Notes under the pieces: model-generated
The model's input: only the letters and a program-made list of their open reading frames with translations
Databases searched by the model: none
Told to the model about the DNA's origin: nothing
Shown here: one piece after another, positions 1-45,826 of the stretch
Position numbering within the stretch: position 1 is the first letter of the stretch
Layout: every line of letters begins with the position of its first letter
Translations under genes and position numbers: made by a program
NCBI GenBank assembly: GCA_021777565.1
Contig: JAJYDJ010000001.1
Span: 314,856-360,681 of the forward strand
Source: a bacterium
Lineage (GTDB): Bacteria; Patescibacteriota; Microgenomatia; Levybacterales; UBA12049
Length of the DNA stretch: 45,826 bases
Direction: 5' to 3'

Positions 1-1458
1 ACGAAATATGCCAAGAACACCAATCATTTTATTATTCATGCTCACAAGACTTGTTTTGAACGCGATAGGAAATCGTGTATGGTCGGTACGCACAATATAA
101 AAATCTCCATTTGTGCTTTGAATTTCCTTGCCTTCGCGAAGTGTCTTCACGACTGGTCGCTTTTCGTCAGGGATAAGATTCCCACTCGCATCTTCGGCCC
201 GAATTTGGCTTACAAACGACTTACCAACAATCTGGGACTGTTTAATGCCGGTCATCTCTTCAAAGGCTCTGTTGACAAGGATAACCTTGCCAGTCGTATC
301 TATAACGAAAAGTCCCTCGCCAATAGAAAAAAGTATTGCTTCATCACGAGCTTTCTCAAGTTCTACTTGTCTCTCAGCGCTTCTCCCTTGTAAATAGATA
401 ATTGTGAACAAAAGAATACTTAAGAGTATTCCCCCTGCTCCCACGACCCAAGGCATGACCATGTAAGGGAAATCCCCGCCGAATGAAGGTTTAGCAACCA
501 TCTTGAGTGTCCAGGTCCGTGTCCCAATGGAGATGTGCTCAATTGTTTTGTATGGGGTGGTATATGCAGAGGAGGTGCTGTACTTCCCATTATCATTTGT
601 ATCCAACAGAGTCTCTGCACTGAAGGATGCATCGCCAGTCGTGTCATAAAGTGCGAACGCAATATCTTTATGATTTGGAGAGTTGAGTGCTTTTTCAAAA
701 AGCGTTCGTAGATTAAATACCCCGGACACATATCCTGCGATTGCAGCTCTTCTTTGCTCAACGGTCGTAAGGGGCATGTTTGGCTTATACAAGGGAGCTG
801 AGAAGATAAAACCTGGAGCCTGATCGACAACAATAATAACTTTCTCACTCGCTACAGGGATATTCATGTCTCGCGCGTTCTCTATAACTATCTTGCGAGC
901 TGGACTGGTAAAAAGATCGTATCCGGATGTTCTTAAAGAGTCATCATCGACGGGCCACACAAAAACAACCACTGCATAACTGTCACGCTTGCCTTCTGGA
1001 TAAATAGTAAAATTGGGTAATCCTTGTGGCCGTACACTTCTATCGGCTCTTATTTTATCAATGAATGCTTGTTTTTGGCTGTCAGGGACGATAATGGTGT
1101 AGGTGAGATGATTAATATCAGGATACTGACCAAATTGTGATGTTTCAAGGAAGTTATCCCAGGTAGGTCTATCAAAAAATGGTTGCACTGCAAAAAGCCC
1201 CTGGACGTTATAAAGAACGTTTGTATATGCCTGTACTCGTTGGGTTAGTGATATTTCGATGTCTTCTGTCTGTCTCGTAAATTCATTTTGTAGTCCTTCC
1301 TGAATGGTTTTATTGGTATAAAGCCATATAAAGTAGGTGAGTAGTAATATCATACAGGCTACCCCTGAGGCGAGCACAAAAACACTCATTTTTTTCACTC
1401 GTGGAGACATATACCGTAACCTGTGTATAGAAGACAATAATGCGTGGGCAAGATTCAT
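1..1458 (-). CDS. Membrane sensor with CHASE domain plus PAS domain (probable histidine kinase); 3'-truncated by the window edge
   Basis: Not in the ORF track because it has no stop in the window. Manual translation of the minus frame is open from a TGA at 1486-1488 down to base 1. It reads TM1 (MSVFVLASGVACMILLLTYFIWLY), a CHASE-like extracellular domain ending HISIGTRTWTL, TM2 (PWVVGAGGILLSILLFTIIYL), then PAS (EAILFSIGEGLFVIDTTGKVILVNRAFEEMTG). Start is ATG 1458 or ATG 1410. Confidence 0.85.
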   Translation of the reverse strand, partial: MNLAHALLSSIHRLRYMSPRVKKMSVFVLASGVACMILLLTYFIWLYTNKTIQEGLQNEFTRQTEDIEISLTQRVQAYTNVLYNVQGLFAVQPFFDRPTWDNFLETSQFGQYPDINHLTYTIIVPDSQKQAFIDKIRADRSVRPQGLPNFTIYPEGKRDSYAVVVFVWPVDDDSLRTSGYDLFTSPARKIVIENARDMNIPVASEKVIIVVDQAPGFIFSAPLYKPNMPLTTVEQRRAAIAGYVSGVFNLRTLFEKALNSPNHKDIAFALYDTTGDASFSAETLLDTNDNGKYSTSSAYTTPYKTIEHISIGTRTWTLKMVAKPSFGGDFPYMVMPWVVGAGGILLSILLFTIIYLQGRSAERQVELEKARDEAILFSIGEGLFVIDTTGKVILVNRAFEEMTGIKQSQIVGKSFVSQIRAEDASGNLIPDEKRPVVKTLREGKEIQSTNGDFYIVRTDHTRFPIAFKTSLVSMNNKMIGVLGIFR

Positions 1459-1558
1459 ACATGAATAAGAACTGAAAAAGTACTGTCAACATCTATCATT
1501 GTCTTCTGTTACAAATTTGTCAACTCTCTTGTGCGCTTGCAAAATTCGTATATAATTG

Positions 1559-1567
1559 TGCTATAAT
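1559..1567 (+). promoter_or_regulatory. Extended -10 promoter (TGcTATAAT) of the XRE gene, probably leaderless
   Basis: TGCTATAAT ends 9 nt before ATG 1577; no SD. Confidence 0.6.
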
Positions 1568-1576
1568 CTCTGAACG

Positions 1577-1825
1577 ATGACGCTTGGTGAACGACTCAAT
1601 AACGAAAGAAAAAAACTAAATTTATCTACTGAGGAGGTTGCAAAACGCTGCGGCGTTTCAAGAAGCTATATCACGCTTATTGAAAACAACCAACGCTTTC
1701 CGAGTTCAAAAGTTCTTCCAAAGCTTGCTCAAGTATTCCAGGTAAAGACAAACGTCGTTTTGAACTGGTATCTTGAGGATGTTCGTGAAAAAATGGAGAA
1801 AAAACTCAACATTGTTTCTGAATAG
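1577..1825 (+). CDS. XRE/Cro-C1 family HTH transcriptional regulator
   Basis: LGERLNNERKKLNLSTEEVAKRCGVSRSYITLIENNQRFPS is a canonical HTH_3 pattern. Confidence 0.9.
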   Translation: MTLGERLNNERKKLNLSTEEVAKRCGVSRSYITLIENNQRFPSSKVLPKLAQVFQVKTNVVLNWYLEDVREKMEKKLNIVSE

Positions 1826-1895
1826 AAATATCCTATAGAATCTTGCAAAACGTCTATCCCACTGGTATACTGACCCCACTTGTTCGTCTCTGCCT

Positions 1896-2726
1896 ATGAA
1901 ATCAACCTCTCTGACATCACTTCCTGAATCTGAAGAAAATAAATTAAAATCTGCGCTAAGACGAGTTATCACCAGGCGCAAATCAAAATTAGCGCTCATT
2001 GTGACTCAGATGGAATCTTTGCAGATAGAACTTGACGTTATCAAACATGAATATTACACCCGTATCGGTAATCTACTGCTGCAGGATAACGAACTAGATC
2101 TTCAGATTATTCGCTACAAAAATATCAAATCGCTCATGCTGGAAGGGAAAACGTATGAACAGGCACTTGCCTTTATTGAAGGGCAGTTCTATGACGAAAT
2201 TCTAAAAGAACAGGAAGAGAAAAAAAGGATTGAAGAAGAACAAAAGGTAATGATTGCCAAAGAAATTCCTGAAGAAGAGGAAGTAGAGATAAAAACATTA
2301 TGGAAAAAGTTGATTCGCCAATTTCATCCTGATTTGGTCTCTGATCCAGAGGAAAAGTTAAGGCGTAACAAAATTATGCAGCAGATCAATCAAGCCTATG
2401 CGCAGCAGGATTTATCTATTCTGCAACGTATTCTTCTCCAGCCACAGGTGCCAGTGCAAAAAGGATCTACACTGAAGGAGTTAGAAGAAACGTTAGAAGA
2501 GACAGAACAAATGATCATCACCGCGGAGAAAACGCTTAAAGAAATGGCGCACAGCCAATGGTATAGGTGGCGCACTGAGATGAAAAAAGCAAAAAAAGAA
2601 GGCAAAGATGTTTTTCGAGCCTTGGAAGATAGTCTGATTGATGATGTCTTAAAAAAAATTGCTCTTGCGCGTCAGTTGCAAGATGATATAGAAAACTTGA
2701 AGATTGGTGTCAAACTAAAAGAGTAA
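1896..2726 (+). CDS. Coiled-coil protein with an internal J-domain (class C DnaJ-like)
   Basis: IKTLWKKLIRQFHPDL...MQQINQAY carries the HPD motif; flanks are coiled-coil-like. Confidence 0.8.
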   Translation: MKSTSLTSLPESEENKLKSALRRVITRRKSKLALIVTQMESLQIELDVIKHEYYTRIGNLLLQDNELDLQIIRYKNIKSLMLEGKTYEQALAFIEGQFYDEILKEQEEKKRIEEEQKVMIAKEIPEEEEVEIKTLWKKLIRQFHPDLVSDPEEKLRRNKIMQQINQAYAQQDLSILQRILLQPQVPVQKGSTLKELEETLEETEQMIITAEKTLKEMAHSQWYRWRTEMKKAKKEGKDVFRALEDSLIDDVLKKIALARQLQDDIENLKIGVKLKE

Positions 2727-3054
2727 GTTCCATCCCAACAACCCCATCTTTTTCCTCTTCATCTGTGCTGTAATACGTATGCATATCACGAGCCGCCTGC
2801 TCTGCCGTACTCTTTTTCTCCCACCCAAACTTTTCTACTGGAAGCGTTTGGAACATCTCAAGAAATGTAGGGAATTGATGCAGTGCAACAATCTTTGCTT
2901 GAAACGTATTTTGCTCATTGGACCGAGCAATAAAGGTAATGATATCCCCTACTTTGAGGTGTCTTCTTTTTTCATCAAAGACTCGTGCTTCAAGTGTCTT
3001 CTTGCCCTCTCGAATTTGTTCGAAAGGAATGTCGTTGAGATGTAATTCGTACAT
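2710..3054 (-). CDS. ASCH (PUA-like) domain protein
   Basis: GKKTLEAR (GxKxxExR motif) followed by LKVGDIITF. Confidence 0.85.
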   Translation of the reverse strand: MYELHLNDIPFEQIREGKKTLEARVFDEKRRHLKVGDIITFIARSNEQNTFQAKIVALHQFPTFLEMFQTLPVEKFGWEKKSTAEQAARDMHTYYSTDEEEKDGVVGMELTLLV

Positions 3055-3107
3055 CCTGTGAGTATACCACTTGAATAGTGAACCGAAAGTGCTCTATTCT
3101 TGAATAG

Positions 3108-3449
3108 ATGCGTTACAAAAAAGTAATATTTTATTTCCCCCGTATCTTGGGGCTTTGTTTTGCTGCATTTCTCGTAATCTTTTCGTTTGACGTTTTTGGG
3201 ACTGGGATGTCAGTTGAGTATCAGGCAATTGCATTTGTTATTCATAACATCCCAACACTTATCCTTGTAGGGGCTGTAATCAGCACGTGGAAACATCCAA
3301 AAATCGCAGGACTTTTATTCCTCTTCTTAGCATTGGTAATGACACTTTTTTTTCATACCTACGAGTATCTGATTAACTTTTTATTATTGACTGTTCCTCT
3401 TCTGGTTGTAAGTTTTTGGTATTTTCTGGAAGCATACCTCTTCTCATAA
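3108..3449 (+). CDS. Small multi-pass membrane protein, unknown function
   Basis: Four hydrophobic segments in 113 aa; fills the gap between neighbours. Confidence 0.75.
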   Translation: MRYKKVIFYFPRILGLCFAAFLVIFSFDVFGTGMSVEYQAIAFVIHNIPTLILVGAVISTWKHPKIAGLLFLFLALVMTLFFHTYEYLINFLLLTVPLLVVSFWYFLEAYLFS

Positions 3450-3474
3450 TAGTTTTGCCGCTTTATACTAAAGT

Positions 3475-4068
3475 ATGTCAGAATCCCAACACGTCTGTGA
3501 TGTCACTGAAAGGCTTACCAACATCATCACTCGCTTCTCCCTTTCTGATCAGCTTCTTCTCACTCGTGCACTCACACTTTCAAAAAAAGTACATGCGACC
3601 CAGATGCGCTATGAGGGTGTCCCCCACTTTATTCACACTATGCGCATTGCCATCTCACTGTATGAATTGCTCGAGATACAAGACGCAGAAATCCTCGCCG
3701 CGGCACTCCTTCATGACACGGTAGAAGACACGGATGTGACACTTGATGAAATTGAGACGACATTTAATACTCGCATTGCAACTATTGTTGATGCTCTCAC
3801 TAGAGACAAAACGCAGTATACCAAGCAGGAAAAATTTTCTATGACGCTCAACCAACCTTGGGAAATACGTGCGGTCAAAGTATGTGATAATTTAGACAAT
3901 ATGCGCTCGTGGTTCACCATCCCAGAAGGACACGTGGCTAGATTAAAACTTCCCAAATGGATGAATGAGGCAAGAGAGCAGTATATCCCGCTTGCACGTA
4001 CCGTTGATGAAAAGATAGCGAGTCTTATGGAGCAGGAGCTTACTGAGGCAGAACAAAAAGTGAAGTAA
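3475..4068 (+). CDS. HD-domain small alarmone hydrolase-like protein (RelA/SpoT hydrolase, Mesh1-like)
   Basis: HATQMRYEG, PHFIH, AALLHDTVEDT and VKVCDNLDNMR match the (p)ppGpp hydrolase HD motifs; no synthetase domain. Confidence 0.8.
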   Translation: MSESQHVCDVTERLTNIITRFSLSDQLLLTRALTLSKKVHATQMRYEGVPHFIHTMRIAISLYELLEIQDAEILAAALLHDTVEDTDVTLDEIETTFNTRIATIVDALTRDKTQYTKQEKFSMTLNQPWEIRAVKVCDNLDNMRSWFTIPEGHVARLKLPKWMNEAREQYIPLARTVDEKIASLMEQELTEAEQKVK

Positions 4069-4074
4069 CAAAAA

Positions 4075-4100
4075 CATTACCCATTTTGCAACGGGTAATG
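4075..4100. terminator. Probable bidirectional intrinsic terminator
   Basis: CATTACCC-10 nt loop-GGGTAATG hairpin between convergent genes, with an A-run on the left and CTTT on the right. Confidence 0.6.
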
Positions 4101-4127
4101 CTTTGAAAGGTAATAGAAACAGTTTTT

Positions 4128-4358
4128 TTATTTCTTCTTTCCTGATTTCATCATTGCCATGCAGGTCTTACAATCTGTCTTATGCATAACAACAAGATAC
4201 ACTGCAGAAAGACCGACTAAAATATAGACCAGACTTTCAAGCATTGGGATTGAACCAAGGAGTGCGGTTACTAAATTGAAATTAAATAACCCAACTAAAC
4301 CCCAGTTGAGTCCCCCGACGATAACCAATATAAATGCGATTACGTGGAGTGTCTTCAT
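4128..4358 (-). CDS. DUF378 family small membrane protein
   Basis: LVIVGGLNWGLVGLFNFNLV signature; strong SD AGGAGGTG before ATG 4358 (the ORF-track start at 4490 is too long). Confidence 0.9.
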   Translation of the reverse strand: MKTLHVIAFILVIVGGLNWGLVGLFNFNLVTALLGSIPMLESLVYILVGLSAVYLVVMHKTDCKTCMAMMKSGKKK

Positions 4359-4477
4359 AACGTTCACCTCCTTCCCTATCTTTAGCGTAAAGACAATTTT
4401 CAGAAAACACAAGGGGCAGTTTATGTTGGTATACCTGCATGTTTGTAAGTTTGCTACGTGTGCTATACTGGGCGCAT

Positions 4478-5680
4478 ATGAATCTTGCATACCGTATGCG
4501 ACCAGTCTCCCTTTCTGAATTTATTGGGCAGCACCATTTAGTTGGTGAAGGAAAAATGCTAGCTCGCATGATCGCAGAAAAACATCTTTCGTCAATCATT
4601 TTGTGGGGCCCTCCAGGCAGCGGGAAAACAACTCTTGCATATATTCTGGCCAATGAAACAGGGGCCACTCTTTATGCACTTTCAGGAGTCGAAAGTGGGA
4701 AAGCACAACTGCATGAAATTATCGAAGAAGCCAAAAAAGAAGAAAAGAAACAAGTAATACTCTTTATTGATGAAATTCATCGTTGGAATAAAGCACAACA
4801 AGATGCGCTTTTACCTCATGTTGAATCAGGACTTATTACCCTCATCGGTGCGACCACAGAAAATCCTTCGTTTGAAGTAAACAGTGCACTCCTCTCTCGC
4901 AGCAAAGTCTTTGTTTTACAACCTCTTTCAGAGGAGGATTTATCAATACTTATTCACCGTGCACTCACTGATACCAAAAGAGGTCTAGGGACATATAAGA
5001 AAACACTCACTGATGATGCACGAGAGTTACTGATCCGCCTCTCAGGAGGCGATGCGCGTATCATGCTCAACGGTCTTGAAATGGCAGTGACGCAGTTTAA
5101 AGAAAAGAAAATTACTCCAGAACAAATTCAAGAGGTGTTTCAGACCAAATCAGCAGGACTGTATGACAAGAAAGCAGATGAACATTACAATATCATCTCT
5201 GCATTTATTAAATCCCTTCGTGGAAGTAGTGTTGACGGAGCACTCTATTATCTGGCTCGAATGCTTGAGAATGGTGAAGATCCGAAGTTTATCGCACGTC
5301 GTATGATTATTTTTGCCTCAGAAGATATTGGGATGGCAGATCGTGGCGCGCTCATCCAGGCAAATGAAGCATTTGAGGCAGTGATGAAGATTGGTATGCC
5401 TGAAGCCCAGCTTACGCTTGCGCATGTGGTTGTGTATCTGGCACTTGCCAAAAAATCTCGTGGAGTGGTGAACGCATTAGCTTGTGCCAAACAAGCAGTG
5501 TATGAACTGCCAAATGAGCCAATCCCTTTGCATCTTCGTAACGCTCCGACCAAGTTGATGAAAGAATTGGGTTATGCCAAGGACTACACCTGGAGCGATA
5601 GCTATGTAGGACCAAAAGAAAAAGAATTGAGTTTTCTTCCTGAAAAGTTAAAACAGAAAAAATTCTGGACAGGTGAATAA
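4478..5680 (+). CDS. rarA: Replication-associated recombination protein A (RarA/MgsA AAA+ ATPase)
   Basis: LAYRMRP, Walker [10 protein letters not shown], Walker [36 protein letters not shown]. Confidence 0.95.
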
Positions 5681-5723
5681 TTATCCCTGTCAAATTTTTG
5701 TAAGATCATTTATACTATCTGTG

Positions 5724-7547
5724 ATGGATGATACAGCGATAAAAACAAGTTGGGATCTCTCCCCTCTGGGTGCCTCTGATAATGATCCTAAATTTGATGA
5801 AGAAAGAAAAAAAATTGAAGAAGTTAACTACGCCTTCATAACTAAATGGAAAGAAAGAACTGATTATCTTGAAGATGCAACTGTGTTAAAAGAAGCACTG
5901 GACGAGCTGGAGATGATTGAAAAAAGTGTTGGGACAGATGGTGATGAAGGGTATTATTTTTGGCTGAGAGCTCATCTGAATGAATCAGATCCGGACATTA
6001 AGGCAAAAGAAAATAAGATCGATGACTTTGCTAAGAAGATTTCAAATGATAGACAATTTTTTCTGTTAAAACTTGCAAAAGTGCCCGAAGATATTCAAAA
6101 AAAGTTTCTTTCTGCTCCAGAGTTGAGCTCCTATACCCATTTCCTTGAACTATTATTTGCTGAAAGTAAATATCTCCTTTCTGATGCAGAAGAGAAGATC
6201 ATGACACTTAAATCGAACTCTGCTCACAGTGCATGGGTCAGGATGACTGAAGGATTTTTGTCAAAATCTGAACGATCTGTACGCACCGAAGATGGCAAGC
6301 AGGAACTGAAGAGTTTTGAAGAGATCATGGATTTGATGAATTCCCAACAGAAGAACGTGCGTGATGAGGCTGCTCAGGAGGTAAATGACATTCTGGCATC
6401 GTTTGTTGAGGTTGCAGAAGCAGAGATCAATGCAATTCTTGCTGATAAAAAAGTGAATGATGAACTTCGAGGGTTTGAAAGACCTGACAGTTCCCGTCAT
6501 GTCGGTGATGATATTGATACCGATGTCGTTGATGCGATGCTTGATGCGGTGTCAGGAAGATTTGACTTGGCTCAGCGCTACTATCGCTTGAAAGCAAAGC
6601 TTATGGGTGTAGATACCCTTGCGTATCACGAGCGCAATGTCCCCTATGGTGCACTTGATAAAGCCTATACGTTTCCAGAAGCAACGGACGTTGTTATCAA
6701 AGTTTTCGAAAGTCTAGACAGTGAATTTGCAGACATTTTGACACGATTTTTGCGCAATGGACAAATTGATGCATTCCCTGCCAAAGGTAAACATGGCGGC
6801 GCCTTCTGTGTTCATGTACTCCTCTCACAACCAACTTACGTGCTGCTTAATTTCACGAATAAACTTCGTGATGTAGAAACGATTGCACACGAAATGGGGC
6901 ATGCCATTAATAATGAGTTAATGCGCAAAACTCAAAATGCTCTTAATTTCGGTACGCCAATGGCAACGGCAGAAGTCGCCAGTACGTTCATGGAAGACTT
7001 TGTAAACGAAGAAATTATGAAGACAGCTGATGACGAACTTCGCCTTGCACTCCTCATGAATAAACTCAACGGTGATGTTTCGAGTATTATGAGGCAAGTT
7101 GCCTGTTATCAATTTGAACAAGAGTTGCATAAGGCATTTCGTGAGAAAGGATATCTGTCGCATAAAGAGATTGGTGCAATCTTTCAGAAGCATATGGCAT
7201 CATACATGGGTGATGCTGTTGAGCAATCAGAAGGAGCACAAAATTGGTGGGTCTACTGGAGTCATATCCGAAGCTTTTTCTACGTCTACTCTTATGCCAG
7301 TGGACTGCTCATCTCCAAATCTATGCAAGCATCAGTGCGTGCAGACCATGGGTTTATTGAAAAAGTGAAAGAATTCCTCTCTGCTGGGACATCACTCAGT
7401 CCAAAAGAGATTTTTGCAAAAATGGATATTGATATCACTGACAAATCTTTCTGGGATAAAGGACTAACTGAGATTGAAAGACTGCTTGACGAGACTGAAC
7501 AACTTGCCACAACGCTTGGTAAAATCCCTGCTGAGCAACGTGCATAA
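5724..7547 (+). CDS. pepF: M3B family oligoendopeptidase F
   Basis: HEMGH zinc motif, KHGGAFC, AEVASTFME, HIRSFFYVYSYA; start refined to ATG 5724. Confidence 0.88.
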   Translation: MDDTAIKTSWDLSPLGASDNDPKFDEERKKIEEVNYAFITKWKERTDYLEDATVLKEALDELEMIEKSVGTDGDEGYYFWLRAHLNESDPDIKAKENKIDDFAKKISNDRQFFLLKLAKVPEDIQKKFLSAPELSSYTHFLELLFAESKYLLSDAEEKIMTLKSNSAHSAWVRMTEGFLSKSERSVRTEDGKQELKSFEEIMDLMNSQQKNVRDEAAQEVNDILASFVEVAEAEINAILADKKVNDELRGFERPDSSRHVGDDIDTDVVDAMLDAVSGRFDLAQRYYRLKAKLMGVDTLAYHERNVPYGALDKAYTFPEATDVVIKVFESLDSEFADILTRFLRNGQIDAFPAKGKHGGAFCVHVLLSQPTYVLLNFTNKLRDVETIAHEMGHAINNELMRKTQNALNFGTPMATAEVASTFMEDFVNEEIMKTADDELRLALLMNKLNGDVSSIMRQVACYQFEQELHKAFREKGYLSHKEIGAIFQKHMASYMGDAVEQSEGAQNWWVYWSHIRSFFYVYSYASGLLISKSMQASVRADHGFIEKVKEFLSAGTSLSPKEIFAKMDIDITDKSFWDKGLTEIERLLDETEQLATTLGKIPAEQRA

Positions 7548-7590
7548 AAATATCCTCTTTTTTCAGAATTGACCGACGTATAATAGTGAT

Positions 7591-8547
7591 ATGTATAGTT
7601 CTCGAAGAAAATATCGTCACATGTCATTTCTCTTCCAACTGCTATGGCTTCTCGTTGTCTCGCTTGGCCTCTTTTTTGGTGGGAAATATATCCTTCACGC
7701 ATCAGCCAAGCCAGTATCTCCTACGCCAATTACTCTTTTTAAAACTTCTCCATCTCCCGTCAGTGCATCGCCAACCATTGCACAAAGTACTGGGCTGCAA
7801 GAAGTAGTACAAAGTGCTTTGGATGGTACGAGTGGGACGTATGGCGTCTATGTGAAGGACATGGCAACGGGTGAGACGTATGCACAAGATGAGCATCATG
7901 TCTTTGTCTCAGGGAGTTTGTACAAACTTTGGGTGATGGCCGTTGTGTATCAGCAGATTGCTGCAGGGAATCTCCATCTTGACGACGTCCTTTCTAAAGA
8001 TGCAGCTGATCTGAATGCGGAATTTGCTATTGATCCAGACCTGGCGGACCAAACCTCGGGGCCTATCACCTACTCCGTAAAGGATGCGCTATACCAAATG
8101 ATCACGATCTCTGATAATGATTCGGCACTTCTCCTGACAGATAAGGTTGGGCTCTCCAAAATCGCAGCATTTTTGCGTACCAATGGACTAGCTGAGTCAG
8201 CAGTAGGGATTAATGGTGAAAATCCTACCACAACAGCCTCAGATATAGGTCATTTTTTTGAAAAACTCTACTCAGGTAACTTGGGCACATCTGATACTAC
8301 ACAGGCGATGATCGATCTTCTCAAACAGCAAAAACTAAATGAGAAAATCCCATTAAACCTGCCAGAAGATTTAGAGGTAGCACATAAAACAGGTGAAATG
8401 GATGATTTTAGTCATGATGCAGGTATCCTCTTTATTGATGGGCACCCAACGATCGTCGTCGTGCTCTCACAGACGGATGATACTGATGCTGCCAATAGTC
8501 GTATTGCAGCTATTTCACAGGCTGTCTATCAATACTTCAGTAAATAA
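7591..8547 (+). CDS. Membrane-anchored serine hydrolase of the class A beta-lactamase-like family
   Basis: SLYK (SxxK), SDN and KTG motifs; N-terminal TM helix. Start is 7591 or 7621. Confidence 0.85.
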   Translation: MYSSRRKYRHMSFLFQLLWLLVVSLGLFFGGKYILHASAKPVSPTPITLFKTSPSPVSASPTIAQSTGLQEVVQSALDGTSGTYGVYVKDMATGETYAQDEHHVFVSGSLYKLWVMAVVYQQIAAGNLHLDDVLSKDAADLNAEFAIDPDLADQTSGPITYSVKDALYQMITISDNDSALLLTDKVGLSKIAAFLRTNGLAESAVGINGENPTTTASDIGHFFEKLYSGNLGTSDTTQAMIDLLKQQKLNEKIPLNLPEDLEVAHKTGEMDDFSHDAGILFIDGHPTIVVVLSQTDDTDAANSRIAAISQAVYQYFSK

Positions 8548-8587
8548 CAGTTGCGGCATCCTTGCAATTTCTTTACTATAAAAGAGT

Positions 8588-9469
8588 ATGTTCTCTAAAT
8601 CCCATTATGATCATTTGCGTAGTAAGTGGATAGATCAAAGAACACTGCTACAAGCAAATCTCAAAGAGAAACACCCTGAACTATTTGACCATATCAAACG
8701 CTCCGTCAAACACGCTGTTGTAGGGACGGTCGGTGGGCTCATGCTTTTGATGGCCCCAACGCCAAGTAGTCCAACTATGCAAAAAACAGATGCACAGGTT
8801 CAACAATTTGTTCAGAAGGTAGATAATCGTGTGTTTTTGATGAATGATTTGTATCATGAACTGCCAGACAGTGTGAGTGCACTCTCCCCTTTTCAGGAGT
8901 CTGTGATCGTCCAGACGCTTTCACGACATTTTCACCTGGACGTTGCGGCACAACTTCAAGGCATTCGCCTCAACCGCACGTATGGCTACATCGGTCAGGA
9001 ACAACATTTGGCACGCTACCCTGGTGATGGTATGGATACTCACTTTGATGGCAACGCTTCTGAATCTGCAAAATATGCGAGCACGGGTATGGCTCCAGGG
9101 CTCGGTGCCTGGGGATATTTCGCTCCGTCGCAAAGTGCGATGACACAAAAAGATGTTGACCGAGAAAAGTATTATATCGCAGTCCAGACGTTTCTTTCTC
9201 CTGGATATAATGAGCACGTCGCTGAATACAATAAGTTTTATAAATACCATAAAATGCTTGTGGTAAATCCGCAAAATGGGAAAGCAATGGTCGTAGTCAT
9301 AGGAGATGCTGGCCCGGGGTCAGGTACTGGTAAACAACTGGGCGGCTCTCCTGAAGTGATGAAATATCTGGAGCGTGTTGATGGAGCGCAAAAAGGACCT
9401 GTCTTATATTTCTTTATTGATGATCCCGGTGATACAATTCCTTTAGGACCGGTAGATCCAGTTGAATAA
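8588..9469 (+). CDS. Exported hypothetical protein with an RlpA-like double-psi beta-barrel-like C-terminus
   Basis: Hydrophobic segment near the N-terminus; C-terminal NPQNGKAMVVVIGDAGP...GGSPEVM resembles the RlpA/DPBB pattern. Confidence 0.55.
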   Translation: MFSKSHYDHLRSKWIDQRTLLQANLKEKHPELFDHIKRSVKHAVVGTVGGLMLLMAPTPSSPTMQKTDAQVQQFVQKVDNRVFLMNDLYHELPDSVSALSPFQESVIVQTLSRHFHLDVAAQLQGIRLNRTYGYIGQEQHLARYPGDGMDTHFDGNASESAKYASTGMAPGLGAWGYFAPSQSAMTQKDVDREKYYIAVQTFLSPGYNEHVAEYNKFYKYHKMLVVNPQNGKAMVVVIGDAGPGSGTGKQLGGSPEVMKYLERVDGAQKGPVLYFFIDDPGDTIPLGPVDPVE

Positions 9470-9470
9470 T

Positions 9471-9812
9471 ATGCAGACTTATTTTTATTCTCACATCGTC
9501 AGCATTGAACCGATCAAGGCGCGCCTTGATGAGCTTGAACTCTCTGATACTGAAAAAGAAGAGCTGCTCACGCTTTCTGAAGAAAATTTGCACTATGTTG
9601 TGATGGATGTCGTGCTCTCAGAACTTACTGATGAGGACAAGAAAACACTTTTTATTCATTTAGCCTCAGATAAACATGATGATGTGTGGGCACTTTTGCA
9701 TGACAAGACAGATAAAATTGAAGAAAAAATCATGAAGGCAGCAGAAGAATTTATCAATACGCTCCATAAGGATGTCCACGAAGCAAAAAAAATTACCAAG
9801 AAGAAAAAATAG
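9471..9812 (+). CDS. Acidic helical hypothetical protein
   Basis: ORF immediately after the 9469 stop; charged helical composition. Confidence 0.75.
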   Translation: MQTYFYSHIVSIEPIKARLDELELSDTEKEELLTLSEENLHYVVMDVVLSELTDEDKKTLFIHLASDKHDDVWALLHDKTDKIEEKIMKAAEEFINTLHKDVHEAKKITKKKK

Positions 9813-9813
9813 T

Positions 9814-10272
9814 ATGCGTGAAATAAACCGTGAAATTGCATCAGGAATTATTCTTTCGAAAGATCATAAGCTTTTCTTAGGGCGAAAAGACCCACATAGT
9901 GGCGGTGTCTATGTTGATTGCTGGCATTTGCCAGGTGGTGGTGTGGATGAAGGAGAGACATTATTACAGACTGCTTTGCGAGAAGTGAAAGAAGAGGTGG
10001 GTTTAGACGTGCGAGAAGATCAAACAGAAGAAGTAGATTTTGTAACCACCGGACAAGCTGAAAAAATAGATAAAACTACGGGTGAAAAAATGCTCGTACA
10101 TATGAACTTTCATTATTTTCTTATGCATTTAGATACCGATGCAGATAACACACACATCACAATAGCGGATGACTTGCAGAGTTATCAATGGTTTGATTTA
10201 TCAGAAATCGCAGAGTTGAAGCATACTCCACCATCATATGAAATTTTCAAATATCTAGGATATCTCTCATAA
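9814..10272 (+). CDS. NUDIX hydrolase
   Basis: Nudix box GGVDEGETLLQTALREVKEEVGL; ATG 9814 abuts the previous stop. Confidence 0.92.
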   Translation: MREINREIASGIILSKDHKLFLGRKDPHSGGVYVDCWHLPGGGVDEGETLLQTALREVKEEVGLDVREDQTEEVDFVTTGQAEKIDKTTGEKMLVHMNFHYFLMHLDTDADNTHITIADDLQSYQWFDLSEIAELKHTPPSYEIFKYLGYLS

Positions 10273-10288
10273 GAAAGGGGGTGAGTTT

Positions 10289-10672
10289 ATGGCCGGATAT
10301 GTAGTAAATATCGAGGAAAAAACAGAAAGTAATGACAATTTCCGCCAGGTACTTTTTACTGCACCACATAGTCAATTGGTAGTGATGAGTTTGTTACCAA
10401 ATGAAGATATTGGTATGGAAGTGCATCCTGAAAACGATCAATTCATTCGTATTGAAAGTGGGATCGGACAGGCAATCCTGGATGGACAAACCTATGAAAT
10501 TGCAGAAGGGTTTGCAATTGTCATCCCTGCCGGAACGCAGCACAATATCGTGAATTCCTCACCAGATCAGAAGATGAAACTCTACACGGTATACAGCCCT
10601 GCTGATCATCGTGATGGAACCATTCATGCAACCAAAGCTGATGCAGTTGCAGATACTGAAGATCATCCATAG
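10289..10672 (+). CDS. Cupin domain protein
   Basis: Two cupin motifs (EVHPENDQFIRIESG; VIPAGTQHNIVN); SD-like GGGGGTG upstream. Confidence 0.9.
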   Translation: MAGYVVNIEEKTESNDNFRQVLFTAPHSQLVVMSLLPNEDIGMEVHPENDQFIRIESGIGQAILDGQTYEIAEGFAIVIPAGTQHNIVNSSPDQKMKLYTVYSPADHRDGTIHATKADAVADTEDHP

Positions 10673-10681
10673 AGCCTACCA

Positions 10682-11236
10682 TTACATCATGTGAGCAAAA
10701 ACGCGTGCCCCAAGGTACGCGAGGAGTAAGTTGCGCGCCAGTCTTCCACACGTGAGCCAGAACATAAATTTATACACAGGATATGCAAGTGCTCCAGAAA
10801 GAATGCCGACCGCATCAAAAAACGGATTAGGAATAAAGGCCAAGAGAAAGATAAGTGCCCCTCCAAATCTCTTCATCCATTGGGTTAGTATCACATAGCG
10901 CTGTCTTTCTCTATGGATAAGAATTTTATTCCCTGACAAACCAAGAATGTAGCTGACCATGTCCCCTGCGACTGATCCGAGACTGCTCACCAGTGCTACC
11001 AGAAGGGGTGAGTATACTGCCCCACCGGTGATGACCGTGACTGCACCAGGTGTTGGAAGAAAAACGGTTGCTGAACTCACCAAATTTGCCAAAAAAATGC
11101 CTAACAGTCCGAGTCCCTGGAGATGTTTGAGTTGCTCTCTGAAAAAGAAGATAAGTATAAGGCACAGTATTGTAACCAAAAGCACACCAATCCAGGCTAT
11201 TACTTGTTGACGAGTATTCAATATTTTCCTTGCCAT
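10682..11236 (-). CDS. DedA/VTT (SNARE-associated) membrane protein
   Basis: FLPTPG, GDMVSYILG and IPNPFFDAVGILSG patterns; multiple TM helices. Confidence 0.85.
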   Translation of the reverse strand: MARKILNTRQQVIAWIGVLLVTILCLILIFFFREQLKHLQGLGLLGIFLANLVSSATVFLPTPGAVTVITGGAVYSPLLVALVSSLGSVAGDMVSYILGLSGNKILIHRERQRYVILTQWMKRFGGALIFLLAFIPNPFFDAVGILSGALAYPVYKFMFWLTCGRLARNLLLAYLGARVFAHMM

Positions 11237-11262
11237 ATACTAAGTATAGCAAAGCATTCGTC

Positions 11263-11296
11263 GTCTGTTGACAGACATGCGTGTCGGGTATACGCT
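11263..11296 (+). promoter_or_regulatory. Sigma70-type promoter with a palindromic operator over the -35
   Basis: GTCTGT-TG-ACAGAC (11263-11276) contains TTGACA (11268-11273); TACGCT follows after 17 nt. Confidence 0.45.
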
Positions 11297-11319
11297 GAGG
11301 TCAGGAAGAAGGTGAGGGC

Positions 11320-11418
11320 ATGAAACAGGTCGTAGTCGCCGGGAGTATCCTGGTTGCAACCATCGTTTTTGGCTACACTGGATACGCACTCTATTTGAAA
11401 TTATTTAGATTATTTTAA
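11320..11418 (+). CDS. Small single-TM protein (32 aa): MKQVVVAGSILVATIVFGYTGYALYLKLFRLF
   Basis: Below the ORF-track cutoff; SD-like GAAGGTGAG upstream; one hydrophobic helix; lies in otherwise empty space. Confidence 0.55.
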   Translation: MKQVVVAGSILVATIVFGYTGYALYLKLFRLF

Positions 11419-11469
11419 GAATAACTTTCTAGTTATTTGTCTCTATATTGTCTATGCTACGATAGTAGT

Positions 11470-12651
11470 ATGAAAAAACGTTATTTTTCTGGACTATCAA
11501 AAAACACAGCTCTTCTTACCCTCACAAGTTTTTTTGCTGATATCTCAACCGAGATGCTCTACCCGATCTTTCCTGTCTTTCTCACTCAGCAGCTGCATGC
11601 GAGTGGTGGCGTGGTTGGGCTTATTGAAGGGATAGCCACAGCTACCCAGAATATCGTACAAGGCTTCTCAGGCTGGTATGCTGACCGCATCCAGAGGCGT
11701 AAACCCGTTGCGCTGCTGGGATATACCTTGGCTGCACTGGCAAAGCCGCTCATAGGCTTCTCCCCCATTTGGCAGACAGCACTAGGAGCTCGATTCTTAG
11801 ATAGATTTGGCACTGGCACCCGCTCTGCTCCACGAGACGGTTTGATCGCTGCCTCGGCAAAAGAAGAAAGCCGTGGTAAGGCATTTGGTCTAGAAGGGAT
11901 AGGAGATAACCTCGGCGCCTTTGTCGGCCCTCTGGTCACGGTAGTGCTTCTGGTCACCCTGCACCCGGCACTACGCACGATTTTTTACCTGACGTGTATC
12001 CCAGGCTTTCTGGCTGTCTTTATGATCATACTGGTGAAAGAAGGCAAGCCTGTTGGCATAGTAACACGCGCCGTGAGCGTACGTCTGAGCTCATTTTCCC
12101 GTGCGTACTGGGTGTATCTGGCTATCACTTTTGTCATAGGCATGAGTATGTTTAGTACCTCTTTTCTGATCCTTCGTACTAAAGAGCTTGGGGTTCCTTT
12201 AACGGTTACGATTCTCATCTACGCAGGTTTCAATCTCGTAGCTGCCCTTGCATCCTATCCAGCGGGCTACCTGGCTGATCTACTGGGGCGTAAATGGGTT
12301 TTTGTTGTAGGGCTTACTACATTACTGGCCAGCTATCTAGGATTTGCCCTGACCACTAATCTGTTGGTTCTGGCAGTCTTGTTTATCCTCTATGGAGTCT
12401 ATCAAGGCATGTTCAGGGCCGTAGGTAAGGCCATGGCTACCGACTATGTCACGCCTAGCCTTCGTGCCAGTGGGGTTGGCTGGTATGCCAGTGTCATCGG
12501 TGTCTCAGGTCTGGTGGCAAGCATCGTGGCTGGCCAATTATGGGATAAGCTCAGCCACCCCAGCGTGTTCGTTTTTGGTATCCTCTGTGCAACACTAGGC
12601 ACGATTTTCCTCATGATATTCGTGCCGAATAGGGCTCCAAAAACCGCATAA
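11470..12651 (+). CDS. MFS transporter
   Basis: About 12 TM helices; motif A-like GWYADRIQRRK and GYLADLLGRK; DRFGTGTRSAPRD. Confidence 0.92.
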   Translation: MKKRYFSGLSKNTALLTLTSFFADISTEMLYPIFPVFLTQQLHASGGVVGLIEGIATATQNIVQGFSGWYADRIQRRKPVALLGYTLAALAKPLIGFSPIWQTALGARFLDRFGTGTRSAPRDGLIAASAKEESRGKAFGLEGIGDNLGAFVGPLVTVVLLVTLHPALRTIFYLTCIPGFLAVFMIILVKEGKPVGIVTRAVSVRLSSFSRAYWVYLAITFVIGMSMFSTSFLILRTKELGVPLTVTILIYAGFNLVAALASYPAGYLADLLGRKWVFVVGLTTLLASYLGFALTTNLLVLAVLFILYGVYQGMFRAVGKAMATDYVTPSLRASGVGWYASVIGVSGLVASIVAGQLWDKLSHPSVFVFGILCATLGTIFLMIFVPNRAPKTA

Positions 12652-12667
12652 AATAGACCTATAAAAC

Positions 12668-12696
12668 TTGACAAAGAGGCCTATATTTGTTATTAT
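12668..12696 (+). promoter_or_regulatory. Sigma70 promoter of the VanW gene
   Basis: TTGACA (12668-12673), 17 nt spacer, TATTAT (12691-12696). Confidence 0.65.
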
Positions 12697-12737
12697 GCGA
12701 GGGTCAGATCTTACTCGTACGTATCTGGCACCTCCCT

Positions 12738-13385
12738 ATGTTTTCAAGTTTCCTTATTGGTATTGGCCTCTTGTCGGCTGTCAACGTTATCTCACCTACT
12801 CCACAGGCACAGCCTCCGGTAGTAGTAGCAGAGCATGTTATGCCACTTGATGATAGATATCCTGTAAAAAGTGTCAGTGATGTCTTTAAAGACAACATTC
12901 TTCTGACTCTTGCTTATTTGAGAGGTACTGTCAAAGACGGTTCTAAGATCGACTGGACTGATGTTGAAAAGCCATTTACCTATAGCTTTACCCTCCAGCC
13001 TGGACAAGTGTTCGCTTTCCATCAGGACGTCCTGCCACAATACGCTGGCGAGGTTGCTGTTACCACGCATGCCCATTTTAATAGTACTGATGGCTTTAAG
13101 TCTGACGGCTATTTGGTTGGAGACGGTGTCTGTCATTTGGCTTCTTTGTTTAACTGGGTTGGTAAAGAATCTGGGCTTGAGACCGTTGCCCCAACCAACC
13201 ATGACTTTGCTGTCATTCCTGACGTACCTAAAAAGTTTGGTGCTGCTATCTATTTTGATCCAGGAAGTACGGCTGGTAACGCACAGCAAAACGTGTACAT
13301 CAAAAATACACGCTCAGAGCCCGTTACCTTTGTCATCACTTACAAAAATGACGTGTTGACCCTGGACATTACTCAGGCTCAATAA
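12738..13385 (+). CDS. VanW family exported protein
   Basis: GDGVCHLASLFN...GLE...NHDF...NVYIKN fits the VanW pattern; signal peptide from ATG 12738. Confidence 0.8.
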   Translation: MFSSFLIGIGLLSAVNVISPTPQAQPPVVVAEHVMPLDDRYPVKSVSDVFKDNILLTLAYLRGTVKDGSKIDWTDVEKPFTYSFTLQPGQVFAFHQDVLPQYAGEVAVTTHAHFNSTDGFKSDGYLVGDGVCHLASLFNWVGKESGLETVAPTNHDFAVIPDVPKKFGAAIYFDPGSTAGNAQQNVYIKNTRSEPVTFVITYKNDVLTLDITQAQ

Positions 13386-13429
13386 TCCCCTTGCTTTTGT
13401 GTGATCTTCTTCTCTATGCTAATAAGAGG

Positions 13430-14206
13430 ATGGCCAAAACAAGAAAAACCACTCGGGTAGTCCACAGAGCGAAAAAAGAAAAACCCCAATCGCGTCGTTT
13501 CCCTTTAATGGTTAAGCTTGGCACCTCACTTTTTGTGTTTGGTGCTTTTTTTATGGCTTCATATCTGATTATGCAGCTTACTCAGAAGCCATTCTGTGCC
13601 AACTCCATCACGTGTATCAGTAACTTGTCAGTGCAAGTAGATAATGGTGCCGTTGGGACCTTTGAAGGTCATAAGATAATGCCACCTCCTATTAATTTAG
13701 CCGATGATCTGGTGTCCAGTGCCGTACTAGGTGCAAGTACCAGTGGTGAAAAACATGTCTATGTTGATCTCTCTACCCAAAAACTCTTTGCCTATGAAGG
13801 GACAAATCAAATTTTTCACACCTTTATCTCAAGTGGCAAGTGGCATGTCACCCCACCAGGAGATTATCGTATCTGGATTAAACTTCGTGCAACCCGTATG
13901 GCAGGAGGTTCAGGTGCTGATGCGTATGATCTGCCGAATGTCCCCTATACAATGTTTTTCTATAACAGCCAGGTTCCAAAATCTGCTGGGTTCAGTCTGC
14001 ATGGGGCGTACTGGCATGACAATTTTGGCCATCCGATGAGTCATGGATGCGTGAATATGCGAAGCGTTGATGCCAAAGTGATCTATGATTGGGCTGATCC
14101 ACAGACTACTGGATACACAACGTATGCCAGCAGTGAAAATCCAGGTACCATTGTCTCAATTTGTAATACCTTTGATGAAGCGACACAGAATTGTGTTGAA
14201 AATTAA
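13430..14206 (+). CDS. L,D-transpeptidase (YkuD family), membrane-anchored
   Basis: VYVDLSTQKL, TPPG, FSLHGAYWHDNFGHPMSHGCVNM (HxxC catalytic motif). Confidence 0.92.
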   Translation: MAKTRKTTRVVHRAKKEKPQSRRFPLMVKLGTSLFVFGAFFMASYLIMQLTQKPFCANSITCISNLSVQVDNGAVGTFEGHKIMPPPINLADDLVSSAVLGASTSGEKHVYVDLSTQKLFAYEGTNQIFHTFISSGKWHVTPPGDYRIWIKLRATRMAGGSGADAYDLPNVPYTMFFYNSQVPKSAGFSLHGAYWHDNFGHPMSHGCVNMRSVDAKVIYDWADPQTTGYTTYASSENPGTIVSICNTFDEATQNCVEN

Positions 14207-14208
14207 TT

Positions 14209-14844
14209 ATGACAACAGCACGAAAATTTATTGAAATTGATACGATTATCTTTCTTGTAGTAGCGGCAATCGCAGGTGTCTACTTTGCATACTTTTTTCA
14301 CCAGACACCATTTCACCTTATGAGTGGGGTACCCAGTCAGGAGCCTATGGTCTCGCCAACCAATCCACCTGCGCCTACTCCAGTGACCTCCTCACAAGTA
14401 TCTCCTGATGGTACAAAGAAAATTACGTTGCAAACACTGCAACAATCAGGAGTAAATGCCTACAGTGTGTCCATTGCCAATGCGGATGATTCCAACAGTT
14501 CTGTTGTGTATACTGCCACCGGCTCGGCAACTGAGCACTGGCAAGTACCATTTAACACCTGGTCCCCTGATAATAACTACTATTTCCTGGAAGACGTAAC
14601 ACCCAATGGTATTAACGCTTTGGTGTTTAAAGCCTCAGGCAAAACCTTTGCTAACGATCAACCATATCTCAATGTGACTGAGGAATTTAAAAATCGTGAA
14701 CCAAATTATAACTATACTGAGACCACTGGATGGGCATCAGAGACGCTTCTTATTGTGAACTCTACTAATAAAAGTGGCGATAAGCAGTCATTCTGGTTTG
14801 AAGTACCGAGTAAGGCAATTATTCCACTTGCCACCGATTTCTGA
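14209..14844 (+). CDS. Membrane-anchored extracellular hypothetical protein
   Basis: N-terminal TM, Pro/Thr-rich linker, beta-rich domain; 2 nt after the L,D-transpeptidase stop. Confidence 0.75.
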   Translation: MTTARKFIEIDTIIFLVVAAIAGVYFAYFFHQTPFHLMSGVPSQEPMVSPTNPPAPTPVTSSQVSPDGTKKITLQTLQQSGVNAYSVSIANADDSNSSVVYTATGSATEHWQVPFNTWSPDNNYYFLEDVTPNGINALVFKASGKTFANDQPYLNVTEEFKNREPNYNYTETTGWASETLLIVNSTNKSGDKQSFWFEVPSKAIIPLATDF

Positions 14845-14866
14845 TCTATTCTGATATAATACCTTC

Positions 14867-15580
14867 ATGGATGTACGACTTGATAGTTATTTAGCACACC
14901 TAGGCGTGGCTTCTCGGCGTGGGATAGCAGACGCACTGAAGCGAAAAACAGTGACCGTGAATGATGTGCGTATCCTTGAACCAGGGGTGCGTGTTGATCC
15001 TGCGAAAGACAGGATACTGGTTGACGGTCGAGTGCTCAGTAAGCCAAAGTTTTTATACTACCTGGTAAATAAGCCGGTTGGTATCGTCTCAACGGTTATG
15101 GATGAAAAGCATCGTAAAAGTGTTCGTTCTTTGGTGCCAAAACCAGGACGCATCTATCCAGTAGGGCGTCTGGATAAAGATACCTCAGGGCTTATTATTT
15201 TAACGAACGATGGTGAATTAACGAATAAATTGACGCATCCACGATTTCACGTAGCCAAAACCTATAGACTCACGATCAAAGGACTTCTTTTTGCAGAAAA
15301 ACTTGAAAAACTGCGTACTGGAGTGAGACTTGATGATGGGATGACACTGCCTGCTCGAGTCGTGGTGAAAAAAGATACCAAGGCAGAGACCATCGCAGAT
15401 ATGACTATTACTGAGGGACGTAATCGTCAGATTAGGCGCATGTGTGAAATGCTGCGTATTCCCCTTATCTCTTTGCAGCGGGTACAATTTGGTCCTATCG
15501 CACTTGATAAACTTCCTGAAGGGAAATATCGCGAGTTATCACGAAAAGAAGTAGAAGCATTATATGCTTCTGTTAAATAA
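14867..15580 (+). CDS. rRNA pseudouridine synthase, RsuA/RluB/RluE/RluF family
   Basis: N-terminal S4 domain; GRLDKDTSGLIILTNDG; EGRNRQIRRM. Confidence 0.93.
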   Translation: MDVRLDSYLAHLGVASRRGIADALKRKTVTVNDVRILEPGVRVDPAKDRILVDGRVLSKPKFLYYLVNKPVGIVSTVMDEKHRKSVRSLVPKPGRIYPVGRLDKDTSGLIILTNDGELTNKLTHPRFHVAKTYRLTIKGLLFAEKLEKLRTGVRLDDGMTLPARVVVKKDTKAETIADMTITEGRNRQIRRMCEMLRIPLISLQRVQFGPIALDKLPEGKYRELSRKEVEALYASVK

Positions 15581-16229
15581 CCATTAAGTCTGCATTGGTC
15601 TCCAGCCATTTTTTATGTTGTCTATAAGCCGGAGTATATTTCCTGACAATTGCCCAGAACGCATTGCTATGATTGTGCTCTATCGTGTGAGCAAGCTCGT
15701 GGATAATGACATAATCAATTACCATCAAAGGTGCCATGATCAGCCGCCAACGAAATTGCAGTCTATTATCATGGGTGCATGATCCCCACTTAGAAATAGT
15801 ATCGGAAAACATGAGACTTGTGTACGTTGTCCCCATCTTCTCGGCATGGTATTTGACCCTTTCAGTTATTTTCTCTTTTGCTTTTTTGATATACCAATTG
15901 GTTAATTCTTTTTGCACACGAAATTTCAGTATCTGTGGAACATTTAGTCTATCAGTAAGTGAAATTTCTTGATAATTACCAAAATGAAGTGGATATTCTT
16001 TGCCTAAGAATAAAAATGATTCGTCCTCGAGGTATTCACGTTTATGTACTTTGGGATGGGAGTGCATTTTCTCCACGGCTTTCTCTATCCACTCACGCTT
16101 CTCTTCTAAAAATCTTTCAATAAAAAAAAGTGGCATCAAACGTGGCGCATGAACGATGATTTCTCCATCTCTATTAATACTTACGCTAATACTACTTCGG
16201 TGTGCACGAATGAGTTTGTAATTGTGCAT
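15573..16229 (-). CDS. YgjP/DUF45 (M48-like, SprT-related) metal-dependent hydrolase
   Basis: KWGSC, DYVIIHELAH, HNHSNAFW; start refined to ATG 16229. Confidence 0.9.
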   Translation of the reverse strand: MHNYKLIRAHRSSISVSINRDGEIIVHAPRLMPLFFIERFLEEKREWIEKAVEKMHSHPKVHKREYLEDESFLFLGKEYPLHFGNYQEISLTDRLNVPQILKFRVQKELTNWYIKKAKEKITERVKYHAEKMGTTYTSLMFSDTISKWGSCTHDNRLQFRWRLIMAPLMVIDYVIIHELAHTIEHNHSNAFWAIVRKYTPAYRQHKKWLETNADLMVI

Positions 16230-16288
16230 GGGGTGATTGTAGCATATCCCCTTGACTCCAAAGCTGTTTTCAGGATACGATAGTACAC

Positions 16289-16840
16289 ATGCCAGAAGCG
16301 AAAGATATCTGTCCAAAATGTGGTGCACCACTTGGTGAGATCACAGTTACATCCACAGGGAAAAAACTCCAACGCTGCTCCAAAGGCTCATGGGACAGTG
16401 CTACCAAACAAAATATTGGCTGTGACTATGTGAAGTGGCTTGAAGTAGAACCTCAAGAACTTGATGAGAAATGTCCAAAATGTGGCTCTCCATTGATGAT
16501 GGTCGTGACACGATTTGGCAAAAAAATGAAAAAATGTTCAACTGGTGGCTGGGATAGTGCAACCAAAAAAGCAACAGGATGTGACTATGTAGAGTGGATT
16601 AATGGGAGTAGTGAACCTCTTGATGAAGAGTGCCCTGAATGTGGGTCAAAATTAGTTTTGTTCACGACCAATGCTGGAAAGAAAATGAAGAAATGTTCAA
16701 CTGCTGGATGGGATAGCAAGAAACGCCAGGCAACAGGATGCACCTATATTCAGTGGCTTAAACCTGGTGAATATCCAGTGAAAGATAATGTTGATAATGC
16801 TGGTGAAGAATTCCTCCCTCCAGAACCAGACGAAGAGTAA
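16289..16840 (+). CDS. Stand-alone protein of three topoisomerase-type C4 zinc-ribbon repeats
   Basis: Three CPxCG...GKK...CS...WD...GCxYxxW units with 162 and 159 nt periods. Confidence 0.8.
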   Translation: MPEAKDICPKCGAPLGEITVTSTGKKLQRCSKGSWDSATKQNIGCDYVKWLEVEPQELDEKCPKCGSPLMMVVTRFGKKMKKCSTGGWDSATKKATGCDYVEWINGSSEPLDEECPECGSKLVLFTTNAGKKMKKCSTAGWDSKKRQATGCTYIQWLKPGEYPVKDNVDNAGEEFLPPEPDEE

Positions 16841-16841
16841 C

Positions 16842-17168
16842 TTATTTTACTTCAAATAATTCTATTTCAAAAATGAGTGTGGCAAACCCTGGGATTGGGC
16901 CGGAACCGTATTTCCCGTACGCCATATCATAGGGAATAGTTAGTTTTCTTACTCCACCCTCTTTCATGCCGATGATGCCTTCATCCCATCCACGAATAAC
17001 ATATCCCATGCCAATTTTCGTTGTAAATTTTTGATCACGATCCTTGGAGCTATCAAATTTGGTCCCATCAGTGAGCCATCCAGTGTAGTGCACGGTGACA
17101 CTGTCCCCTGTTTTTACTTCCTTCCCGGTACCAACTTTGACGTCTTCGATCTTGAGTTTCTCTTCCAT
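16842..17168 (-). CDS. FKBP-type peptidyl-prolyl cis-trans isomerase
   Basis: VTVHYTGWLTDGTKFDSS, VIRGWDEGIIGMKEGG, ATLIFEIEL; start refined to ATG 17168. Confidence 0.95.
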   Translation of the reverse strand: MEEKLKIEDVKVGTGKEVKTGDSVTVHYTGWLTDGTKFDSSKDRDQKFTTKIGMGYVIRGWDEGIIGMKEGGVRKLTIPYDMAYGKYGSGPIPGFATLIFEIELFEVK

Positions 17169-17181
17169 ATAAATATTGTAC

Positions 17182-17631
17182 CTATGATTTGTGTTGAGGT
17201 AAATAGGTCGTAATAAGCCAATTTTGAAATTCTTCAGAATACAGCGTAATGGATGGAATTTTTTCAATATCCAGCCACAGCGGCTCATAAAAATTCTCTG
17301 AATCTCTTGCCATTTTTTCTTTTTCTGGTCCCTCCCCAATCGATGGAATACCACTCACATATCTGCACAAATAGGTTAATTTTTTGGCACGATCAGGTGA
17401 GTTAAGTTCAAAAATTTTTTCTTCAACCGTGACAGTGACACTCGTCTCTTCTAAGACTTCACGTTTTACTCCTTCCTCAGGCGTCTCATCATCTTCCCAT
17501 CCTCCACCAGGGAGTACGTAGTATTCCTTACCTTTTTTGATGCGATGTACCAGAAGTATCTTATCATCATGCAGGACAAGCCCTTCGACTCGAATACCGT
17601 GTGGAAAATCGGGTGAAATATGTCGTGGCAT
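17182..17631 (-). CDS. NUDIX hydrolase
   Basis: PGGGWEDDETPEEGVKREVLEET; start refined to ATG 17631. Confidence 0.88.
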   Translation of the reverse strand: MPRHISPDFPHGIRVEGLVLHDDKILLVHRIKKGKEYYVLPGGGWEDDETPEEGVKREVLEETSVTVTVEEKIFELNSPDRAKKLTYLCRYVSGIPSIGEGPEKEKMARDSENFYEPLWLDIEKIPSITLYSEEFQNWLITTYLPQHKS

Positions 17632-17679
17632 AGGTAAAGTATAACACATATAGGCCGTCAATATGGTATAATCGCAGAC

Positions 17680-18483
17680 ATGCTCTCCCCTGATGCAACC
17701 TATGATAGTACTGGCGTGTCTATACACCTGCCTGTGACTGAGCCTCGCATGCCGGATGATGGTCGAGTCATCCCTGCTCTTCGTCGTGGGGACCTGAGTG
17801 ATGTCCAGATTGATCCCAGTAATATAGAGCATGTGAAACAAGGACAACCTATCCCGGGGCTTAAAGAAATTACTCGTATGGACATTACTGATGGGACGCC
17901 ATGTTATATTATGGGTCAGCACAGTAGTGTGCTATTCGCCCTGGCAGAAGCACTCCATGAAGGAAAAATCCAAGTGCCAGTAACTTTAATTAATGCAGAT
18001 ATGCACGGAGACTACACTCCCCCAAGACGTCCTACATATTTGATTGATCCTGCGACGTTTCGTGACCTGACGCGTATGGCTGTTTTGAATCGTCAGACTG
18101 ATATTGATGAGTTCATCTATGTAGCGCAACTGATGCAAATGGTTGATACCGTTGTTTGGATAGACTCTGAGTTTGCGGCAGATAATCAACCAACTGAATT
18201 GGATCTTTCACACGGCCCTGGGCCATTACTCCAGAGTAGATGGCAAGGAGAGCATGTACAGCGCATCCTACGTGGTGAAATACCAAGAGAACGGGTAGCC
18301 GTAACGATCGATATTGATTACTTTACCAATATGACAGATGCTGATGAGATTGAGCGTGAAATGGTTAAGATGCGTGAGCTGATTGCTCATGCAGGCGTAG
18401 TCATGATTGCGACCAGTCCAGGATATATCGATCAACAGAGAGCAATAGAGTTAACAAAACAACTTCTATCACCTCTGGTGTAA
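17680..18483 (+). CDS. UPF0489-like protein (arginase/deacetylase fold)
   Basis: QHSSVL, LINADMHGD, TIDIDYF and IATSPGY match my recollection of the family motifs. Confidence 0.6.
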   Translation: MLSPDATYDSTGVSIHLPVTEPRMPDDGRVIPALRRGDLSDVQIDPSNIEHVKQGQPIPGLKEITRMDITDGTPCYIMGQHSSVLFALAEALHEGKIQVPVTLINADMHGDYTPPRRPTYLIDPATFRDLTRMAVLNRQTDIDEFIYVAQLMQMVDTVVWIDSEFAADNQPTELDLSHGPGPLLQSRWQGEHVQRILRGEIPRERVAVTIDIDYFTNMTDADEIEREMVKMRELIAHAGVVMIATSPGYIDQQRAIELTKQLLSPLV

Positions 18484-18486
18484 GGG

Positions 18487-19155
18487 TTATTTACAGCTTC
18501 GAAAGCCTCCCGTGAAGAAATCCAAAAATGCTGAAAGTGTCCATCCATTATGTCGAGCCAAAAAGAGATGGCCACACGCGTTGGTTTCTTTGTTATCAGG
18601 TCCAGTAATAGCGATAACTTTCTCATAGTCCATGATCGCGGCAGGTCTGTCGATTTGGTAGTAATAGTTATGAATATCTCCCCTGTTCATGAGTGCTTGT
18701 ACATAATTTGGGTTTAACGTCAGCGCTTTATTGAGATCAGTCAAAGCTGATTGAAAGTTTCTCAGACGCATATAGGTATAGGCACGATTGTTATACGCTT
18801 GTGGAAAACTAGGATTTAACATGATGGCCTTGGTGTAGTCTTTCACTGCCTGCTGACAATCCCCACGATCATAGTCATAGTTCCCTTGTGCAAAATAATC
18901 TTCAAATGTTGTTAGCTGGACTGGAGGCTGGGATGATGCGATGTGAAATGATGAACATTGGATGTCAGGTTGGCTCATGGAACTATAGACACCGAGACCA
19001 ATGACCAAAAAGAGTGCAGACAGCACGAATCCACTCATGACAAGTGATTTTCTTGTGGCATGCTTGAGCTTCATATGGTTAAGTACGAAATACGCGACAA
19101 AGTAGAAAAGGATGGAGACGACAATGGCAACCAGAACAATAAACAGAAGCTTCAT
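18487..19155 (-). CDS. Membrane-anchored TPR protein
   Basis: Two N-terminal TM helices then three TPRs (AYNNRAYTY...ALTDLNKALTLNP). Confidence 0.88.
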   Translation of the reverse strand: MKLLFIVLVAIVVSILFYFVAYFVLNHMKLKHATRKSLVMSGFVLSALFLVIGLGVYSSMSQPDIQCSSFHIASSQPPVQLTTFEDYFAQGNYDYDRGDCQQAVKDYTKAIMLNPSFPQAYNNRAYTYMRLRNFQSALTDLNKALTLNPNYVQALMNRGDIHNYYYQIDRPAAIMDYEKVIAITGPDNKETNACGHLFLARHNGWTLSAFLDFFTGGFRSCK

Positions 19156-19191
19156 CTAGAAGTAGTATATCACGAGGATGCAAGAGGGAGA

Positions 19192-20808
19192 CTATGGTGT
19201 TGGGGTATCAAGTGCAGACGTCGATGCACTTGCGTCAGGAAAAAGTGCATTAATCTCTTGTTGTGTTAATGGAGTCCATGGAGAGGCATCAGGGTTGGCA
19301 CTTGCTGCTTCAGGACTTTGGCCTTGATTCCACCACTTTGCCTGATAAGGAACTCCATTAAGAAGTACACGTTGTCCAGCTTGGTAGATATCAGTTCCAG
19401 ACCAGTCGGGATATGTCCCCGCTGGAAGTGTTGGCTGTGGAATTGGCTTTTCTCCAGGGAGGACGGGTCCTAAAAGCTGCCAAGGAGTTTGCCATGATTG
19501 CAGTACTGGATTATCTGGCATTTCTCCCCTTGTCCACCATTTCGCTTGATATACATTATGATGCCAGACTACTTTTGTCCCAGTAAGATATGATGATGTT
19601 TCGTCCCAAATTTCGTAGGGACTTGTATTGGGATCATCTGGAGTTTGTATACTCGCATCTGCATCCTGTGTCGTAACAACTGCCGCGTTTTGTTGTAATG
19701 TCCCGGTAAAGTCTTTGCTCAGTGTCTGTGCAAATGCATATTTCCCTTGTTTTACACCACTGCAAGAATCAGATACGATTTTTGTATCAACATAATTATC
19801 TCCACAAGGAATATCTCTGTTGGCAGACCACATAGACATTCTTCCCAGTCCTTGTTGTGTCGCAAATGTGTTGAGTGTGGTTGCATCATCAAGGGTAACT
19901 ATTTCATCACTCGTATCATTTTGCCCGATCATTACGGTGGTACCAATTTTTCTCCAGAGTGTTGCACTATTGAGGTTGATTCCTGCTTGCTTATAGAGTA
20001 TACCCAGTTGACGATGTGTTTCGTTTAATGCTTTCTCTGATGCTTGCTCCATGGTGTCATTCTTATCTTTACTATTTCCATAATCCATTGTCATGACATT
20101 GATACCGGAAACATCTACTTTTGCGGCGAGCATGGCAGCAATTGCATTTGTCCCTTCAACACTCAACCCTTGTGGACTGACAGGGAGTGTTAGCCAAACA
20201 GCGAGATTTTGTTTGGCAGCTCTTTTTTGTTGTTGAAGGAGTGCGATGGCTGTCGCGCGTCTTTTCATAGCATCTGTGTCGTTGAGCCCATCGCCCTCAA
20301 GATCCAGATCAATGGTATCGACAGTGTATCTATCTACCACTTCCTGATAGGCAGCCTTTAGTGTGTCAATGTTTTTACATGTGAGCGCCAATTCTTGATT
20401 TCTTTGTCCACCAAAAGAAACCGTAATATTACCCCCTTCTTGTCTCAGTCTGGCTATTCGTCTGTCCATGTCCAGTCCTCCACGTGCCTGATCCAGCGTG
20501 TAGGATGCTCCCCATGTCGGCATGCATCCATCATTAGGAGAGGCAACAATAAATGAGAGAACGAATGTTTTTGGAGTGCCAGGTGCAAGTTGCTCAAACG
20601 CATATCGTGGAGTAGCTGTGACATCAACATATGATGCAAACCATGGCTTATGTCCTGCCGTAATGCGACTATCTTGCCAATGTAAAAATCCCAAATAGAT
20701 TCCGCCAGCAATGCCAATGAGGATAAGAATTGCAAGAAGTACTCTCCAAGGAGAAAGTCTTCTTTGTGGAGTATCTACCACAACTGATTGTGTTTTCTTT
20801 TTCGTCAT
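19192..20808 (-). CDS. GH18 chitinase-like protein with an N-terminal TM anchor and two C-terminal chitin-binding (CBM5/12) modules
   Basis: Catalytic DTIDLDLE (DxxDxDxE), SFGG, INVMTMDYG, SMWSANRD; two W...Y..G..V...YQAKWW modules. ATG 20808 overlaps the upstream TGA. Confidence 0.9.
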   Translation of the reverse strand: MTKKKTQSVVVDTPQRRLSPWRVLLAILILIGIAGGIYLGFLHWQDSRITAGHKPWFASYVDVTATPRYAFEQLAPGTPKTFVLSFIVASPNDGCMPTWGASYTLDQARGGLDMDRRIARLRQEGGNITVSFGGQRNQELALTCKNIDTLKAAYQEVVDRYTVDTIDLDLEGDGLNDTDAMKRRATAIALLQQQKRAAKQNLAVWLTLPVSPQGLSVEGTNAIAAMLAAKVDVSGINVMTMDYGNSKDKNDTMEQASEKALNETHRQLGILYKQAGINLNSATLWRKIGTTVMIGQNDTSDEIVTLDDATTLNTFATQQGLGRMSMWSANRDIPCGDNYVDTKIVSDSCSGVKQGKYAFAQTLSKDFTGTLQQNAAVVTTQDADASIQTPDDPNTSPYEIWDETSSYLTGTKVVWHHNVYQAKWWTRGEMPDNPVLQSWQTPWQLLGPVLPGEKPIPQPTLPAGTYPDWSGTDIYQAGQRVLLNGVPYQAKWWNQGQSPEAASANPDASPWTPLTQQEINALFPDASASTSALDTPTP

Positions 20809-23102
20809 GACACACTTACCTTTCCTGTTGTACCTATGAGATCTCCAAGTGATTGATGTGGGACTGTTCCATTCTCTTCTCCATGATAGAGAATAACACG
20901 CCAATCTCTTACTTGTTTCCCTGCCTTGGCTGGTGTTACCGCTTTTGTCTTTCCATCTACATACAACCAATCAGTAAGACCAAACCATGTGTCTTGCAAA
21001 AGTTCCCAAAGCCCGATGTAGGAGATGATTGCCCAAGTAGCAAAAAATGCATTCAGTCCGGCAAATGCTGCATTTGCCCAGTTCTGACTTTCGACATTTC
21101 TCCATATGGTAAAGAGTGAGAATGCTACAATCGCAACAGGGGTAAGAACGTAAATAATACCTGCTGAGGTACGATCATTGATTTTTGGCGTACGAGCAAA
21201 TGGGATTTTCTTTCCGGTCAATGATTGTTCAATTGATTTCACTACACCAGCAAGATTGACAAAAAGAAGTATGAGGTTGAACCCGTAAATACGAAATACG
21301 TCGCTATAACGGTAGCCATTATATTTCAAATCTGATGCCATAGAAAGAAAATATGGCATAGCGGCAAGAAGAACCAACGGACTCAACAATCGCCCATCGT
21401 AGGGGTATGCAAGGATGAAAAGCCCACCAAAAGAAGACCAGGCAATGGAGGCCATATAATTCACACGAAGTAGGACTTCTGTTCGAGAAATTAACTCATT
21501 ACGGTTCTTGCGTGCGCGAATAGTTGCCCATAATTTAGGAAGAATAAGAAGTCCACCATTTGCCCAACGTCGACGTTGCACTACCAATGCCCCAAAATCT
21601 GGTGGTGTTGCACTATAACTGAGTCTTTCTGGATAGTTGATAAGAGTCCACCCGTGCAGTGCCAAGTCGATACTGGACTCAGTGTCTTCAATAACAGTTC
21701 TGTCCTGAATATATCGTTTTATTTCAAAACCTCCTATATATTCTTTTTCAACAATGTCCTCCAGCGCGAGTTTGCGAATAACGGCATTTGCTCCTACCCA
21801 GAAGGTGGCACCATAGTGAGTAAACCCTTGGTGCAGAAGATGTTGGATATCGGTGGTTGCTCCAGACAAGCGCTCAATACGAGAATAGGCACCTCTAAAT
21901 GATGAATAAGGTGTTTGAGTAACAGCAACTTTTTCATTGCCAGGTTGTTGAAGGAAATACACCAGACGAAGACAATAATCTCGTAAAAGGATTGAATCGG
22001 CATCAAGAGTTAAAAGGAATTCACTATCAGGAATGATAACATTCCCTTGCTGTCTTTTTTCTACAGGCATCAAAAGAAGTCCTTCAGGGGTTTTCTCTTC
22101 CCGATACGTTCCTCCCATAAGTCCAATATATGAATTAAGATTCATCGCTTTGTTGGCTTCATGTGAAAGCGATGCATATTTTTTTCTCTCAAATGTTGCA
22201 ACTTTCGCTTGGAATATCCATACCAATCGACGATATAGTTGGTGAATTCTCTCTGCTGCAAGTGGAGCGCCTTCTTTGATAGACATCTCGAGTGCTTCAC
22301 TCACTAGTGAAAGGTCCTTTGCCAATTCTCCAAATACCTGTTCAGTAAAGAAAACATCAACGTGGTCGTGGACTTCTTCTTTCTTTGCTGCTTTTACAAG
22401 CCAATTTGCAGCCCAGGCATATTGTGCTGAGAGATCTTTTACTACTTCTGTCGGGATAGCTTCTTTACTGGCATATCTTTTCTCAAATTGTGTGAGCGCT
22501 TTGTATACGTGTCTGTATGGTGTAGAGAGAAACTTTTCAATGTCTTTCCCAAGGGCTCTTGTCTGGTTGAGTCGAGCAAGAACATTTGGATTAGTAGGAT
22601 TTGGGTTATCATCAATGAGAAGAACGACGCGCATTGAAGGATACTCTTGCAGTGCTGCTGATAAAAGAGTTTTGCGAATGACACTTGTCTCCTCACTGTA
22701 GGATGGTACAAGTACGGTGATTGATGGTTGATGCTTCGCAAAGTATTTATCTAGCAGTGTTCGTGGGACCCGTACATGTTTACTAAATCTCTGTAATGCC
22801 CCTTGGCGGGCAATCAGATACATGAGGGCCGAGAAGGTAAGGAATGTAACTACCAAGGAATAACTAAATGCTTCAACAGTAAAGTTATAATTTTTGGGAC
22901 CCTCAAGGAGTTGTTTGAAAATAATTGAACTAATATAAAGTGCCCAGAATATGACCGTTGCAACAATAGCAACACGACTGAGAGCAATTTTGAGCGTTGA
23001 TGGTTTCTCATGCATCATGGGGAGTGGTGTCATACTTCTCTCAGTCCCCCATTGACGCTTGCGTGTTTCTTTTATTTTCTTATGTGTTTTAAATAACTTC
23101 AT
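20805..23102 (-). CDS. Processive membrane GT2 polysaccharide synthase (cellulose/chitin synthase-like)
   Basis: VLVPSYSE, LIDD, NKAMNLN, TLDADS, QTPY, IEDT, QRRRW; TM helices at both ends; SD AGGAGA before ATG 23102. Confidence 0.9.
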   Translation of the reverse strand: MKLFKTHKKIKETRKRQWGTERSMTPLPMMHEKPSTLKIALSRVAIVATVIFWALYISSIIFKQLLEGPKNYNFTVEAFSYSLVVTFLTFSALMYLIARQGALQRFSKHVRVPRTLLDKYFAKHQPSITVLVPSYSEETSVIRKTLLSAALQEYPSMRVVLLIDDNPNPTNPNVLARLNQTRALGKDIEKFLSTPYRHVYKALTQFEKRYASKEAIPTEVVKDLSAQYAWAANWLVKAAKKEEVHDHVDVFFTEQVFGELAKDLSLVSEALEMSIKEGAPLAAERIHQLYRRLVWIFQAKVATFERKKYASLSHEANKAMNLNSYIGLMGGTYREEKTPEGLLLMPVEKRQQGNVIIPDSEFLLTLDADSILLRDYCLRLVYFLQQPGNEKVAVTQTPYSSFRGAYSRIERLSGATTDIQHLLHQGFTHYGATFWVGANAVIRKLALEDIVEKEYIGGFEIKRYIQDRTVIEDTESSIDLALHGWTLINYPERLSYSATPPDFGALVVQRRRWANGGLLILPKLWATIRARKNRNELISRTEVLLRVNYMASIAWSSFGGLFILAYPYDGRLLSPLVLLAAMPYFLSMASDLKYNGYRYSDVFRIYGFNLILLFVNLAGVVKSIEQSLTGKKIPFARTPKINDRTSAGIIYVLTPVAIVAFSLFTIWRNVESQNWANAAFAGLNAFFATWAIISYIGLWELLQDTWFGLTDWLYVDGKTKAVTPAKAGKQVRDWRVILYHGEENGTVPHQSLGDLIGTTGKVSVS

Positions 23103-23135
23103 CTCATTCTCCTGTGGGATAGAACATCCCATATC

Positions 23136-23151
23136 TGTGATATAAATCACA
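23136..23151. promoter_or_regulatory. Palindromic site TGTGA-N6-TCACA (CRP/FNR-family consensus) upstream of the GT2 gene
   Basis: TGTGA TATAAA TCACA, 34-49 nt upstream of ATG 23102. Confidence 0.4.
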
Positions 23152-23259
23152 TAGTCTAACTTGATGAATTATATATCAGACTAGTACAGACTGCAATGAT
23201 GTTTTGTGACCAACACAGATAATTAGTAACTTATAGTCTTTTGAATATGAGATTGAGGC

Positions 23260-23907
23260 CTAGAAAAGAGTTTTTATATGTTCTGCTAATTGGAGCCCGA
23301 GGACGTGATTATCTCGTTCGCTCAGATGAATGCCATCTATTTCTGAGGCGGCAATGAGGCTAGATGTGTCCAAGAAATAGAGGCCGTTTTTCTCGGCATA
23401 GGACTTAAAAAATCCTGGAAGCTCTCGTATCTTCTCTTCTGAGCCTTTGAAGATGTTTTGAAAAGCCTTATAGGAATCTTCTTCTTTAATTGGAGGTGGT
23501 GCCATGATAAGTATTTTTGGCATCGGGAAATTTAGGTGTTCACACCACCATTTAAGTTTCTCTTGGTAGCTATCAAGTCCAGAGACAATTTCTTCAGGAG
23601 ATTTTTGTGAACCACTGTTGGCATCATTGGTCCCGAGGAAAATAATCAGTAAATCAAATGGAAGATGACTTCCTATGATAGGGCCAAACTGCTCTGCCCC
23701 ATTGCGGTAGGGAAAGAACGCATTCTCCCCAACAAGCATTCTCCCTCGAAGGCCTTCTTCAATGACTTCATAACTTTCCCCTAACTCTTGCTGGAGGACG
23801 CCAGTAAATCGCTTGGTATTGGGGTAGCGAAGACCACCAGGGATTTTGCCGAAGGTATATGAATCACCAAAGATGAGGATGCGTTTTGGATTTTCTGTAG
23901 TATTCAT
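23260..23907 (-). CDS. SGNH/GDSL hydrolase
   Basis: Block I FGDSYT, block II EEGLRGR, block III FLGTND, block V DGIH. Confidence 0.92.
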   Translation of the reverse strand: MNTTENPKRILIFGDSYTFGKIPGGLRYPNTKRFTGVLQQELGESYEVIEEGLRGRMLVGENAFFPYRNGAEQFGPIIGSHLPFDLLIIFLGTNDANSGSQKSPEEIVSGLDSYQEKLKWWCEHLNFPMPKILIMAPPPIKEEDSYKAFQNIFKGSEEKIRELPGFFKSYAEKNGLYFLDTSSLIAASEIDGIHLSERDNHVLGLQLAEHIKTLF

Positions 23908-23976
23908 ATGAAGTGCTGCTGAGTCTTTTGCAAGGATCATAGACCTAGATTGCTAACGCAACGAGACTCAGCGATT

Positions 23977-24014
23977 CTCATGCAAATACTCGCATTCTCG
24001 AGTTTTCCCATGAG
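23977..24014 (-). terminator. Hairpin that would be the tRNA-Gln 3' trailer/terminator in the empty site
   Basis: CTCATG-caaat-ACTCG-cattct-CGAGT-tttcc-CATGAG abuts the left crossover core. Confidence 0.45.
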
Positions 24015-24040
24015 CTGCGGGCAATGGACTACATTAGAAC
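24014..24040. repeat. Left junction: GCTGC core plus P' arm
   Basis: GCTGC (24014-24018) then GGGCAATGGACTACATTAGAAC; mirrors the arm at 39258-39280. Confidence 0.7.
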
Positions 24041-24114
24041 CTATTATACACAACTTTCGCTCTCACGGTCATATTGATTAACTATTATAAGCAGCAAACA
24101 GTTATATTGATAAT

Positions 24115-24888
24115 ATGGCGCGTGTTGTAAATATTTACAGGTATAAAACTACTAATATTGGCGATCGTTACTCATCGCCATCTTTATATTTTGATTGGCT
24201 ACGTGATGCCGATACAACTGATATCTGGACAGAAAACATAGGTAAATCAATTAATGACATTCGTAAGAAAGTTCTTATTTTGGGTGGTGGAGGTTTAATA
24301 GCAAATCATGACTTTGAAAAGTCAGTTGCTTGGCTAAGTAATGCGCCTTTTGTAAAGAAAGTAATTTGGGGAGCAGGGCACAATACCCATGGTACAGATA
24401 GGATAGAGAAAGTTAGTAGATATATTAACAAGTTTGATCTTGTAGGAATCCGAGATATAGGTACTAAATATACATGGGTACCTTGCGTAAGCTGTATGCA
24501 CAAATTATTCGATATTGAGTATGCCACCAAACATGAGATTGTGGTATATGAGCACAGAAGCTTCCCTTTAGACATAAATATTTACCCTAAGCACAATAAT
24601 CGTTCAGATAACTTGGAGGAAGTACTTGCCTTCTTGGGTTCTGGAGAAACTATTATTACAAATAGCTATCATGGTGCATATTGGGCAACTTTACTTAGGA
24701 GAAAAGTTATTCTCATAGATCCGTTCTCTTCAAAATTTAGTAGAATGAATTACTCTCCGATTATTTCAACTAGTCATGAGTATAAAAAATATCTTAAAGA
24801 TACCAGAATATATCCAAATGCATTAGAAGAATGTAGAAAAATCAATATTGATTTCGCAGAGAGTGTAAAAAGGATGGTTTTTTCTTAA
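24115..24888 (+). CDS. Polysaccharide pyruvyl transferase-like protein
   Basis: ILGGGGLI, IWGAG, VGIRD, VPCVS, ITNSYHGAYWATLL. Confidence 0.7.
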   Translation: MARVVNIYRYKTTNIGDRYSSPSLYFDWLRDADTTDIWTENIGKSINDIRKKVLILGGGGLIANHDFEKSVAWLSNAPFVKKVIWGAGHNTHGTDRIEKVSRYINKFDLVGIRDIGTKYTWVPCVSCMHKLFDIEYATKHEIVVYEHRSFPLDINIYPKHNNRSDNLEEVLAFLGSGETIITNSYHGAYWATLLRRKVILIDPFSSKFSRMNYSPIISTSHEYKKYLKDTRIYPNALEECRKINIDFAESVKRMVFS

Positions 24889-24904
24889 CATCCTTGTAGA
24901 AGAG

Positions 24905-25426
24905 TTATCTATGCAACTGCTTCCATAGATCAGTAGCATCTTGAAACATTGCTTTTCCTAAATCTCCCCATGGAACAAACTCATGAACGTTTGCACTAGG
25001 AACAAAATCTCTTTCCCACGTTTTTCCATTATCAGGATCTGGACGTGAAGGTGATAATTCATCGAGATCACAAATCATTCGCGCTTGGTAAAAGATATCT
25101 CCTTCGACAGTATTTGGATTATTTGGGTATGTTACTTTTTGTACCCCAAGTATACGAATGTTCTTAACAGTAATTGTTACCTCCTCATCAAGTTCACGTA
25201 TAAGTGTTTCTTCAATTGATTCTACTCCCTCTGGTTTCCCCCCAGGTATTTGCCATTTACCAGTATTGACAGATCGGCAGATTAGTATCTCACCTTTATT
25301 GTTAAAGCATATTCCATATACTTGAGTAATCGGTAGAAATGTATCTTTTTGATCTGTGCGTATCCATTCAAGATTAATAGTAGTGCCTTCATATACATAT
25401 GAGGATTGGGGATTTTTAGTATCCAT
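24905..25426 (-). CDS. NUDIX hydrolase (paralog of 33801-34340)
   Basis: IPGGKPEGVESIEETLIRELDEEV. Confidence 0.9.
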   Translation of the reverse strand: MDTKNPQSSYVYEGTTINLEWIRTDQKDTFLPITQVYGICFNNKGEILICRSVNTGKWQIPGGKPEGVESIEETLIRELDEEVTITVKNIRILGVQKVTYPNNPNTVEGDIFYQARMICDLDELSPSRPDPDNGKTWERDFVPSANVHEFVPWGDLGKAMFQDATDLWKQLHR

Positions 25427-25486
25427 ATATCAATAATAACAGAAATACATATTGTATTCAATAAACTGGTACGATAGAATGTCCAC

Positions 25487-26446
25487 ATGCAAACAGCATT
25501 GATATGTGGGGCAAGTGGTTTTATTGGCACTCACCTTGTTAGACGACTTAAAAATGAAGGCTACTGGGTAAGAGGAGTGGATATTAAAGCACCTGAGTTT
25601 AGTGACTCAACAGCAAATGAGTTTTTTCTTCTCGATTTAAGAAAGGAGCAAGATTGTATAAAAGCATTAACTTTAGCTGACGGATTCGATGAAGTATATC
25701 AATTGGCAGCCGACATGGGAGGCATGGGATATATTGAATCTGCGGAGTGTGAGATTATGCATAATAATGTATTAATCAATACATATATGATTGATCAAGC
25801 AATTAAATTGAAAGCAAAGAAGTATTTTTATTCTTCATCAGCTTGCGTATATAGGGATATGAAAATTGGCGAAGATGCATTAACTGAAGAAGAAGCGTAT
25901 CCTGCACTTCCTGATAATGAATATGGTTGGGAGAAATTATATTCAGAGAGGGTTGTTAGTGCGTATGGTCGCAAATATGGAATCACTGTGAAAATATCTA
26001 GATTTCAAAACTGCTATGGTCCAGAAGGCGCATGGATTGGTGGAAGAGAAAAGGCTCCAGCAGCAATTTGTAGGAAAATAGCAGAAGCCCAAGATGGTGG
26101 TACAATTGAAGTGTGGGGCGATGGGACTGCTGTTAGATCCTTTATGTATATAGATGACTTACTTGATGGCATTCGCTTATTAATGAATTCGAATGTCTCA
26201 GAGCCTGTACATATTGGCAGCCCTGAATATGTCTCAGTTAATCAATTGGTAGAGGTAGTTTCTATGATAGCTAAAAAAAGAATAAATATAAAGTATGTTA
26301 GTGGTCCTCGAGGTGCAGAATCACGTAATATTAGTAATGAAAAAATATATGCTCTTGGTTGGAAGCCAAAGTTCTCTTTAGAAGATGGGATTAGATTAAT
26401 GTATCCATGGGTGGAAGAACAGGTATTACATTGTAAATATACATGA
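25487..26446 (+). CDS. NAD-dependent epimerase, GDP-mannose 3',5'-epimerase-like extended SDR
   Basis: GASGFIG, QLAADMGGMG, SSSACVY, YGWEK (YxxxK), GGREKAPAAICRK, WGDG. Confidence 0.88.
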   Translation: MQTALICGASGFIGTHLVRRLKNEGYWVRGVDIKAPEFSDSTANEFFLLDLRKEQDCIKALTLADGFDEVYQLAADMGGMGYIESAECEIMHNNVLINTYMIDQAIKLKAKKYFYSSSACVYRDMKIGEDALTEEEAYPALPDNEYGWEKLYSERVVSAYGRKYGITVKISRFQNCYGPEGAWIGGREKAPAAICRKIAEAQDGGTIEVWGDGTAVRSFMYIDDLLDGIRLLMNSNVSEPVHIGSPEYVSVNQLVEVVSMIAKKRINIKYVSGPRGAESRNISNEKIYALGWKPKFSLEDGIRLMYPWVEEQVLHCKYT

Positions 26447-27102
26447 AATTATTCATATTTGATTTTGATGGACCGATTAATAATCTAACAGAATCCAAAA
26501 AAGCTGCTTTACAGAAGATATCGCAGAAATTAAAGCTTGAAATGCCTCCTTTAACACAGTGGCATTTTATTAATTACATAGATCAGATCTATGAAGCGGA
26601 GAAAGAGTTCGATTATCAAAGGTTAGTTTCAAAAGTGTTAAGAAAGTTAGTACGCGAAAATCTTCTGCAAATCTCCGATACGACTATAGAAGACTTTGCA
26701 AGAATATTTAGTGAATTGCTATCGAAAAATATGATTATTCACCCAAACCTTGAGCAAATAATTGCTGGATATAAAAAGAATGGGGATGTTCAATGTTGTA
26801 TATACACAAATCAAAAACGTGAATATATTATCAATCTTCTCAAGGAGAACCATATTGACGAAACAATTTTTGAAGCAATCTATGGTAGAGAAATGTTTGA
26901 TGAAGTTAAACCTTCCATGAAAAATCTGATGCAAATTGCAAACGACTTTAGAGCTGAATATCAAGATGTGACTGTATTTGGAGATCGAGTCGTTCTCGAC
27001 TTAGAACCAGCAGCATATCTGGGTATGCGTACGGTATTGGTCAATAGATTTGTCTCAACCGCCGTTTTTTCTTTAGAAGACTTTACTGAAGATTCTCAAT
27101 AA
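26443..27102 (+). CDS. HAD-family phosphatase
   Basis: FDFDG (motif I), YTN, KP, VFGDRVVLD. Confidence 0.88.
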   Translation: MKLFIFDFDGPINNLTESKKAALQKISQKLKLEMPPLTQWHFINYIDQIYEAEKEFDYQRLVSKVLRKLVRENLLQISDTTIEDFARIFSELLSKNMIIHPNLEQIIAGYKKNGDVQCCIYTNQKREYIINLLKENHIDETIFEAIYGREMFDEVKPSMKNLMQIANDFRAEYQDVTVFGDRVVLDLEPAAYLGMRTVLVNRFVSTAVFSLEDFTEDSQ

Positions 27103-27952
27103 ATTGAGAGATTTGTGTTAAAGAACCCTGAATGTAATAACAAGGAATAGTCTCAGCAATAGATATAGCGAAATTCAATCTTGCTTGTGCAATTGACTGC
27201 GTGTCAAGGGATCTTAGTGGAGTGGTCATGTTGAAAATAGATCCGTTGATTAACCGTATATCCTTTGTAAGTTCTTCATATAGCATCCATTTCGTTTGAT
27301 CTAAAGAATATAACTTCGCAACTAAATTGTCAGCGTCATTAGTAACAACAGGTATGATAATATATGATAGCTTCGGAGGTGTTGATACGTTAACAATTTC
27401 TATCTCACTTTGAACATTCATATAATCGGATAATCTCTCTTTAGTTTTACTCTCGATATAAATCTTTTTCGTTTGTCCAGAGAAACCAATAGTAGCCGAG
27501 TTAAGAGAAGTCTTCTCATCTGAATATAAAGTGTACCCGTTTATTTTACATAGAAAAAGAGCTGTAGATGTTTTCCCCAGTCCTGTGAGATTTCCCATAA
27601 AGAGTATGCCCTTCCCATTTTTATGTATTGCCGACGAGTGAATAGTGTATATCCCAATCTCTTGACGATTTCTTTCTAAAATAGATTCACAGAGTACAAT
27701 TATGTCTGAGCTAGTATAGTCATTGTTAAAAACACCTTGGATATATGCTTTTGATTTATTGAGTCTATATTTTTTCAACTCTAAATTAACAACATCGATC
27801 TTACTCGTAGGATAGTTATCTAACTTTAAATCAGGTATAAACTTATACAACAAAGAGTTGTTAAGGATAGCATCCCAAATTAACTGGTGATCGATACCCT
27901 GCGTAATAATCTCTATCCCAAAGGTTTGTGAACCAATTGTTTTATAATTCAT
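27083..27952 (-). CDS. HPr-kinase/PEPCK-like P-loop kinase
   Basis: IHSSAI, GNLTGLGKTS (Walker A-like), LYSDE (Walker B-like). Confidence 0.6.
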   Translation of the reverse strand: MNYKTIGSQTFGIEIITQGIDHQLIWDAILNNSLLYKFIPDLKLDNYPTSKIDVVNLELKKYRLNKSKAYIQGVFNNDYTSSDIIVLCESILERNRQEIGIYTIHSSAIHKNGKGILFMGNLTGLGKTSTALFLCKINGYTLYSDEKTSLNSATIGFSGQTKKIYIESKTKERLSDYMNVQSEIEIVNVSTPPKLSYIIIPVVTNDADNLVAKLYSLDQTKWMLYEELTKDIRLINGSIFNMTTPLRSLDTQSIAQARLNFAISIAETIPCYYIQGSLTQISQFIENLQ

Positions 27953-29082
27953 TATTTAACGTAACTCTCATAGAGCTGAACTAGCATTTCTACATTTTTT
28001 CTCATATCCCAACTTTGTTTTACTTGAGTGAATGCATTATTAACTAATGTAGATCTAAGGTTGGTATCTTGAAGTAGTTTTTGAATCATTGCTGCTAGTT
28101 TATCGGGTTTATTTGGTTTCGCTAGTAAGGCTGTATGTTCATGTCTTGCAAACTCAATCATACCGCAACAATTACTTGTAACTATTGCGCAGCCAGATGC
28201 AGCGGCTTCCATCATAGTCGTTAAGACACCCTCGTAGTTCGATGATGGGCAAAGAAATACTTTAGATCTGTGATAGTAGTCTTGTAATACTGATTCATCA
28301 ACATTATGGTAGAGTTCCACTTTATCGGTTAAATCAAGATCTTTTATTCTGTTTTTTAGATTATCTAATTCAGGTCCATCACCGACCATTACAAGTTTAT
28401 TGAATGCAATTCCCATCTTTAGTAATATTGTTAACGCATCTAATATATTATAGATTCCTTTATATGCAAACAGTCTCCCAACATATAATAAGTCTATGTC
28501 TCGTATATCATTAGAAAATGTAAACTCATTTAAATTGATACCATTATAATTTATCTCAATATCTTTGTTCTCTAGTTTTGGGTATAAACTCATCCAGCCT
28601 TCTTTTATTGACCCAGAAACAGCGATAAATCTATTTGGACGGTCAAGAAATATATCATCAAATGACCTATATTCAACTGGTACACCATGTAGGTGAAGTA
28701 CGTTTGTAAAGCTTTCTGGGATAAAGATACTATCAGAAAGTAAATGCGTTATTACTAAGTCATAACTGTCCTTGTTTTCAAAATAGAAAGACTGAGCTTT
28801 TTGCCCAAAGTAAATAGCTTCTTTGTCCCATCGTGTCCAATCCATAGTGGCTTCTTCTGTATATATTTTTCTCTGTGATGGACTAAGAAGTATTTCATGT
28901 ACTTTAATTTGACGGTTTTGGTGACGGAATTGATTATATAGCGTAGAATATGCTATCGGTTTTGCAGTAAGAATAGTCACATCATGCCCAAGTTGGCTCA
29001 GTATTGCTGCTTGTTGTAAGGGTACAATCTCTCCGCCCCCGAGATAATATGATAATCGTGGATGATGAATTAGTAATTTCAT
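27952..29082 (-). CDS. GT4 (GT-B) glycosyltransferase
   Basis: GGGEI, YVGRLFAYKG, EGVLTTMMEAAASG (EX7E). Confidence 0.92.
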   Translation of the reverse strand: MKLLIHHPRLSYYLGGGEIVPLQQAAILSQLGHDVTILTAKPIAYSTLYNQFRHQNRQIKVHEILLSPSQRKIYTEEATMDWTRWDKEAIYFGQKAQSFYFENKDSYDLVITHLLSDSIFIPESFTNVLHLHGVPVEYRSFDDIFLDRPNRFIAVSGSIKEGWMSLYPKLENKDIEINYNGINLNEFTFSNDIRDIDLLYVGRLFAYKGIYNILDALTILLKMGIAFNKLVMVGDGPELDNLKNRIKDLDLTDKVELYHNVDESVLQDYYHRSKVFLCPSSNYEGVLTTMMEAAASGCAIVTSNCCGMIEFARHEHTALLAKPNKPDKLAAMIQKLLQDTNLRSTLVNNAFTQVKQSWDMRKNVEMLVQLYESYVK

Positions 29083-29083
29083 T

Positions 29084-29998
29084 CTATATCCCTCGTGTTC
29101 TTTTATGCTTACTCTGTAGAAAATGTAGATACGCCATATTCACTGTGGCTAACATTGCCCAATCTTGCTTTCTTAATGCATAACTATTTTTATTCATCCA
29201 TGTTTTAAAATATGTATATATAAGTTCTACAGTATTATGATGTTTTTTTACATAAGTAAGGAAATCTCGTGTATCATAGTAGAGTAATTTCTTGGAGCCT
29301 CTTCCAATTGTTGCAGAGACCTTATGGTAGGCTTTTGCTGTTGGTACTGAGCATTGTAGCCAACCTAAATCTGATATCCGCTTTTGCCAATCTGTGTCAG
29401 CATAGTATAGAAAAAAATTCTCGTCCATTAGACCTGTTTCTTTAATTACATTTCTTGGCAAAAGTATACATGCTCCAGGAAGTTTAGTTACCAGGAAGGG
29501 CTCTTTAGGACTTTTTTCATCTTCATAAACCCATTTTGGCATCGGCTTAGCATGAAAGATATTTACGTAGCCACCTGAAATTTCAAAAAGTTTTTTGTCA
29601 AAGTACGAATACATTCTAGGGCCAAATATTCCAGCTTTGCTATTAGATTCGGCTTCATTGACAAGTTCTTCAACGCAATGTTTATTCATGAAAACATCGT
29701 TGTTCATTGACAGAATATATTTCACAGAAGTTTTTAAAAAGAAAGATATTCCGACGTTGTTTCCTCCACTATAGCCCGTATCAGATTTTAAGTAAACGTA
29801 GTTAAATTCTGGGAAATCTGCTTGAATTTTGCTAGTAGAGTCATCACTTGATTTTCCATCAACTATAACCACCTCAATGTCTTTGAATGTTTGTTTTTTT
29901 ATGTGTTCAAGACATTCTTTTGTATCTTTATAGTTGTTCCAGTTGAGGATGACAATACCGACAGTTGGTTTTAGTGTATTTTTCTTTCGTAGGTCCAT
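29084..29998 (-). CDS. GT2 glycosyltransferase (rhamnosyltransferase-like)
   Basis: VILNWN, VDGKSSD, GYSGGNN, MNNDV, FFLYYADTDW. Confidence 0.9.
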   Translation of the reverse strand: MDLRKKNTLKPTVGIVILNWNNYKDTKECLEHIKKQTFKDIEVVIVDGKSSDDSTSKIQADFPEFNYVYLKSDTGYSGGNNVGISFFLKTSVKYILSMNNDVFMNKHCVEELVNEAESNSKAGIFGPRMYSYFDKKLFEISGGYVNIFHAKPMPKWVYEDEKSPKEPFLVTKLPGACILLPRNVIKETGLMDENFFLYYADTDWQKRISDLGWLQCSVPTAKAYHKVSATIGRGSKKLLYYDTRDFLTYVKKHHNTVELIYTYFKTWMNKNSYALRKQDWAMLATVNMAYLHFLQSKHKRTRGI

Positions 29999-30972
29999 AA
30001 GTTATCATTATATTTAGGTGAAATGTGAAATAATAGATTACTTGTTTTTTTGATTATAACATAACCTATAAAGGTTAGTTGTATCCTTAAAGGAAGAGAT
30101 CTAATATAGTCCCAATCTAGCTTAACAGCAATTTTATTCTTTACATCAATTAAGTTATCAGTCTGAAACTCAGGTAGCATAAACAGTGTATACGTATCAC
30201 AGAAAATTCGTTTATATACCTTCCAATATTCTTTTAAAGAAGTAGTCGGCTCATAGAAGCATGCTGCATCATATCGGATACGAATTGAGTTTCTACCAAA
30301 CCTTGAATAAACATCCAAAGTCAAATAAGTGTCGTCACCAATTCTGTCTGGTGGAACTCTCCAGATATCTTTATTTCTTAAAACATAAAATCGCCCATGG
30401 AAATATATCCTTGATCTTAATTCAAAAGTGTAAGGCATGTTAGGTTGCGGATCAACTAAAGCCAACTCATGATATGAGCTTACATCTTTCGTTGCCACTT
30501 GTGATAGTGGATATCTCGATCTGATGTCAATCATCCTAGCCAGGAGGGTACGAAGAAAGCTTTCTCCAGAGAATTGTCTTGCGAATGGATGCCCTCCTAC
30601 TATTAGTAATTCAGGATGTCTGCAAAGCTCATTTAATAAAATATGAATTGACGATCTACTTAGTTGTACGTCTGCATCAACTTTTATTATTGGTATATCA
30701 CTTTTCTCTAATTTAGATATTATTGTGCATAGTGCTTTGTTCATGCCTTTTTCGCTATATAAGATATTAATCTTCAAAACAGACAATGTTTTCTGTAGTA
30801 TCTTTGCTATTTGCTCTGTTTTATCAGTGCAGCCATTGATACAAATGTAGGTTTTTTCTAGTGTAAATTGTTTATCTGCAAATTTTACTGCTCTAGCGAT
30901 ACTTTCGAAAAACGCAGACAATGTTCTCTCTTCATTATAGGCAGGAACTATAATATAATATGAATGCTTCAT
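29971..30972 (-). CDS. GT2 glycosyltransferase
   Basis: IVPAYNEE, NGCTD, VDADV, GDDTYL. Confidence 0.85.
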   Translation of the reverse strand: MKHSYYIIVPAYNEERTLSAFFESIARAVKFADKQFTLEKTYICINGCTDKTEQIAKILQKTLSVLKINILYSEKGMNKALCTIISKLEKSDIPIIKVDADVQLSRSSIHILLNELCRHPELLIVGGHPFARQFSGESFLRTLLARMIDIRSRYPLSQVATKDVSSYHELALVDPQPNMPYTFELRSRIYFHGRFYVLRNKDIWRVPPDRIGDDTYLTLDVYSRFGRNSIRIRYDAACFYEPTTSLKEYWKVYKRIFCDTYTLFMLPEFQTDNLIDVKNKIAVKLDWDYIRSLPLRIQLTFIGYVIIKKTSNLLFHISPKYNDNLWTYERKIH

Positions 30973-31049
30973 ATGAGCGAGCCCTATAGGTTTGACACAT
31001 AATTAAAACTCAAGTAAGATTAGCTGACTATATCATATTTGGATAATTT

Positions 31050-31658
31050 ATGGCTAATACTGATTTAAGTTCTCGCTATACTCTCTTCGTCCTTAAACCT
31101 GACGCTATAGATCAAGCCCTTGATCCGATAATGATTAATGATCTAGAAGAAGCAGGGCTAACAGTTGTAAAACATAAGTTATTACATTTGACCCCCGAAC
31201 AGGCAGCAGTTCTTTATTCAGAAAAGGAAAGATATAATTATTTCTCCCAGTTGGTCAGTTTTATGGCGTCGAGCCAGTCCTTTTTCCTATTGATTAAATT
31301 TAATCATGACACAGAAGCTGATATTGTTATTGAAGCAAAAAAATATAGAGATTGGGCGAGGTTACATCTGAAGTTAGATAACTATGAGCTCACAGAGAGC
31401 GACATGAGGCAACTTGCAATGGGGACCCATCCACTACAAGCAGAGATTACCACAACAATGGCATTAAGAAATTTAATTCACGTTCCAGACGATTTGGAAT
31501 CAGTGATGCCACTATTAGCAGAATTATTTACCGAAGATGACATTGATGAATTGGAAAATAGAGAGCCAGAATTACACGCAGCGCTGAGTGTGGCAAGGCA
31601 AGAGATAGCGATTTCCAGAGATATAGAAACTCATTCTAGTAATAAAGAGAGGGGATAA
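31050..31658 (+). CDS. Divergent nucleoside-diphosphate kinase-like protein
   Basis: TLFVLKPDA, LTPEQAAVLY, YFSQLVSFMAS, NLIH (phospho-His position). Confidence 0.75.
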   Translation: MANTDLSSRYTLFVLKPDAIDQALDPIMINDLEEAGLTVVKHKLLHLTPEQAAVLYSEKERYNYFSQLVSFMASSQSFFLLIKFNHDTEADIVIEAKKYRDWARLHLKLDNYELTESDMRQLAMGTHPLQAEITTTMALRNLIHVPDDLESVMPLLAELFTEDDIDELENREPELHAALSVARQEIAISRDIETHSSNKERG

Positions 31659-32693
31659 ATGAAATACTTGGGCGTCAGTATTGTCATATGTTGTCACAAC
31701 AGTTCAAAAGTTATTGAAAACACATTGCTCCATCTTGCTAAGCAACAAGTTACATCTCAACGACAATGGGAGATAATTCTAGTTGATAATGGTTCAATAG
31801 ATAATACTATTCCTATCGTAAAGAAATTTTTAAGCCAATATATACAACTGAAAGAGATATTAAGAATTGTTAAAGAGAAAAATCTCGGACTAGCCAACGC
31901 AAGAAATAAAGGTTATTTTTCTTCAAAGTACGATATCATAAGTTTTATTGATGATGATAACTTGGTATCGCCTAATTGGGTTGATAGAGTGGGCCAAATT
32001 ATGGAAAGTGATCCCCATATAGGCGTTTGTGGAGGACAAAGCAAAGAGCCGCCCTATCTCAAAAAACCATTTTGGTTTGAGAAATATAAAGAATGTTATG
32101 CAATTGGCAGGCAAGGGAAAGGTTCTCAAGATATTACATCCCAAAGAGGATTTGTATGGGGAGCAGGAATGAGCGTAAGAAAAAAAGCATGGAAGCAACT
32201 AATAAAAAAACATTTCACATTTTTCTTACAAGGAAGGTTGGGGGAAATTAAGAATGCTGGAGAAGACTCGGAGTTATGCTTTGCTTTACGATTGGATGGT
32301 TGGAAAGTCTGGTATGATGATCGACTTATATTTATACATGCCATATCTCAAGATAGACTAAGTTGGTCTGAATTAAGAAAAATGTTTCGTGGCTTTGGTG
32401 TCGGCAGAGCAGGTCACGATCCATATTTCTTTGCTGAGGAACAAAGTCCTACATTATTTGCTAAGTTGTTTTATATGAGATGGTATGGTCAAGTCTGTAT
32501 GGTGATCTTTACAGTGTTGGTTCCATCCTTCCTGAAGTCAGTGAAAGACACACCTAAAGGCTGGGATGGAAATCCTTATATCTTGAAATTAGAACACTCC
32601 TGGGGAAGAATATGCTTCTTGTTATCAAAGCGATCAAAGTACGATCAATATACTCAGATATTAAGGCATAACTTTAAACAGAATAATATATGA
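31659..32693 (+). CDS. GT2 glycosyltransferase
   Basis: SIVICCHNS, VDNGSID, GLANARN, FIDDD, WGAGM, GEDSELC. Confidence 0.92.
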   Translation: MKYLGVSIVICCHNSSKVIENTLLHLAKQQVTSQRQWEIILVDNGSIDNTIPIVKKFLSQYIQLKEILRIVKEKNLGLANARNKGYFSSKYDIISFIDDDNLVSPNWVDRVGQIMESDPHIGVCGGQSKEPPYLKKPFWFEKYKECYAIGRQGKGSQDITSQRGFVWGAGMSVRKKAWKQLIKKHFTFFLQGRLGEIKNAGEDSELCFALRLDGWKVWYDDRLIFIHAISQDRLSWSELRKMFRGFGVGRAGHDPYFFAEEQSPTLFAKLFYMRWYGQVCMVIFTVLVPSFLKSVKDTPKGWDGNPYILKLEHSWGRICFLLSKRSKYDQYTQILRHNFKQNNI

Positions 32694-33586
32694 AGATATT
32701 GTATCTATACGATATTGATAATTGGGCTATACATAATGTTGGTAAGTTATGGTTTGAGAATGTTAAACAACATGAGATTGTTTTCAAAAACTTTTTTGAG
32801 GTTCAAGACGAGAAAAAAATTTATATTAACTTCGATCTTATATGGTTTGGTTATATAGACCTTTATCTATTTTCTAAGGAAAAACCCAAAAATTCTATTG
32901 TTTCTATTCACGATCCGAAAGAGATTTTTGATCAAGTTCCTAATTGGAAAAAAACTTTACCAAATAAAGATAAGATTGACATATTAAGAACTGTTTTTAA
33001 ATGTGTGACCATTTCAAGAGAATTGTTCACAATTTTAACAAAATACGGCATAGATGTAGAACACATACCTACGGCAAGTAGATTACCCTATAGAGATACT
33101 TTAAAAGTTTTCACAGAAAAATCAGATATAACTTCTGTCTTTCAAGTATACAGAAGAAAAAACCCAGATTTAATGTATTCTCTACAACAGAAAGTAGTGA
33201 ATGAACTAAATATAAAATTTGACCTTAAGGTCGGACGTGATATCTTAACAAGGACAAAATATATCAAGTATTTAGATAGTCATGAGATATATATTTGTAC
33301 ATCATATCAGGAAGGTGGACCAATCCCCGTTATGGATGCTATGAACAGAGGGATGGTTATCTTATCAACACCCGTGGGGCAGGTGTTGGAACTAGTTGAA
33401 GATGGAGTAAATGGGTTCTTCTGTTATTCTTTTGATGATTTTTATAACAAGATACAGATGCTATCGGAAGATTTGATACTGTTGGATAGTATGAGACAGA
33501 ATGCAATTGCGACAATCAAGAGCAAAAGAAGTTTGTCTATAATCGATCAGAAGGTGGATATTGTAATCAACAAGTTCTACCGCTAG
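32690..33586 (+). CDS. GT4-like glycosyltransferase
   Basis: C-terminal CTSYQEGGPIPVMDAMNRG...STPVG...DGVNGF. Confidence 0.8.
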   Translation: MKILYLYDIDNWAIHNVGKLWFENVKQHEIVFKNFFEVQDEKKIYINFDLIWFGYIDLYLFSKEKPKNSIVSIHDPKEIFDQVPNWKKTLPNKDKIDILRTVFKCVTISRELFTILTKYGIDVEHIPTASRLPYRDTLKVFTEKSDITSVFQVYRRKNPDLMYSLQQKVVNELNIKFDLKVGRDILTRTKYIKYLDSHEIYICTSYQEGGPIPVMDAMNRGMVILSTPVGQVLELVEDGVNGFFCYSFDDFYNKIQMLSEDLILLDSMRQNAIATIKSKRSLSIIDQKVDIVINKFYR

Positions 33587-33800
33587 TCCCCCTTCTAAAG
33601 CAGGGTATGCTGACAAAGTTATAAATATCGAACATCCCAAGATACTTTGGAATCATTCATGAAACTGAAATTAGATTGTCCCCGCCGTTAGCCTAACTAC
33701 GTCCTTTGATTATACTTTGAAGTTTCTTAATATCTAAGAGTAGATACCCAGCCCCTTCGTCTGATATGCGCCTTGCTCAATAACTGAAATCTCTGCATAC

Positions 33801-34340
33801 CTAGGGGCGACGAGAATCCTGCCATAACTTAATAGCATCATTAAACATTGCTCTTCCCGCCTCACCCCATGGTACCAACTCAGTAACCTGATCTTGAGTA
33901 ACAAATTGTCTTTCCCATGTTTGATTTATTGCTGGATCTGGTGTTGAAGGCAATATTTCTTCAATATCACAAATCATCCTCGCTTGATAAAAATCATCTC
34001 CGATAGCTTGATCTGGGTTGTTCGGGTAATGAACTCTTTGTACGCCTAGCATTTGCACGTTACTGACTCTAATATCCACCTCCTCATGTAATTCACGTTG
34101 TAAAGTTGCTGTTAGAGTTTCATTGCCTTCTGGTGTGCCACCTGGGATTTGCCATCCACCAGTAGAAGAAGATCTACATACTAGTATTTCACCAGCTGCA
34201 TTAAAGCAAATGCCATAAACTTGAGTTACAGGAGAGAATTCATCTTCCTTATCAGTTCTAATCCATTCAGTGGTTATAGGCGCACCATGAAACTCATAAG
34301 CAGTTCTTGGATATCTGTTGGCTGGATCTAGCTCATTCAT
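33801..34340 (-). CDS. NUDIX hydrolase (paralog of 24905-25426)
   Basis: IPGGTPEGNETLTATLQRELHEEV; start refined to ATG 34340. Confidence 0.9.
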   Translation of the reverse strand: MNELDPANRYPRTAYEFHGAPITTEWIRTDKEDEFSPVTQVYGICFNAAGEILVCRSSSTGGWQIPGGTPEGNETLTATLQRELHEEVDIRVSNVQMLGVQRVHYPNNPDQAIGDDFYQARMICDIEEILPSTPDPAINQTWERQFVTQDQVTELVPWGEAGRAMFNDAIKLWQDSRRP

Positions 34341-34468
34341 CCTGATCAATTATACTAAATAGATAATAAATAATTAACTAACCTACTTGTACTCAAAACA
34401 CAAACGATATAATCTAAACTCTCAGATATATATAAATCAGCGATAGCTTATGTTAGAATTAATTGAAT

Positions 34469-34855
34469 ATGACTAAAATTCAAGAAGAAGTTAAGAAGTA
34501 CTTAGATGAACGGAGTTGGAATCACTTAGCCCCTGCAAATTTAGCCAAGTCTATTATGATCGAGGGTGCTGAACTTCTTGAATTATTCCAGTGGGATAAT
34601 TATACAGTTGAACAAATTAAAGAAAAACCAGAATTAGAGGAAAAGATAAAAAAAGAAATTGCTGATGTAATGATTTACTGTACAGAACTGGCAGTTCATC
34701 TGAACTTAGACATAGAAGAGATTATCCTTTATAAATTAAAGCTCGCTTCTGAAAAATATAAAGCTGCAGAAGTTATGAAACATAAAGGAGAAAAAACAGA
34801 AGATTCTTTTTACTTAAAGAAGAAGATGGAATATCGTGCTGAGAAAAAGAGTTAG
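34469..34855 (+). CDS. MazG-like nucleotide pyrophosphohydrolase (dCTPase-like)
   Basis: NLAKSIMIEGAELLELFQW...EIADVMIY. Confidence 0.9.
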   Translation: MTKIQEEVKKYLDERSWNHLAPANLAKSIMIEGAELLELFQWDNYTVEQIKEKPELEEKIKKEIADVMIYCTELAVHLNLDIEEIILYKLKLASEKYKAAEVMKHKGEKTEDSFYLKKKMEYRAEKKS

Positions 34856-35109
34856 CAGACTTACAACTAAAGTTAGGCCGTGAGCTTCTCTAGTGCCCCG
34901 TACAACTATTACCCCTGACATTTTGACTAATATCATCTTTCGTAAGATTAAGCCTATCTAGTTCATTTAAAAGCTTTACAAAATCATATATTATACCTCA
35001 GGGTAGGATACAACTTCACCATTAATGCAGATCTATTCTAAGAAGCGTAAGAGTGCTATTATCCATAGTAAGTTCACATTTAAATAATTTAAAGATGTAA
35101 TAAAGAGTT

Positions 35110-35811
35110 ATGAAAATCACTAAGATATTTCGACTAGAAATTCCTGAGAACGCAAGTGTAAATCAGATACGAGATTATTTGACACTCGAAGAGACGAAAA
35201 AGGTTATCGACTTTCTTGAATCCTCAACCTTATTTGAAAAACAAGTAAAATCATTAAGAAGCAGATATAAGATTCCTCTTAATGGATATCCTACAGACAA
35301 CAAACATTCCCCCTACGACATTTTAGGACGAGAGAGCTTTTCTGCGCTTGAGTCTGATTGCTTTACATTACTAAATACTCTTACCCTTCCTGAATATTGG
35401 CTAGAAACAATAAAAATGTTTGTATTCCACAATGCAATTATTACTCCAAAGAAAGAAGCTTTTCGAATAATTCCGAGAGAGAATACGCCACAAGGTAGAG
35501 AGCTATATCCATATATAGAAATCCTAGAGAGGCTAAGTAAAAGGCAATTTTTACTTGAAGTCGAAAAAAACTGGCAAGAAATAGAAGAAGCAATGAAAGT
35601 ATTACCTAGTACCCCCAAGCATAAAATGCTGCGATCAGACCTGGCAAAAAGGATAGTTGAGCTACACGACATCGATAGTAAAACATTCGCACAAATTGCA
35701 GATCAGCTATTTCAAGAGTTAATTGAATCTGGTGACTATAACATTATCAACGAAGACTATGTTAAAAACCTATACCACCGATGGAAAAAACGTAAAGATT
35801 CTGTTTTTTAA
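35110..35811 (+). CDS. Hypothetical protein, possibly with a C-terminal HTH (element regulator)
   Basis: C-terminal RIVELHD...TFAQIADQL...YVKNLYHRWKK resembles an HTH; first gene of the mobility module. Confidence 0.6.
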   Translation: MKITKIFRLEIPENASVNQIRDYLTLEETKKVIDFLESSTLFEKQVKSLRSRYKIPLNGYPTDNKHSPYDILGRESFSALESDCFTLLNTLTLPEYWLETIKMFVFHNAIITPKKEAFRIIPRENTPQGRELYPYIEILERLSKRQFLLEVEKNWQEIEEAMKVLPSTPKHKMLRSDLAKRIVELHDIDSKTFAQIADQLFQELIESGDYNIINEDYVKNLYHRWKKRKDSVF

Positions 35812-35928
35812 GCCAAAGCGTATTAGTTAATATCCATAACAACTCATACCCAGATCATTAGATACGACCTTTAGCCGATACAGACTTCAATAACTACAAG
35901 AGTTACTCTAATTCAGAAAGGTAACTCC

Positions 35929-36216
35929 ATGCATAAAATTAAAGTAACGGATATACAAATCATACCTATTGTCCCAAAAGATGGATTGGTAGGATTTGCA
36001 AGCATTGTGCTTAATAATTTGCTTTATCTTAGTTCAATCGGTATTTATACTCGACTAGAAGGTGGATTTAGGCTAACCTATCCTACAAAAAAAGTAGAAA
36101 TTAAGAACATAAACATCTTCTATCCAATTAGCAAAGAGTTTGCAGCCTATTTGGAAATATCTGTAACCAAAAAATTTGAAGAAGTAATAAAAGCGAGGTT
36201 ATATGCAAACGAATAA
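35929..36216 (+). CDS. SpoVG-like nucleic-acid-binding protein
   Basis: VTDIQI...GFASIVLN...GI...G...YP...FYPI fits the SpoVG pattern. Confidence 0.7.
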   Translation: MHKIKVTDIQIIPIVPKDGLVGFASIVLNNLLYLSSIGIYTRLEGGFRLTYPTKKVEIKNINIFYPISKEFAAYLEISVTKKFEEVIKARLYANE

Positions 36217-36370
36217 CCTACTGCCACAACAAGCAATTGATGAATTTAAAATCATATACCTCAAGAAATTTGGTAAAAAGATCACTGATGAACAAGCACG
36301 AGTACAAGCTATGCAATTGTACCAGCTCTATGACGCTGTGTATAGAAAACGAGTAAAGCAAAAGTCTTAG
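36203..36370 (+). CDS. Small helical protein (55 aa): MQTNNLLPQQAIDEFKIIYLKKFGKKITDEQARVQAMQLYQLYDAVYRKRVKQKS
   Basis: Below the ORF-track cutoff; overlaps the SpoVG-like stop; GAGG 4 nt upstream; fills the gap before rep. Confidence 0.75.
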   Translation: MQTNNLLPQQAIDEFKIIYLKKFGKKITDEQARVQAMQLYQLYDAVYRKRVKQKS

Positions 36371-36398
36371 CGTATTACTAGGACTTCTGTACACAAAT

Positions 36399-37577
36399 AT
36401 GATAATTACTATGATAGATACTATTGGCTTTTCTATACCTCTTGGGAGCTATACGGTTCTCGATCGAGCACTATTTACTCCTTCTCTTGATTTGATCGAT
36501 CCACAAAATGACTCAGAGGTCATCCAGTTCTTACAAACTAAGAAAGGGATTCAAAGCTATCGACTGAACCCCAAGCATACACAAAAAGAACAAGGTTTCG
36601 CTTATCCAAACATAACTATCTATGAGACATATAAGCATACCAGTGGGTATCAATGTAACCTCAAGCCACATATCTCTATTCCCAAAATGCTCTTTGGACA
36701 TAGTATTGAAGAGGTCAATGACACCTACTATCAAGAGGCTGTTAATACACTACAGTCACGACTCAAAGATATGGGCCTATTAGTATTCGAAAAAGCGATT
36801 CATGAGGCGAGCGTTACCACACTTCATTACTGCATAAACATACTGATGGAATCAGAGACAGACGCTCGAAGATTTCTCACGGCCTTAAGTAAAATGAATT
36901 TAGACGACAGGTACCAAACTCATGATCGTGACTATACAAATGGTGGACGATCTGTTCGTTTTCATACAGATACGTTTGAGCTAATAGCTTACTTGAAATA
37001 CTATGACTTTTTAGAAAGTGGTATGAACAGGATTGATAGAAAGCCGACACTACAAGAAAGAACGATAGCTGAGAGACTATCAAAGTCTAAAACGTTACCA
37101 CCATTGGTCAGAATAGAGGTAAGATTTAATGGGAAGCCATCAATACGAAAACACCTACATACCATTTTAGAAATAGATAAACCTACTTGGACATTGCGAG
37201 ACGTGTTTTCTGAAGACATAAGCAGAAAAGTAGTCAAGTTCTATTGGGATAAACTTATGGATAAACCAAACAATAGGCTTATGCTTATGAATATTTCACG
37301 ATCAGATATATATCGTAAAGCGAAAGAGAACTTCCAACAGATACCCCAACGTATCTTAGACGCGACAATTGGGAGCTTTGAAAGGTTACAGGCAGATGGG
37401 GCATTACAATTTAAAGAAGATGCGCTCAAATTGTATAGCCGAACCAAGTACTATAATGACCAAAAGCGAATAATGGAGTTTCTTCGTATAAATAACTTAG
37501 CAACAGATACTAGGCTTATTGAATTTATTGATAGTGCGGTTTACCATAAACCCATGCAGTTAGGACTTCCTATATGA
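36399..37577 (+). CDS. Putative rolling-circle replication initiator/relaxase (Rep_trans / phage gene II-CRI-like)
   Basis: MIDTIGF start, SIPKMLFGHSIEEV, VTTLHYCIN (degenerate RxD strand), AYLK (YxK), VRIEVR; located beside the integrase. Confidence 0.55.
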   Translation: MIITMIDTIGFSIPLGSYTVLDRALFTPSLDLIDPQNDSEVIQFLQTKKGIQSYRLNPKHTQKEQGFAYPNITIYETYKHTSGYQCNLKPHISIPKMLFGHSIEEVNDTYYQEAVNTLQSRLKDMGLLVFEKAIHEASVTTLHYCINILMESETDARRFLTALSKMNLDDRYQTHDRDYTNGGRSVRFHTDTFELIAYLKYYDFLESGMNRIDRKPTLQERTIAERLSKSKTLPPLVRIEVRFNGKPSIRKHLHTILEIDKPTWTLRDVFSEDISRKVVKFYWDKLMDKPNNRLMLMNISRSDIYRKAKENFQQIPQRILDATIGSFERLQADGALQFKEDALKLYSRTKYYNDQKRIMEFLRINNLATDTRLIEFIDSAVYHKPMQLGLPI

Positions 37578-37579
37578 CA

Positions 37580-37608
37580 TTGACATTGTTTGCTTGGAGA
37601 GAAATAAT
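37580..37608 (+). promoter_or_regulatory. Sigma70 promoter of the recombinase
   Basis: TTGACA (37580-37585), 17 nt spacer, AATAAT (37603-37608); predicted start site near 37615. Confidence 0.6.
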
Positions 37609-37614
37609 ACAGAC

Positions 37615-37701
37615 GTGCTCAGATATTCCTGTTGGGATTTTTAATGCCCTCATTGGACAGATCCTAATAGGTCTGAGCACAACCAGTGGGGGCATTTGAG
37701 T
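37615..37701 (+). ncRNA. Structured 5' leader of the recombinase mRNA with two alternative folds
   Basis: Fold A: 37615-23/37672-80 plus 37628-38/37661-71. Fold B: 37643-56/37683-96. Each long helix includes two G-U pairs. Confidence 0.55.
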
Positions 37702-39339
37702 ATGGATAATAAAATTGAATACTTTATTTATGCAAGAAAAAGTAGTGAATCTGAAGATAGACAAGTACTTTCTATTGAGTCTCAAAAAAATGAAATGAAA
37801 GACCTTGTTAAACGTGTCGGACTTAACATCGTTGCTATAAAGGAGGAGGCACACTCAGCAAAAGCTCCAGGCAGACCCGTCTTTAATCAAATGCTTGATG
37901 AAATCGAGCAAGGTAAGGCTCAAGGAATTATTGTTTGGAATCCTGATAGAATGTCTAGAAATTCAGTTGATACAGGAAGAATTATTTATCTGCTCGACCT
38001 TGGAAAACTTCAAGAACTGGTGACTCCCTCGCAAGTATTTCGGAATACCCCCAATGATAAGTTCCTTCTATCTCTGCTTTGTTCTACAGCTAAATTGGAT
38101 AACGACAATAAGGGTGTCAATGTAAAACGAGGACTCAAAGCCAAGGCTGAAATGGGTATTTATCCAGCGCCTGCTCCTACAGGGTATGTAAATAACAAAT
38201 ACGCAGAGCGTGGCAATAAGACAGTTGAGATTGATCCAGAACGTTTTGATTTAGTCAAAAAGATGTTTGACATGGTTCTTTCACAAAAATATACACCGAT
38301 ACAGGTACTCAAGATTGCTACAGATGATTGGAAGTTTAAAACCAAGGAAGGCAAGAAGCTGGCACGTAGTACGTGGTATAGGATGCTTACTAATCCAGTC
38401 TATGCAGAAACCTTTGAATACCCTCTCAATAGTGGTAACTGGCATAAAGCTGCACACCTACACATGATTACGGACGAACAGTTTGATTTTATCCAGATTT
38501 TACTAGGTAAAAAAGGCAAACAGAAGCCTAAAAGTCACATATTCGCATTTACTGGACTTATTCGCTGTGGAGAATGTGGAGCAATGATAACGTGCGAAGA
38601 GAAGATAAAGAGACAGAAAAGTGGCAAGGTACATGTATATATTTACTACCATTGTACTAAGAGAATAAACCCAGATTGCACACAAGGTTCCATAGAAGAG
38701 GAAGAGCTAAAGAGACAAATTCTTATAAAACTTTCTGAAATAAAAATACCTAATGAGTTTCATAACTGGGCATTAAAGTGGCTCAGGAAAACGAACCAGA
38801 CCGAGTTTCAAACAACAAGCGAAATACTCAGTTCTCAACAAAAAGCATATAAGCTCTGCTTAGAGCAAATAAGCGAGCTCATTGATATGCGAGCTGCAAA
38901 GGAAATTACACCAGAAGAGTTTAAGGAAAAGAAGCCAAACCTAGAAAAGGAAAAGAAACGACTGGAGGAGCTACTTAATGATACGGGAGAGCATGTGAGC
39001 AATTGGCTTGCAAAAGCAGATGATGCTTTTGACTTTGCGAGAGACGCAGTAGCAAAGTTTAATGATGGAGAGTTAGAAGACAAGCGGTATGTCCTTTCAC
39101 GTCTTGGTTCGAACCTCCTCTTAAAAGACAAAATCCTCACTATTACGCTCGACGAGGTACTTGAAGCACTTAAAAGTGTAGCAGAAGAGGCAAATCAACT
39201 TTGTGATACGTTAGAACCTGTAGAAGGTATTGATAGGACAGTCCAATTAGAGACTTTGTACGAACAAAATCCACGAATGCTGCTGAGCCTGGACTCGAAC
39301 CAGAATAAACAGCTCCAAAGGCTGCTGTCCTACCATTAG
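37702..39339 (+). CDS. Large serine recombinase (resolvase, recombinase, zinc-ribbon and coiled-coil domains)
   Basis: YARKS catalytic Ser, SAKAPGRPVF, DRMSRN, CGECG...YYHC...C; the C-terminus reads through the antisense tRNA. Confidence 0.95.
   Translation: MDNKIEYFIYARKSSESEDRQVLSIESQKNEMKDLVKRVGLNIVAIKEEAHSAKAPGRPVFNQMLDEIEQGKAQGIIVWNPDRMSRNSVDTGRIIYLLDLGKLQELVTPSQVFRNTPNDKFLLSLLCSTAKLDNDNKGVNVKRGLKAKAEMGIYPAPAPTGYVNNKYAERGNKTVEIDPERFDLVKKMFDMVLSQKYTPIQVLKIATDDWKFKTKEGKKLARSTWYRMLTNPVYAETFEYPLNSGNWHKAAHLHMITDEQFDFIQILLGKKGKQKPKSHIFAFTGLIRCGECGAMITCEEKIKRQKSGKVHVYIYYHCTKRINPDCTQGSIEEEELKRQILIKLSEIKIPNEFHNWALKWLRKTNQTEFQTTSEILSSQQKAYKLCLEQISELIDMRAAKEITPEEFKEKKPNLEKEKKRLEELLNDTGEHVSNWLAKADDAFDFARDAVAKFNDGELEDKRYVLSRLGSNLLLKDKILTITLDEVLEALKSVAEEANQLCDTLEPVEGIDRTVQLETLYEQNPRMLLSLDSNQNKQLQRLLSYH
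39258..39283. repeat. Right junction: P arm plus GCTGC core
   Basis: GTACGAACAAAATCCACGAAT then GCTGC (39279-39283) at the tRNA 3' end. Confidence 0.7.
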
Positions 39340-39350
39340 ACGACTCAGCA
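39280..39350 (-). tRNA. tRNA-Gln (anticodon TTG), CCA not encoded
   Basis: TGCTGAG/CTCAGCA acceptor stem; D-arm GTCTAATGGTAGGAC; anticodon arm GCAGC-CTTTGGA-GCTGT; T-arm CTGGTTCGAGTCCAG. Confidence 0.95.
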
Positions 39351-39382
39351 AGGTAGCTCTATTATAGCAAAAGGACTGTAGC

Positions 39383-40450
39383 TTAGGAAGCGAGTGAGTC
39401 GTTGATGTCTGCAATCAGTTGTGGCCCAGTAAAGATCATGCCGGTAATGAGCTGCGTAAGATCGGCACCTGCATGAAGCTTCTCTTTTGCATCGTCGGGA
39501 CTAAAAATACCCCCACACCCAATGATAGTAAATCGATTTTTATATTTTTTTCGAGTGAGGGATATAAGATAATTTGACCTGGCAAAGGCGGGTCTCCCAC
39601 TGAAGTTTCCTCTTCCCGCATGATCTATTTCTTCTTTATCAAATGCAGGGTCTGTTCTATCTTGTTGCAAGTTACCGATGATAACTCCAATCGCACTGCT
39701 TGCATTAATTTCTTGCAAAAGTTTTTCAAAAACATCATTTGGTTGCGATATTGGCATTTTGATAAAAAGTGGTCTGGCGAGCTTGAGCTGATCAATAGCG
39801 TGAAGTAGTTTTCTTAATTCTTTCGGATCATAAAATGTGACATCACCAGCTAAATTTGGACAGCTGATATTGAGTTCATAATATGAATGATACATACGAG
39901 CTTTTTCAAATTTTGTAAAACAAGAAACAATATCTTTCACACTGTCCTCTTGTGAAAGTGTGGCATCATTGGTTCTCCCAACACTTATACCAACTGGGAT
40001 AGCAAATGTCTGATTTTGCAAATTTCTAATGATGGCATCTGCTCCAGGATTTTTAAATCCTTTATTTACCAGAAGTGACTGAGACTTGGGAAGCCGTGCA
40101 AGCATCGGTCGCGGATTGCCTTGATAGGAATGGTTGGTTATCGTGCCAATGGTATGAAATCCAAACCCGAGAGTTGGAGTTATTTGTGTCAGTCGTGCTT
40201 CATAATCAAATCCAGCAGCCAGGCCAACTGGACCAGCAAATGGTATGCCATGTAGTGTCCGTTGGAGCTTTTTTAGAGCCGGACCAAAAAGAGTTTTAAA
40301 AAGATATACGGTTAGTTCTCGTGAACCAAAAAATTCACCGAGTAGTGTGAATCTCGTGTGTACCCACTCGGCGTCAAAACGAAAGAGTATGGGTTTCAGA
40401 ATTGATTGGTATACCAGTCCAATAAGTAAACGACAGTATTTTTGTATCAT
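39383..40450 (-). CDS. pyrD: Dihydroorotate dehydrogenase, class 2-like
   Basis: N-terminal helical extension, GLAAGFD, GTIT...GNPRP, NKGFKN, ELNISCPN, IGCGGIFS, QLITG. Confidence 0.9.
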   Translation of the reverse strand: MIQKYCRLLIGLVYQSILKPILFRFDAEWVHTRFTLLGEFFGSRELTVYLFKTLFGPALKKLQRTLHGIPFAGPVGLAAGFDYEARLTQITPTLGFGFHTIGTITNHSYQGNPRPMLARLPKSQSLLVNKGFKNPGADAIIRNLQNQTFAIPVGISVGRTNDATLSQEDSVKDIVSCFTKFEKARMYHSYYELNISCPNLAGDVTFYDPKELRKLLHAIDQLKLARPLFIKMPISQPNDVFEKLLQEINASSAIGVIIGNLQQDRTDPAFDKEEIDHAGRGNFSGRPAFARSNYLISLTRKKYKNRFTIIGCGGIFSPDDAKEKLHAGADLTQLITGMIFTGPQLIADINDSLAS

Positions 40451-40506
40451 GTGATCAATGTATCACAAATGTATTATTTTTTCTGGAATGTGAGTCACAG
40501 AGAAAA

Positions 40507-42186
40507 TTATCGTTTAAATAACTTTTGTAACTCCTCTATTCCAATTTCAATATGCGTTGGTCTGCCGTGAGGACAGGTGGCATTGTTCTCAGTAACGTGT
40601 AATTTCTCCCAGAGCGCTTTCATTTGTGTTTCTGTGAGCGACTGCCCGGCCATGATGGCATAGCGGCAAGAAAGAGTTGTCATAATTCTCTGAGTAAGTT
40701 TATCCGTATCAGTGATACTGTCACTTTCTTGAATTTGTGATAACAAATCAGTGATAAATCGCAATGGGTCATAGTCATGCATCAGATGTGGAATGCTGAC
40801 GAGTTTGACACTGTTACCGGCAAAATCTTCAATGACAATTCCAAGTCTCTCAAGTGTTTCTGCTTGTGACAAAAGGATCTGCTTTTCACTACTGGAAACA
40901 TCAAGAATAATGGGGACAGAAAAAGTAAACACATTTTTTTCTTTGGTAAGCGTTGTCATCGTTGTTTGTAGTTTCTCAAACAAGATTCGCTCATCCGCCG
41001 CATGTTGATCCATAAGAATTATTTTTTTGCCGTTGGTAATAATGACATACGTGTTATCAACTTGTTGAAATGTAAGTGGCAGCGTTTCATTGATGTGCAC
41101 TTTAAGCGCTGTGGCAAGTGCGGTATTTTCAGGGAGTTTTCTTTCACTAATGCCAAGAGGAAGCGAGACATCCTTACTCCATGAGACATTTGAAAAAGTT
41201 AAATTATGTGTCGTCAGTTGGTCTTTGATAAGTCGAGTAATTGTCTGAAACACAAATTCTTTATCCAAGAATTTAATTTGTTCTTTCCGTGGGTGGATAT
41301 TCACATCAGTTCGCTCGACCGGAACAGTAAGAAAAAGAACACATGGCGGGTATGATCGTGCAGCGAGTAAACTCCCATAGGCCTCTCGAATGGCCTGGAT
41401 GACAAGCGGATCTTTCACAGGGCGATTGTTAATAAAGACATACATTTTGGCATCTGATTTTTGTGCCAACACCGGATGACTTAAAAACCCTTTCAGTGTT
41501 ACAAATGAATCCTGCGCATTCAGAGGGAACAGATATTGTGCAAAAGAAGTCCCTAAGACCTCTTTCGTGCGCGTATCTGGATCACTGGGAAGAACTGCGA
41601 GCAGTGACCTGTTGTTGTGGGTGAGCGTAAATGTTATCTCGGGGTGAGCGAGAGCTTGCATCAGGGCAGTATGCAATAAATGATGTGTCTCAATTTTTTC
41701 AGATGCCAGAAATTTCTTTCTTGTTGGCGTATTCCCAAACAAATCAATAATTTGTATCCGGGTACCCGTATCCATGCCGATTGGTTTGGAATTTATCTGT
41801 TTGCCATTTTCCCACACGACCTGCGTCCCCACTTCTCCCTCTTGTTTACTTTCAATAACCAAGCGACTCACTGACGCGATACTAGAAAGAGCTTCTCCTC
41901 GAAAACCATACGTATGAATTGCACTCAGAGGGTCTTCTGATTGGATCTTACTTGTTGTGTGCGGCTTTGCTGCTTCCTCTATATCCTCAGTACTCATCCC
42001 GATACCATTATCTACGACTTCAATAAGATCAAGTCCCCCACCTTCAAGTGCAATGTGTATCTCACTGGCACCTGCATCGATCGCATTCTCAATGAGCTCT
42101 TTGAGCGCATAGGCAGGTCTCTCGATAATCTCGCCCGCGGCGATACGAGAAATAGTTTCTGGTGATAGTTGATGAATCGTTCTCAT
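40507..42186 (-). CDS. mutL: DNA mismatch repair endonuclease MutL
   Basis: KELIENAIDAG, DNGIGM, GFRGEAL, DQHAADERILFE endonuclease motif, CPHGRP. Confidence 0.97.
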   Translation of the reverse strand: MRTIHQLSPETISRIAAGEIIERPAYALKELIENAIDAGASEIHIALEGGGLDLIEVVDNGIGMSTEDIEEAAKPHTTSKIQSEDPLSAIHTYGFRGEALSSIASVSRLVIESKQEGEVGTQVVWENGKQINSKPIGMDTGTRIQIIDLFGNTPTRKKFLASEKIETHHLLHTALMQALAHPEITFTLTHNNRSLLAVLPSDPDTRTKEVLGTSFAQYLFPLNAQDSFVTLKGFLSHPVLAQKSDAKMYVFINNRPVKDPLVIQAIREAYGSLLAARSYPPCVLFLTVPVERTDVNIHPRKEQIKFLDKEFVFQTITRLIKDQLTTHNLTFSNVSWSKDVSLPLGISERKLPENTALATALKVHINETLPLTFQQVDNTYVIITNGKKIILMDQHAADERILFEKLQTTMTTLTKEKNVFTFSVPIILDVSSSEKQILLSQAETLERLGIVIEDFAGNSVKLVSIPHLMHDYDPLRFITDLLSQIQESDSITDTDKLTQRIMTTLSCRYAIMAGQSLTETQMKALWEKLHVTENNATCPHGRPTHIEIGIEELQKLFKR

Positions 42187-44777
42187 ATATTTTTCTTTTC
42201 AATTTCTTTCTTCATACCATCAAGAGTATTGAGGGCTTCCAGTGGGGTCATCTCGGTCAGATCTAACTGTTTAATTTTTTCAATGATTTCTTTTTTTGTG
42301 TTTCCGGGTGTTGTACTGTTTTGTTCTGCCGTCCTATCTTTCTCAAGTGTCTCAAGCATATGACTCGCTGCATCAGTGACTTCCTCTGGAAGGCCTGCTA
42401 GTTTGGCAACGGCAATGCCAAAACTGTGCGACGCTGCACCTGGGGTAAGTTCATGTAGAAAAATAGGATTTCCTGAGCTGTTACTCACCGACATATGGTA
42501 ATTGGCAATGATCTTAGGATAGGTCTGCTCAAGTTTTTGTAGTTCATGATAGTGAGTTGCAAAAAGAGTTTTGGGGGCAGGATTAAAATGAGTTGCAAGA
42601 TAACTTGCAACACTCCAGGCAATACTGATGCCATCATACGTACTGGTTCCCCGACCAATCTCATCCATGATGATAAGGCTATCTTTGGTTGCATGATTGA
42701 GAATGTAGGCAGTCTCTGCCATCTCTACCATAAAAGTGGAGAGTCCACTGGTGATCATATCTGAGGCACCACTTCTGACAAATATACGGTCAACGAGAGA
42801 AAGTTCAGCACGCTCTGCCGGGACAAAAGATCCAATCTGATTCATCAGTGCGATGAGTGCAACTTGTCTTAAATAGACTGACTTGCCGGCCATATTTGGG
42901 CCAGTGATGATAAGAATTCTCTGTTTGGTCACGTCCAGATCAATATCATTTGGGACAAAATGTCTGGCAGGAAGCCGTTGTTCAATAACAGGATGGCGTG
43001 CTTTTTTCACATGCATGTCACCACTATGCAGGAGTTTTGGTTGTACATAGTGATACGTCTTGGCATTGTGTGCAAAGCTCACAAGACAATCAATCTGTGC
43101 AATGGCTTGGATGGTTTGTTGCAGTTGTGGTGTAAAGGATAAAATTTTTTCAAGTGTCTGTAGAAAAATCTCATATTCTTTTTGCTGCATACTCTCTTCT
43201 GCGGTGAGAATTTTTAATTCTTGCTCTTTCAATTCTTTTGTCGTGAACCGCTCCCCATTCACCAGCGTCTGTTTACGAAAATAATGTTCTGGAATGAGGT
43301 GTAAATTTGCTTTACTTACTTCAATGTAAAATCCAAAAACGCTGTTGTATCTGACTTTGAGTGTTGCAATGCCACTTGCTTCTCTCTCTTGTGCTTCAAA
43401 TTCTGCCATCCATTGCTTGCCGTTTTTGACAAGTTTGTGGAGCGCATCAAGTTCTGAGTCAACACCGCTTGTGATCATGCCGCCAATCTTGGTATCAATG
43501 GGTGGCTCATCAACAAATGTTTGTTCAACCAGTGAAATTACTTTGTGCATCTCATTACTGATGTCTTTATGGAGTTTGGTGAGCAGTGGATCGTTTTGTT
43601 TTGCCAGCGTCTGTTTGATGGCAAGCACTGAGAGGAGGGCTTGTTTTACATTGATAATATCTCGTGCATTGCCAATGCCAACCGAAAGCCTGGCAACGAG
43701 TCGTTCAATATCGGTAATAGTTGGAAGAATCTCTTGCAGTTTGGTATATACCGTGCTATCGGCAAGCAATGTTTGTACGGCCATGTGACGCTTGGAAATA
43801 TCAGCTGCTTTTTTGAGTGGTTTTCTCATCCATTCACGAAGAAGCCGTCCCCCACTGGCTGTCTGAGTCGTATCAAGTATCGCAAGCAGTGAGTTCTTGG
43901 TCTCCTGGTCTCGAAGTGTTGCAAAAAGTTCCAAGTTCATGATGGTTGCACGGTCCAGTGTCACGTAATCGAGTGTCGGAATTTCTACGAGACTTCGCAT
44001 GTGATGAACGCTTCCTTGTTGGGTATATTGCAAATACCCAAGAAGTGTTGAGGCAGCAATCAGTGCATTATGTTTCTCATGAAGACCAGAAGCTTGCAGG
44101 GTTGAAAGACCAAAGTGATCTTTCAATTGTTCTGAAGCGTTCTTCGCATATTTCCCCCAATCAGCAAATGGGGTGACATTGGTGTCCAAATGCAGAGAAA
44201 GTATTCCTAAAAAATCTTTGTCATTATATACATCAGGAGACAGAACACATTCTGTCGGATGATAGGCAGTGAGAACATCACGAATAATTTCACCTATGTC
44301 TCCCCCTTCTATCTCGGAAGAGGCAAAATATCCAGTGGAGATATCAGCGATACTCAATGCCAGTCCTTGAGGAATTGGTAAAATGCTTGCGATAAAATTA
44401 TGTTCTTTTTGTGCCAGTGCTTTCTCATCAAGAATGGTACCAGGTGTTATGACACGGATGACTTCCCGTTTGATTATACCTTTTTTACTTGGTGGAGTGA
44501 TCTGCTCACAGATAGCGACTCGATGTCCTGCTTTGACCAGTTTGGCAATGTATCCATCCACGGCATGATATGGCACTCCTGCCATAGGGATACGACCATC
44601 TTTCCCTTTGGGTCGTGAAGTAAGGGTGATATTTAACACTTGTGCGCCAACCAATGCATCGTCAAGAAAAAGCTCATAAAAATCCCCCATGCGATAGAAA
44701 AGCAAACAATCCATATACTGTTTTTTCACTGCAATATATTGTTGCATCATAGGCGTAGTAAAGCTTTCCATAGACAT
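42183..44777 (-). CDS. mutS: DNA mismatch repair protein MutS
   Basis: TPMMQQY, GDFYELF, TGPNMAGKS, STFMVEM, DEIGRGTST, ATHYHEL; 4-nt overlap with mutL. Confidence 0.98.
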   Translation of the reverse strand: MSMESFTTPMMQQYIAVKKQYMDCLLFYRMGDFYELFLDDALVGAQVLNITLTSRPKGKDGRIPMAGVPYHAVDGYIAKLVKAGHRVAICEQITPPSKKGIIKREVIRVITPGTILDEKALAQKEHNFIASILPIPQGLALSIADISTGYFASSEIEGGDIGEIIRDVLTAYHPTECVLSPDVYNDKDFLGILSLHLDTNVTPFADWGKYAKNASEQLKDHFGLSTLQASGLHEKHNALIAASTLLGYLQYTQQGSVHHMRSLVEIPTLDYVTLDRATIMNLELFATLRDQETKNSLLAILDTTQTASGGRLLREWMRKPLKKAADISKRHMAVQTLLADSTVYTKLQEILPTITDIERLVARLSVGIGNARDIINVKQALLSVLAIKQTLAKQNDPLLTKLHKDISNEMHKVISLVEQTFVDEPPIDTKIGGMITSGVDSELDALHKLVKNGKQWMAEFEAQEREASGIATLKVRYNSVFGFYIEVSKANLHLIPEHYFRKQTLVNGERFTTKELKEQELKILTAEESMQQKEYEIFLQTLEKILSFTPQLQQTIQAIAQIDCLVSFAHNAKTYHYVQPKLLHSGDMHVKKARHPVIEQRLPARHFVPNDIDLDVTKQRILIITGPNMAGKSVYLRQVALIALMNQIGSFVPAERAELSLVDRIFVRSGASDMITSGLSTFMVEMAETAYILNHATKDSLIIMDEIGRGTSTYDGISIAWSVASYLATHFNPAPKTLFATHYHELQKLEQTYPKIIANYHMSVSNSSGNPIFLHELTPGAASHSFGIAVAKLAGLPEEVTDAASHMLETLEKDRTAEQNSTTPGNTKKEIIEKIKQLDLTEMTPLEALNTLDGMKKEIEKKNI

Positions 44778-44871
44778 ACGTTATCATACCATGATGTGTG
44801 CGTGAAAGTGGCCAAATACGTAAAATTTTCTTGTTGCAAATCACTTGCGGAGCATATATAGTAAATACACT

Positions 44872-45354
44872 ATGCAAGACGATACACAGGTAATTCCACA
44901 GGATGACGAGATAACTGAAGGAGATATTGTTCAGGATAATCCAACCACTTCTAGTGTTACCGAAGATAATTCCAATGTCCTTCTTTCACTTGATGAAATG
45001 ATCAAGCTGACCATTTCTTCCATGGATCGACTGAAGGAAGAATTGACCAAAGCACGTGAAATGGTCAATGATGCACTTCTTTCTGACGCTAACTACAAGC
45101 AAATGGATGACAAAGTAAAAGAAGCGACCAAAGAGCGAACCCGTGTCAAAAAAGATTTGCTTGGTAAACCTGGCATGATGGAGCTTGCACAAAAAGTGAA
45201 AAATCTCTCTGAAGAAATTAAAGAAAAAGATGCTTCTCTTTCTGACTATGTTATGGAGTATCAGCGTATGGCAGATGTGAACCAGATTGAATTGCCAAAT
45301 GGCGAAATTCTTGAAATTATCCAGAGTGCAAAAGTTGTGAGAAAAAGAAAATAG
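44872..45354 (+). CDS. Acidic coiled-coil hypothetical protein
   Basis: Long heptad-like helices; start refined to ATG 44872. Confidence 0.75.
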   Translation: MQDDTQVIPQDDEITEGDIVQDNPTTSSVTEDNSNVLLSLDEMIKLTISSMDRLKEELTKAREMVNDALLSDANYKQMDDKVKEATKERTRVKKDLLGKPGMMELAQKVKNLSEEIKEKDASLSDYVMEYQRMADVNQIELPNGEILEIIQSAKVVRKRK

Positions 45355-45357
45355 TCT

Positions 45358-45780
45358 TCATGGATTTTCTACTTCCCGTGCGGTAATTGGTGGCTGAATG
45401 CGTCTCCCCACTTGATTTGTATAGTCTAATGTTACGTCGCGTCGTATTCTTGCAGTAATGACGTCAATTGCCCGCCCTGCACGCTTGGCCTCCTCAACTG
45501 CTTCAGAATATACCAGCACTTCATGGTCAACCCTGCTTCTACACATTTGTCCCCAGTCCTCAAGAACGACCCGAGTGAGCTGAAATAAAGAAATAGTAAG
45601 CCATGTTTGCAGATCTTCGGGCCAACTCTCTACATCAGCAGTGTCGTCATGAAGAATGTAGACTTCTACTTGTGGTGGGCCTGAGACAAATTGTTCAGTT
45701 ACGGTAGCGTAGTGAACACATCGATCACCTTGTGGGATACTCGCCAATTCTTGCTCGTCAAGAATGGTCTCACTTGCCAT
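45358..45780 (-). CDS. Hypothetical protein
   Basis: 140 aa ORF converging on 45354; no recognisable motif. Confidence 0.6.
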   Translation of the reverse strand: MASETILDEQELASIPQGDRCVHYATVTEQFVSGPPQVEVYILHDDTADVESWPEDLQTWLTISLFQLTRVVLEDWGQMCRSRVDHEVLVYSEAVEEAKRAGRAIDVITARIRRDVTLDYTNQVGRRIQPPITAREVENP

Positions 45781-45826
45781 AACTTATGCGATAAGACTCT
45801 CCCCTGTCATATCTTGAGGCTTTGCA

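Follow-up and report, generated by a model that had tools for sequence, protein, structure and literature searches.

A mobile two-gene cassette pairing a BcsA-like membrane synthase with an anchored GH18 chitinase, a candidate system for a chitin-like bacterial polymer

In known synthase-dependent polysaccharide systems, cutting of the polymer is done by hydrolases such as BcsZ, PgaB and PelA. Catalysis by hydrolases of family GH18 depends on a 2-acetamido group at subsite -1; in fungi, synthases and GH18 chitinases act together in wall remodelling, while some plant GH18 enzymes, e.g. hevamine, cut GlcNAc-MurNAc bonds. Chitin synthases (CHS) are recognised by the signature motifs QRRRW, EDR and (S/T)WG(T)R/K. 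In Streptomyces, the identity of the β-1,4 glycan made by CslA is debated and chitin-active auxiliary proteins are involved; CslZ and LpmP were proposed to open a path for this glycan. To our knowledge, a chitin-like surface polymer is not yet known from any bacterium. The CHS transferred to Proteobacteria are of division 1 and occur in Gammaproteobacteria and Alphaproteobacteria, where their neighbours encode DUF1501, DUF1800 and an epimerase, and no GH18 (Gonçalves et al., 2016, PMC5122149).

The gene pair analysed here is located on the minus strand of a stretch of 45,826 nucleotides of patescibacterial DNA (the window, from contig JAJYDJ010000001.1) and encodes a GT2 synthase and a GH18 protein (Table 1). 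No publication on such a pair was found, and it is uncharacterised. The overlap of the GT2 stop codon with the GH18 start codon, noticed in the sequence-only reading, was found as described and is consistent with translational coupling. A Shine-Dalgarno-like run (GGAAAGG) lies 11-17 nt upstream of the GH18 ATG, and in most orthologous loci the junction consists of a 1-4 nt overlap or a small gap. A small TM-TPR protein is encoded 36 nt downstream of the cassette (18487-19155); no β-barrel was detected in it, and it is missing from 80/80 related loci.

Table 1. Positions of the two genes and of their features in the window
Feature	Position	Strand	Basis
Processive membrane GT2 synthase, 765 aa	20805..23102	-	ORF, PF13632, AF2 model, Foldseek
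GT2, first DD motif, D164-D165	22608..22613	-	Translation, ortholog alignment
GT2, helical insert between DD and NKAMNLN, residues 172-297	22212..22589	-	AF2 secondary structure
GT2, DHVD, invariant, inside the helical insert	22356-22367	-	
GT2, NKAMNLN	22134..22154	-	Translation, ortholog alignment
GT2, DAD (DxD), residues 367-369	21996..22004	-	4hg6/5ej1 alignment, orthologs, translation
GT2, FWVGAN, counterpart of BcsA FFCGS	21786..21803	-	4hg6/5ej1 alignment; invariant among orthologs
GT2, ED472-473 of VIEDTES, catalytic-base motif, aligned with BcsA TED	21684..21689	-	
GT2, QRRRW, residues 509-513, acceptor-binding motif, first interface helix	21564..21578	-	
GT2, PFARTPK, at the BcsA gating-loop position (FxVTxK)	21183..21203	-	Conservation, AF2 loop
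GT2, DWRVILYHG, conserved cytosolic C-terminal motif	20880..20906	-	Ortholog alignment, translation
ATGA stop/start overlap GT2/GH18	20805..20808	-	GT2 TGA 20807-20805, GH18 ATG 20808-20806
Predicted membrane-anchored GH18 chitinase, 538 aa, two C-terminal CBM5/12	19192..20808	-	ORF, Pfam, PDB matches
GH18, RRLSPWR, conserved cytoplasmic motif directly before the TM anchor	20743..20763	-	Ortholog alignment
GH18, single TM anchor, residues 23-43, N-terminus inside	20680..20742	-	Hydropathy (hydrophobic segment 17-45)
GH18, catalytic TIM barrel, residues 56-362	19723..20643	-	9buf match 2e-49
GH18, SFGG, residues 131-134	20407-20418	-	Translation
GH18, DTIDLDLE, residues 164-171	20296-20319	-	Translation
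GH18, CBM5/12 module 1, AKWWT	19489..19623	-	PF02839; conserved in orthologs
GH18, CBM5/12 module 2, AKWWN	19267..19419	-	PF02839, best stretch 469-511

The GT2 protein was assigned to Pfam Glyco_trans_2_3 (PF13632, 9e-33), and hydrophobic helices flank its catalytic domain on either side. A layout is predicted with two N-terminal TM helices, a cytosolic GT-A domain, interface helices, about four C-terminal TM helices and a cytosolic tail; the AF2 model reached a pLDDT of 91.2 and a pTM of 0.89. The first DD motif, which coordinates UDP in processive GT2 enzymes, contains a residue (D164) invariant across 115 family sequences, and DD164-165, DAD367-369, ED472-473 and QRRRW509-513 are all invariant in 18/18 orthologs. 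The NKAMNLN motif is presumably aligned with HAKAGN of BcsA. In the model, PFARTPK is part of the loop that links helix 613-629 to helix 649-671, and its residues F635, R637, T638, P639 and K640 are at least 90% conserved in the 115 sequences. Judged by its fold and catalytic motifs together, GT2 is a predicted processive synthase-translocase of the BcsA/CesA/HAS class, integrated in the membrane. The insert is modelled as four long helices (H172-210, H218-241, H247-276 and H283-297, pLDDT >90) and gave weak antiparallel coiled-coil matches in a profile search against the PDB; residue H247 is at least 90% conserved among the 115 family members. In the tail, W734, L738, Y739 and G741 of the DWRVILYHG region are invariant in 18/18 orthologs. 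The four-helix insert and the tail motifs, both conserved, are candidates for regulation or oligomerisation. Thus the full processive motif set with flanking TM helices, and the long helical insert after the first DD, both claimed from the letters alone, were recovered by translation, ortholog alignment and modelling. The claimed lack of a PilZ domain also stood, as none was matched by the Pfam search of the window GT2, nor was PilZ, GGDEF or EAL matched in the GT2 or its neighbour genes.

Compared with solved structures, the synthase is BcsA/CesA-like in sequence and fold, and not CHS-like. Foldseek ranked BcsA at the top for the GT2 model (2e-13), followed by plant CesA, then HAS (E about 1e-8 to 1e-9), with Chs last (Chs1/Chs2 weak, TMq about 0.26); the highest TM-scores were obtained with plant CesA (TMq 0.48-0.51). 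The profile search of GT2 against the PDB retrieved only BcsA (5e-17). The core carries the BcsA-like motifs NKAMNLN, QTPYSSF, FWVGAN, IED and the PFARTPK gating loop, with QRRRW as acceptor motif. Assignment to individual families was rejected for BcsA proper (TIGR03030, 77.9 bits vs a cut-off of 699.1; NF008558, 40 vs 992), for Pfam chitin synthase (PF03142, Chitin_synth_2, 19.4 vs 27 bits, N-terminal part only) and for NodC (TIGR04242, 23.9 vs 550). The PNAG synthase profile TIGR03937 gave a weak match (2.7e-14, 53 bits vs a cut-off of 422). Among the CHS signatures, QRRRW is present, IEDT replaces EDR, and FARTPK replaces SWG at the gating-loop position. Alignments and profiles therefore agree with the earlier description of mixed motifs, cellulose-synthase-like for IEDT and chitin-synthase-like for QRRRW, from which the product cannot be read.

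The partner protein scored 35.8 bits with Pfam Glyco_hydro_18 (PF00704, cut-off 29.6), and its best solved relatives are chitinases, namely 9buf ('Exochitinase 1', 2e-49) and 2dsk of P. furiosus (3e-22). The catalytic residues D167, D169 and E171 (DxDxE) are retained in 76/77 GH18 orthologs, and GH18 is therefore considered to be under selection as a hydrolase. A catalytically intact enzyme of the chitinase type is predicted. PF02839 (CBM_5_12) matched two stretches with 45.6 bits (threshold 26.2); the AKWW motifs are conserved, and module 2 matches the PDB chitin-binding domains 4txg, 6z40 and 2d49. The topology is fixed by the K/R-rich N-terminus and by a natural fusion protein (P0127), in which the GT2 C-terminus is joined to the GH18 N-terminal end, so that GH18 is predicted to be anchored N-terminally on the external side of the membrane. 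Four conserved cysteines further suggest that the catalytic domain is extracytoplasmic. A TM-anchored GH18 with intact DxxDxDxE and two chitin-binding modules, as read initially, is hence what hydropathy, the DTIDLDLE motif and both CBM_5_12 matches indicate.

Residues L18, S19 and R22 of the RRLSPWR motif are invariant in 21 GH18 orthologs, a divergently oriented one included, and the synthase may dock at this motif. AF2 modelling of a GT2-GH18 chimera, for which the natural fusion P0127 was the only paired MSA row, did not dock the GH18 anchor onto GT2 with confidence (pTM 0.68, anchor and linker pLDDT <65). A physical GT2-GH18 complex is not supported by this modelling test.

Conservation of the pairing, proposed earlier as a check, was found whichever of the two genes served as query; it extends across phyla, survives inversion and includes a fusion. 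With GT2 as query, GH18 was located directly downstream in 79/80 genome loci, the sole exception being a contig end; with GH18 as query, GT2 was adjacent upstream in 69/69 metagenome loci, all those that leave space on that side. Such counts far exceed chance. The pairing was also retained in divergent orientation (L086, L160, L162, L163, L166 and an Arthrobacter plasmid), and P0127 joins GT2, TM anchor, GH18 and CBMs in a single ORF. Pairwise identities of GT2 and GH18 are correlated (r = 0.94), and the main groupings are common to both NJ trees. The reciprocal pairing, kept through inversion and as fusion, gives good support to a functional coupling between synthase and hydrolase. In the related loci no third conserved gene was found beside the cassette, no conserved deacetylase, UDP-sugar dehydrogenase or epimerase adjoined it, and no LCP ligase, sortase substrate or similar attachment or export component was among the conserved genes; an LCP gene adjoins it in only one locus. 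GT2 orthologs are 63-70% identical in the 80 genome loci. Patescibacteria, Ktedonobacteria and Microbacteriaceae carry versions of the cassette that are about 65% identical at the protein level, and further copies are located on plasmids of Lactococcus and Arthrobacter. It is a horizontally mobile, self-contained cassette. On some dairy Lactococcus plasmids GT2 was removed by an IS element while GH18 persists; therefore, carriage of the chitinase alone is at least possible. Some GT2 relatives, with about 40% identity, lack a GH18, so the broader family may make more than one product. In one GT2 relative (P0211, 39% identical), the synthase carries two fused CE4 domains (polysaccharide deacetylase). 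EAL fusions or a nearby GGDEF gene in relatives are indirect hints of an exopolymer or biofilm logic, and the only ones for the putative role in host attachment or biofilm suggested in the sequence-only reading.

The sequence-only reading had proposed a chitin-like polymer system. Its synthase-hydrolase coupling is carried by the conserved pairing, while the chitin-like product is what we infer from the way GH18 enzymes cut, from both CBM5/12 modules and from the CE4 fusion of a relative. The pair is best read, with reasonable probability, as a synthase-dependent system by which a β-1,4-GlcNAc (chitin-like) polymer is made and trimmed, because GH18 needs a 2-acetamido sugar and GT2 relatives are fused to CE4 or EAL. 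GT2 would take up UDP-GlcNAc from the cytosol, polymerise the chain and extrude it through its own TM channel. Beside the exit, GH18 would bind the nascent chain via CBM5/12 and cut it by substrate-assisted catalysis, which could serve chain release, length setting or removal of stalled polymer. With a Patescibacterium as probable host, one may speculate that the polymer is a surface or attachment layer. If true, the synthase-dependent system would be new.

Against this reading stands the proximity, in sequence and fold, of GT2 to glucose-polymerising cellulose synthases, the donor sugar being unreadable from the sequence. No known family is nearer to GT2 than BcsA and CesA, cellulose is a ligand of some CBM5 modules, and each partner occurs without the other, as in the distant GT2 relatives and on some Lactococcus plasmids. 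GT2 could then make cellulose or another non-acetamido β-glucan, with GH18 being a co-transcribed nutritional or antifungal chitinase or a non-catalytic, BcsB-like membrane partner. This is very improbable: the two-way pairing (79/80 and 69/69), the inversions, the one-ORF fusion and the correlation of r = 0.94 are difficult to account for unless the two proteins share a substrate, the hosts have tiny, streamlined genomes, and GH18, whose catalytic residues are retained in 76/77 orthologs, is selected as a hydrolase of a family that cannot cut glucans. The obligate GH18 partner argues against use of UDP-glucose by GT2 and against a β-1,4-glucan as its product. A GlcNAc-containing product other than plain chitin is considered unlikely, but has some merit. 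It could be a heteropolymer from one bifunctional GT2, e.g. GlcNAc alternating with Glc or GlcA as in hyaluronan synthase and cut by GH18 only after GlcNAc, or a partly de-N-acetylated chain. Single-domain GT2 enzymes which add two different sugars are established, HAS are clear structural neighbours of GT2 (E about 1e-8 to 1e-9), the active-site motifs mix BcsA-like and CHS-like elements, and the CE4 fusions suggest that deacetylation occurs at least in part of the family. However, a homopolymer is the best fit to the paired CBM5/12 modules and to a catalytic domain whose closest relatives act on crystalline chitin, and the lack of a conserved deacetylase, UDP-sugar dehydrogenase or epimerase beside the cassette speaks against both variants.

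The evidence for coupling (79/80, 69/69, fusion) applies equally to a cassette in which the extruded chain is cut at once into short soluble oligomers, to be released as a signal or as a metabolite that is shared or aimed at a host. The name of the closest solved GH18, an exochitinase, would fit, as would the conserved genes, which include no LCP ligase or sortase substrate; an LCP gene is adjacent in a single locus. Such chito-oligosaccharide production is nevertheless improbable, since an oligomer producer like NodC could do with less than a full TM channel, gating loop and CBMs for insoluble chitin, and synthase systems that make polymers routinely include a hydrolase. Alternatively, GH18 could act on GlcNAc-MurNAc bonds of the own cell wall and open a path for the GT2 polymer. 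It is anchored in the membrane beside the synthase, all host lineages have peptidoglycan, and lysozyme-type activity occurs in some GH18 enzymes; this is yet extremely unlikely, as the closest solved relatives are chitinases and CBM5/12 modules are binders of chitin or cellulose for which no peptidoglycan binding is known.

Compared with BcsA-BcsB-BcsZ, the cassette has a similar processive membrane GT2 with D, DxD, (T/I)ED, QxxRW, interface helices and gating loop, and a hydrolase co-encoded with the synthase, the match of GH18 to the polymer being inferred. In contrast to Bcs, it has no PilZ, BcsB, BcsC or other Bcs genes, GT2 has two N-terminal TM helices instead of the four of BcsA and an insert of about 125 residues after DD, and the hydrolase is a predicted GH18 chitinase with CBM5/12 instead of a GH8 glucanase. 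An insertion is found at the same place in plant CesA (P-CR, between the first D motif and DxD); it is a two-helix coiled coil, whereas that of GT2 has four helices and no detectable sequence similarity to it, and a role of the GT2 insert in oligomerisation is only an idea from this comparison. In the PNAG systems PgaC-PgaD/PgaB and IcaA-IcaD/IcaB, a GT2 using UDP-GlcNAc is likewise paired with an extracytoplasmic polymer-processing enzyme, and the CE4 domains of the GT2 relative, not of the window GT2, recall the PgaB/IcaB-type deacetylase. PNAG, however, is β-1,6-linked and cut by GH153 or GH20, not by GH18, and the window cassette lacks a deacetylase and a small PgaD/IcaD-like partner.

With eukaryotic CHS and NodC the synthase has QRRRW in common, and the predicted product is β-1,4-GlcNAc as well, but the synthase is of a different GT2 lineage without the EDR or SWG motifs. 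By description, Streptomyces CslA-GlxA-CslZ(-LpmP) is also a PilZ-less BcsA-like GT2 with a hydrolase in a monoderm; its partners are a radical copper oxidase, a GH6 and an AA10 LPMO, in place of a GH18 with CBM5/12. The analogy to Bcs and Pga drawn initially holds for the synthase-hydrolase core and not for outer export, as the BcsC/PgaA kind of apparatus is absent. Unlike Bcs, Pga, Alg and Pel, the window GT2 has no c-di-GMP receptor of the PilZ, PgaD, Alg44 or PelD type on or beside it, and no TPR and β-barrel export component (BcsC, PgaA, AlgK/E, PelB/C); such an outer component is probably unneeded in the envelopes of the cassette hosts. Shared with all four systems are a membrane-embedded processive GT2 which, judged by its motifs and predicted TM channel, is of the type coupling polymerisation to translocation, and an extracytoplasmic glycoside hydrolase which adjoins the synthase (79/80 and 69/69 loci).

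The two genes of the cassette overlap in an ATGA, as the sequence-only reading had stated, where the stop codon of GT2 meets the start codon of GH18, and a GGAAAGG run is found 11–17 nt 5' of the GH18 start. In promoter and terminator scans, the number of sites did not exceed that in shuffled sequence. Translation of GT2 confirmed the full motif set claimed for it (DD164-165, DAD367-369, ED472-473 and QRRRW509-513), hydrophobic helices were found on either side of the catalytic domain where flanking TM helices had been described, and Pfam returned Glyco_trans_2_3 (9e-33) and no PilZ match, in agreement with the reported lack of this domain. The TM anchor, the intact catalytic motif and the two chitin-binding modules attributed to GH18 were all recovered: the protein has one hydrophobic segment, at its N-terminus, its GH18 domain passes the Pfam threshold and includes SFGG and DTIDLDLE, and two CBM5/12 modules are present. 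The solved structures nearest to GH18 are chitinases (9buf, 'Exochitinase 1', 2e-49; 2dsk from Pyrococcus furiosus, 3e-22).

Features of the window considered in the analysis (positions in nucleotides of the window)
Feature	Position	Strand	Length	Remark
GT2 synthase	20805-23102	minus	765 aa	ORF; ATG at 23102, stop at 20805
GH18 chitinase	19192-20808	minus	538 aa	ORF; ATG at 20808, stop at 19192
SGNH/GDSL hydrolase	23260-23940	minus		157 nt 5' of GT2
TM-anchored TPR protein	18487-19155	minus		36 nt past the GH18 stop
rluB, after two ORFs in (putative) scpA/scpB position	13391-15580			few kb from the cassette
Zinc-ribbon protein	16289-16840		183 aa	three tandem C4 units
NUDIX hydrolase gene	9772-10272			
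NUDIX hydrolase gene	17182-17700			
NUDIX hydrolase gene	24905-25426			
NUDIX hydrolase gene	33801-34349			
Low-GC block	24000-39350			rich in glycan genes
Large serine recombinase	37696-39339			ends the low-GC block
tRNA-Gln	39279-39350	minus		overlapped by the 3' end of the recombinase gene

The coupling of the two proteins had also been proposed from the sequence, and a synteny survey done in both directions upheld it in 79 of 80 genome loci and in all 69 testable metagenome loci. A scan with GT2 of one genome per species returned at least 560 relatives, from which the best 80 loci were taken. The GH18 catalytic domain was located directly 3' of GT2 in 79 of these, while the locus without GH18 stops within GT2; in most of them, start and stop share 1–4 nt or lie a few bases apart. 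In the reverse test, metagenome contigs were scanned with the GH18 alignment, and GT2 adjoined GH18 in 69 of the 80 loci returned, the other 11 having at most 460 bp of upstream contig, which is too short for GT2. The two genes are divergent instead of tandem in four metagenome loci, on an Arthrobacter plasmid and on an actinobacterial contig (where GT2 carries a C-terminal EAL domain); therefore, the association outlasts rearrangement. A metagenomic ORF of 1345 aa (P0127) displays GT2, TM anchor, GH18 and two CBM5/12 modules in one fused chain and is 46% identical to the GH18 of the window over the full GH18 length. This fusion fixes the topology, in that the C-terminus of GT2 and the N-terminus of GH18 share one side of the membrane, the cytosolic one. 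Pairwise identities of GT2 and GH18 correlate across 75 loci (r = 0.94), and the main groupings are common to the neighbour-joining trees of both proteins. About 140 sequences (L001-L166) are naturally paired, and the GT2 family as a whole counts 535 clusters at E<1e-30. Altogether, GT2 and GH18 stand as obligate partners, and their functional coupling is considered highly probable.

The system is a two-gene cassette. None of 14 neighbours in the window was conserved in a tblastn search against 80 related loci, all-against-all clustering of the locus ORFs revealed lineage-specific synteny only and no conserved extra gene, and the 165 Pfam families matched by 122 flanking ORFs included none that recurred. 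The SGNH/GDSL hydrolase and the TPR protein on either side of the cassette looked like accessory components; both are absent from the 80 related loci and, because of this lack of conservation, were placed outside the system. Membership of the cassette in the adjacent low-GC island was also rejected, as its GC content matches that of the surrounding genome (0.41-0.44 vs 0.34-0.36 in the island). The low-GC block (0.34-0.37) contains genes for a pyruvyl transferase, a NAD epimerase, a HAD protein, two GT1/GT4, three GT2, a NDK-like and a NUDIX protein; it has the look of a glycan-biosynthesis island that integrated at a tRNA gene, apart from the cassette. Four separate NUDIX hydrolase genes are present in 45 kb, and the zinc-ribbon protein is of the topoisomerase-I type without a topoisomerase domain. 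A phage origin of the cassette was rejected, as a search of 50,697 phage records gave no match.

An AlphaFold2 model of GT2 was built from 115 family members with good confidence (pLDDT 91.2, pTM 0.89). A pair of TM helices at the N-terminus is followed by the GT-A domain in the cytosol, by interface helices from QRRRW onwards, by more TM helices and by a tail in the cytosol, and the long helical insert noticed earlier appears in the model as four long helices (residues 172–297). The insert is kept across the whole GT2 family and contains an invariant DHVD, a candidate for reaching the active site or for a regulatory part. Motifs and model identify GT2 as a processive synthase-translocase, and GH18 is likewise read as a catalytically intact chitinase-type enzyme anchored at the outer face. 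Foldseek comparison of the GT2 model with the PDB placed bacterial BcsA on top (E = 2e-13), followed by plant CesA with the best TM-scores (0.48-0.51), then hyaluronan synthases and cyclic glucan synthase, and fungal and oomycete chitin synthases far down (TMq about 0.26). Using the GT2 family profile against solved structures, BcsA was the sole match (5e-17). Two further conserved motifs, RRLSxWR at the cytosolic flank of the GH18 anchor and DWRxVLYHG in the cytosolic tail of GT2, could be contacts between the two proteins. In a GT2-GH18 chimera modelled with AlphaFold2 and a block MSA (pTM 0.68), the GH18 anchor was not placed on GT2 with confidence, and confidence was low at the N-terminal motif, anchor and linker of GH18; a docked complex may exist all the same.

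Six relatives of GT2 with 39-50% identity (P0126, P0128, P0129, P0130, P0168 and P0211) are domain fusions, with EAL at the C-terminus in four of them and two CE4 polysaccharide deacetylase domains in one, P0211 (39% identity). One GT2 fusion contains a dimethylformamidase-like DMFA2_C domain, and the relative P0122 (1183 aa) has a 440-residue C-terminal extension rich in proline and glutamine. The four EAL fusions and one GGDEF neighbour agree with a role in exopolymer or biofilm formation in the lineages concerned; the window cassette has neither an EAL nor a GGDEF module. A second, small GT2 (426-486 aa, the size class of PgaC/NodC) was observed beside the cassette in a few loci (L043:12490-13947, L067:5013-6443 and L117:2932-4209), and two of these score on Pfam Chitin_synth_2.

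GH18 enzymes act by substrate-assisted catalysis and hence depend on a 2-acetamido sugar in subsite -1. The D-x-D-x-E residues are kept in 76 of 77 GH18 orthologs, variation in DxxDxDxE being limited to the first Asp as in the solved relative 9buf, and paired tryptophans are kept in both CBM5/12 modules. Together with the CE4-fused relative, these features make a β-1,4-GlcNAc chain the most economical product. With UDP-GlcNAc as donor, GT2 would build this chain and pass it out through its own channel, and the anchored GH18 would bind and cut it. Taken as a whole, such a GT2-GH18 system for chitin or a near-chitin β-1,4-GlcNAc polymer is the explanation that we favour with moderate confidence. 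A product containing GlcNAc is likely, and plain chitin is a serious candidate to which slightly less than even credence is given. Three results count against this explanation: GT2 was recognised as a chitin synthase by none of the tests run (Pfam, NCBIfam and Foldseek), GT2 relatives at about 40% identity exist without GH18, and the GH18 anchor did not dock with confidence in the chimera.

A heteropolymer containing GlcNAc, or a partly deacetylated chain, would be indistinguishable from chitin in silico, and a small share of the credence goes to it. Release of oligosaccharides by the pair, which would be a variant of the favoured mechanism, appears improbable. The BcsA-like core of GT2 would suit a glucan synthase accompanied by an unrelated chitinase; this is very improbable and at odds with the association found in both search directions, with the single-ORF fusion, with the co-variation and with the kept catalytic residues. 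The faintest chance is left to an opening of the cell wall by GH18.

Besides the genomes, the cassette is present on 13 mobilizable dairy plasmids of Lactococcus lactis or cremoris, with 54.6% (GT2) and 48% (GH18) identity to that of the window. The Lactococcus GH18 keeps DLDLE and both CBMs and lacks the four Cys conserved elsewhere. The plasmid cassette adjoins prtP and prtM and has IS6 elements on its flanks (for instance L167, NZ_CP094476.1). GT2 is absent from about 11 of 25 Lactococcus plasmids; in pCIS6 (L169, NC_019436.1), the one inspected, ISS1 occupies the place of GT2 and the chitinase alone is left. The Arthrobacter sp. NicSoilB8 plasmid pNicSoilB8 (L168) carries the divergent GH18/CBM and GT2 genes. 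Another GH18, shorter than the first, and a gene with a GGDEF domain are located less than 4 kb away, and transposases are also close.

The cassette was identified in many Patescibacteria (Saccharimonadales, Levyi-, Woese-, Collier-, Dojka- and Moranbacteria, WWE3), in Ktedonobacteria and in Microbacteriaceae (Leifsonia, Humibacter, Mycetocola, Conyzicola), in loci with a GC content of 0.30 to 0.72. Mean GT2 identity is 65-69% between these three groups and 65% within Patescibacteria. In both neighbour-joining trees, which as midpoint-rooted distance trees are indicative only, Ktedonobacteria form one clade inside the Saccharimonadales sequences, and Microbacteriaceae form one clade with Saccharimonadales and Ktedonobacteria, away from other Patescibacteria. 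This pattern points to a horizontal movement of the cassette as a unit. Actinobacteria are known hosts of Saccharibacteria, hence the pattern may reflect epibiont-host gene exchange. The window cassette groups in both trees with that of a Levyibacteriota MAG (70% identity), in which a FKBP gene 70% identical to that of the window is located about 5 kb 5' of GT2. A Patescibacterium is the probable host of the window cassette. Seven MAG contigs of 38-51% GC (L002, L004, L010, L026, L070, L073 and L080) are tagged 'uncultured Gammaproteobacteria', 'Bdellovibrionales' or 'Pseudomonadales'; their cassettes group among Patescibacteria, and the tags may be wrong. In Leifsonia (L032-L072), the cassette lies a few kb 3' of a conserved block of segregation/condensation genes, rluB, tyrA and der. 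The proximity of rluB both there and in the window may be a coincidence.

Polymeric chitin counts as a eukaryotic product, and from bacteria only the short backbones of Nod factors are known. Public databases annotate GT2 as 'glycosyltransferase family 2 protein' or 'cellulose synthase (UDP-forming)' and GH18 as 'chitinase' or 'carbohydrate-binding protein'. The bacterial chitin synthases described so far belong to a different family, the few and still putative CHS-type genes of proteobacteria (PMC5122149), and CPR surveys read GH18 as a capacity for chitin degradation (PMC5581439). Full-text literature searches found no paper linking this GT2 and GH18; an Actinoplanes EPS paper and the bacterial CHS paper (PMC5122149) deal with other genes.

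If the cassette makes chitin, chitin synthesis would have a second origin, in the cellulose-synthase lineage, and would be spread widely among bacteria of soil and freshwater, among them the Patescibacteria, which are poorly understood. The GH18 counts of CPR genomes would then need rereading, and an identity of about 65% across phyla would stand as a tangible example of genes exchanged by epibionts and host lineages. A broader proposal, which is speculative and rather unlikely in its entirety, sees a true bacterial chitin synthase in a GT2 lineage that derives from BcsA and has no relation to eukaryotic CHS; with its dedicated GH18 it would form a minimal chitin machine of two genes. This machine would have been passed among Saccharibacteria and other Patescibacteria, the actinobacterial lineages that host them (Microbacteriaceae), Ktedonobacteria and plasmids of Firmicutes, and the chitin layer would serve ultrasmall epibionts in attachment to the host or protection from it. 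As a corollary, the 'chitin-degrading' GH18 of CPR metagenome surveys would be largely biosynthetic. Direct testing by ordinary genetics and biochemistry is feasible thanks to the Lactococcus lactis plasmids, the cultivable Leifsonia and the natural GT2-minus variants.

The cassette is classed among the synthase-dependent polysaccharide systems, where both the lineage of its synthase and the chemistry of its partner are new; if chitin is made, a fifth chemistry would join such exopolysaccharide systems. Alignment and conservation gave GT2 a motif set of BcsA type, with NKAMNLN, QTPYSSF, FWVGAN and IED as counterparts of HAKAGN, QTPHFF, FFCGS and TED, respectively, and PFARTPK in the place of the FxVTxK gating loop. 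Despite these motifs, GT2 is not a BcsA: it scores 78 bits on TIGR03030 against a cut-off of 699 bits, has neither PilZ domain nor BcsB partner, and carries the 125-residue four-helix insert between the DD motif and NKAMNLN. This insert sits where plant CesA has its plant-conserved region, a likeness of position only. The role proposed for GH18 is the one played by BcsZ, PgaB and PelA in the known synthase-dependent systems.

Follow-up and report, generated by a model that had tools for sequence, protein, structure and literature searches.

We find that a low-GC island of 15.3 kb at the 3' end of a tRNA-Gln gene (positions 24014-39283 of the window, by which we mean the whole 45.8-kb stretch of DNA analysed) is very probably an integrated mobile element in the chromosome of a member of the Patescibacteria (Microgenomates-like). 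Sequence comparison supports a reaction in which an attP site on the element was joined to a host attB by a large serine integrase that the element itself encodes. Homologues of this integrase number more than 3,800, and the element is a member of a very large and apparently undescribed Patescibacteria family; a full-text literature search returned no paper joining ‘Patescibacteria’, ‘integrative’ and ‘serine recombinase’. A preliminary description of the same DNA had proposed a serine-recombinase element of ~15.3 kb in the 3' end of tRNA-Gln; the domains of the integrase, a left end (P') shared with related elements, and base composition all agree with that proposal. Three features go beyond it: an integrase reading frame that crosses the att site, membership of the large Patescibacteria family, and a backbone with a probable rolling-circle Rep.

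At its right-hand end the island runs into the tRNA-Gln(UUG) gene, which lies on the minus strand (39280-39350 according to Rfam RF00005, 58.7 bits; 39279-39350 according to ARAGORN) and is intact, with U1-A72 and G73 in place. Flanking the tRNA is a host gene for dihydroorotate dehydrogenase (DHODH; 39383..40450, minus strand, Pfam), whose relatives are found in Patescibacteria MAGs. On the left, attL is flanked by a host SGNH/GDSL hydrolase gene (23260..23940, minus strand, Pfam) of host-type GC content, and by a hairpin in host DNA (23977..24014, minus strand) with a stem of 6+3+5 bp, a fold of modest significance (z = -1.86 for a 71-nt stretch). In the reconstructed empty site this hairpin would directly follow tRNA-Gln, the order being tRNA-Gln, then CTCATGGGAAAAC, then the SGNH gene.

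Composition changes abruptly between these flanks. The island has a GC content of 35.5% versus 42.5% for the flanks, the ranges of 5-kb windows do not overlap (0.342-0.364 inside, 0.402-0.449 outside), and the tetranucleotide distance from the flank profile is approximately doubled within the island; both gene content and composition switch exactly at the proposed ends. Two spot counts given in the preliminary description (16 and 23 G+C per 60-nt line) are exact, and the sliding GC/tetranucleotide profile that it had called for extends the shift across the island as a whole.

The two ends share the pentamer GCTGC, found at 24014-24018 and at 39279-39283; the copies are 15,265 bp apart, which is the size that had been predicted for the excised circle. 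At attR the core is made up of one trailer nucleotide plus tRNA-Gln positions 73-70. A repeat search of the window found no longer direct repeat or duplicated tRNA fragment at the ends, in agreement with the earlier claim; a tyrosine-integrase-style model with a long tRNA-derived direct repeat is therefore ruled out. With 75 copies of GCTGC/GCAGC in the window, the 5-bp core alone is no more than chance would supply, so that of the proposal to rebuild the ends from it, the reconstruction of attP and attB stands whilst the core by itself does not suffice. The significance of the boundaries comes instead from the family evidence only, which fixes the left end independently of the core.

This evidence begins with the 24 nt that follow the core at the left end, CGGGCAATGGACTACATTAGAACC, which are homologous to the post-crossover sequence of two relatives found in attP form: L045, un-integrated, in which CGGGCATTGGACGATATTCGAACC follows the crossover point, and L043, likewise un-integrated and located on a plasmid-like contig. 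When loci were scanned with four P' sequences, each related locus gave one strong match (L055:386, L056:233 and L041:2088). In every case the match had the expected orientation, lay at the element's far end and came directly after a tRNA-matching core. The same scan of the 45.8-kb window returns 24018 as its sole P'-type site; the next-best candidates carry 6-7 mismatches and fall in unrelated places. The sequence immediately after P' (TATTATACACAACTTT) is also common to the left end of L056. The left end that had been placed at 24014 thus carries the P' half-site seen at the far ends of its relatives.

The integrase gene, int (37696..39339, plus strand), is complete and encodes a large serine recombinase of 545-547 amino acids, containing a Resolvase domain (PF00239, E = 7e-21) followed by Recombinase (PF07508) and Zn_ribbon_recom (PF13408) domains, the latter two both over cut-offs; it also matches the PHROG 95 integrase (E = 1.6e-67), with its best NCBIfam matches, XisF and CcrB, falling far under cut-offs. 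The catalytic motifs R12-x-S14 and D82-R83-x-S85-R86 are well preserved: R12, S14, R83, S85 and R86 do not vary among 32 family members, D82 is present in at least 90% of them, and four cysteines in or near the zinc ribbon (C289, C292, C318 and C326) are likewise invariant.

The int reading frame crosses the right-hand junction into tRNA-Gln in antisense; the last 19 codons of int are antisense tRNA-Gln, placing attP inside its 3' coding end, where the P half-site supplies the codons for ...YEQNPRM. Read through the P' half-site, as in the free form, the tail would be ...LRAMDYIRTYYTQLSLSRSY; read through antisense tRNA-Gln, as in the integrated form, it is ...LLSLDSNQNKQLQRLLSYH. Joining the two ends rebuilds a tail, LRAMDYIRT, which resembles the family tail LRALDDVRT and is identical at 6-7 of 9 positions to all but one of seven class-B tails (4/9 for the remaining one). 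A 6/9 match is reached at just 2 of 91,594 six-frame window positions, one of them being 24015. The earlier suggestion that attP could be reconstructed by joining the arms gains from this, in that doing so restores a family-typical C-terminus to the integrase.

Targeting of tRNA extends across the family. Among the best 120 of the >3,800 homologues, 65 have tails that consist of antisense T-loop sequence, and where these tails reach the anticodon (n = 53) it encodes Gln in 40. Moreover, a tRNA-Gln is called beside int in L047, L048, L055, L056, L057 and L058. A family-alignment scan of IMG/VR viral contigs gave 5 loci only, all distant, and a metagenome scan with int gave 3 loci only.

Reconstruction of the attachment sites gives an attL at 23996..24041 (plus strand), comprising the B half-site (23996-24015), a putative central TG (24016-24017) and the P' half-site (24018-24041), and an attR at 39257..39302 (plus strand), comprising the P half-site (39257-39280, inside the int coding sequence), TG (39281-39282) and the B' half-site (39283-39302), this last corresponding to the acceptor and T arm of tRNA-Gln. 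The resultant attP (...AAAATCCACGAATGC-TG-CGGGCAATGGACTACATTAGAACC...; ~50 bp) and attB (...GAGTTTTCCCATGAGC-TG-CTGAGCCTGGACTCGAACC...; ~40 bp) fit the pattern known for large serine integrases, of sites with imperfect dyad symmetry around a 2-bp crossover. The P' half-site has TGGAC at +8 and TAGAAC at +18, the B' half-site has TGGAC at +8 and TCGAAC at +13, and the P half-site, read outward, has TGGAT at +8. Across the sites compared, TGGAC occurs at +8 in 6/6 P' half-sites and in 4/6 B' half-sites (GGGAT or GGGAA in the other two), with TnGAAC at +18 in every one of the six P' and at +13 in every one of the six B' half-sites. In the half-site supplied by the tRNA, the outer motif therefore sits 5 bp nearer the centre than it does in that of the element, matching the model for LI integrase, where the motif for the zinc-ribbon domain (ZD) is shifted 5 bp inward in attB relative to attP (PMC3783163). 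The host B half-site, on the attL side, carries no recognisable motif, and our attB model consequently rests on one half-site.

Dyad symmetry in attP peaks at T[G/C], equivalent to tRNA positions 72-71, in the present element and in L055, L056, L043 and L045, with 10-12 of 24 positions matching at the peak versus 2-9 at most other shifts; for L045 the maximum is 11, with a TC centre. On this basis we take the crossover dinucleotide as most likely to be TG (plus strand), an assignment made by symmetry only; CT or, although it is palindromic, GC inside the core might serve instead. The TG centre put forward in the preliminary description coincides with the symmetry maximum in 5/6 related attP sites and gives the canonical attP/attB half-site geometry, and the inverted repeat that it saw in the outer 16-mers does match at 10 of 16 positions (binomial P for at least 10/16 = 0.002, if a single alignment is fixed beforehand). 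Among five elements, the cores have tRNA positions 74-70 in common.

An occupied/empty pair is available for a distant relative: L040 and L041 represent one genome (99.97% identity), seen both with and without an 8-kb serine-recombinase element, whose integrase is 23% identical to that described here. The insertion lies between an integrase of the family and a tRNA-Gln-like gene, such that elements have accreted in tandem at a single tRNA; the shared core is only 6 bp (GCTCCC), in the same register as GCTGC and at the same tRNA positions.

Besides int, two genes make up the backbone of the element. The first encodes a 392-aa protein (36399..37577, plus strand) that adjoins int in L041, L055 and L056 (32-38% identity) and which is a probable rolling-circle replication initiator (Rep), judging from its predicted structure. 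The AF2 model (pLDDT 85) has Foldseek matches in BFVD with E = 4e-11 to 2e-5, mostly to unnamed viral proteins and Inoviridae ‘REP’, and no fold match in the PDB; sequence searches of Pfam (also at E <= 10), PHROGs, NCBIfam and PDB sequences gave no match. As possible counterparts of the HUH-type metal-binding motif and catalytic tyrosine(s) of rolling-circle Reps, two motifs are strongly conserved: LHYC (142-145), located on a strand, with H143 and Y144 invariant and L142 and C145 at >=90%, and Y198-x-K200-Y201-Y202, with Y198, K200 and Y201 invariant and Y202 at >=90%. The second gene encodes a conserved 55-aa protein (36203..36370, plus strand), a candidate accessory or directionality factor; it has no match in PHROGs, NCBIfam, Pfam or PDB sequences, and its homologues lie near int in 5/5 elements tested (L055, L056, L041e1, L043 and L045).

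Upstream, a block at 34463..36216 contains, on the plus strand, a MazG-like pyrophosphatase (34463-34855; Pfam, PHROGs), a 233-aa protein without match in Pfam, PHROGs, NCBIfam or PDB sequences (35110-35811) and a SpoVG-like protein (35929-36216; Pfam, PHROGs). The remainder of the island, 24115..34349, is occupied by cargo, a cluster for glycan synthesis and modification (Pfam, NCBIfam) with five glycosyltransferases (two of GT1, three of GT2), a pyruvyl transferase, a pair of NUDIX paralogues, an epimerase/dehydratase, a HAD hydrolase, and HprK-like and NDK-like proteins. Capsid, terminase, tail and inovirus morphogenesis genes have no Pfam or PHROG match in any island ORF; a prophage reading is ruled out by this lack of structural genes.

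In the mechanism we propose, the large serine recombinase would join the attP of the element to a host attB whose strong half consists of the tRNA-Gln acceptor stem and T arm, exchanging strands most likely at the 2-bp overlap TG (plus strand). As serine recombinases need identity only at the dinucleotide, the junctions would share only GCTGC and the tRNA sequence would be left unchanged. The int frame would run on through P' in the free form and through antisense tRNA-Gln in the integrated form; with attP lying inside the coding sequence, the last ~20 residues of the protein should thus differ between the two states. Taken as a backbone of int, the probable Rep and the 55-aa protein, with glycan biosynthesis as cargo, the gene content suggests that an excised circle can replicate like a plasmid.

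How far this extends to mobility at the present day is a matter of weighing several lines of evidence. It is possible, if in our view the lesser prospect, that a serine recombinase inserted the island here but that it is now fixed and immobile, with int and the att sites surviving as relics or kept for some other use. All 7-8 assemblies containing the strain have the island in the same place and 100% identical, and for this reason the element could be fixed; an exact search of IMG/VR for the circular attP junction gave 0 matches, and the present element has no FtsK-like transfer gene, unlike those of L055 and L056. Exact-protein look-ups (DHODH, SGNH and pyruvyl transferase) returned either the same strain with its island or contigs broken near attL, and neither an empty nor a circular allele. 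The DHODH relatives (<=58% identity) include no empty allele and no tRNA-Gln beside DHODH, and two contexts examined for SGNH homologues (<=63% identity) show neither synteny nor an empty allele; an empty allele with tRNA-Gln beside SGNH was not to be had since the closest relatives reach no more than 58-63% protein identity, with no synteny. Against fixation, int is full-length with its catalytic residues intact, both half-sites fit the family consensus with no decay, and the Rep-like and 55-aa backbone genes are also intact. In addition, other samples yielded two contigs that break off within 6 nt of attL, at window positions 24020 and 24024, although the cause of these ends is uncertain because they fall 2-6 nt inside the island and not at the core. 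An element that may still be mobile remains our preferred reading.

We consider it very unlikely that the mobile unit is the ~5-kb backbone only (~34.4-39.3 kb), with the glycan cluster being either long-resident host DNA or something acquired independently. The backbone does have a slightly higher GC content (0.39 over int, against 0.35 for the cargo), related elements are smaller (8-11 kb), and the NUDIX paralogues bracket the glycan cluster; yet the sole P'-type site in the window is at the far side of that cluster, at 24018, the GC and tetranucleotide shifts begin at ~24,000 rather than 34,400, and the TATTATACACAACTTT sequence that follows P' recurs at the left end of L056. Hardly credible is the idea that the 5-bp match and 10/16 symmetry are coincidental, the low-GC block having been acquired in a non-site-specific manner beside a recombinase gene: the abundance of the pentamer in the window speaks for it, and a 10/16 inverted match picked post hoc is weak, but the P' scan and the restoration of the integrase tail effectively refute it, and both the register common to five elements and the occupied/empty pair tell against it too. 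A site-specific insertion spanning the whole 15.3 kb is what these comparisons favour.

The integrase has the same order of Resolvase, Recombinase and Zn-ribbon domains, then a long C-terminal region, as the large serine integrases of Listeria A118/LI, phiC31, Bxb1, SPbeta (SprA) and SCCmec (Ccr), which likewise use short att sites with identity of a few bp and a dyad-symmetric attP. Characterised members mostly target protein-coding or intergenic sites; the present element differs in targeting a tRNA 3' end, with the T arm as a half-site, in placing attP within its integrase's own coding sequence, and in having a host from the Patescibacteria. The small AICEs (pSAM2, SLP1) also occupy tRNA 3' ends and combine int with a small accessory protein and a rolling-circle-type Rep, the classical examples having tyrosine integrases and long tRNA-derived direct repeats; the FtsK-like translocase of L055 and L056 adds to this likeness, although the present element is without one and its 392-aa protein lacks RepSA-type similarity detectable by Pfam. 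Filamentous phage phiRSM of Ralstonia pairs a serine recombinase (a small resolvase-type enzyme, with a longer core) and a tRNA-Ser 3' end with a rolling-circle Rep; the Inoviridae Rep matches of the 392-aa protein recall it, but no inovirus morphogenesis genes were detected here. In SSV-type archaeal integrases and integration-dependent immunity phages, attP also lies within an element gene whose product is altered by integration; these are tyrosine recombinases and the gene is split or truncated, while in the present case the enzyme is a serine integrase and its C-terminal tail alone would be exchanged.

Combining these features gives a broader reading, which we offer as speculation and think rather improbable as a whole: that these are Patescibacteria-wide integrative rolling-circle plasmids in which the tail swap acts as a switch for integrase activity, stability or directionality. 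The universal tRNA T arm would serve as an attB half-site, clades would be specific for tRNA-Gln, tRNA-Trp or tRNA-Glu, and integration, with int convergent to the tRNA, would exchange the C-terminal ~20 residues for a tRNA-antisense peptide; if true, such a switch might also account for elements piling up in tandem at a single tRNA. Little has been charted of the mobile elements in these tiny episymbionts, most of which are uncultured. Islands that repeat-based tools miss could be delimited by a rule in which one boundary reads P-core-tRNA and the opposite boundary core-P', with TGGAC at +8 and TAGAAC at +18. Such islands carry surface-glycan, restriction-modification and defence genes that probably influence phage resistance and attachment to hosts. 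Integrases which recognise the conserved T arm of a tRNA, and demand little of the opposite half-site, could become tools where genetic systems are absent. Lastly, tails encoded by antisense tRNA account for the odd and variable C-termini of thousands of database entries.

The only tRNA gene of the window, at the right-hand end of the island (24014–39283), is a tRNA-Gln(UUG) on the minus strand, called by ARAGORN at 39279–39350 and by Rfam at 39280–39350, the latter start placing G73 at 39280; the gene is intact, with U1–A72 and G73 present. As the preliminary description had it, GCTGC is found at both 24014–24018 and 39279–39283 (spacing 15,265 bp), and our repeat search likewise returned no longer direct repeat and no copy of a tRNA fragment. 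On its own the 5-bp core is not significant, since the window contains 75 copies of GCTGC/GCAGC. The hairpin proposed at ~23977–24014 is recovered by folding; the native downstream hairpin of tRNA-Gln is gone in the integrated state.

The island's large serine recombinase gene (int, 37696–39339) is complete, lies at the tRNA-proximal end, encodes a Resolvase, a Recombinase and a Zn_ribbon_recom domain and has a match in PHROG 95 ('integrase'). We see that its reading frame has no stop before the tRNA but reads on into it antisense, the final 19 codons (LSLDSNQNKQLQRLLSYH) being the antisense of the acceptor stem, T arm and anticodon arm. Integrated, the two genes are convergently transcribed with a 60-nt overlap, which could expose int expression to antisense effects. 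Homologues of int number more than 3,800 (E ≤ 1e-20), almost all from metagenomes and Patescibacteria MAGs, their C-termini diverging into classes past a conserved Y-x-x-(N/S)-P-x-x-L motif. Among the best 120 of these, 65 end in an antisense T-loop peptide ([DE]SN...), 14 in another conserved tail, LRALD(D/E)VRT..., and 41 end early or are truncated. The T-loop tails extend to the anticodon in 53 of the 65, that position encoding Q (tRNA-Gln) in 40, W (tRNA-Trp) in six and E (tRNA-Glu) in five; a tRNA-Gln lies immediately 3' of the integrase at six related loci (L047, L048, L055, L056, L057 and L058; ARAGORN). Integrases with W tails (P0038, P0061, P0077, P0078, P0082, P0105) and E tails (P0052, P0079, P0083, P0090, P0096) form sub-clades of the same family, at ~50–58% identity; their tail sequences imply clades that would target tRNA-Trp(CCA) and tRNA-Glu, not tRNA-Gln.

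The left end is defined by relatives. Integrases with the LRALDDVRT-type ('class-B') tail occur in un-integrated or attP-like contexts at L045, L046 and L043, the last a plasmid-like contig of 23 kb that also encodes Rep, Replic_Relax, a toxin–antitoxin pair and a methyltransferase; the DNA past the crossover point reads CGGGGCTTGGACGATGTTAGAATT in L043 and CGGGCATTGGACGATATTCGAACC in L045, and the island's left end (24018–24041) reads CGGGCAATGGACTACATTAGAACC. Scanning for this element half-site (P') gives, across the whole window, a single strong site (24018), and one strong far-end site in each related integrated element (L055:386, L056:233, L041:2088), all three on the correct strand and preceded by bases matching the local tRNA 3' end; in L056 the resemblance to the island's left end continues over the next 16 nt. 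When 39282 is joined to 24018 the int frame stays open, yielding a tail that ends ...NPRMLRAMDYIRTYYTQLSLSRSY and a stop. Compared with seven class-B tails, its first nine residues agree at six or seven positions with six of them and at four with the seventh (P0035); six or more matches are reached at only 2 of 91,594 six-frame window positions, one of them 24015. L045 and L046 also carry, ~90 nt downstream of their attP-form integrase, a tRNA 'Ser(gct)' (11776–11848, minus strand) of 73 nt, an odd length for a tRNA-Ser; it could be the remains of a target or a tRNA carried by the element itself.

The cores at five sites, GCTGC (window), TGCTGC (L055), TGCTGGGGGA (L056), GCTCC (L041, element 1) and GCTCCC (L040, element 2), intersect at tRNA positions 74–70. 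Dyad symmetry, scored as matches between the 24-nt arms of reconstructed or natural attP sites across centre shifts, peaks at a T[G/C] centre (tRNA positions 72–71), with 10 matches in the island, 12 in L055 and 11 each in L056, L043 and L045, most other shifts giving 2–9; the L041 element is ambiguous (8 matches). A recount of the island's outer arms returned the 10 of 16 inverted matches originally described. Counting outward from this centre, P' has a TGGAC-type motif at +8 and TnGAAC at +18 in all six sites; the tRNA T-arm half-site (B') has the former at +8 in 4/6 (the other two GGGAT/GGGAA) and TnGAAC at +13 in 6/6; P, inside int, has a TGGAT/TAGGA-like motif at +8 in 6/8 and a weaker outer motif; the host half-site B has neither the +8 nor the TnGAAC motif. 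The layout is that of the Listeria LI integrase, whose zinc-ribbon-domain motif sits at attP positions 16–24 and 5 bp nearer the centre in attB (PMC3783163); with the symmetry peak, this likeness makes the TG first proposed the best-supported candidate, on sequence grounds, for the crossover dinucleotide. The conserved int residues Y520 and P524 (TAC ... CCA) overlap the P motifs GTAC ... TCCA (39257–39280) and may be conserved for the sake of the DNA site no less than for the protein's function; in the P' arm the third position of GAC is likewise invariant (6/6 sites).

Upstream of int lie genes for a 392-aa, a 55-aa, a SpoVG-like, a 233-aa unknown and a MazG-like protein, and a 10-kb cluster encoding five glycosyltransferases, a pyruvyl transferase, an epimerase, a HAD hydrolase, HprK-like and NDK-like proteins and two NUDIX paralogs; no phage structural genes are found among the island genes. 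The flanks are housekeeping, with an SGNH hydrolase to the left and DHODH, MutL and MutS to the right, the nearest DHODH relatives being Patescibacteria MAGs of Levy- and Roizmanbacteria type (identity ≤58%). GC is 35.5% between the cores versus 42.5% outside, and the compositional shift suggested by spot counts (16 and 23 G+C per line, both exact) holds: 5-kb GC ranges inside and outside do not overlap, and distance to the flank tetranucleotide profile doubles within the island. A 404-aa ORF underlies a local GC peak at 11437–12651 (GC 0.51, AT skew −0.19). The NUDIX paralogs (24905–25426 and 33801–34349, both minus strand; 59% amino-acid identity, 73–78% nucleotide identity over ~170 nt) bracket the glycan cluster, and the NCBI MAG contig JAKBER010000001.1 terminates at 33940, within the second copy.

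Only int and the 392-aa and 55-aa proteins are common to the island and related elements. The 392-aa protein (32–38% identical to its counterparts there) has no match in sequence families or the PDB; its AlphaFold model is confident (pLDDT 85) and matches predicted viral proteins (E = 4e-11 to 2e-5), including an Inoviridae 'REP'. Its alignment conserves LHYC (H143 and Y144 invariant, L142 and C145 ≥90%) and Y198-x-K200-Y201-Y202 (Y202 ≥90%, the others invariant), motifs compatible with an HUH-type rolling-circle initiator, the identity towards which we lean slightly from the predicted fold. Elements L055 and L056 encode FtsK-like translocases and carry restriction-modification and defence genes, whereas the island carries glycan genes and lacks a translocase.

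In mechanism the island is a canonical large-serine-integrase element, the catalytic residues, domain order and att-site geometry of that class all being present in the sequence. It differs from such elements in targeting a tRNA 3' end, one half-site being the T arm and the other apparently unconstrained; in an attP embedded in int, so that integration exchanges the integrase tail; in a plasmid-like backbone with a probable rolling-circle Rep; and in its Patescibacteria host, for which full-text literature searches found no such elements described. No empty allele was found among the strain's assemblies and the DHODH/SGNH relatives searched, nor a circular junction in the searches made; assemblies with the island's strain are all 100% identical and island-bearing. 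Two contigs from other samples stop at 24020 (L006) and 24024 (L005), 2 nt and 6 nt into the island respectively, suggesting some break in continuity at attL in the populations concerned; both are MEGAHIT contigs, their remaining sequence identical.

A natural occupied/empty pair is provided by L040 and L041, versions of the same groundwater genome in two datasets that are 99.97% identical, whose family integrase is 68% identical to int. Present in L040 only, an ~8-kb element with its own 503-aa serine recombinase sits exactly between this integrase and a tRNA-Gln-like gene that may contain an intron; its junctions have only GCTCCC in common, in the codon and tRNA register of the island's GCTGC, and its left end (TGG GAT AGC ACA CGG ACT) is likewise of P' type. 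The P' arm of the first element, lying further to the left, adjoins the 3' end of one more serine recombinase gene, so insertions accumulate as a tandem array at the tRNA. The L041 target (~11584–11920, minus strand) is tRNA-Gln-like (U1–A72, G73, T arm GGTTCGAATCC), draws no ARAGORN call and is split by a ~250-nt insert, possibly an intron. The array comprises three serine-recombinase elements at one tRNA (L040 1–21665, L041 1–21593), with a 590-aa int at 357–2129, the family int at 10001–11593 and the 8-kb third element in L040 only, every newer element entering on the tRNA-proximal side.

Follow-up and report, generated by a model that had tools for sequence, protein, structure and literature searches.

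A putative bistable leader RNA upstream of tRNA-targeting large serine recombinase genes in Patescibacteria

The window, by which is meant the whole stretch of 45,826 nucleotides analysed here and from whose first letter all positions are counted, contains a gene for a large serine recombinase of 545 amino acids (37702..39339, forward strand). Its product carries the Resolvase, Recombinase and Zn_ribbon_recom domains, is assigned to the integrases of phrog_95 and has more than 4000 relatives in a database homolog search. The last 61 nt of the reading frame overlap, in antisense, the gene for tRNA-Gln(UUG) (39279..39350, reverse strand), and the same layout of recombinase 3' end and tRNA is found in 17 related loci. 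The overlap is likely to be the attachment junction of a mobile element, and no displaced tRNA-Gln fragment marking the left end was found in the window. The recombinase gene is preceded by a gene for a protein of 392 amino acids (36399..37577, forward strand), which lies outside the motif described below and was termed Rep in the original prediction. This protein gave no match in Pfam, PHROGs and PDB sequence profiles, nor in a Foldseek search against the PDB; structural relatives of its AF2 model (pLDDT 85), all of them weak and obtained from BFVD alone, are viral proteins without a name and a single "GST REP" protein of Inoviridae. The assignment as Rep is weak, and the protein is called Rep-like here. 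In addition, a SpoVG-like protein and a protein of 55 amino acids of the window had been named as possible regulatory factors.

Between the stop codon of the upstream gene and the hairpin described below lies a promoter-like sequence on the forward strand, composed of a -35 hexamer TTGACA (37580..37585), a spacer of 17 nt and a -10 hexamer AATAAT (37603..37608), which ends 6 nt before the first helix. It is the top promoter-like match in 35800-39500, agreeing at 11 of 12 positions. Such matches, however, are not enriched in this region (6 found against 10.2 expected), so that the promoter counts only through its occurrence at the same position in homologs. Most of the 42 homologous loci have a TTGACA-like -35 element at an unchanged offset, and a -10 element, which lay outside the covariance model, ends 6 nt before the first helix at a fixed offset in about 35 of the 42. 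The promoter claimed in the original prediction is thus retained, and the predicted start of transcription, about G37615, coincides with the hairpin's first base or lies very close to it.

The sequence elements described for the original prediction are all present in the window at the positions given for them, and on the forward strand they can be arranged into two folds. Fold A is a hairpin of 9 + 11 bp spanning 37615-37680. Its outer helix, P1, is made of a 5' strand at 37615..37623 (GTGCTCAGA, as RNA GUGCUCAGA) and a 3' strand at 37672..37680 (TCTGAGCAC, as RNA UCUGAGCAC), and is followed by a 4-nt bulge of variable sequence (TATT, as RNA UAUU; 37624..37627) and by the inner helix, P2, made of 37628..37638 (CCTGTTGGGAT, as RNA CCUGUUGGGAU) and 37661..37671 (ATCCTAATAGG, as RNA AUCCUAAUAGG). 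The apical loop consists of an invariant U-run (37639..37642), a loop strand (37643..37656; AATGCCCTCATTGG, as RNA AAUGCCCUCAUUGG) whose core resembles the anti-Shine-Dalgarno sequence, and ACAG (37657..37660), whose CAG, with the first bases of the P2 3' strand, repeats the last bases of the P1 5' strand. Behind the hairpin come the linker AA (37681..37682; 2 nt here, 1-2 nt across the family) and a tail strand (37683..37696; CCAGTGGGGGCATT, as RNA CCAGUGGGGGCAUU), whose end is separated from the ATG at 37702 by 5 nt. In fold B the loop strand is paired with the tail strand over 14 bp, 12 Watson-Crick and 2 G-U (repeat I11), as had been proposed. In 91.6% of cells the U-run, which never varies, is able to pair with the purines that directly precede the AUG, and it could in this way extend the loop/tail helix. 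Fold B also has an inner stem, P3, to which CAG of the loop contributes; the stem itself is present, but in ViennaRNA it has 6 bp (CAGAUC, 37658-63, with GGUCUG, 37670-75) and not the 7 bp with a bulge originally suggested. Because a linker of 1-2 nt is too short to span a helix of 20 bp, folds A and B should on geometric grounds be mutually exclusive, which, together with compensatory substitutions in both the hairpin and the loop/tail helix, agrees with the earlier idea that the two folds compete. Two further structures were considered and discarded. An intrinsic terminator of the upstream gene is not called by the scan at 37615-37700, where AACCAG follows P1, and a pairing between the 5' end and the region of the start codon, which appears in the minimum-energy fold of the window, seems by eye not to be conserved in locus L002.

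The predicted energies of the two folds are nearly equal. For the window RNA beginning at G37615 they are -35.5 kcal/mol for fold A and -36.3 kcal/mol for fold B, the unconstrained minimum being -36.5 kcal/mol, and the sense strand outfolds all of 200 dinucleotide shuffles (z = -4.1, against -2.1 for the antisense strand and -2.6 for the sense strand folded as DNA). In 38 intact members of the family the predicted means are -32.1 kcal/mol for fold A and -31.5 kcal/mol for fold B; the difference between the folds averages 0.5 kcal/mol with a standard deviation of 3.8 and stays within 3 kcal/mol in 25 of these members. When the window transcript is allowed to grow, fold A is the minimum at nt 67-88, and fold B becomes so only from about nt 92. 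The barrier on the direct path between the folds is predicted to be about 29 kcal/mol in the window, so refolding without assistance would be very slow; in that case fold B may need help to form in cis at all.

The best Shine-Dalgarno match of the window, GGGGG (37688-92), is inside the tail strand, its duplex with the anti-Shine-Dalgarno sequence having an energy of -8.4 kcal/mol and ending 8 nt before the AUG. Likewise, in 21 of 22 members in which the motif abuts the start codon the best such duplex falls in the 3' strand of fold B, with energies of -6.4 to -9.8 kcal/mol and ends 5-11 nt before the AUG. In abutting members it is predicted, in agreement with the burial of a G-rich initiation region proposed earlier, that one fold occludes the ribosome site and the other frees it. 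Shine-Dalgarno masking does not extend to every member: a sister subfamily has its G-rich strand in the loop, and the strand adjoining the AUG, which would be masked, is C-rich, so that "ribosome-binding region occlusion" is a safer expression than "Shine-Dalgarno masking". As a separate observation, weak Shine-Dalgarno matches are common among the host genes of the window.

Related loci were gathered through database homologs and by a DNA pattern scan; single-protein searches with the recombinase or the Rep-like protein gave no related loci, and an alignment of diverse recombinases was too variable for a locus search. A covariance model (R1) built from 6 loci found 42 copies in contigs of Patescibacteria, and the motif was also present in 5 of 80 and 8 of 80 loci picked by recombinase homology alone. 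Six pattern matches in viral contigs were put down to chance, the covariance model having matched none of them. In the alignment (A3), which was fitted to the hairpin, 93.5% of hairpin cells are paired, compared with 70.5% in shuffles and 26-46% in slid controls, and 18 of the 20 pairs show double changes. Compensatory changes occur at 9 of 9 pairs of P1, in which 96.8% of cells are paired, and at 8 of the 10 modelled pairs of P2. For the loop/tail helix, which was not entered as pairs in the covariance model, 98.1% of cells are paired (slid controls, 28-53%), and 6 pairs with 76 cells show double changes. The search pattern fixed 17 loop bases, but these positions too covary in unbiased members, for example AGUG/CGCU in L134 and AAUA/UAUU in L250. 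P3 is paired in 92.8% of cells (slid controls, 8-48%) and is backed more weakly by compensatory substitutions, namely one well-covarying pair and two loci, L138 and L233, in which the loop changes together with P1. Furthermore, there are 109 G-U pairs and 9 A-C mismatches across the family, an excess which indicates that the sense strand is the folding strand and which bears out the single-stranded function that the G-U pairs had suggested. Across more than 50 related loci the structure is conserved and covaries, which places it beyond chance; the covariation fits pairing within one molecule or between copies equally.

With Rfam 15, the tRNA is the only RNA of the whole window to reach the threshold. 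A search of 37400-37900 with E values up to 10 gave potC RNA (RF01751) as the best hit, with 22.7 bits against a threshold of 44; 18 related loci gave only tRNAs at the gathering threshold; and loci L083 and L050 gave nothing with E up to 1. The absence of a match in Rfam accords with the original failure to recognise a named RNA family, and the literature searches brought up no earlier description of the leader motif. The motif is consequently regarded as a candidate for a new Rfam family, apparently undescribed so far and widespread in Patescibacteria.

The motif travels with tRNA-targeting large serine recombinases and not with the Rep-like gene. The downstream recombinases are 26-85% identical, and the upstream genes vary; the Rep-like gene adjoins the motif only in the window and in five other loci (L001-L005). 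Various arrangements exist downstream. In six copies, from five loci, a structured domain of 280-480 nt, likewise without a match in Rfam, is inserted between the motif and the start codon, and in another locus (L062) there is a spacer of 72 nt; with such a long insert or spacer the motif cannot directly mask the ribosome site concerned. There are also copies without a recombinase, four of which have decayed helices or a decayed promoter; recombinase-less copies with a promoter occur beside tRNA genes.

From these sequence comparisons, the region is rather probably a bistable translational leader of the recombinase mRNA, with fold A predicted to be on and fold B off, and this is the reading preferred here. 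A leader of roughly 90 nt would be made from its own sigma-70-type promoter, the first transcribed base being the first paired base of the 20-bp hairpin. Fold A, with P1 and P2, would be complete when 67 nt have been transcribed; it would cap the 5' end and keep both the AUG and the G-rich Shine-Dalgarno region unpaired, and translation would therefore be on. In fold B, 14 nt of the apical loop would pair with the 14 nt beginning 2 nt past the hairpin, and the loop copy of CAGA from the P1 5' strand would capture the P1 3' strand to give P3. The first ~27 nt would then be freed and the ribosome-binding region buried, turning translation off, and the mRNA in this state may perhaps be less stable. 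The proportion of transcripts in each fold would set the amount of recombinase made, and may depend on folding kinetics, ribosome loading or some further factor. The start site, the folding order, the effects on translation and stability and the trigger are the parts of this model that we infer.

Two other readings also make the RNA a regulator. One fold could be an aptamer or a protein site, and binding, for instance of the recombinase itself or of the small SpoVG/DUF5659-like protein, would shift the balance between the folds. The U-run, the helix ends AAUG/CAUU and UUGG/CCAG, and ACAG are conserved beyond the needs of pairing, one core is joined to differing downstream arrangements as in riboswitches, and DUF5659/SpoVG-like genes are located upstream of the motif in at least 12 loci. 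However, no protein besides the recombinase is common to all loci, four loci have a divergently transcribed gene 54-87 nt upstream of the motif, nearly all conserved bases are paired in one or other of the folds so that little is left for a pocket, and the gene context, with a recombinase downstream, suggests no metabolite; such a ligand- or protein-driven switch is considered unlikely, though it is the best placed of the alternatives. Slightly less probable is pairing in trans, in which one leader, or a short leader RNA from a resident or remnant copy, would use its apical loop to kiss the free tail of another recombinase mRNA and so block the ribosome site of that mRNA; if true, this would amount to copy-number-dependent repression or to immunity to incoming elements, like the antisense control of plasmids. 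The exclusion of the folds and the barrier of about 29 kcal/mol constrain pairing in cis only and not between molecules, and the loop/tail covariation is equally compatible with this possibility. In its favour are also the promoter-bearing leader copies without recombinase beside tRNA genes, the U-rich tract that follows the tail in recombinase-less and long-extension copies, and the replication genes carried by many motif-bearing elements. On the other hand, P3 and the loop copy of the P1 5' strand make sense mainly for intramolecular refolding, the near-equal energies of the cis folds would be a coincidence, and four of the recombinase-less copies are decaying.

Readings in which the DNA itself is the functional form, or in which the loop is translated, have much lower probabilities. 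An origin (single- or double-strand) for rolling-circle replication by the adjacent Rep-like protein, which had been offered earlier as an alternative, would suit the resemblance of that protein's predicted fold to viral proteins including the "REP" of Inoviridae, and G-T wobbles in a hairpin specific to one strand would be in keeping with a single-strand origin. It is nevertheless very improbable: more than 30 motif loci lack the Rep-like protein, some having a primase-polymerase gene and some no replication gene, the motif is missing from a locus (L006) in which both the Rep-like gene and the recombinase are present, its distance from the conserved promoter and the recombinase start codon is fixed, and the Rep assignment is weak. 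Just as improbable is a double-stranded operator, accessory site or attachment inverted repeat for the recombinase or a regulator, to which the nested inverted repeats beside the recombinase gene might point, since half-sites bound by protein should be conserved and not free to covary, and the excess of G-U over A-C (109 to 9) would be meaningless in duplex DNA. Moreover, the tRNA, 1.6 kb away, is where the element has its junction, which makes the motif internal, and 22 nt lie between the arms of the motif, whereas serine integrases use attachment sites that are contiguous imperfect inverted repeats of about 40-50 bp around a central dinucleotide. Least probable of all is attenuation by a leader peptide, in which translation of a 7-codon frame (MPSLDRS) opened by an AUG in the loop (37644-46) would remodel the hairpin. 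An AUG followed by codons for Leu-Asp-Arg is readable in most pattern-selected members, but no Shine-Dalgarno sequence precedes it, it lies inside a 22-nt hairpin loop, the frame length varies widely, the variable codons alter the amino acid and yet keep the pairing, and the AUG is lost in unbiased members (AUA in L250, ACG in L226, GUG in L134), in which the tail compensates.

The preferred reading, a two-state translational leader, can be compared with several known systems. In hok mRNA of plasmid R1 and the leader of the MS2 maturation gene, kinetic control of folding masks the ribosome site; there, as proposed for the recombinase leader, alternative long-range pairings of a 5' leader decide whether the Shine-Dalgarno sequence is free, the structure formed first in transcription differs from the later one, and no small-molecule ligand is needed. 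However, the recombinase leader has no sequence or structural homology to them, its two folds are predicted to be near-equal in energy and are both kept by covariation, its RNA is predicted to start exactly at the hairpin and would control a serine recombinase, and it has no known antisense partner or processing step. In IS10 and IS50, which use fold-back inhibition, and in IS200, which has a 5' UTR stem-loop, 5' structures control transposase translation. These share with the leader, where it is predicted, the limitation by a mobile element of its own recombinase through burial of the ribosome site; they rely on a single inhibitory pairing, often in read-through transcripts only, and encode DDE or HUH transposases, whereas the leader described here would be two-state, with a dedicated promoter and a tRNA-targeting large serine recombinase. 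The SAM-II and preQ1 riboswitches sequester the Shine-Dalgarno sequence by means of a pseudoknot, and these and riboswitch expression platforms resemble the leader in their exclusive helices, in loop-to-tail pairing over the ribosome site and in a core with varied downstream arrangements. The leader, however, is without an evident ligand pocket, a metabolic gene context or a match in Rfam, and its loop/tail helix cannot coexist with the hairpin, so that it is no true pseudoknot.

A possible likeness to the FourU thermometer lies in the invariant U-run and its potential partners, the purines before the AUG. The U-run, however, may lengthen a 14-bp helix by a small amount at most, and helices of about -30 kcal/mol are predicted to be much too stable for melting at physiological temperatures. 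The bridge RNA of IS110 is a 5' UTR RNA that guides its recombinase and is thus also a structured RNA in the 5' UTR of a mobile-element recombinase; the enzyme here, however, is a serine recombinase and not a DEDD recombinase. A guide or bridge function was rejected, since the variable bases of the leader are all within self-complementary helices and the longest words that match the tRNA ±40 nt, directly or by complementarity, average 7.4 nt, the level of shuffled motifs (7.1 nt); helix type also does not follow tRNA identity across loci. Finally, the ssoA-type single-strand origins of rolling-circle plasmids resemble the leader in that a long, imperfect hairpin, specific to one strand, is found close to a putative Rep gene, whereas the leader is unlinked to the Rep-like gene across loci and is fixed relative to the promoter and start codon.

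Few natural RNAs are known in which two exclusive folds are both under selection and balanced in energy without an obvious ligand. The leader is short, dozens of diverged copies already provide compensatory mutants, and besides a large structured extension its family has at least one sister subfamily. The large serine integrases, the enzyme class that the leader would control, are a mainstay of genome engineering, and synthetic circuits may find in the leader a compact element for expression that is pulse-like or depends on state. More speculatively, and with a probability lower than that of trans pairing, the leader and the ornate domain of 280-480 nt could together form a functional RNA that partners the tRNA-targeting serine recombinases. 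Such a partner might sense the integrated or excised state, act in trans as an immunity RNA from resident or remnant copies, or set the direction of recombination in elements without a recognisable directionality factor. In any case, the motif marks a large group of serine recombinases whose coding 3' end overlaps the target tRNA gene, and it offers a testable system for how the very small mobile elements of Patescibacteria may time or limit the synthesis of their integrases.

All elements that the original prediction had read from the sequence are found on inspection at 37580-37704, just before the large serine recombinase gene (37702-39339, +), whose 545-aa product has Resolvase, Recombinase and Zn-ribbon domains and is a phrog_95 integrase. 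The predicted promoter, TTGACA and AATAAT with a 17-nt spacer (37580-37608), scores 11/12 and is the top promoter-like match in 35800-39500. Fold A is a + strand hairpin made of P1 (37615-23 with 37672-80), a 4-nt bulge and P2 (37628-38 with 37661-71), and the central 14 nt of its 22-nt apical loop are the loop strand (37643-56), which pairs with the tail strand (37683-96) through 12 Watson-Crick and 2 G-U pairs, as had been proposed. The tail strand begins 2 nt after the hairpin and ends 5 nt before ATG 37702. In nearest-neighbour models, the source of all energies in this work, the sense strand folds as RNA at -36.5 kcal/mol and beats 200 of 200 dinucleotide shuffles (z = -4.1), while z is less extreme for the antisense strand, at -2.1, and for the sense strand folded as DNA, at -2.6.

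The family was traced from the 392-aa gene upstream of the leader (36399-37577, +), which is conserved with the element. Gene order is kept in all six contigs carrying homologs (L001-L006), and a gap of roughly 125 nt ahead of the recombinase is kept in five, complete in four, the L001 contig stopping inside the motif; the gap sequences of these five loci align with obvious compensatory changes. In L006 the two genes are joined by 30 nt and the motif is absent. A pattern scan of one genome per species (TTTTTAATG-N6-TTGGACAG) gave 119 stretches, and a hairpin covariance model built from six sequences sorted true copies from chance matches, yielding 36 true new copies and bringing the alignment (A3) to 42. 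Their hosts are nearly all Patescibacteria (Levy-, Roizman-, Gottesman-, Ames-, Woese-, Chisholm-, Shapiro-, Davies-, Jorgensen- and Dojkabacteria, and WWE3), with a few copies in bins carrying other taxonomic labels. Since the pattern fixed 17 loop bases and biased the sample to copies keeping the loop consensus, extra loci were fetched purely by recombinase homology; the motif occurs in 5/80 and 8/80 loci of two such sets, and many of the related recombinase genes lack a leader and seem coupled to an upstream ORF.

Regions upstream of homologous recombinases, to which the original prediction had directed attention, show covariation in the hairpin, the loop/tail helix and P3, the inner stem of fold B, although the covariation counts do not represent independent events. 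In A3, which was fitted to the hairpin structure although the sequences themselves show the compensations clearly, 93.5% of hairpin cells are paired against 70.5% in shuffles, 18 of 20 pairs change on both sides, and pairing falls to 26-46% when the partner is slid by 1-3 columns. The loop/tail helix provides an independent test because it was never modelled as pairs: 98.1% of its cells are paired (slid controls, 28-53%), double changes affect 6 pairs and 76 cells, and one position takes AU, UA, GC, CG and UG. In P3 pairing reaches 92.8% (8-48% in slid controls), and one pair covaries well. Furthermore, positions fixed by the search pattern also covary in the recombinase-selected loci, with AGUG facing CGCU in L134 and AAUA facing UAUU in L250. 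Joint changes in L138 (loop CAUA, P1 CAUA/UAUG) and L233 (loop CAA, P1 CAAC/GUUG) indicate that the loop reproduces the end of P1's 5' strand, as strand exchange into fold B requires.

The argument from sense-strand G-U pairs holds across the family, the three helices having 109 of them against 9 A-C mismatches, the form that G-U pairs of the opposite strand would take. In addition, a -35/-10 pair (means of 4.2 and 4.3 matches of 6) lies at a fixed offset in most loci, in a region outside both the covariance model and the search pattern; because the -10 ends 6 nt before P1, transcription is predicted to start at the first paired base of the hairpin. The wobble asymmetry, this promoter and the distance of 5-11 nt from the motif to the recombinase ATG in 22 loci together suggest that the recombinase mRNA begins with this motif as a sense-strand RNA.

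In all members the linker from P1 to the tail strand is 1-2 nt, too short to bridge 20 bp of helix; on this geometric inference the hairpin and the loop/tail helix are mutually exclusive, in keeping with the competition originally proposed. The enforced folds are close in energy, at -35.5 (A) and -36.3 kcal/mol (B) in the window; in 38 intact members with P1 or the loop/tail helix enforced the means are -32.1 and -31.5 kcal/mol, with a mean difference of 0.5 (sd 3.8) and 25 of the 38 within 3 kcal/mol. For the growing chain of the window the minimum is fold A at nt 67-88 and a fold-B type only from about nt 92, and a direct refolding path has a saddle of about 29 kcal/mol above either state, an upper bound; on these grounds, fold A would form first and then persist unless conversion is helped.

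When the 25 nt before AUG are matched to the anti-Shine-Dalgarno sequence, the tail strand's G-rich core gives the best match in 21 of the 22 start-abutting members, at -6.4 to -9.8 kcal/mol and with its end 5-11 nt from AUG, and the loop strand core GCCCUC itself resembles the anti-Shine-Dalgarno sequence. Fold B is thus predicted to bury the G-rich initiation region, as first suggested, and the reading as a translational on/off leader is favoured. An invariant U-run could lengthen the loop/tail helix through pairing with the purines just before AUG. Fold B would leave about the first 27 nt of the mRNA unpaired. An unpaired 5' end exposes mRNA to 5'-end-dependent decay in many bacteria, and fold B may thereby expose the leader mRNA to it.

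Other readings were weighed against this translational leader. A single-stranded, rolling-circle origin for the adjacent Rep-like gene, the original alternative, is contradicted by the motif distribution, as the Rep-like gene lies upstream only in the window and L001-L005 and L006 lacks the motif. This holds despite weak support that the 392-aa protein is Rep-like: it has no sequence-family match, and its confident AF2 model (pLDDT 85) has no relative in the PDB, but BFVD yields structural similarity to viral proteins without names (E about 4e-11) and, at E 7e-6, to the Inoviridae protein "GST REP". A duplex DNA site is contradicted by the free covariation and the wobble asymmetry, and no terminator is called in the window. 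Against a guide RNA, complementarity to the tRNA target is no greater than in shuffled controls and helix sequence type does not track tRNA identity; a leader peptide is opposed by the loop AUG, which is not conserved. Two rivals are less likely than the favoured reading but stronger than these: the loop/tail pairing may act between molecules, and a protein or ligand may set the choice of fold.

The element is read as a small one integrated in a Patescibacteria genome. Elsewhere the motif follows primase-polymerase-like or DUF5659-like genes, or a divergent membrane-protein gene only 54-87 nt off, and precedes a serine recombinase of 26-85% identity. In every locus complete there, the recombinase 3' end overlaps or abuts an opposite-strand tRNA gene (window, L005, L019, L024, L038, L039, L045, L049, L058, L062, L073, L088, L096, L097, L099, L109, L113). 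In the window the last 61 nt overlap tRNA-Gln(UUG) (39279-39350, -), so that about 20 final codons are its antisense, and chromosomal genes lie beyond, including dihydroorotate dehydrogenase and a second ORF read as mutL. The targets vary between loci (Gln, Asn, Lys, Ser, His, Tyr, Leu, Met), and this arrangement probably puts the attachment site inside the 3' coding end of the recombinase gene. Upstream in the window, no displaced fragment of a tRNA was detected. Three independent assemblies (L002, L003, L004) break exactly at the recombinase 3' end, which fits a repeated or polymorphic tRNA junction, with the element in part of the population only. This recombinase sequence is on record in a 953 kb contig, and a Saccharimonadales label is attached to one homolog of the 392-aa protein. 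The SpoVG/DUF5659-like gene (35929-36216, +) and the overlapping 55-aa gene (36203-36370, +) upstream of the leader have homologs in at least 12 related loci, beside differing replication genes. Within the recombinase gene, AATACCCCCAATG at 38044-38056, coding the conserved NTPND motif, is 85% complementary to the Shine-Dalgarno strand 37684-96. Outside that gene, 37388-37405 repeats 37679-96 directly at 78%. Each similarity probably arose by chance. In L027 (Amesbacteria) ARAGORN calls a tRNA with anticodon UUA ("tRNA-Stop") at 526-600 (-), between tRNA-Gln and tRNA-Lys, which Rfam scores as tRNA at 47.5 bits.

Several variants exist. In 22 window-like loci the motif abuts ATG (L001 is cut before the start codon), and L062 has a distinct 72-nt spacer. 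Six copies place a GC-rich domain of 280-480 nt between motif and start (L083:4111-4418; L049:2240-2518; L058:3735-4130, L113:3145-3538, L100:2566-2959 and L100:502-798, the last four on the - strand), closed by some 17 bp of long-range pairing (AAAAUUUUUGCGUUUUUU with AAAAAACGCAAAAAUU). The domain contains covarying internal hairpins and GUUCGA blocks that recur, matches no Rfam family and is a possible new large structured RNA. L100 carries two diverged leader-extension-recombinase units in tandem (leaders 2960-3053 and 799-901, both -), the first recombinase ORF being 145 aa only and the second 146 aa, though its recombinase similarity runs on to near the fetched end, which suggests successive integrations at one site. 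In nine loci (L027, L033, L035, L041, L059, L063, L091, L101, L110) there is no recombinase, and a tRNA on the other strand comes within about 60-270 nt after the motif and the 5' part of the extension domain. These leader copies come with a promoter, are cut inside the domain and join an intact tRNA gene; in L091 the extension and the acceptor end of tRNA-Thr share 7 nt (GCCGACA), and the junction falls there. Three further loci lack a recombinase in the sequence available, helices or promoter are lost in 4 of these 12, and such copies are read as remnants. Moreover, a sister subfamily (L139, L156, L223, L231, L237, L246, L249, L254, L257, L288; L145 keeps just its tail consensus) is built alike: about 6 nt separate the end of the -10 from a long hairpin, and an apical strand of this hairpin pairs with the stretch immediately 3' of it, which precedes UUUAAGUUUAUG. 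The apical loop here carries the G-rich strand AAGGGGCGGUCUG as well as a copy of the tail's CCCUUUAAG, and the C-rich partner CAGACCGUCCCUUU is next to AUG; read from the sequences, these pairs covary too. L137 and L259 have a one-stem miniature leader.

No Rfam model matches the leader, in accord with the original view that it is no named RNA family, and literature searches turned up no description of it. The hok and MS2 leaders are alike in masking a ribosome site through alternative folding, and IS10 and IS200 in 5' structures limiting transposase translation, without homology to the present leader. From sequence comparison and modelled energies, it is rated as a candidate ligand-free, energy-balanced two-state leader that would be specific to tRNA-targeting serine recombinases of Patescibacteria.

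Follow-up and report, generated by a model that had tools for sequence, protein, structure and literature searches.

The window, by which is meant the whole stretch of bacterial DNA analysed here (45,826 nucleotides, positions counted from its first letter), contains a gene for a large serine recombinase (LSR) whose 3′ end overlaps a tRNA gene lying on the opposite strand. Both genes are found at the right-hand end of an island of low G+C content, and the principal features are the following:

37702..39339, + strand: ORF of the large serine recombinase in its integrated form, 545 aa, with Pfam domains and intact motifs
39279..39350, − strand: tRNA-Gln(UUG), the sole tRNA found in the window by ARAGORN; discriminator at 39280, CCA not encoded
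24018..39280, no strand: island body, G+C about 0.35, the crossover copies being 15,265 bp apart
35929..37577, + strand: backbone genes common to related elements (SpoVG-like gene, 55-aa ORF at 36203-36370, 392-aa ORF)
24115..34855, no single strand: island-specific cargo (pyruvyl transferase, two NUDIX proteins, epimerase, HAD protein, five glycosyltransferases, NDK-like and MazG-like proteins)

The G+C content falls from about 0.41-0.44 to about 0.34-0.37 over 24-38 kb and is again about 0.41 by 39-40 kb; this low-GC stretch carries the surface-polysaccharide cargo genes. The host genes beside the island code for a GDSL lipase on the left and for DHODH, MutL and MutS on the right. The serine recombinase is the sole recombinase found in the island, which contains no tyrosine integrase. 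The unknown backbone ORFs gave no usable Pfam match (E up to 1), and domain searches of the island returned no recognisable Xis/RDF domain, these factors being too diverse for exclusion in this way; the conserved 55-aa backbone ORF is a candidate directionality factor.

The recombinase gene starts with the ATG at 37702 and stops at 39337-39. Its product has the domains that define serine integrases, that is, a resolvase-type catalytic domain, a Recombinase domain and a four-Cys zinc ribbon, recognised in Pfam as Resolvase (7e-21), Recombinase (3e-5) and Zn_ribbon_recom (4e-10). Neither the YARKSS catalytic motif nor any of the four zinc-ribbon cysteines is disrupted; in a comparison of 51 homologs, R12, K13 and S14 of the motif and C289, C292, C318 and C326 of the ribbon are invariant. 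By sequence, the nearest solved structure is that of the SPbeta integrase (9dxh), and the AlphaFold2 model of a homolog (P0035) predicts long helices at residues 355-459, fitting a coiled coil inserted in the zinc ribbon. A scan of viral contigs returned only a shorter LSR clade (about 420 aa), devoid of the C-terminal extension; since members of this clade stop near residue 490 of the query, positions 490-545 represent a clade-specific extension.

It is within this extension that the original prediction had placed a crossover site, at the pentamer GCTGC present at 39279-39283 and again at 24014-24018, with the expectation that excision would exchange the C-terminus of the protein in frame. 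The sequence details on which this proposal was based are all as described. The CTG at 39280-82 constitutes codon 527 in the recombinase frame, and the integrated protein ends in ...PRML-LSLDSNQNKQLQRLLSYH, with 18 aa between L527 and the stop; the left core copy contains a CTG followed in frame by RAMDYIRTYYTQLSLSRSY and by the stop codon TGA at 24075-77, giving a predicted excised product of 546 aa versus the 545 aa of the integrated form. The hexamer TGGACT is found in both arms, equidistant from the core. Over its last 18 codons the integrated gene is an antisense reading of tRNA-Gln(UUG), the LDSN of the tail corresponding to the T-arm and the terminal SYH-stop to the D-loop. The tRNA remains complete after insertion, the 3′ trailer alone being altered, and GCTGC (5 nt) is all that the two island ends have in common, with no displaced tRNA fragment forming a direct repeat.

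The attachment sites were delimited as follows, arm bases being counted outward from the junction between T and G (39281/39282 and 24016/24017):

39257..39281, + strand: P arm of attP/attR, 25 bp, codons 519-527 (LYEQNPRML); outward, TGGA at 9-12 and GTTCGTAC at 17-24
39281..39282, no strand: crossover dinucleotide TG, attR copy; tRNA nt 72-71, bases 2-3 of codon 527; the dyad of the two arms is centred here
39282..39301, + strand: B′ arm, antisense of the tRNA acceptor and T-arm; TGGA at 9-12 and CTCGAACC at 13-20
24016..24017, no strand: crossover dinucleotide TG, attL copy, placed by dyad symmetry and attL/attR comparison
24017..24041, + strand: P′ arm, with TGGAC (9-13) and ATTAGAAC (17-24); compared with B′, its T-loop word is displaced outward by 5 bp
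24015..24077, + strand: displaced native tail, L followed by RAMDYIRTYYTQLSLSRSY and TGA, which excision would join in frame to codon 526/527
23997..24016, + strand: putative B arm, deduced from attL as the host DNA expected to adjoin the 3′ end of the tRNA when the site is empty

The assignment of the crossover to TG (39281-82 / 24016-17) derives from the dyad centre together with the attL/attR identity blocks of six elements (window, -2..+2; L141, 0..+5; L142, -3..+6; L149, -2..+3; L191, -2..+2; L173, -3..+1), which intersect at two central nucleotides only. The tetramer TGGA occupies positions 9-12 in P, P′ and B′, and the word (C/A)GAACC spans positions 15-20 of B′ and 20-25 of P′. When the P-type pattern GGAY-N3-RTTMGAAC was searched over the whole window on both strands, allowing matches at 11 or more of 12 positions, three matches were obtained, two of them coinciding with the arms predicted for P′ (12/12) and P (11/12), at equal distances from their TG copies. 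Family site logos, built from 45 attR sites and 15 native-type sites, gave GGAtTCGAACC at 10-20 for B′ and GTTcGAAC at 17-24 for P′; over the family sites the match between P′ and B′ peaks at a shift of 5 bp (0.63, versus 0.33 or less at other shifts). A zinc-ribbon word displaced by 5 bp is how LSRs tell attP from attB (Rutherford 2013, PMC3783163), and the sites of the window, being short, with a 2-nt crossover and with the word 5 bp closer in attB, agree with those of serine integrases. The predicted circle junction would read …AATCCACGAATGC-TG-CGGGCAATGGACTAC…, containing CCACGAATGCTGCGGGCAATGGAC, and the predicted empty site …TTTCCCATGAGC-TG-CTGAGCCTGGACTCG….

The homologs of the window LSR number in the thousands, and the few whose source is named belong to Patescibacteria or Minisyncoccia. 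A search for related loci with the window protein alone returned none; the loci were obtained with an alignment query. The scan of bacterial and archaeal species-representative genomes gave 560 relatives, from which 80 species-level loci were kept, most of them CPR/Patescibacteria MAGs. An antisense tRNA overlaps the end of the ORF in 46 of these 80 loci, and the tRNAs concerned are of 12 types (Gln, Asn, His, Ser, Trp, Lys, Leu, Ile, Asp, Glu, Arg and Val). The phase is the same in 44 of the 45 loci analysed, the complement of tRNA nt 72 being base 2 of a codon located three codons past a conserved Pro. Among the 120 closest proteins at least 66 have tRNA-antisense tails, and about 24 end two to three residues past the crossover codon because a stop codon is present in the antisense T-stem; a native tail of the type L-R-A-L-D-(D/E)-V-R-T... 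is found in about 14. The original prediction had suggested that homologs be examined for a conserved tail of the MLRxxDxIRTY type, and the tail encoded at the left end of the island proved to be of this conserved native type: its RAMDYIRTYY... fits the D-x-(V/I)-R-T-(Y/F) of the homologs in the same register, with D at P+7 and R-T at P+10/+11. Moreover, within 10-kb flanks, an in-frame native-type tail with a matching central dinucleotide was identified at the far end of five related elements (L141, L142, L149, L173 and L191), in a search for which about 0.4 false positives are expected over all loci; these tails read to the stop LRVLDQVRTSLMFNYTNV in L141 and LGELDNIRTYYTNFYA in L142.

A natural before/after pair is available for a homolog of the window LSR. 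Two proteins, P0014 (554 aa) and P0015 (530 aa), do not differ in residues 1-529; P0014, the E1 recombinase, shares 67% identity with the window LSR. In locus L214 the gene ends in ...NPILLPR and a stop against a tRNA, which was missed by ARAGORN because it contains a group I intron (Rfam RF00028, 72.6 bits). Locus L213 has the same flanks and, in addition, a 7,996-bp element exactly between the gene and the tRNA; this element carries its own 503-aa LSR, the shared core is GCTCCC, located at the same place as the crossover of the window, and the resident gene now ends in ...NPILLPQWDSTRTEKFLREVWFPSNYQFQFV and a stop, its tail coming from the left end of the inserted element. The pair is direct evidence for an in-frame exchange of the C-terminus by recombination at this position. 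Together with the far-end tails of the five relatives, it bears out the proposal of an attP located inside the recombinase ORF, and the structural part of the original prediction is therefore strongly supported. The same pair also shows that the B position can be taken by a resident P arm, so that the B arm seems to be loosely specified.

A third LSR (590 aa), found upstream, ends in ...WLHALDDVRTYFANI and a stop at the junction with the next element, so that three LSR elements are stacked at one tRNA. A further tandem is found in L156, where a native-tail gene is followed 8.6 kb on by a second family LSR overlapping tRNA-Asn, with a TC core in both. It was considered that native-tail genes might mark free circular elements, and this was rejected, several of them being located in long contigs. 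Two such cases (L156 and L213) are internal junctions of tandem arrays, which account for some of the chromosomal native-tail genes, not for all; non-CPR loci such as L194, in an Aminicenantes chromosome of 4.3 Mb, have neither a tRNA nor another LSR within 10 kb.

A 5-mer repeated at two positions is expected by chance alone, and it could be argued that GCTGC is such a coincidence and that the island ends elsewhere; in addition, the circle-junction 24-mer had one exact metagenome match (L139), a spurious one surrounded by unrelated DNA rich in G+C. The symmetry of the arms, the G+C boundaries, the in-register tail motif, the dozens of relatives with the same arrangement and the insertion polymorphism described above stand against a coincidence, which is effectively refuted and retains only a negligible probability.

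The arrangement is quite probably explained by a coding attP that recombines at the tip of tRNA-Gln(UUG), the exchange of the tail being a consequence of this location and not a demonstrated regulatory switch between isoforms. According to this explanation, the LSR would have inserted its own 15.3-kb island at the extreme 3′ end of the tRNA gene, with strand exchange at the TG corresponding to tRNA nt 72-71. The whole attP, of about 50 bp, would be coding: the P arm corresponds to codons 519-527 (LYEQNPRML), and the P′ arm to the first eight to nine codons of the native tail (RAMDYIRT). Integration would spare the catalytic and DNA-binding domains and replace the last 19 codons with 18 codons of antisense tRNA, the native tail being parked at the other end of the island, from where excision would restore it in frame. 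The recombinase would read the tRNA acceptor and T-arm as the B′ half-site, and the same T-loop word placed 5 bp further out in P′ would allow the discrimination of attP from attB. Since attP is coding, the swap of the C-terminus would follow as a by-product.

Presence/absence polymorphism was seen at the att site of the 67%-identical homolog and not for the island of the window itself. Exact-word searches of genome contigs with the empty-site 24-mer and with a 25-mer of the tRNA 3′ half gave no matches, and an exact look-up of the host flank proteins found no empty site among the matching contigs. The 90% cluster of the window protein (P0001) has a single member, hence no excised-form protein is present in the protein collection. 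Two contigs from other samples stop 2 and 6 nt beyond the core at attL; they hint at heterogeneity at this point, and no more.

These data touch on the question of whether the island is a fossil, integrated once in the manner described, now immobile and with no swap taking place today. Such a state would agree with the presence of the island in all longer contigs that include flanking host genes and with the lack of any empty site or circle among the sequences searched. However, the recombinase retains an unbroken ORF and every invariant residue, both att arms are near-perfect, and the contigs that end just past the attL core hint at heterogeneity; a fixed fossil is considered quite unlikely, and the island of the window would still be mobile.

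As for the role of the exchanged tail, the original prediction had gone further, proposing that the two C-termini define state-specific isoforms setting directionality or stability. In such a scheme the native-tail and tRNA-tail proteins would both be functional, for instance with the long form integrating and the tRNA-tail form excising, or with a difference in stability, in place of a directionality factor. The swap is indeed real and family-wide, the island has yielded no recognisable Xis/RDF domain, and a helix at residues 528-544, running through the crossover codon, is predicted in the AlphaFold2 model of the native-tail homolog P0035 (pLDDT about 76-82); this predicted helix would leave room for a role of the tail at the protein level. 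The same idea was put forward for the serine integrase of phage Goe14, whose authors speculated that the choice between integration and excision depends on a long and a short form (bioRxiv 10.1101/2021.11.22.469490).

Several findings speak against dedicated isoforms. The conserved tail residues D, V, R and T coincide with the DNA words of the P′ arm, and their synonymous sites are frozen: the tail Val is GTT in 11 of 11 cases, versus a background of 0.28 in the same genes (P=7e-7), and the tail Arg is CGA or AGA in 12 of 13, versus a background of 0.38 (P=8e-5). The upstream LYxQNP motif is likewise the P arm in translation. Native tails are variable after R-T, with 1 to 25 aa, and some stop one residue past it (L035). 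The tails of the integrated state are arbitrary and without common sequence, often of just 3 aa; as they are unrelated, range from 3 to more than 60 aa and are set by 12 types of target tRNA or, in arrays, by a foreign element, no specific “excision tail” is possible. Furthermore, the diversity of RDFs defeats domain searches, and the conserved 55-aa backbone ORF could fill that role. The sequence evidence thus leans against a tail-specific function; the tail appears to be conserved mainly as P′ half-site DNA and would have no dedicated function as protein, and functional isoforms are regarded as unlikely. In one CPR subgroup, additional tail residues, ..F(A/S)xV(R/K)xW, are held in common beyond the att footprint.

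The convergent overlap, in which the tRNA is always antisense (46 of 80 loci), might also permit the integration state to be sensed at the RNA level, the recombinase gene converging on an expressed tRNA gene, its mRNA 3′ end being complementary to the tRNA and expression being damped until excision brings back the native 3′ end. The geometry of the site alone, however, accounts equally well for the arrangement, and scans for promoters and terminators around both junctions gave results at chance level; such sensing is considered very unlikely. A broader proposal is that the CPR-wide family reads its integration state through the 3′ end of the recombinase gene, by means of a helical versus a tRNA-derived tail or of an antisense mRNA end, and that this replaces or supplements a directionality factor; there is perhaps a slim chance that this is so, in which case the family would be a self-sensing, single-protein, unidirectional integration/excision system acting on conserved tRNA arms. 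The coding attP with its tail exchange as a consequence is retained as the preferred explanation in what follows.

Serine integrases are usually described with protein-coding targets and intergenic attP sites. The canonical members A118/LI, Bxb1, phiC31 and SPbeta SprA resemble the window LSR in the domain set, in an attP of about 50 bp and an attB of about 40 bp, in the 2-nt crossover and in the 5-bp shift of the word; they differ in normally having an intergenic attP and in usually inserting into protein-coding genes, whereas in the window attP is wholly coding, B′ consists of the tRNA acceptor and T-arm, and the B arm is apparently loose. An attP inside the integrase ORF is found in the Myxococcus phage Mx8 (IntP/IntX), where tRNA genes are targeted and the product differs between the free and the integrated state. 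The SSV1-type (“suicidal”) archaeal integrases (PMC7253208, PMC8371274) also have attP inside the integrase ORF, tRNA targets and a state-dependent product. Both SSV1-type and Mx8 enzymes are tyrosine recombinases, unlike the serine enzyme of the window; furthermore, integration of the SSV type splits the gene into two non-functional parts, whereas the window LSR keeps all its domains.

The precedents cited in the original prediction were limited to tyrosine systems, but a precedent among serine integrases does exist. The serine integrase of the SPbeta-like Bacillus phage Goe14 has attP in its own C-terminal coding region, and integration changes its C-terminus (Kohm et al., bioRxiv 10.1101/2021.11.22.469490); it is the closest precedent, and an LSR with this location of attP was thus already known. 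In Goe14 the target is the protein-coding gene spoVK, the core is of 3 nt and 131 aa are lost; the window LSR instead targets the 3′ tip of a tRNA, exchanges 19 codons, continues its frame into the antisense tRNA and belongs to a large CPR family. Like Islander-type islands (PMC4383910), the island of the window lies 3′ to a tRNA gene and has its integrase gene proximal to the tRNA. Islander-type elements differ in having tyrosine integrases, in regenerating the 3′ part of the tRNA and in leaving the displaced fragment as a direct repeat; in the window 5 nt are shared and nothing needs regeneration.

Literature searches returned no work on LSRs of CPR bacteria or on tRNA genes as LSR targets. 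What appears to be new is an attP that is coding throughout and resembles a tRNA arm, and the targeting of tRNA tips across a large, mainly CPR family of LSRs, as well as a stacking of elements by which unrelated recombinases exchange tails. About 17 codons would be doubly constrained, as protein and as a two-armed DNA site mimicking the tRNA T-arm. Stacking at one tRNA bears on how tiny CPR genomes may gain cargo, here surface-glycan genes, and serine integrases that are directed to tRNA arms and leave their second arm loosely specified could be of interest for engineering. The same arrangement also explains the odd “LDSNQ...SYH” endings of many proteins of the family.

Tandem arrays, in which two or three different large serine recombinase (LSR) elements share a single tRNA, are found in L213 (357-19589) and L156 (10001-20260). 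Each internal junction of these arrays is a hybrid P-core-P′ site, and at these hybrid junctions the tail of the upstream recombinase is encoded by the next element. In L214 (11627-11826, minus strand), the target tRNA adjoining the gene of the P0015 recombinase (530 aa) contains a group I intron (Rfam RF00028, 72.6 bits). ARAGORN made no call for this intron-bearing tRNA; thus, the number of tRNA-adjacent loci is counted too low.

In L130, a degenerate antisense tRNA (11776-11848), Asn-like in appearance, with anticodon GCT and five of the seven acceptor pairs, lies 90 bp beyond the stop codon of a native-tail recombinase gene, and its core is similar to the attP core located within the gene. 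More distant homologs, on non-CPR contigs from Aminicenantes, Nitrospira, Bacteroidetes and others (L194, L196, L208, L186 and L211), retain V-(K/E)-D-V-R-T-(F/Y) together with the GTTCGAAC/GTTAGAAC word; neither a tRNA nor a second LSR lies within 10 kb of them. A related clade of shorter LSRs, of about 420 aa, is encoded by IMG/VR viral contigs (L082-L124), some of which carry two LSR copies; these viral proteins end where the C-terminal extension of the CPR clade starts.

The features of the window considered below are the following.

Window features and contig ends, in window coordinates
24020, end of contig L136
24024, end of contig L135
24115-34855, glycan-modification cluster: five glycosyltransferases, a pyruvyl transferase, an epimerase, a HAD protein, two NUDIX proteins, an NDK-like and a MazG-like protein
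36203-36370, 55-aa ORF

L135 and L136, which come from two other samples, end at attL, 6 and 2 nt beyond the GCTGC core, respectively. Several GTDB contigs (L009, L016, L018, L029, L044 and L061) also end at an att site or just beyond it. A stretch of 24 nt identical to the predicted circle junction is present in L139 (861-884), within an unrelated, GC-rich contig; this match is a warning against the use of short exact words in junction searches.

The glycan-modification cluster is the cargo of the island and is not common to the related elements, whereas SpoVG, the 55-aa ORF and a 392-aa ORF constitute the backbone. The 55-aa ORF, for which Pfam gave no match, is conserved in 15 related loci, where it precedes the recombinase by 1 to 3 kb; it may act as an accessory or directionality factor.
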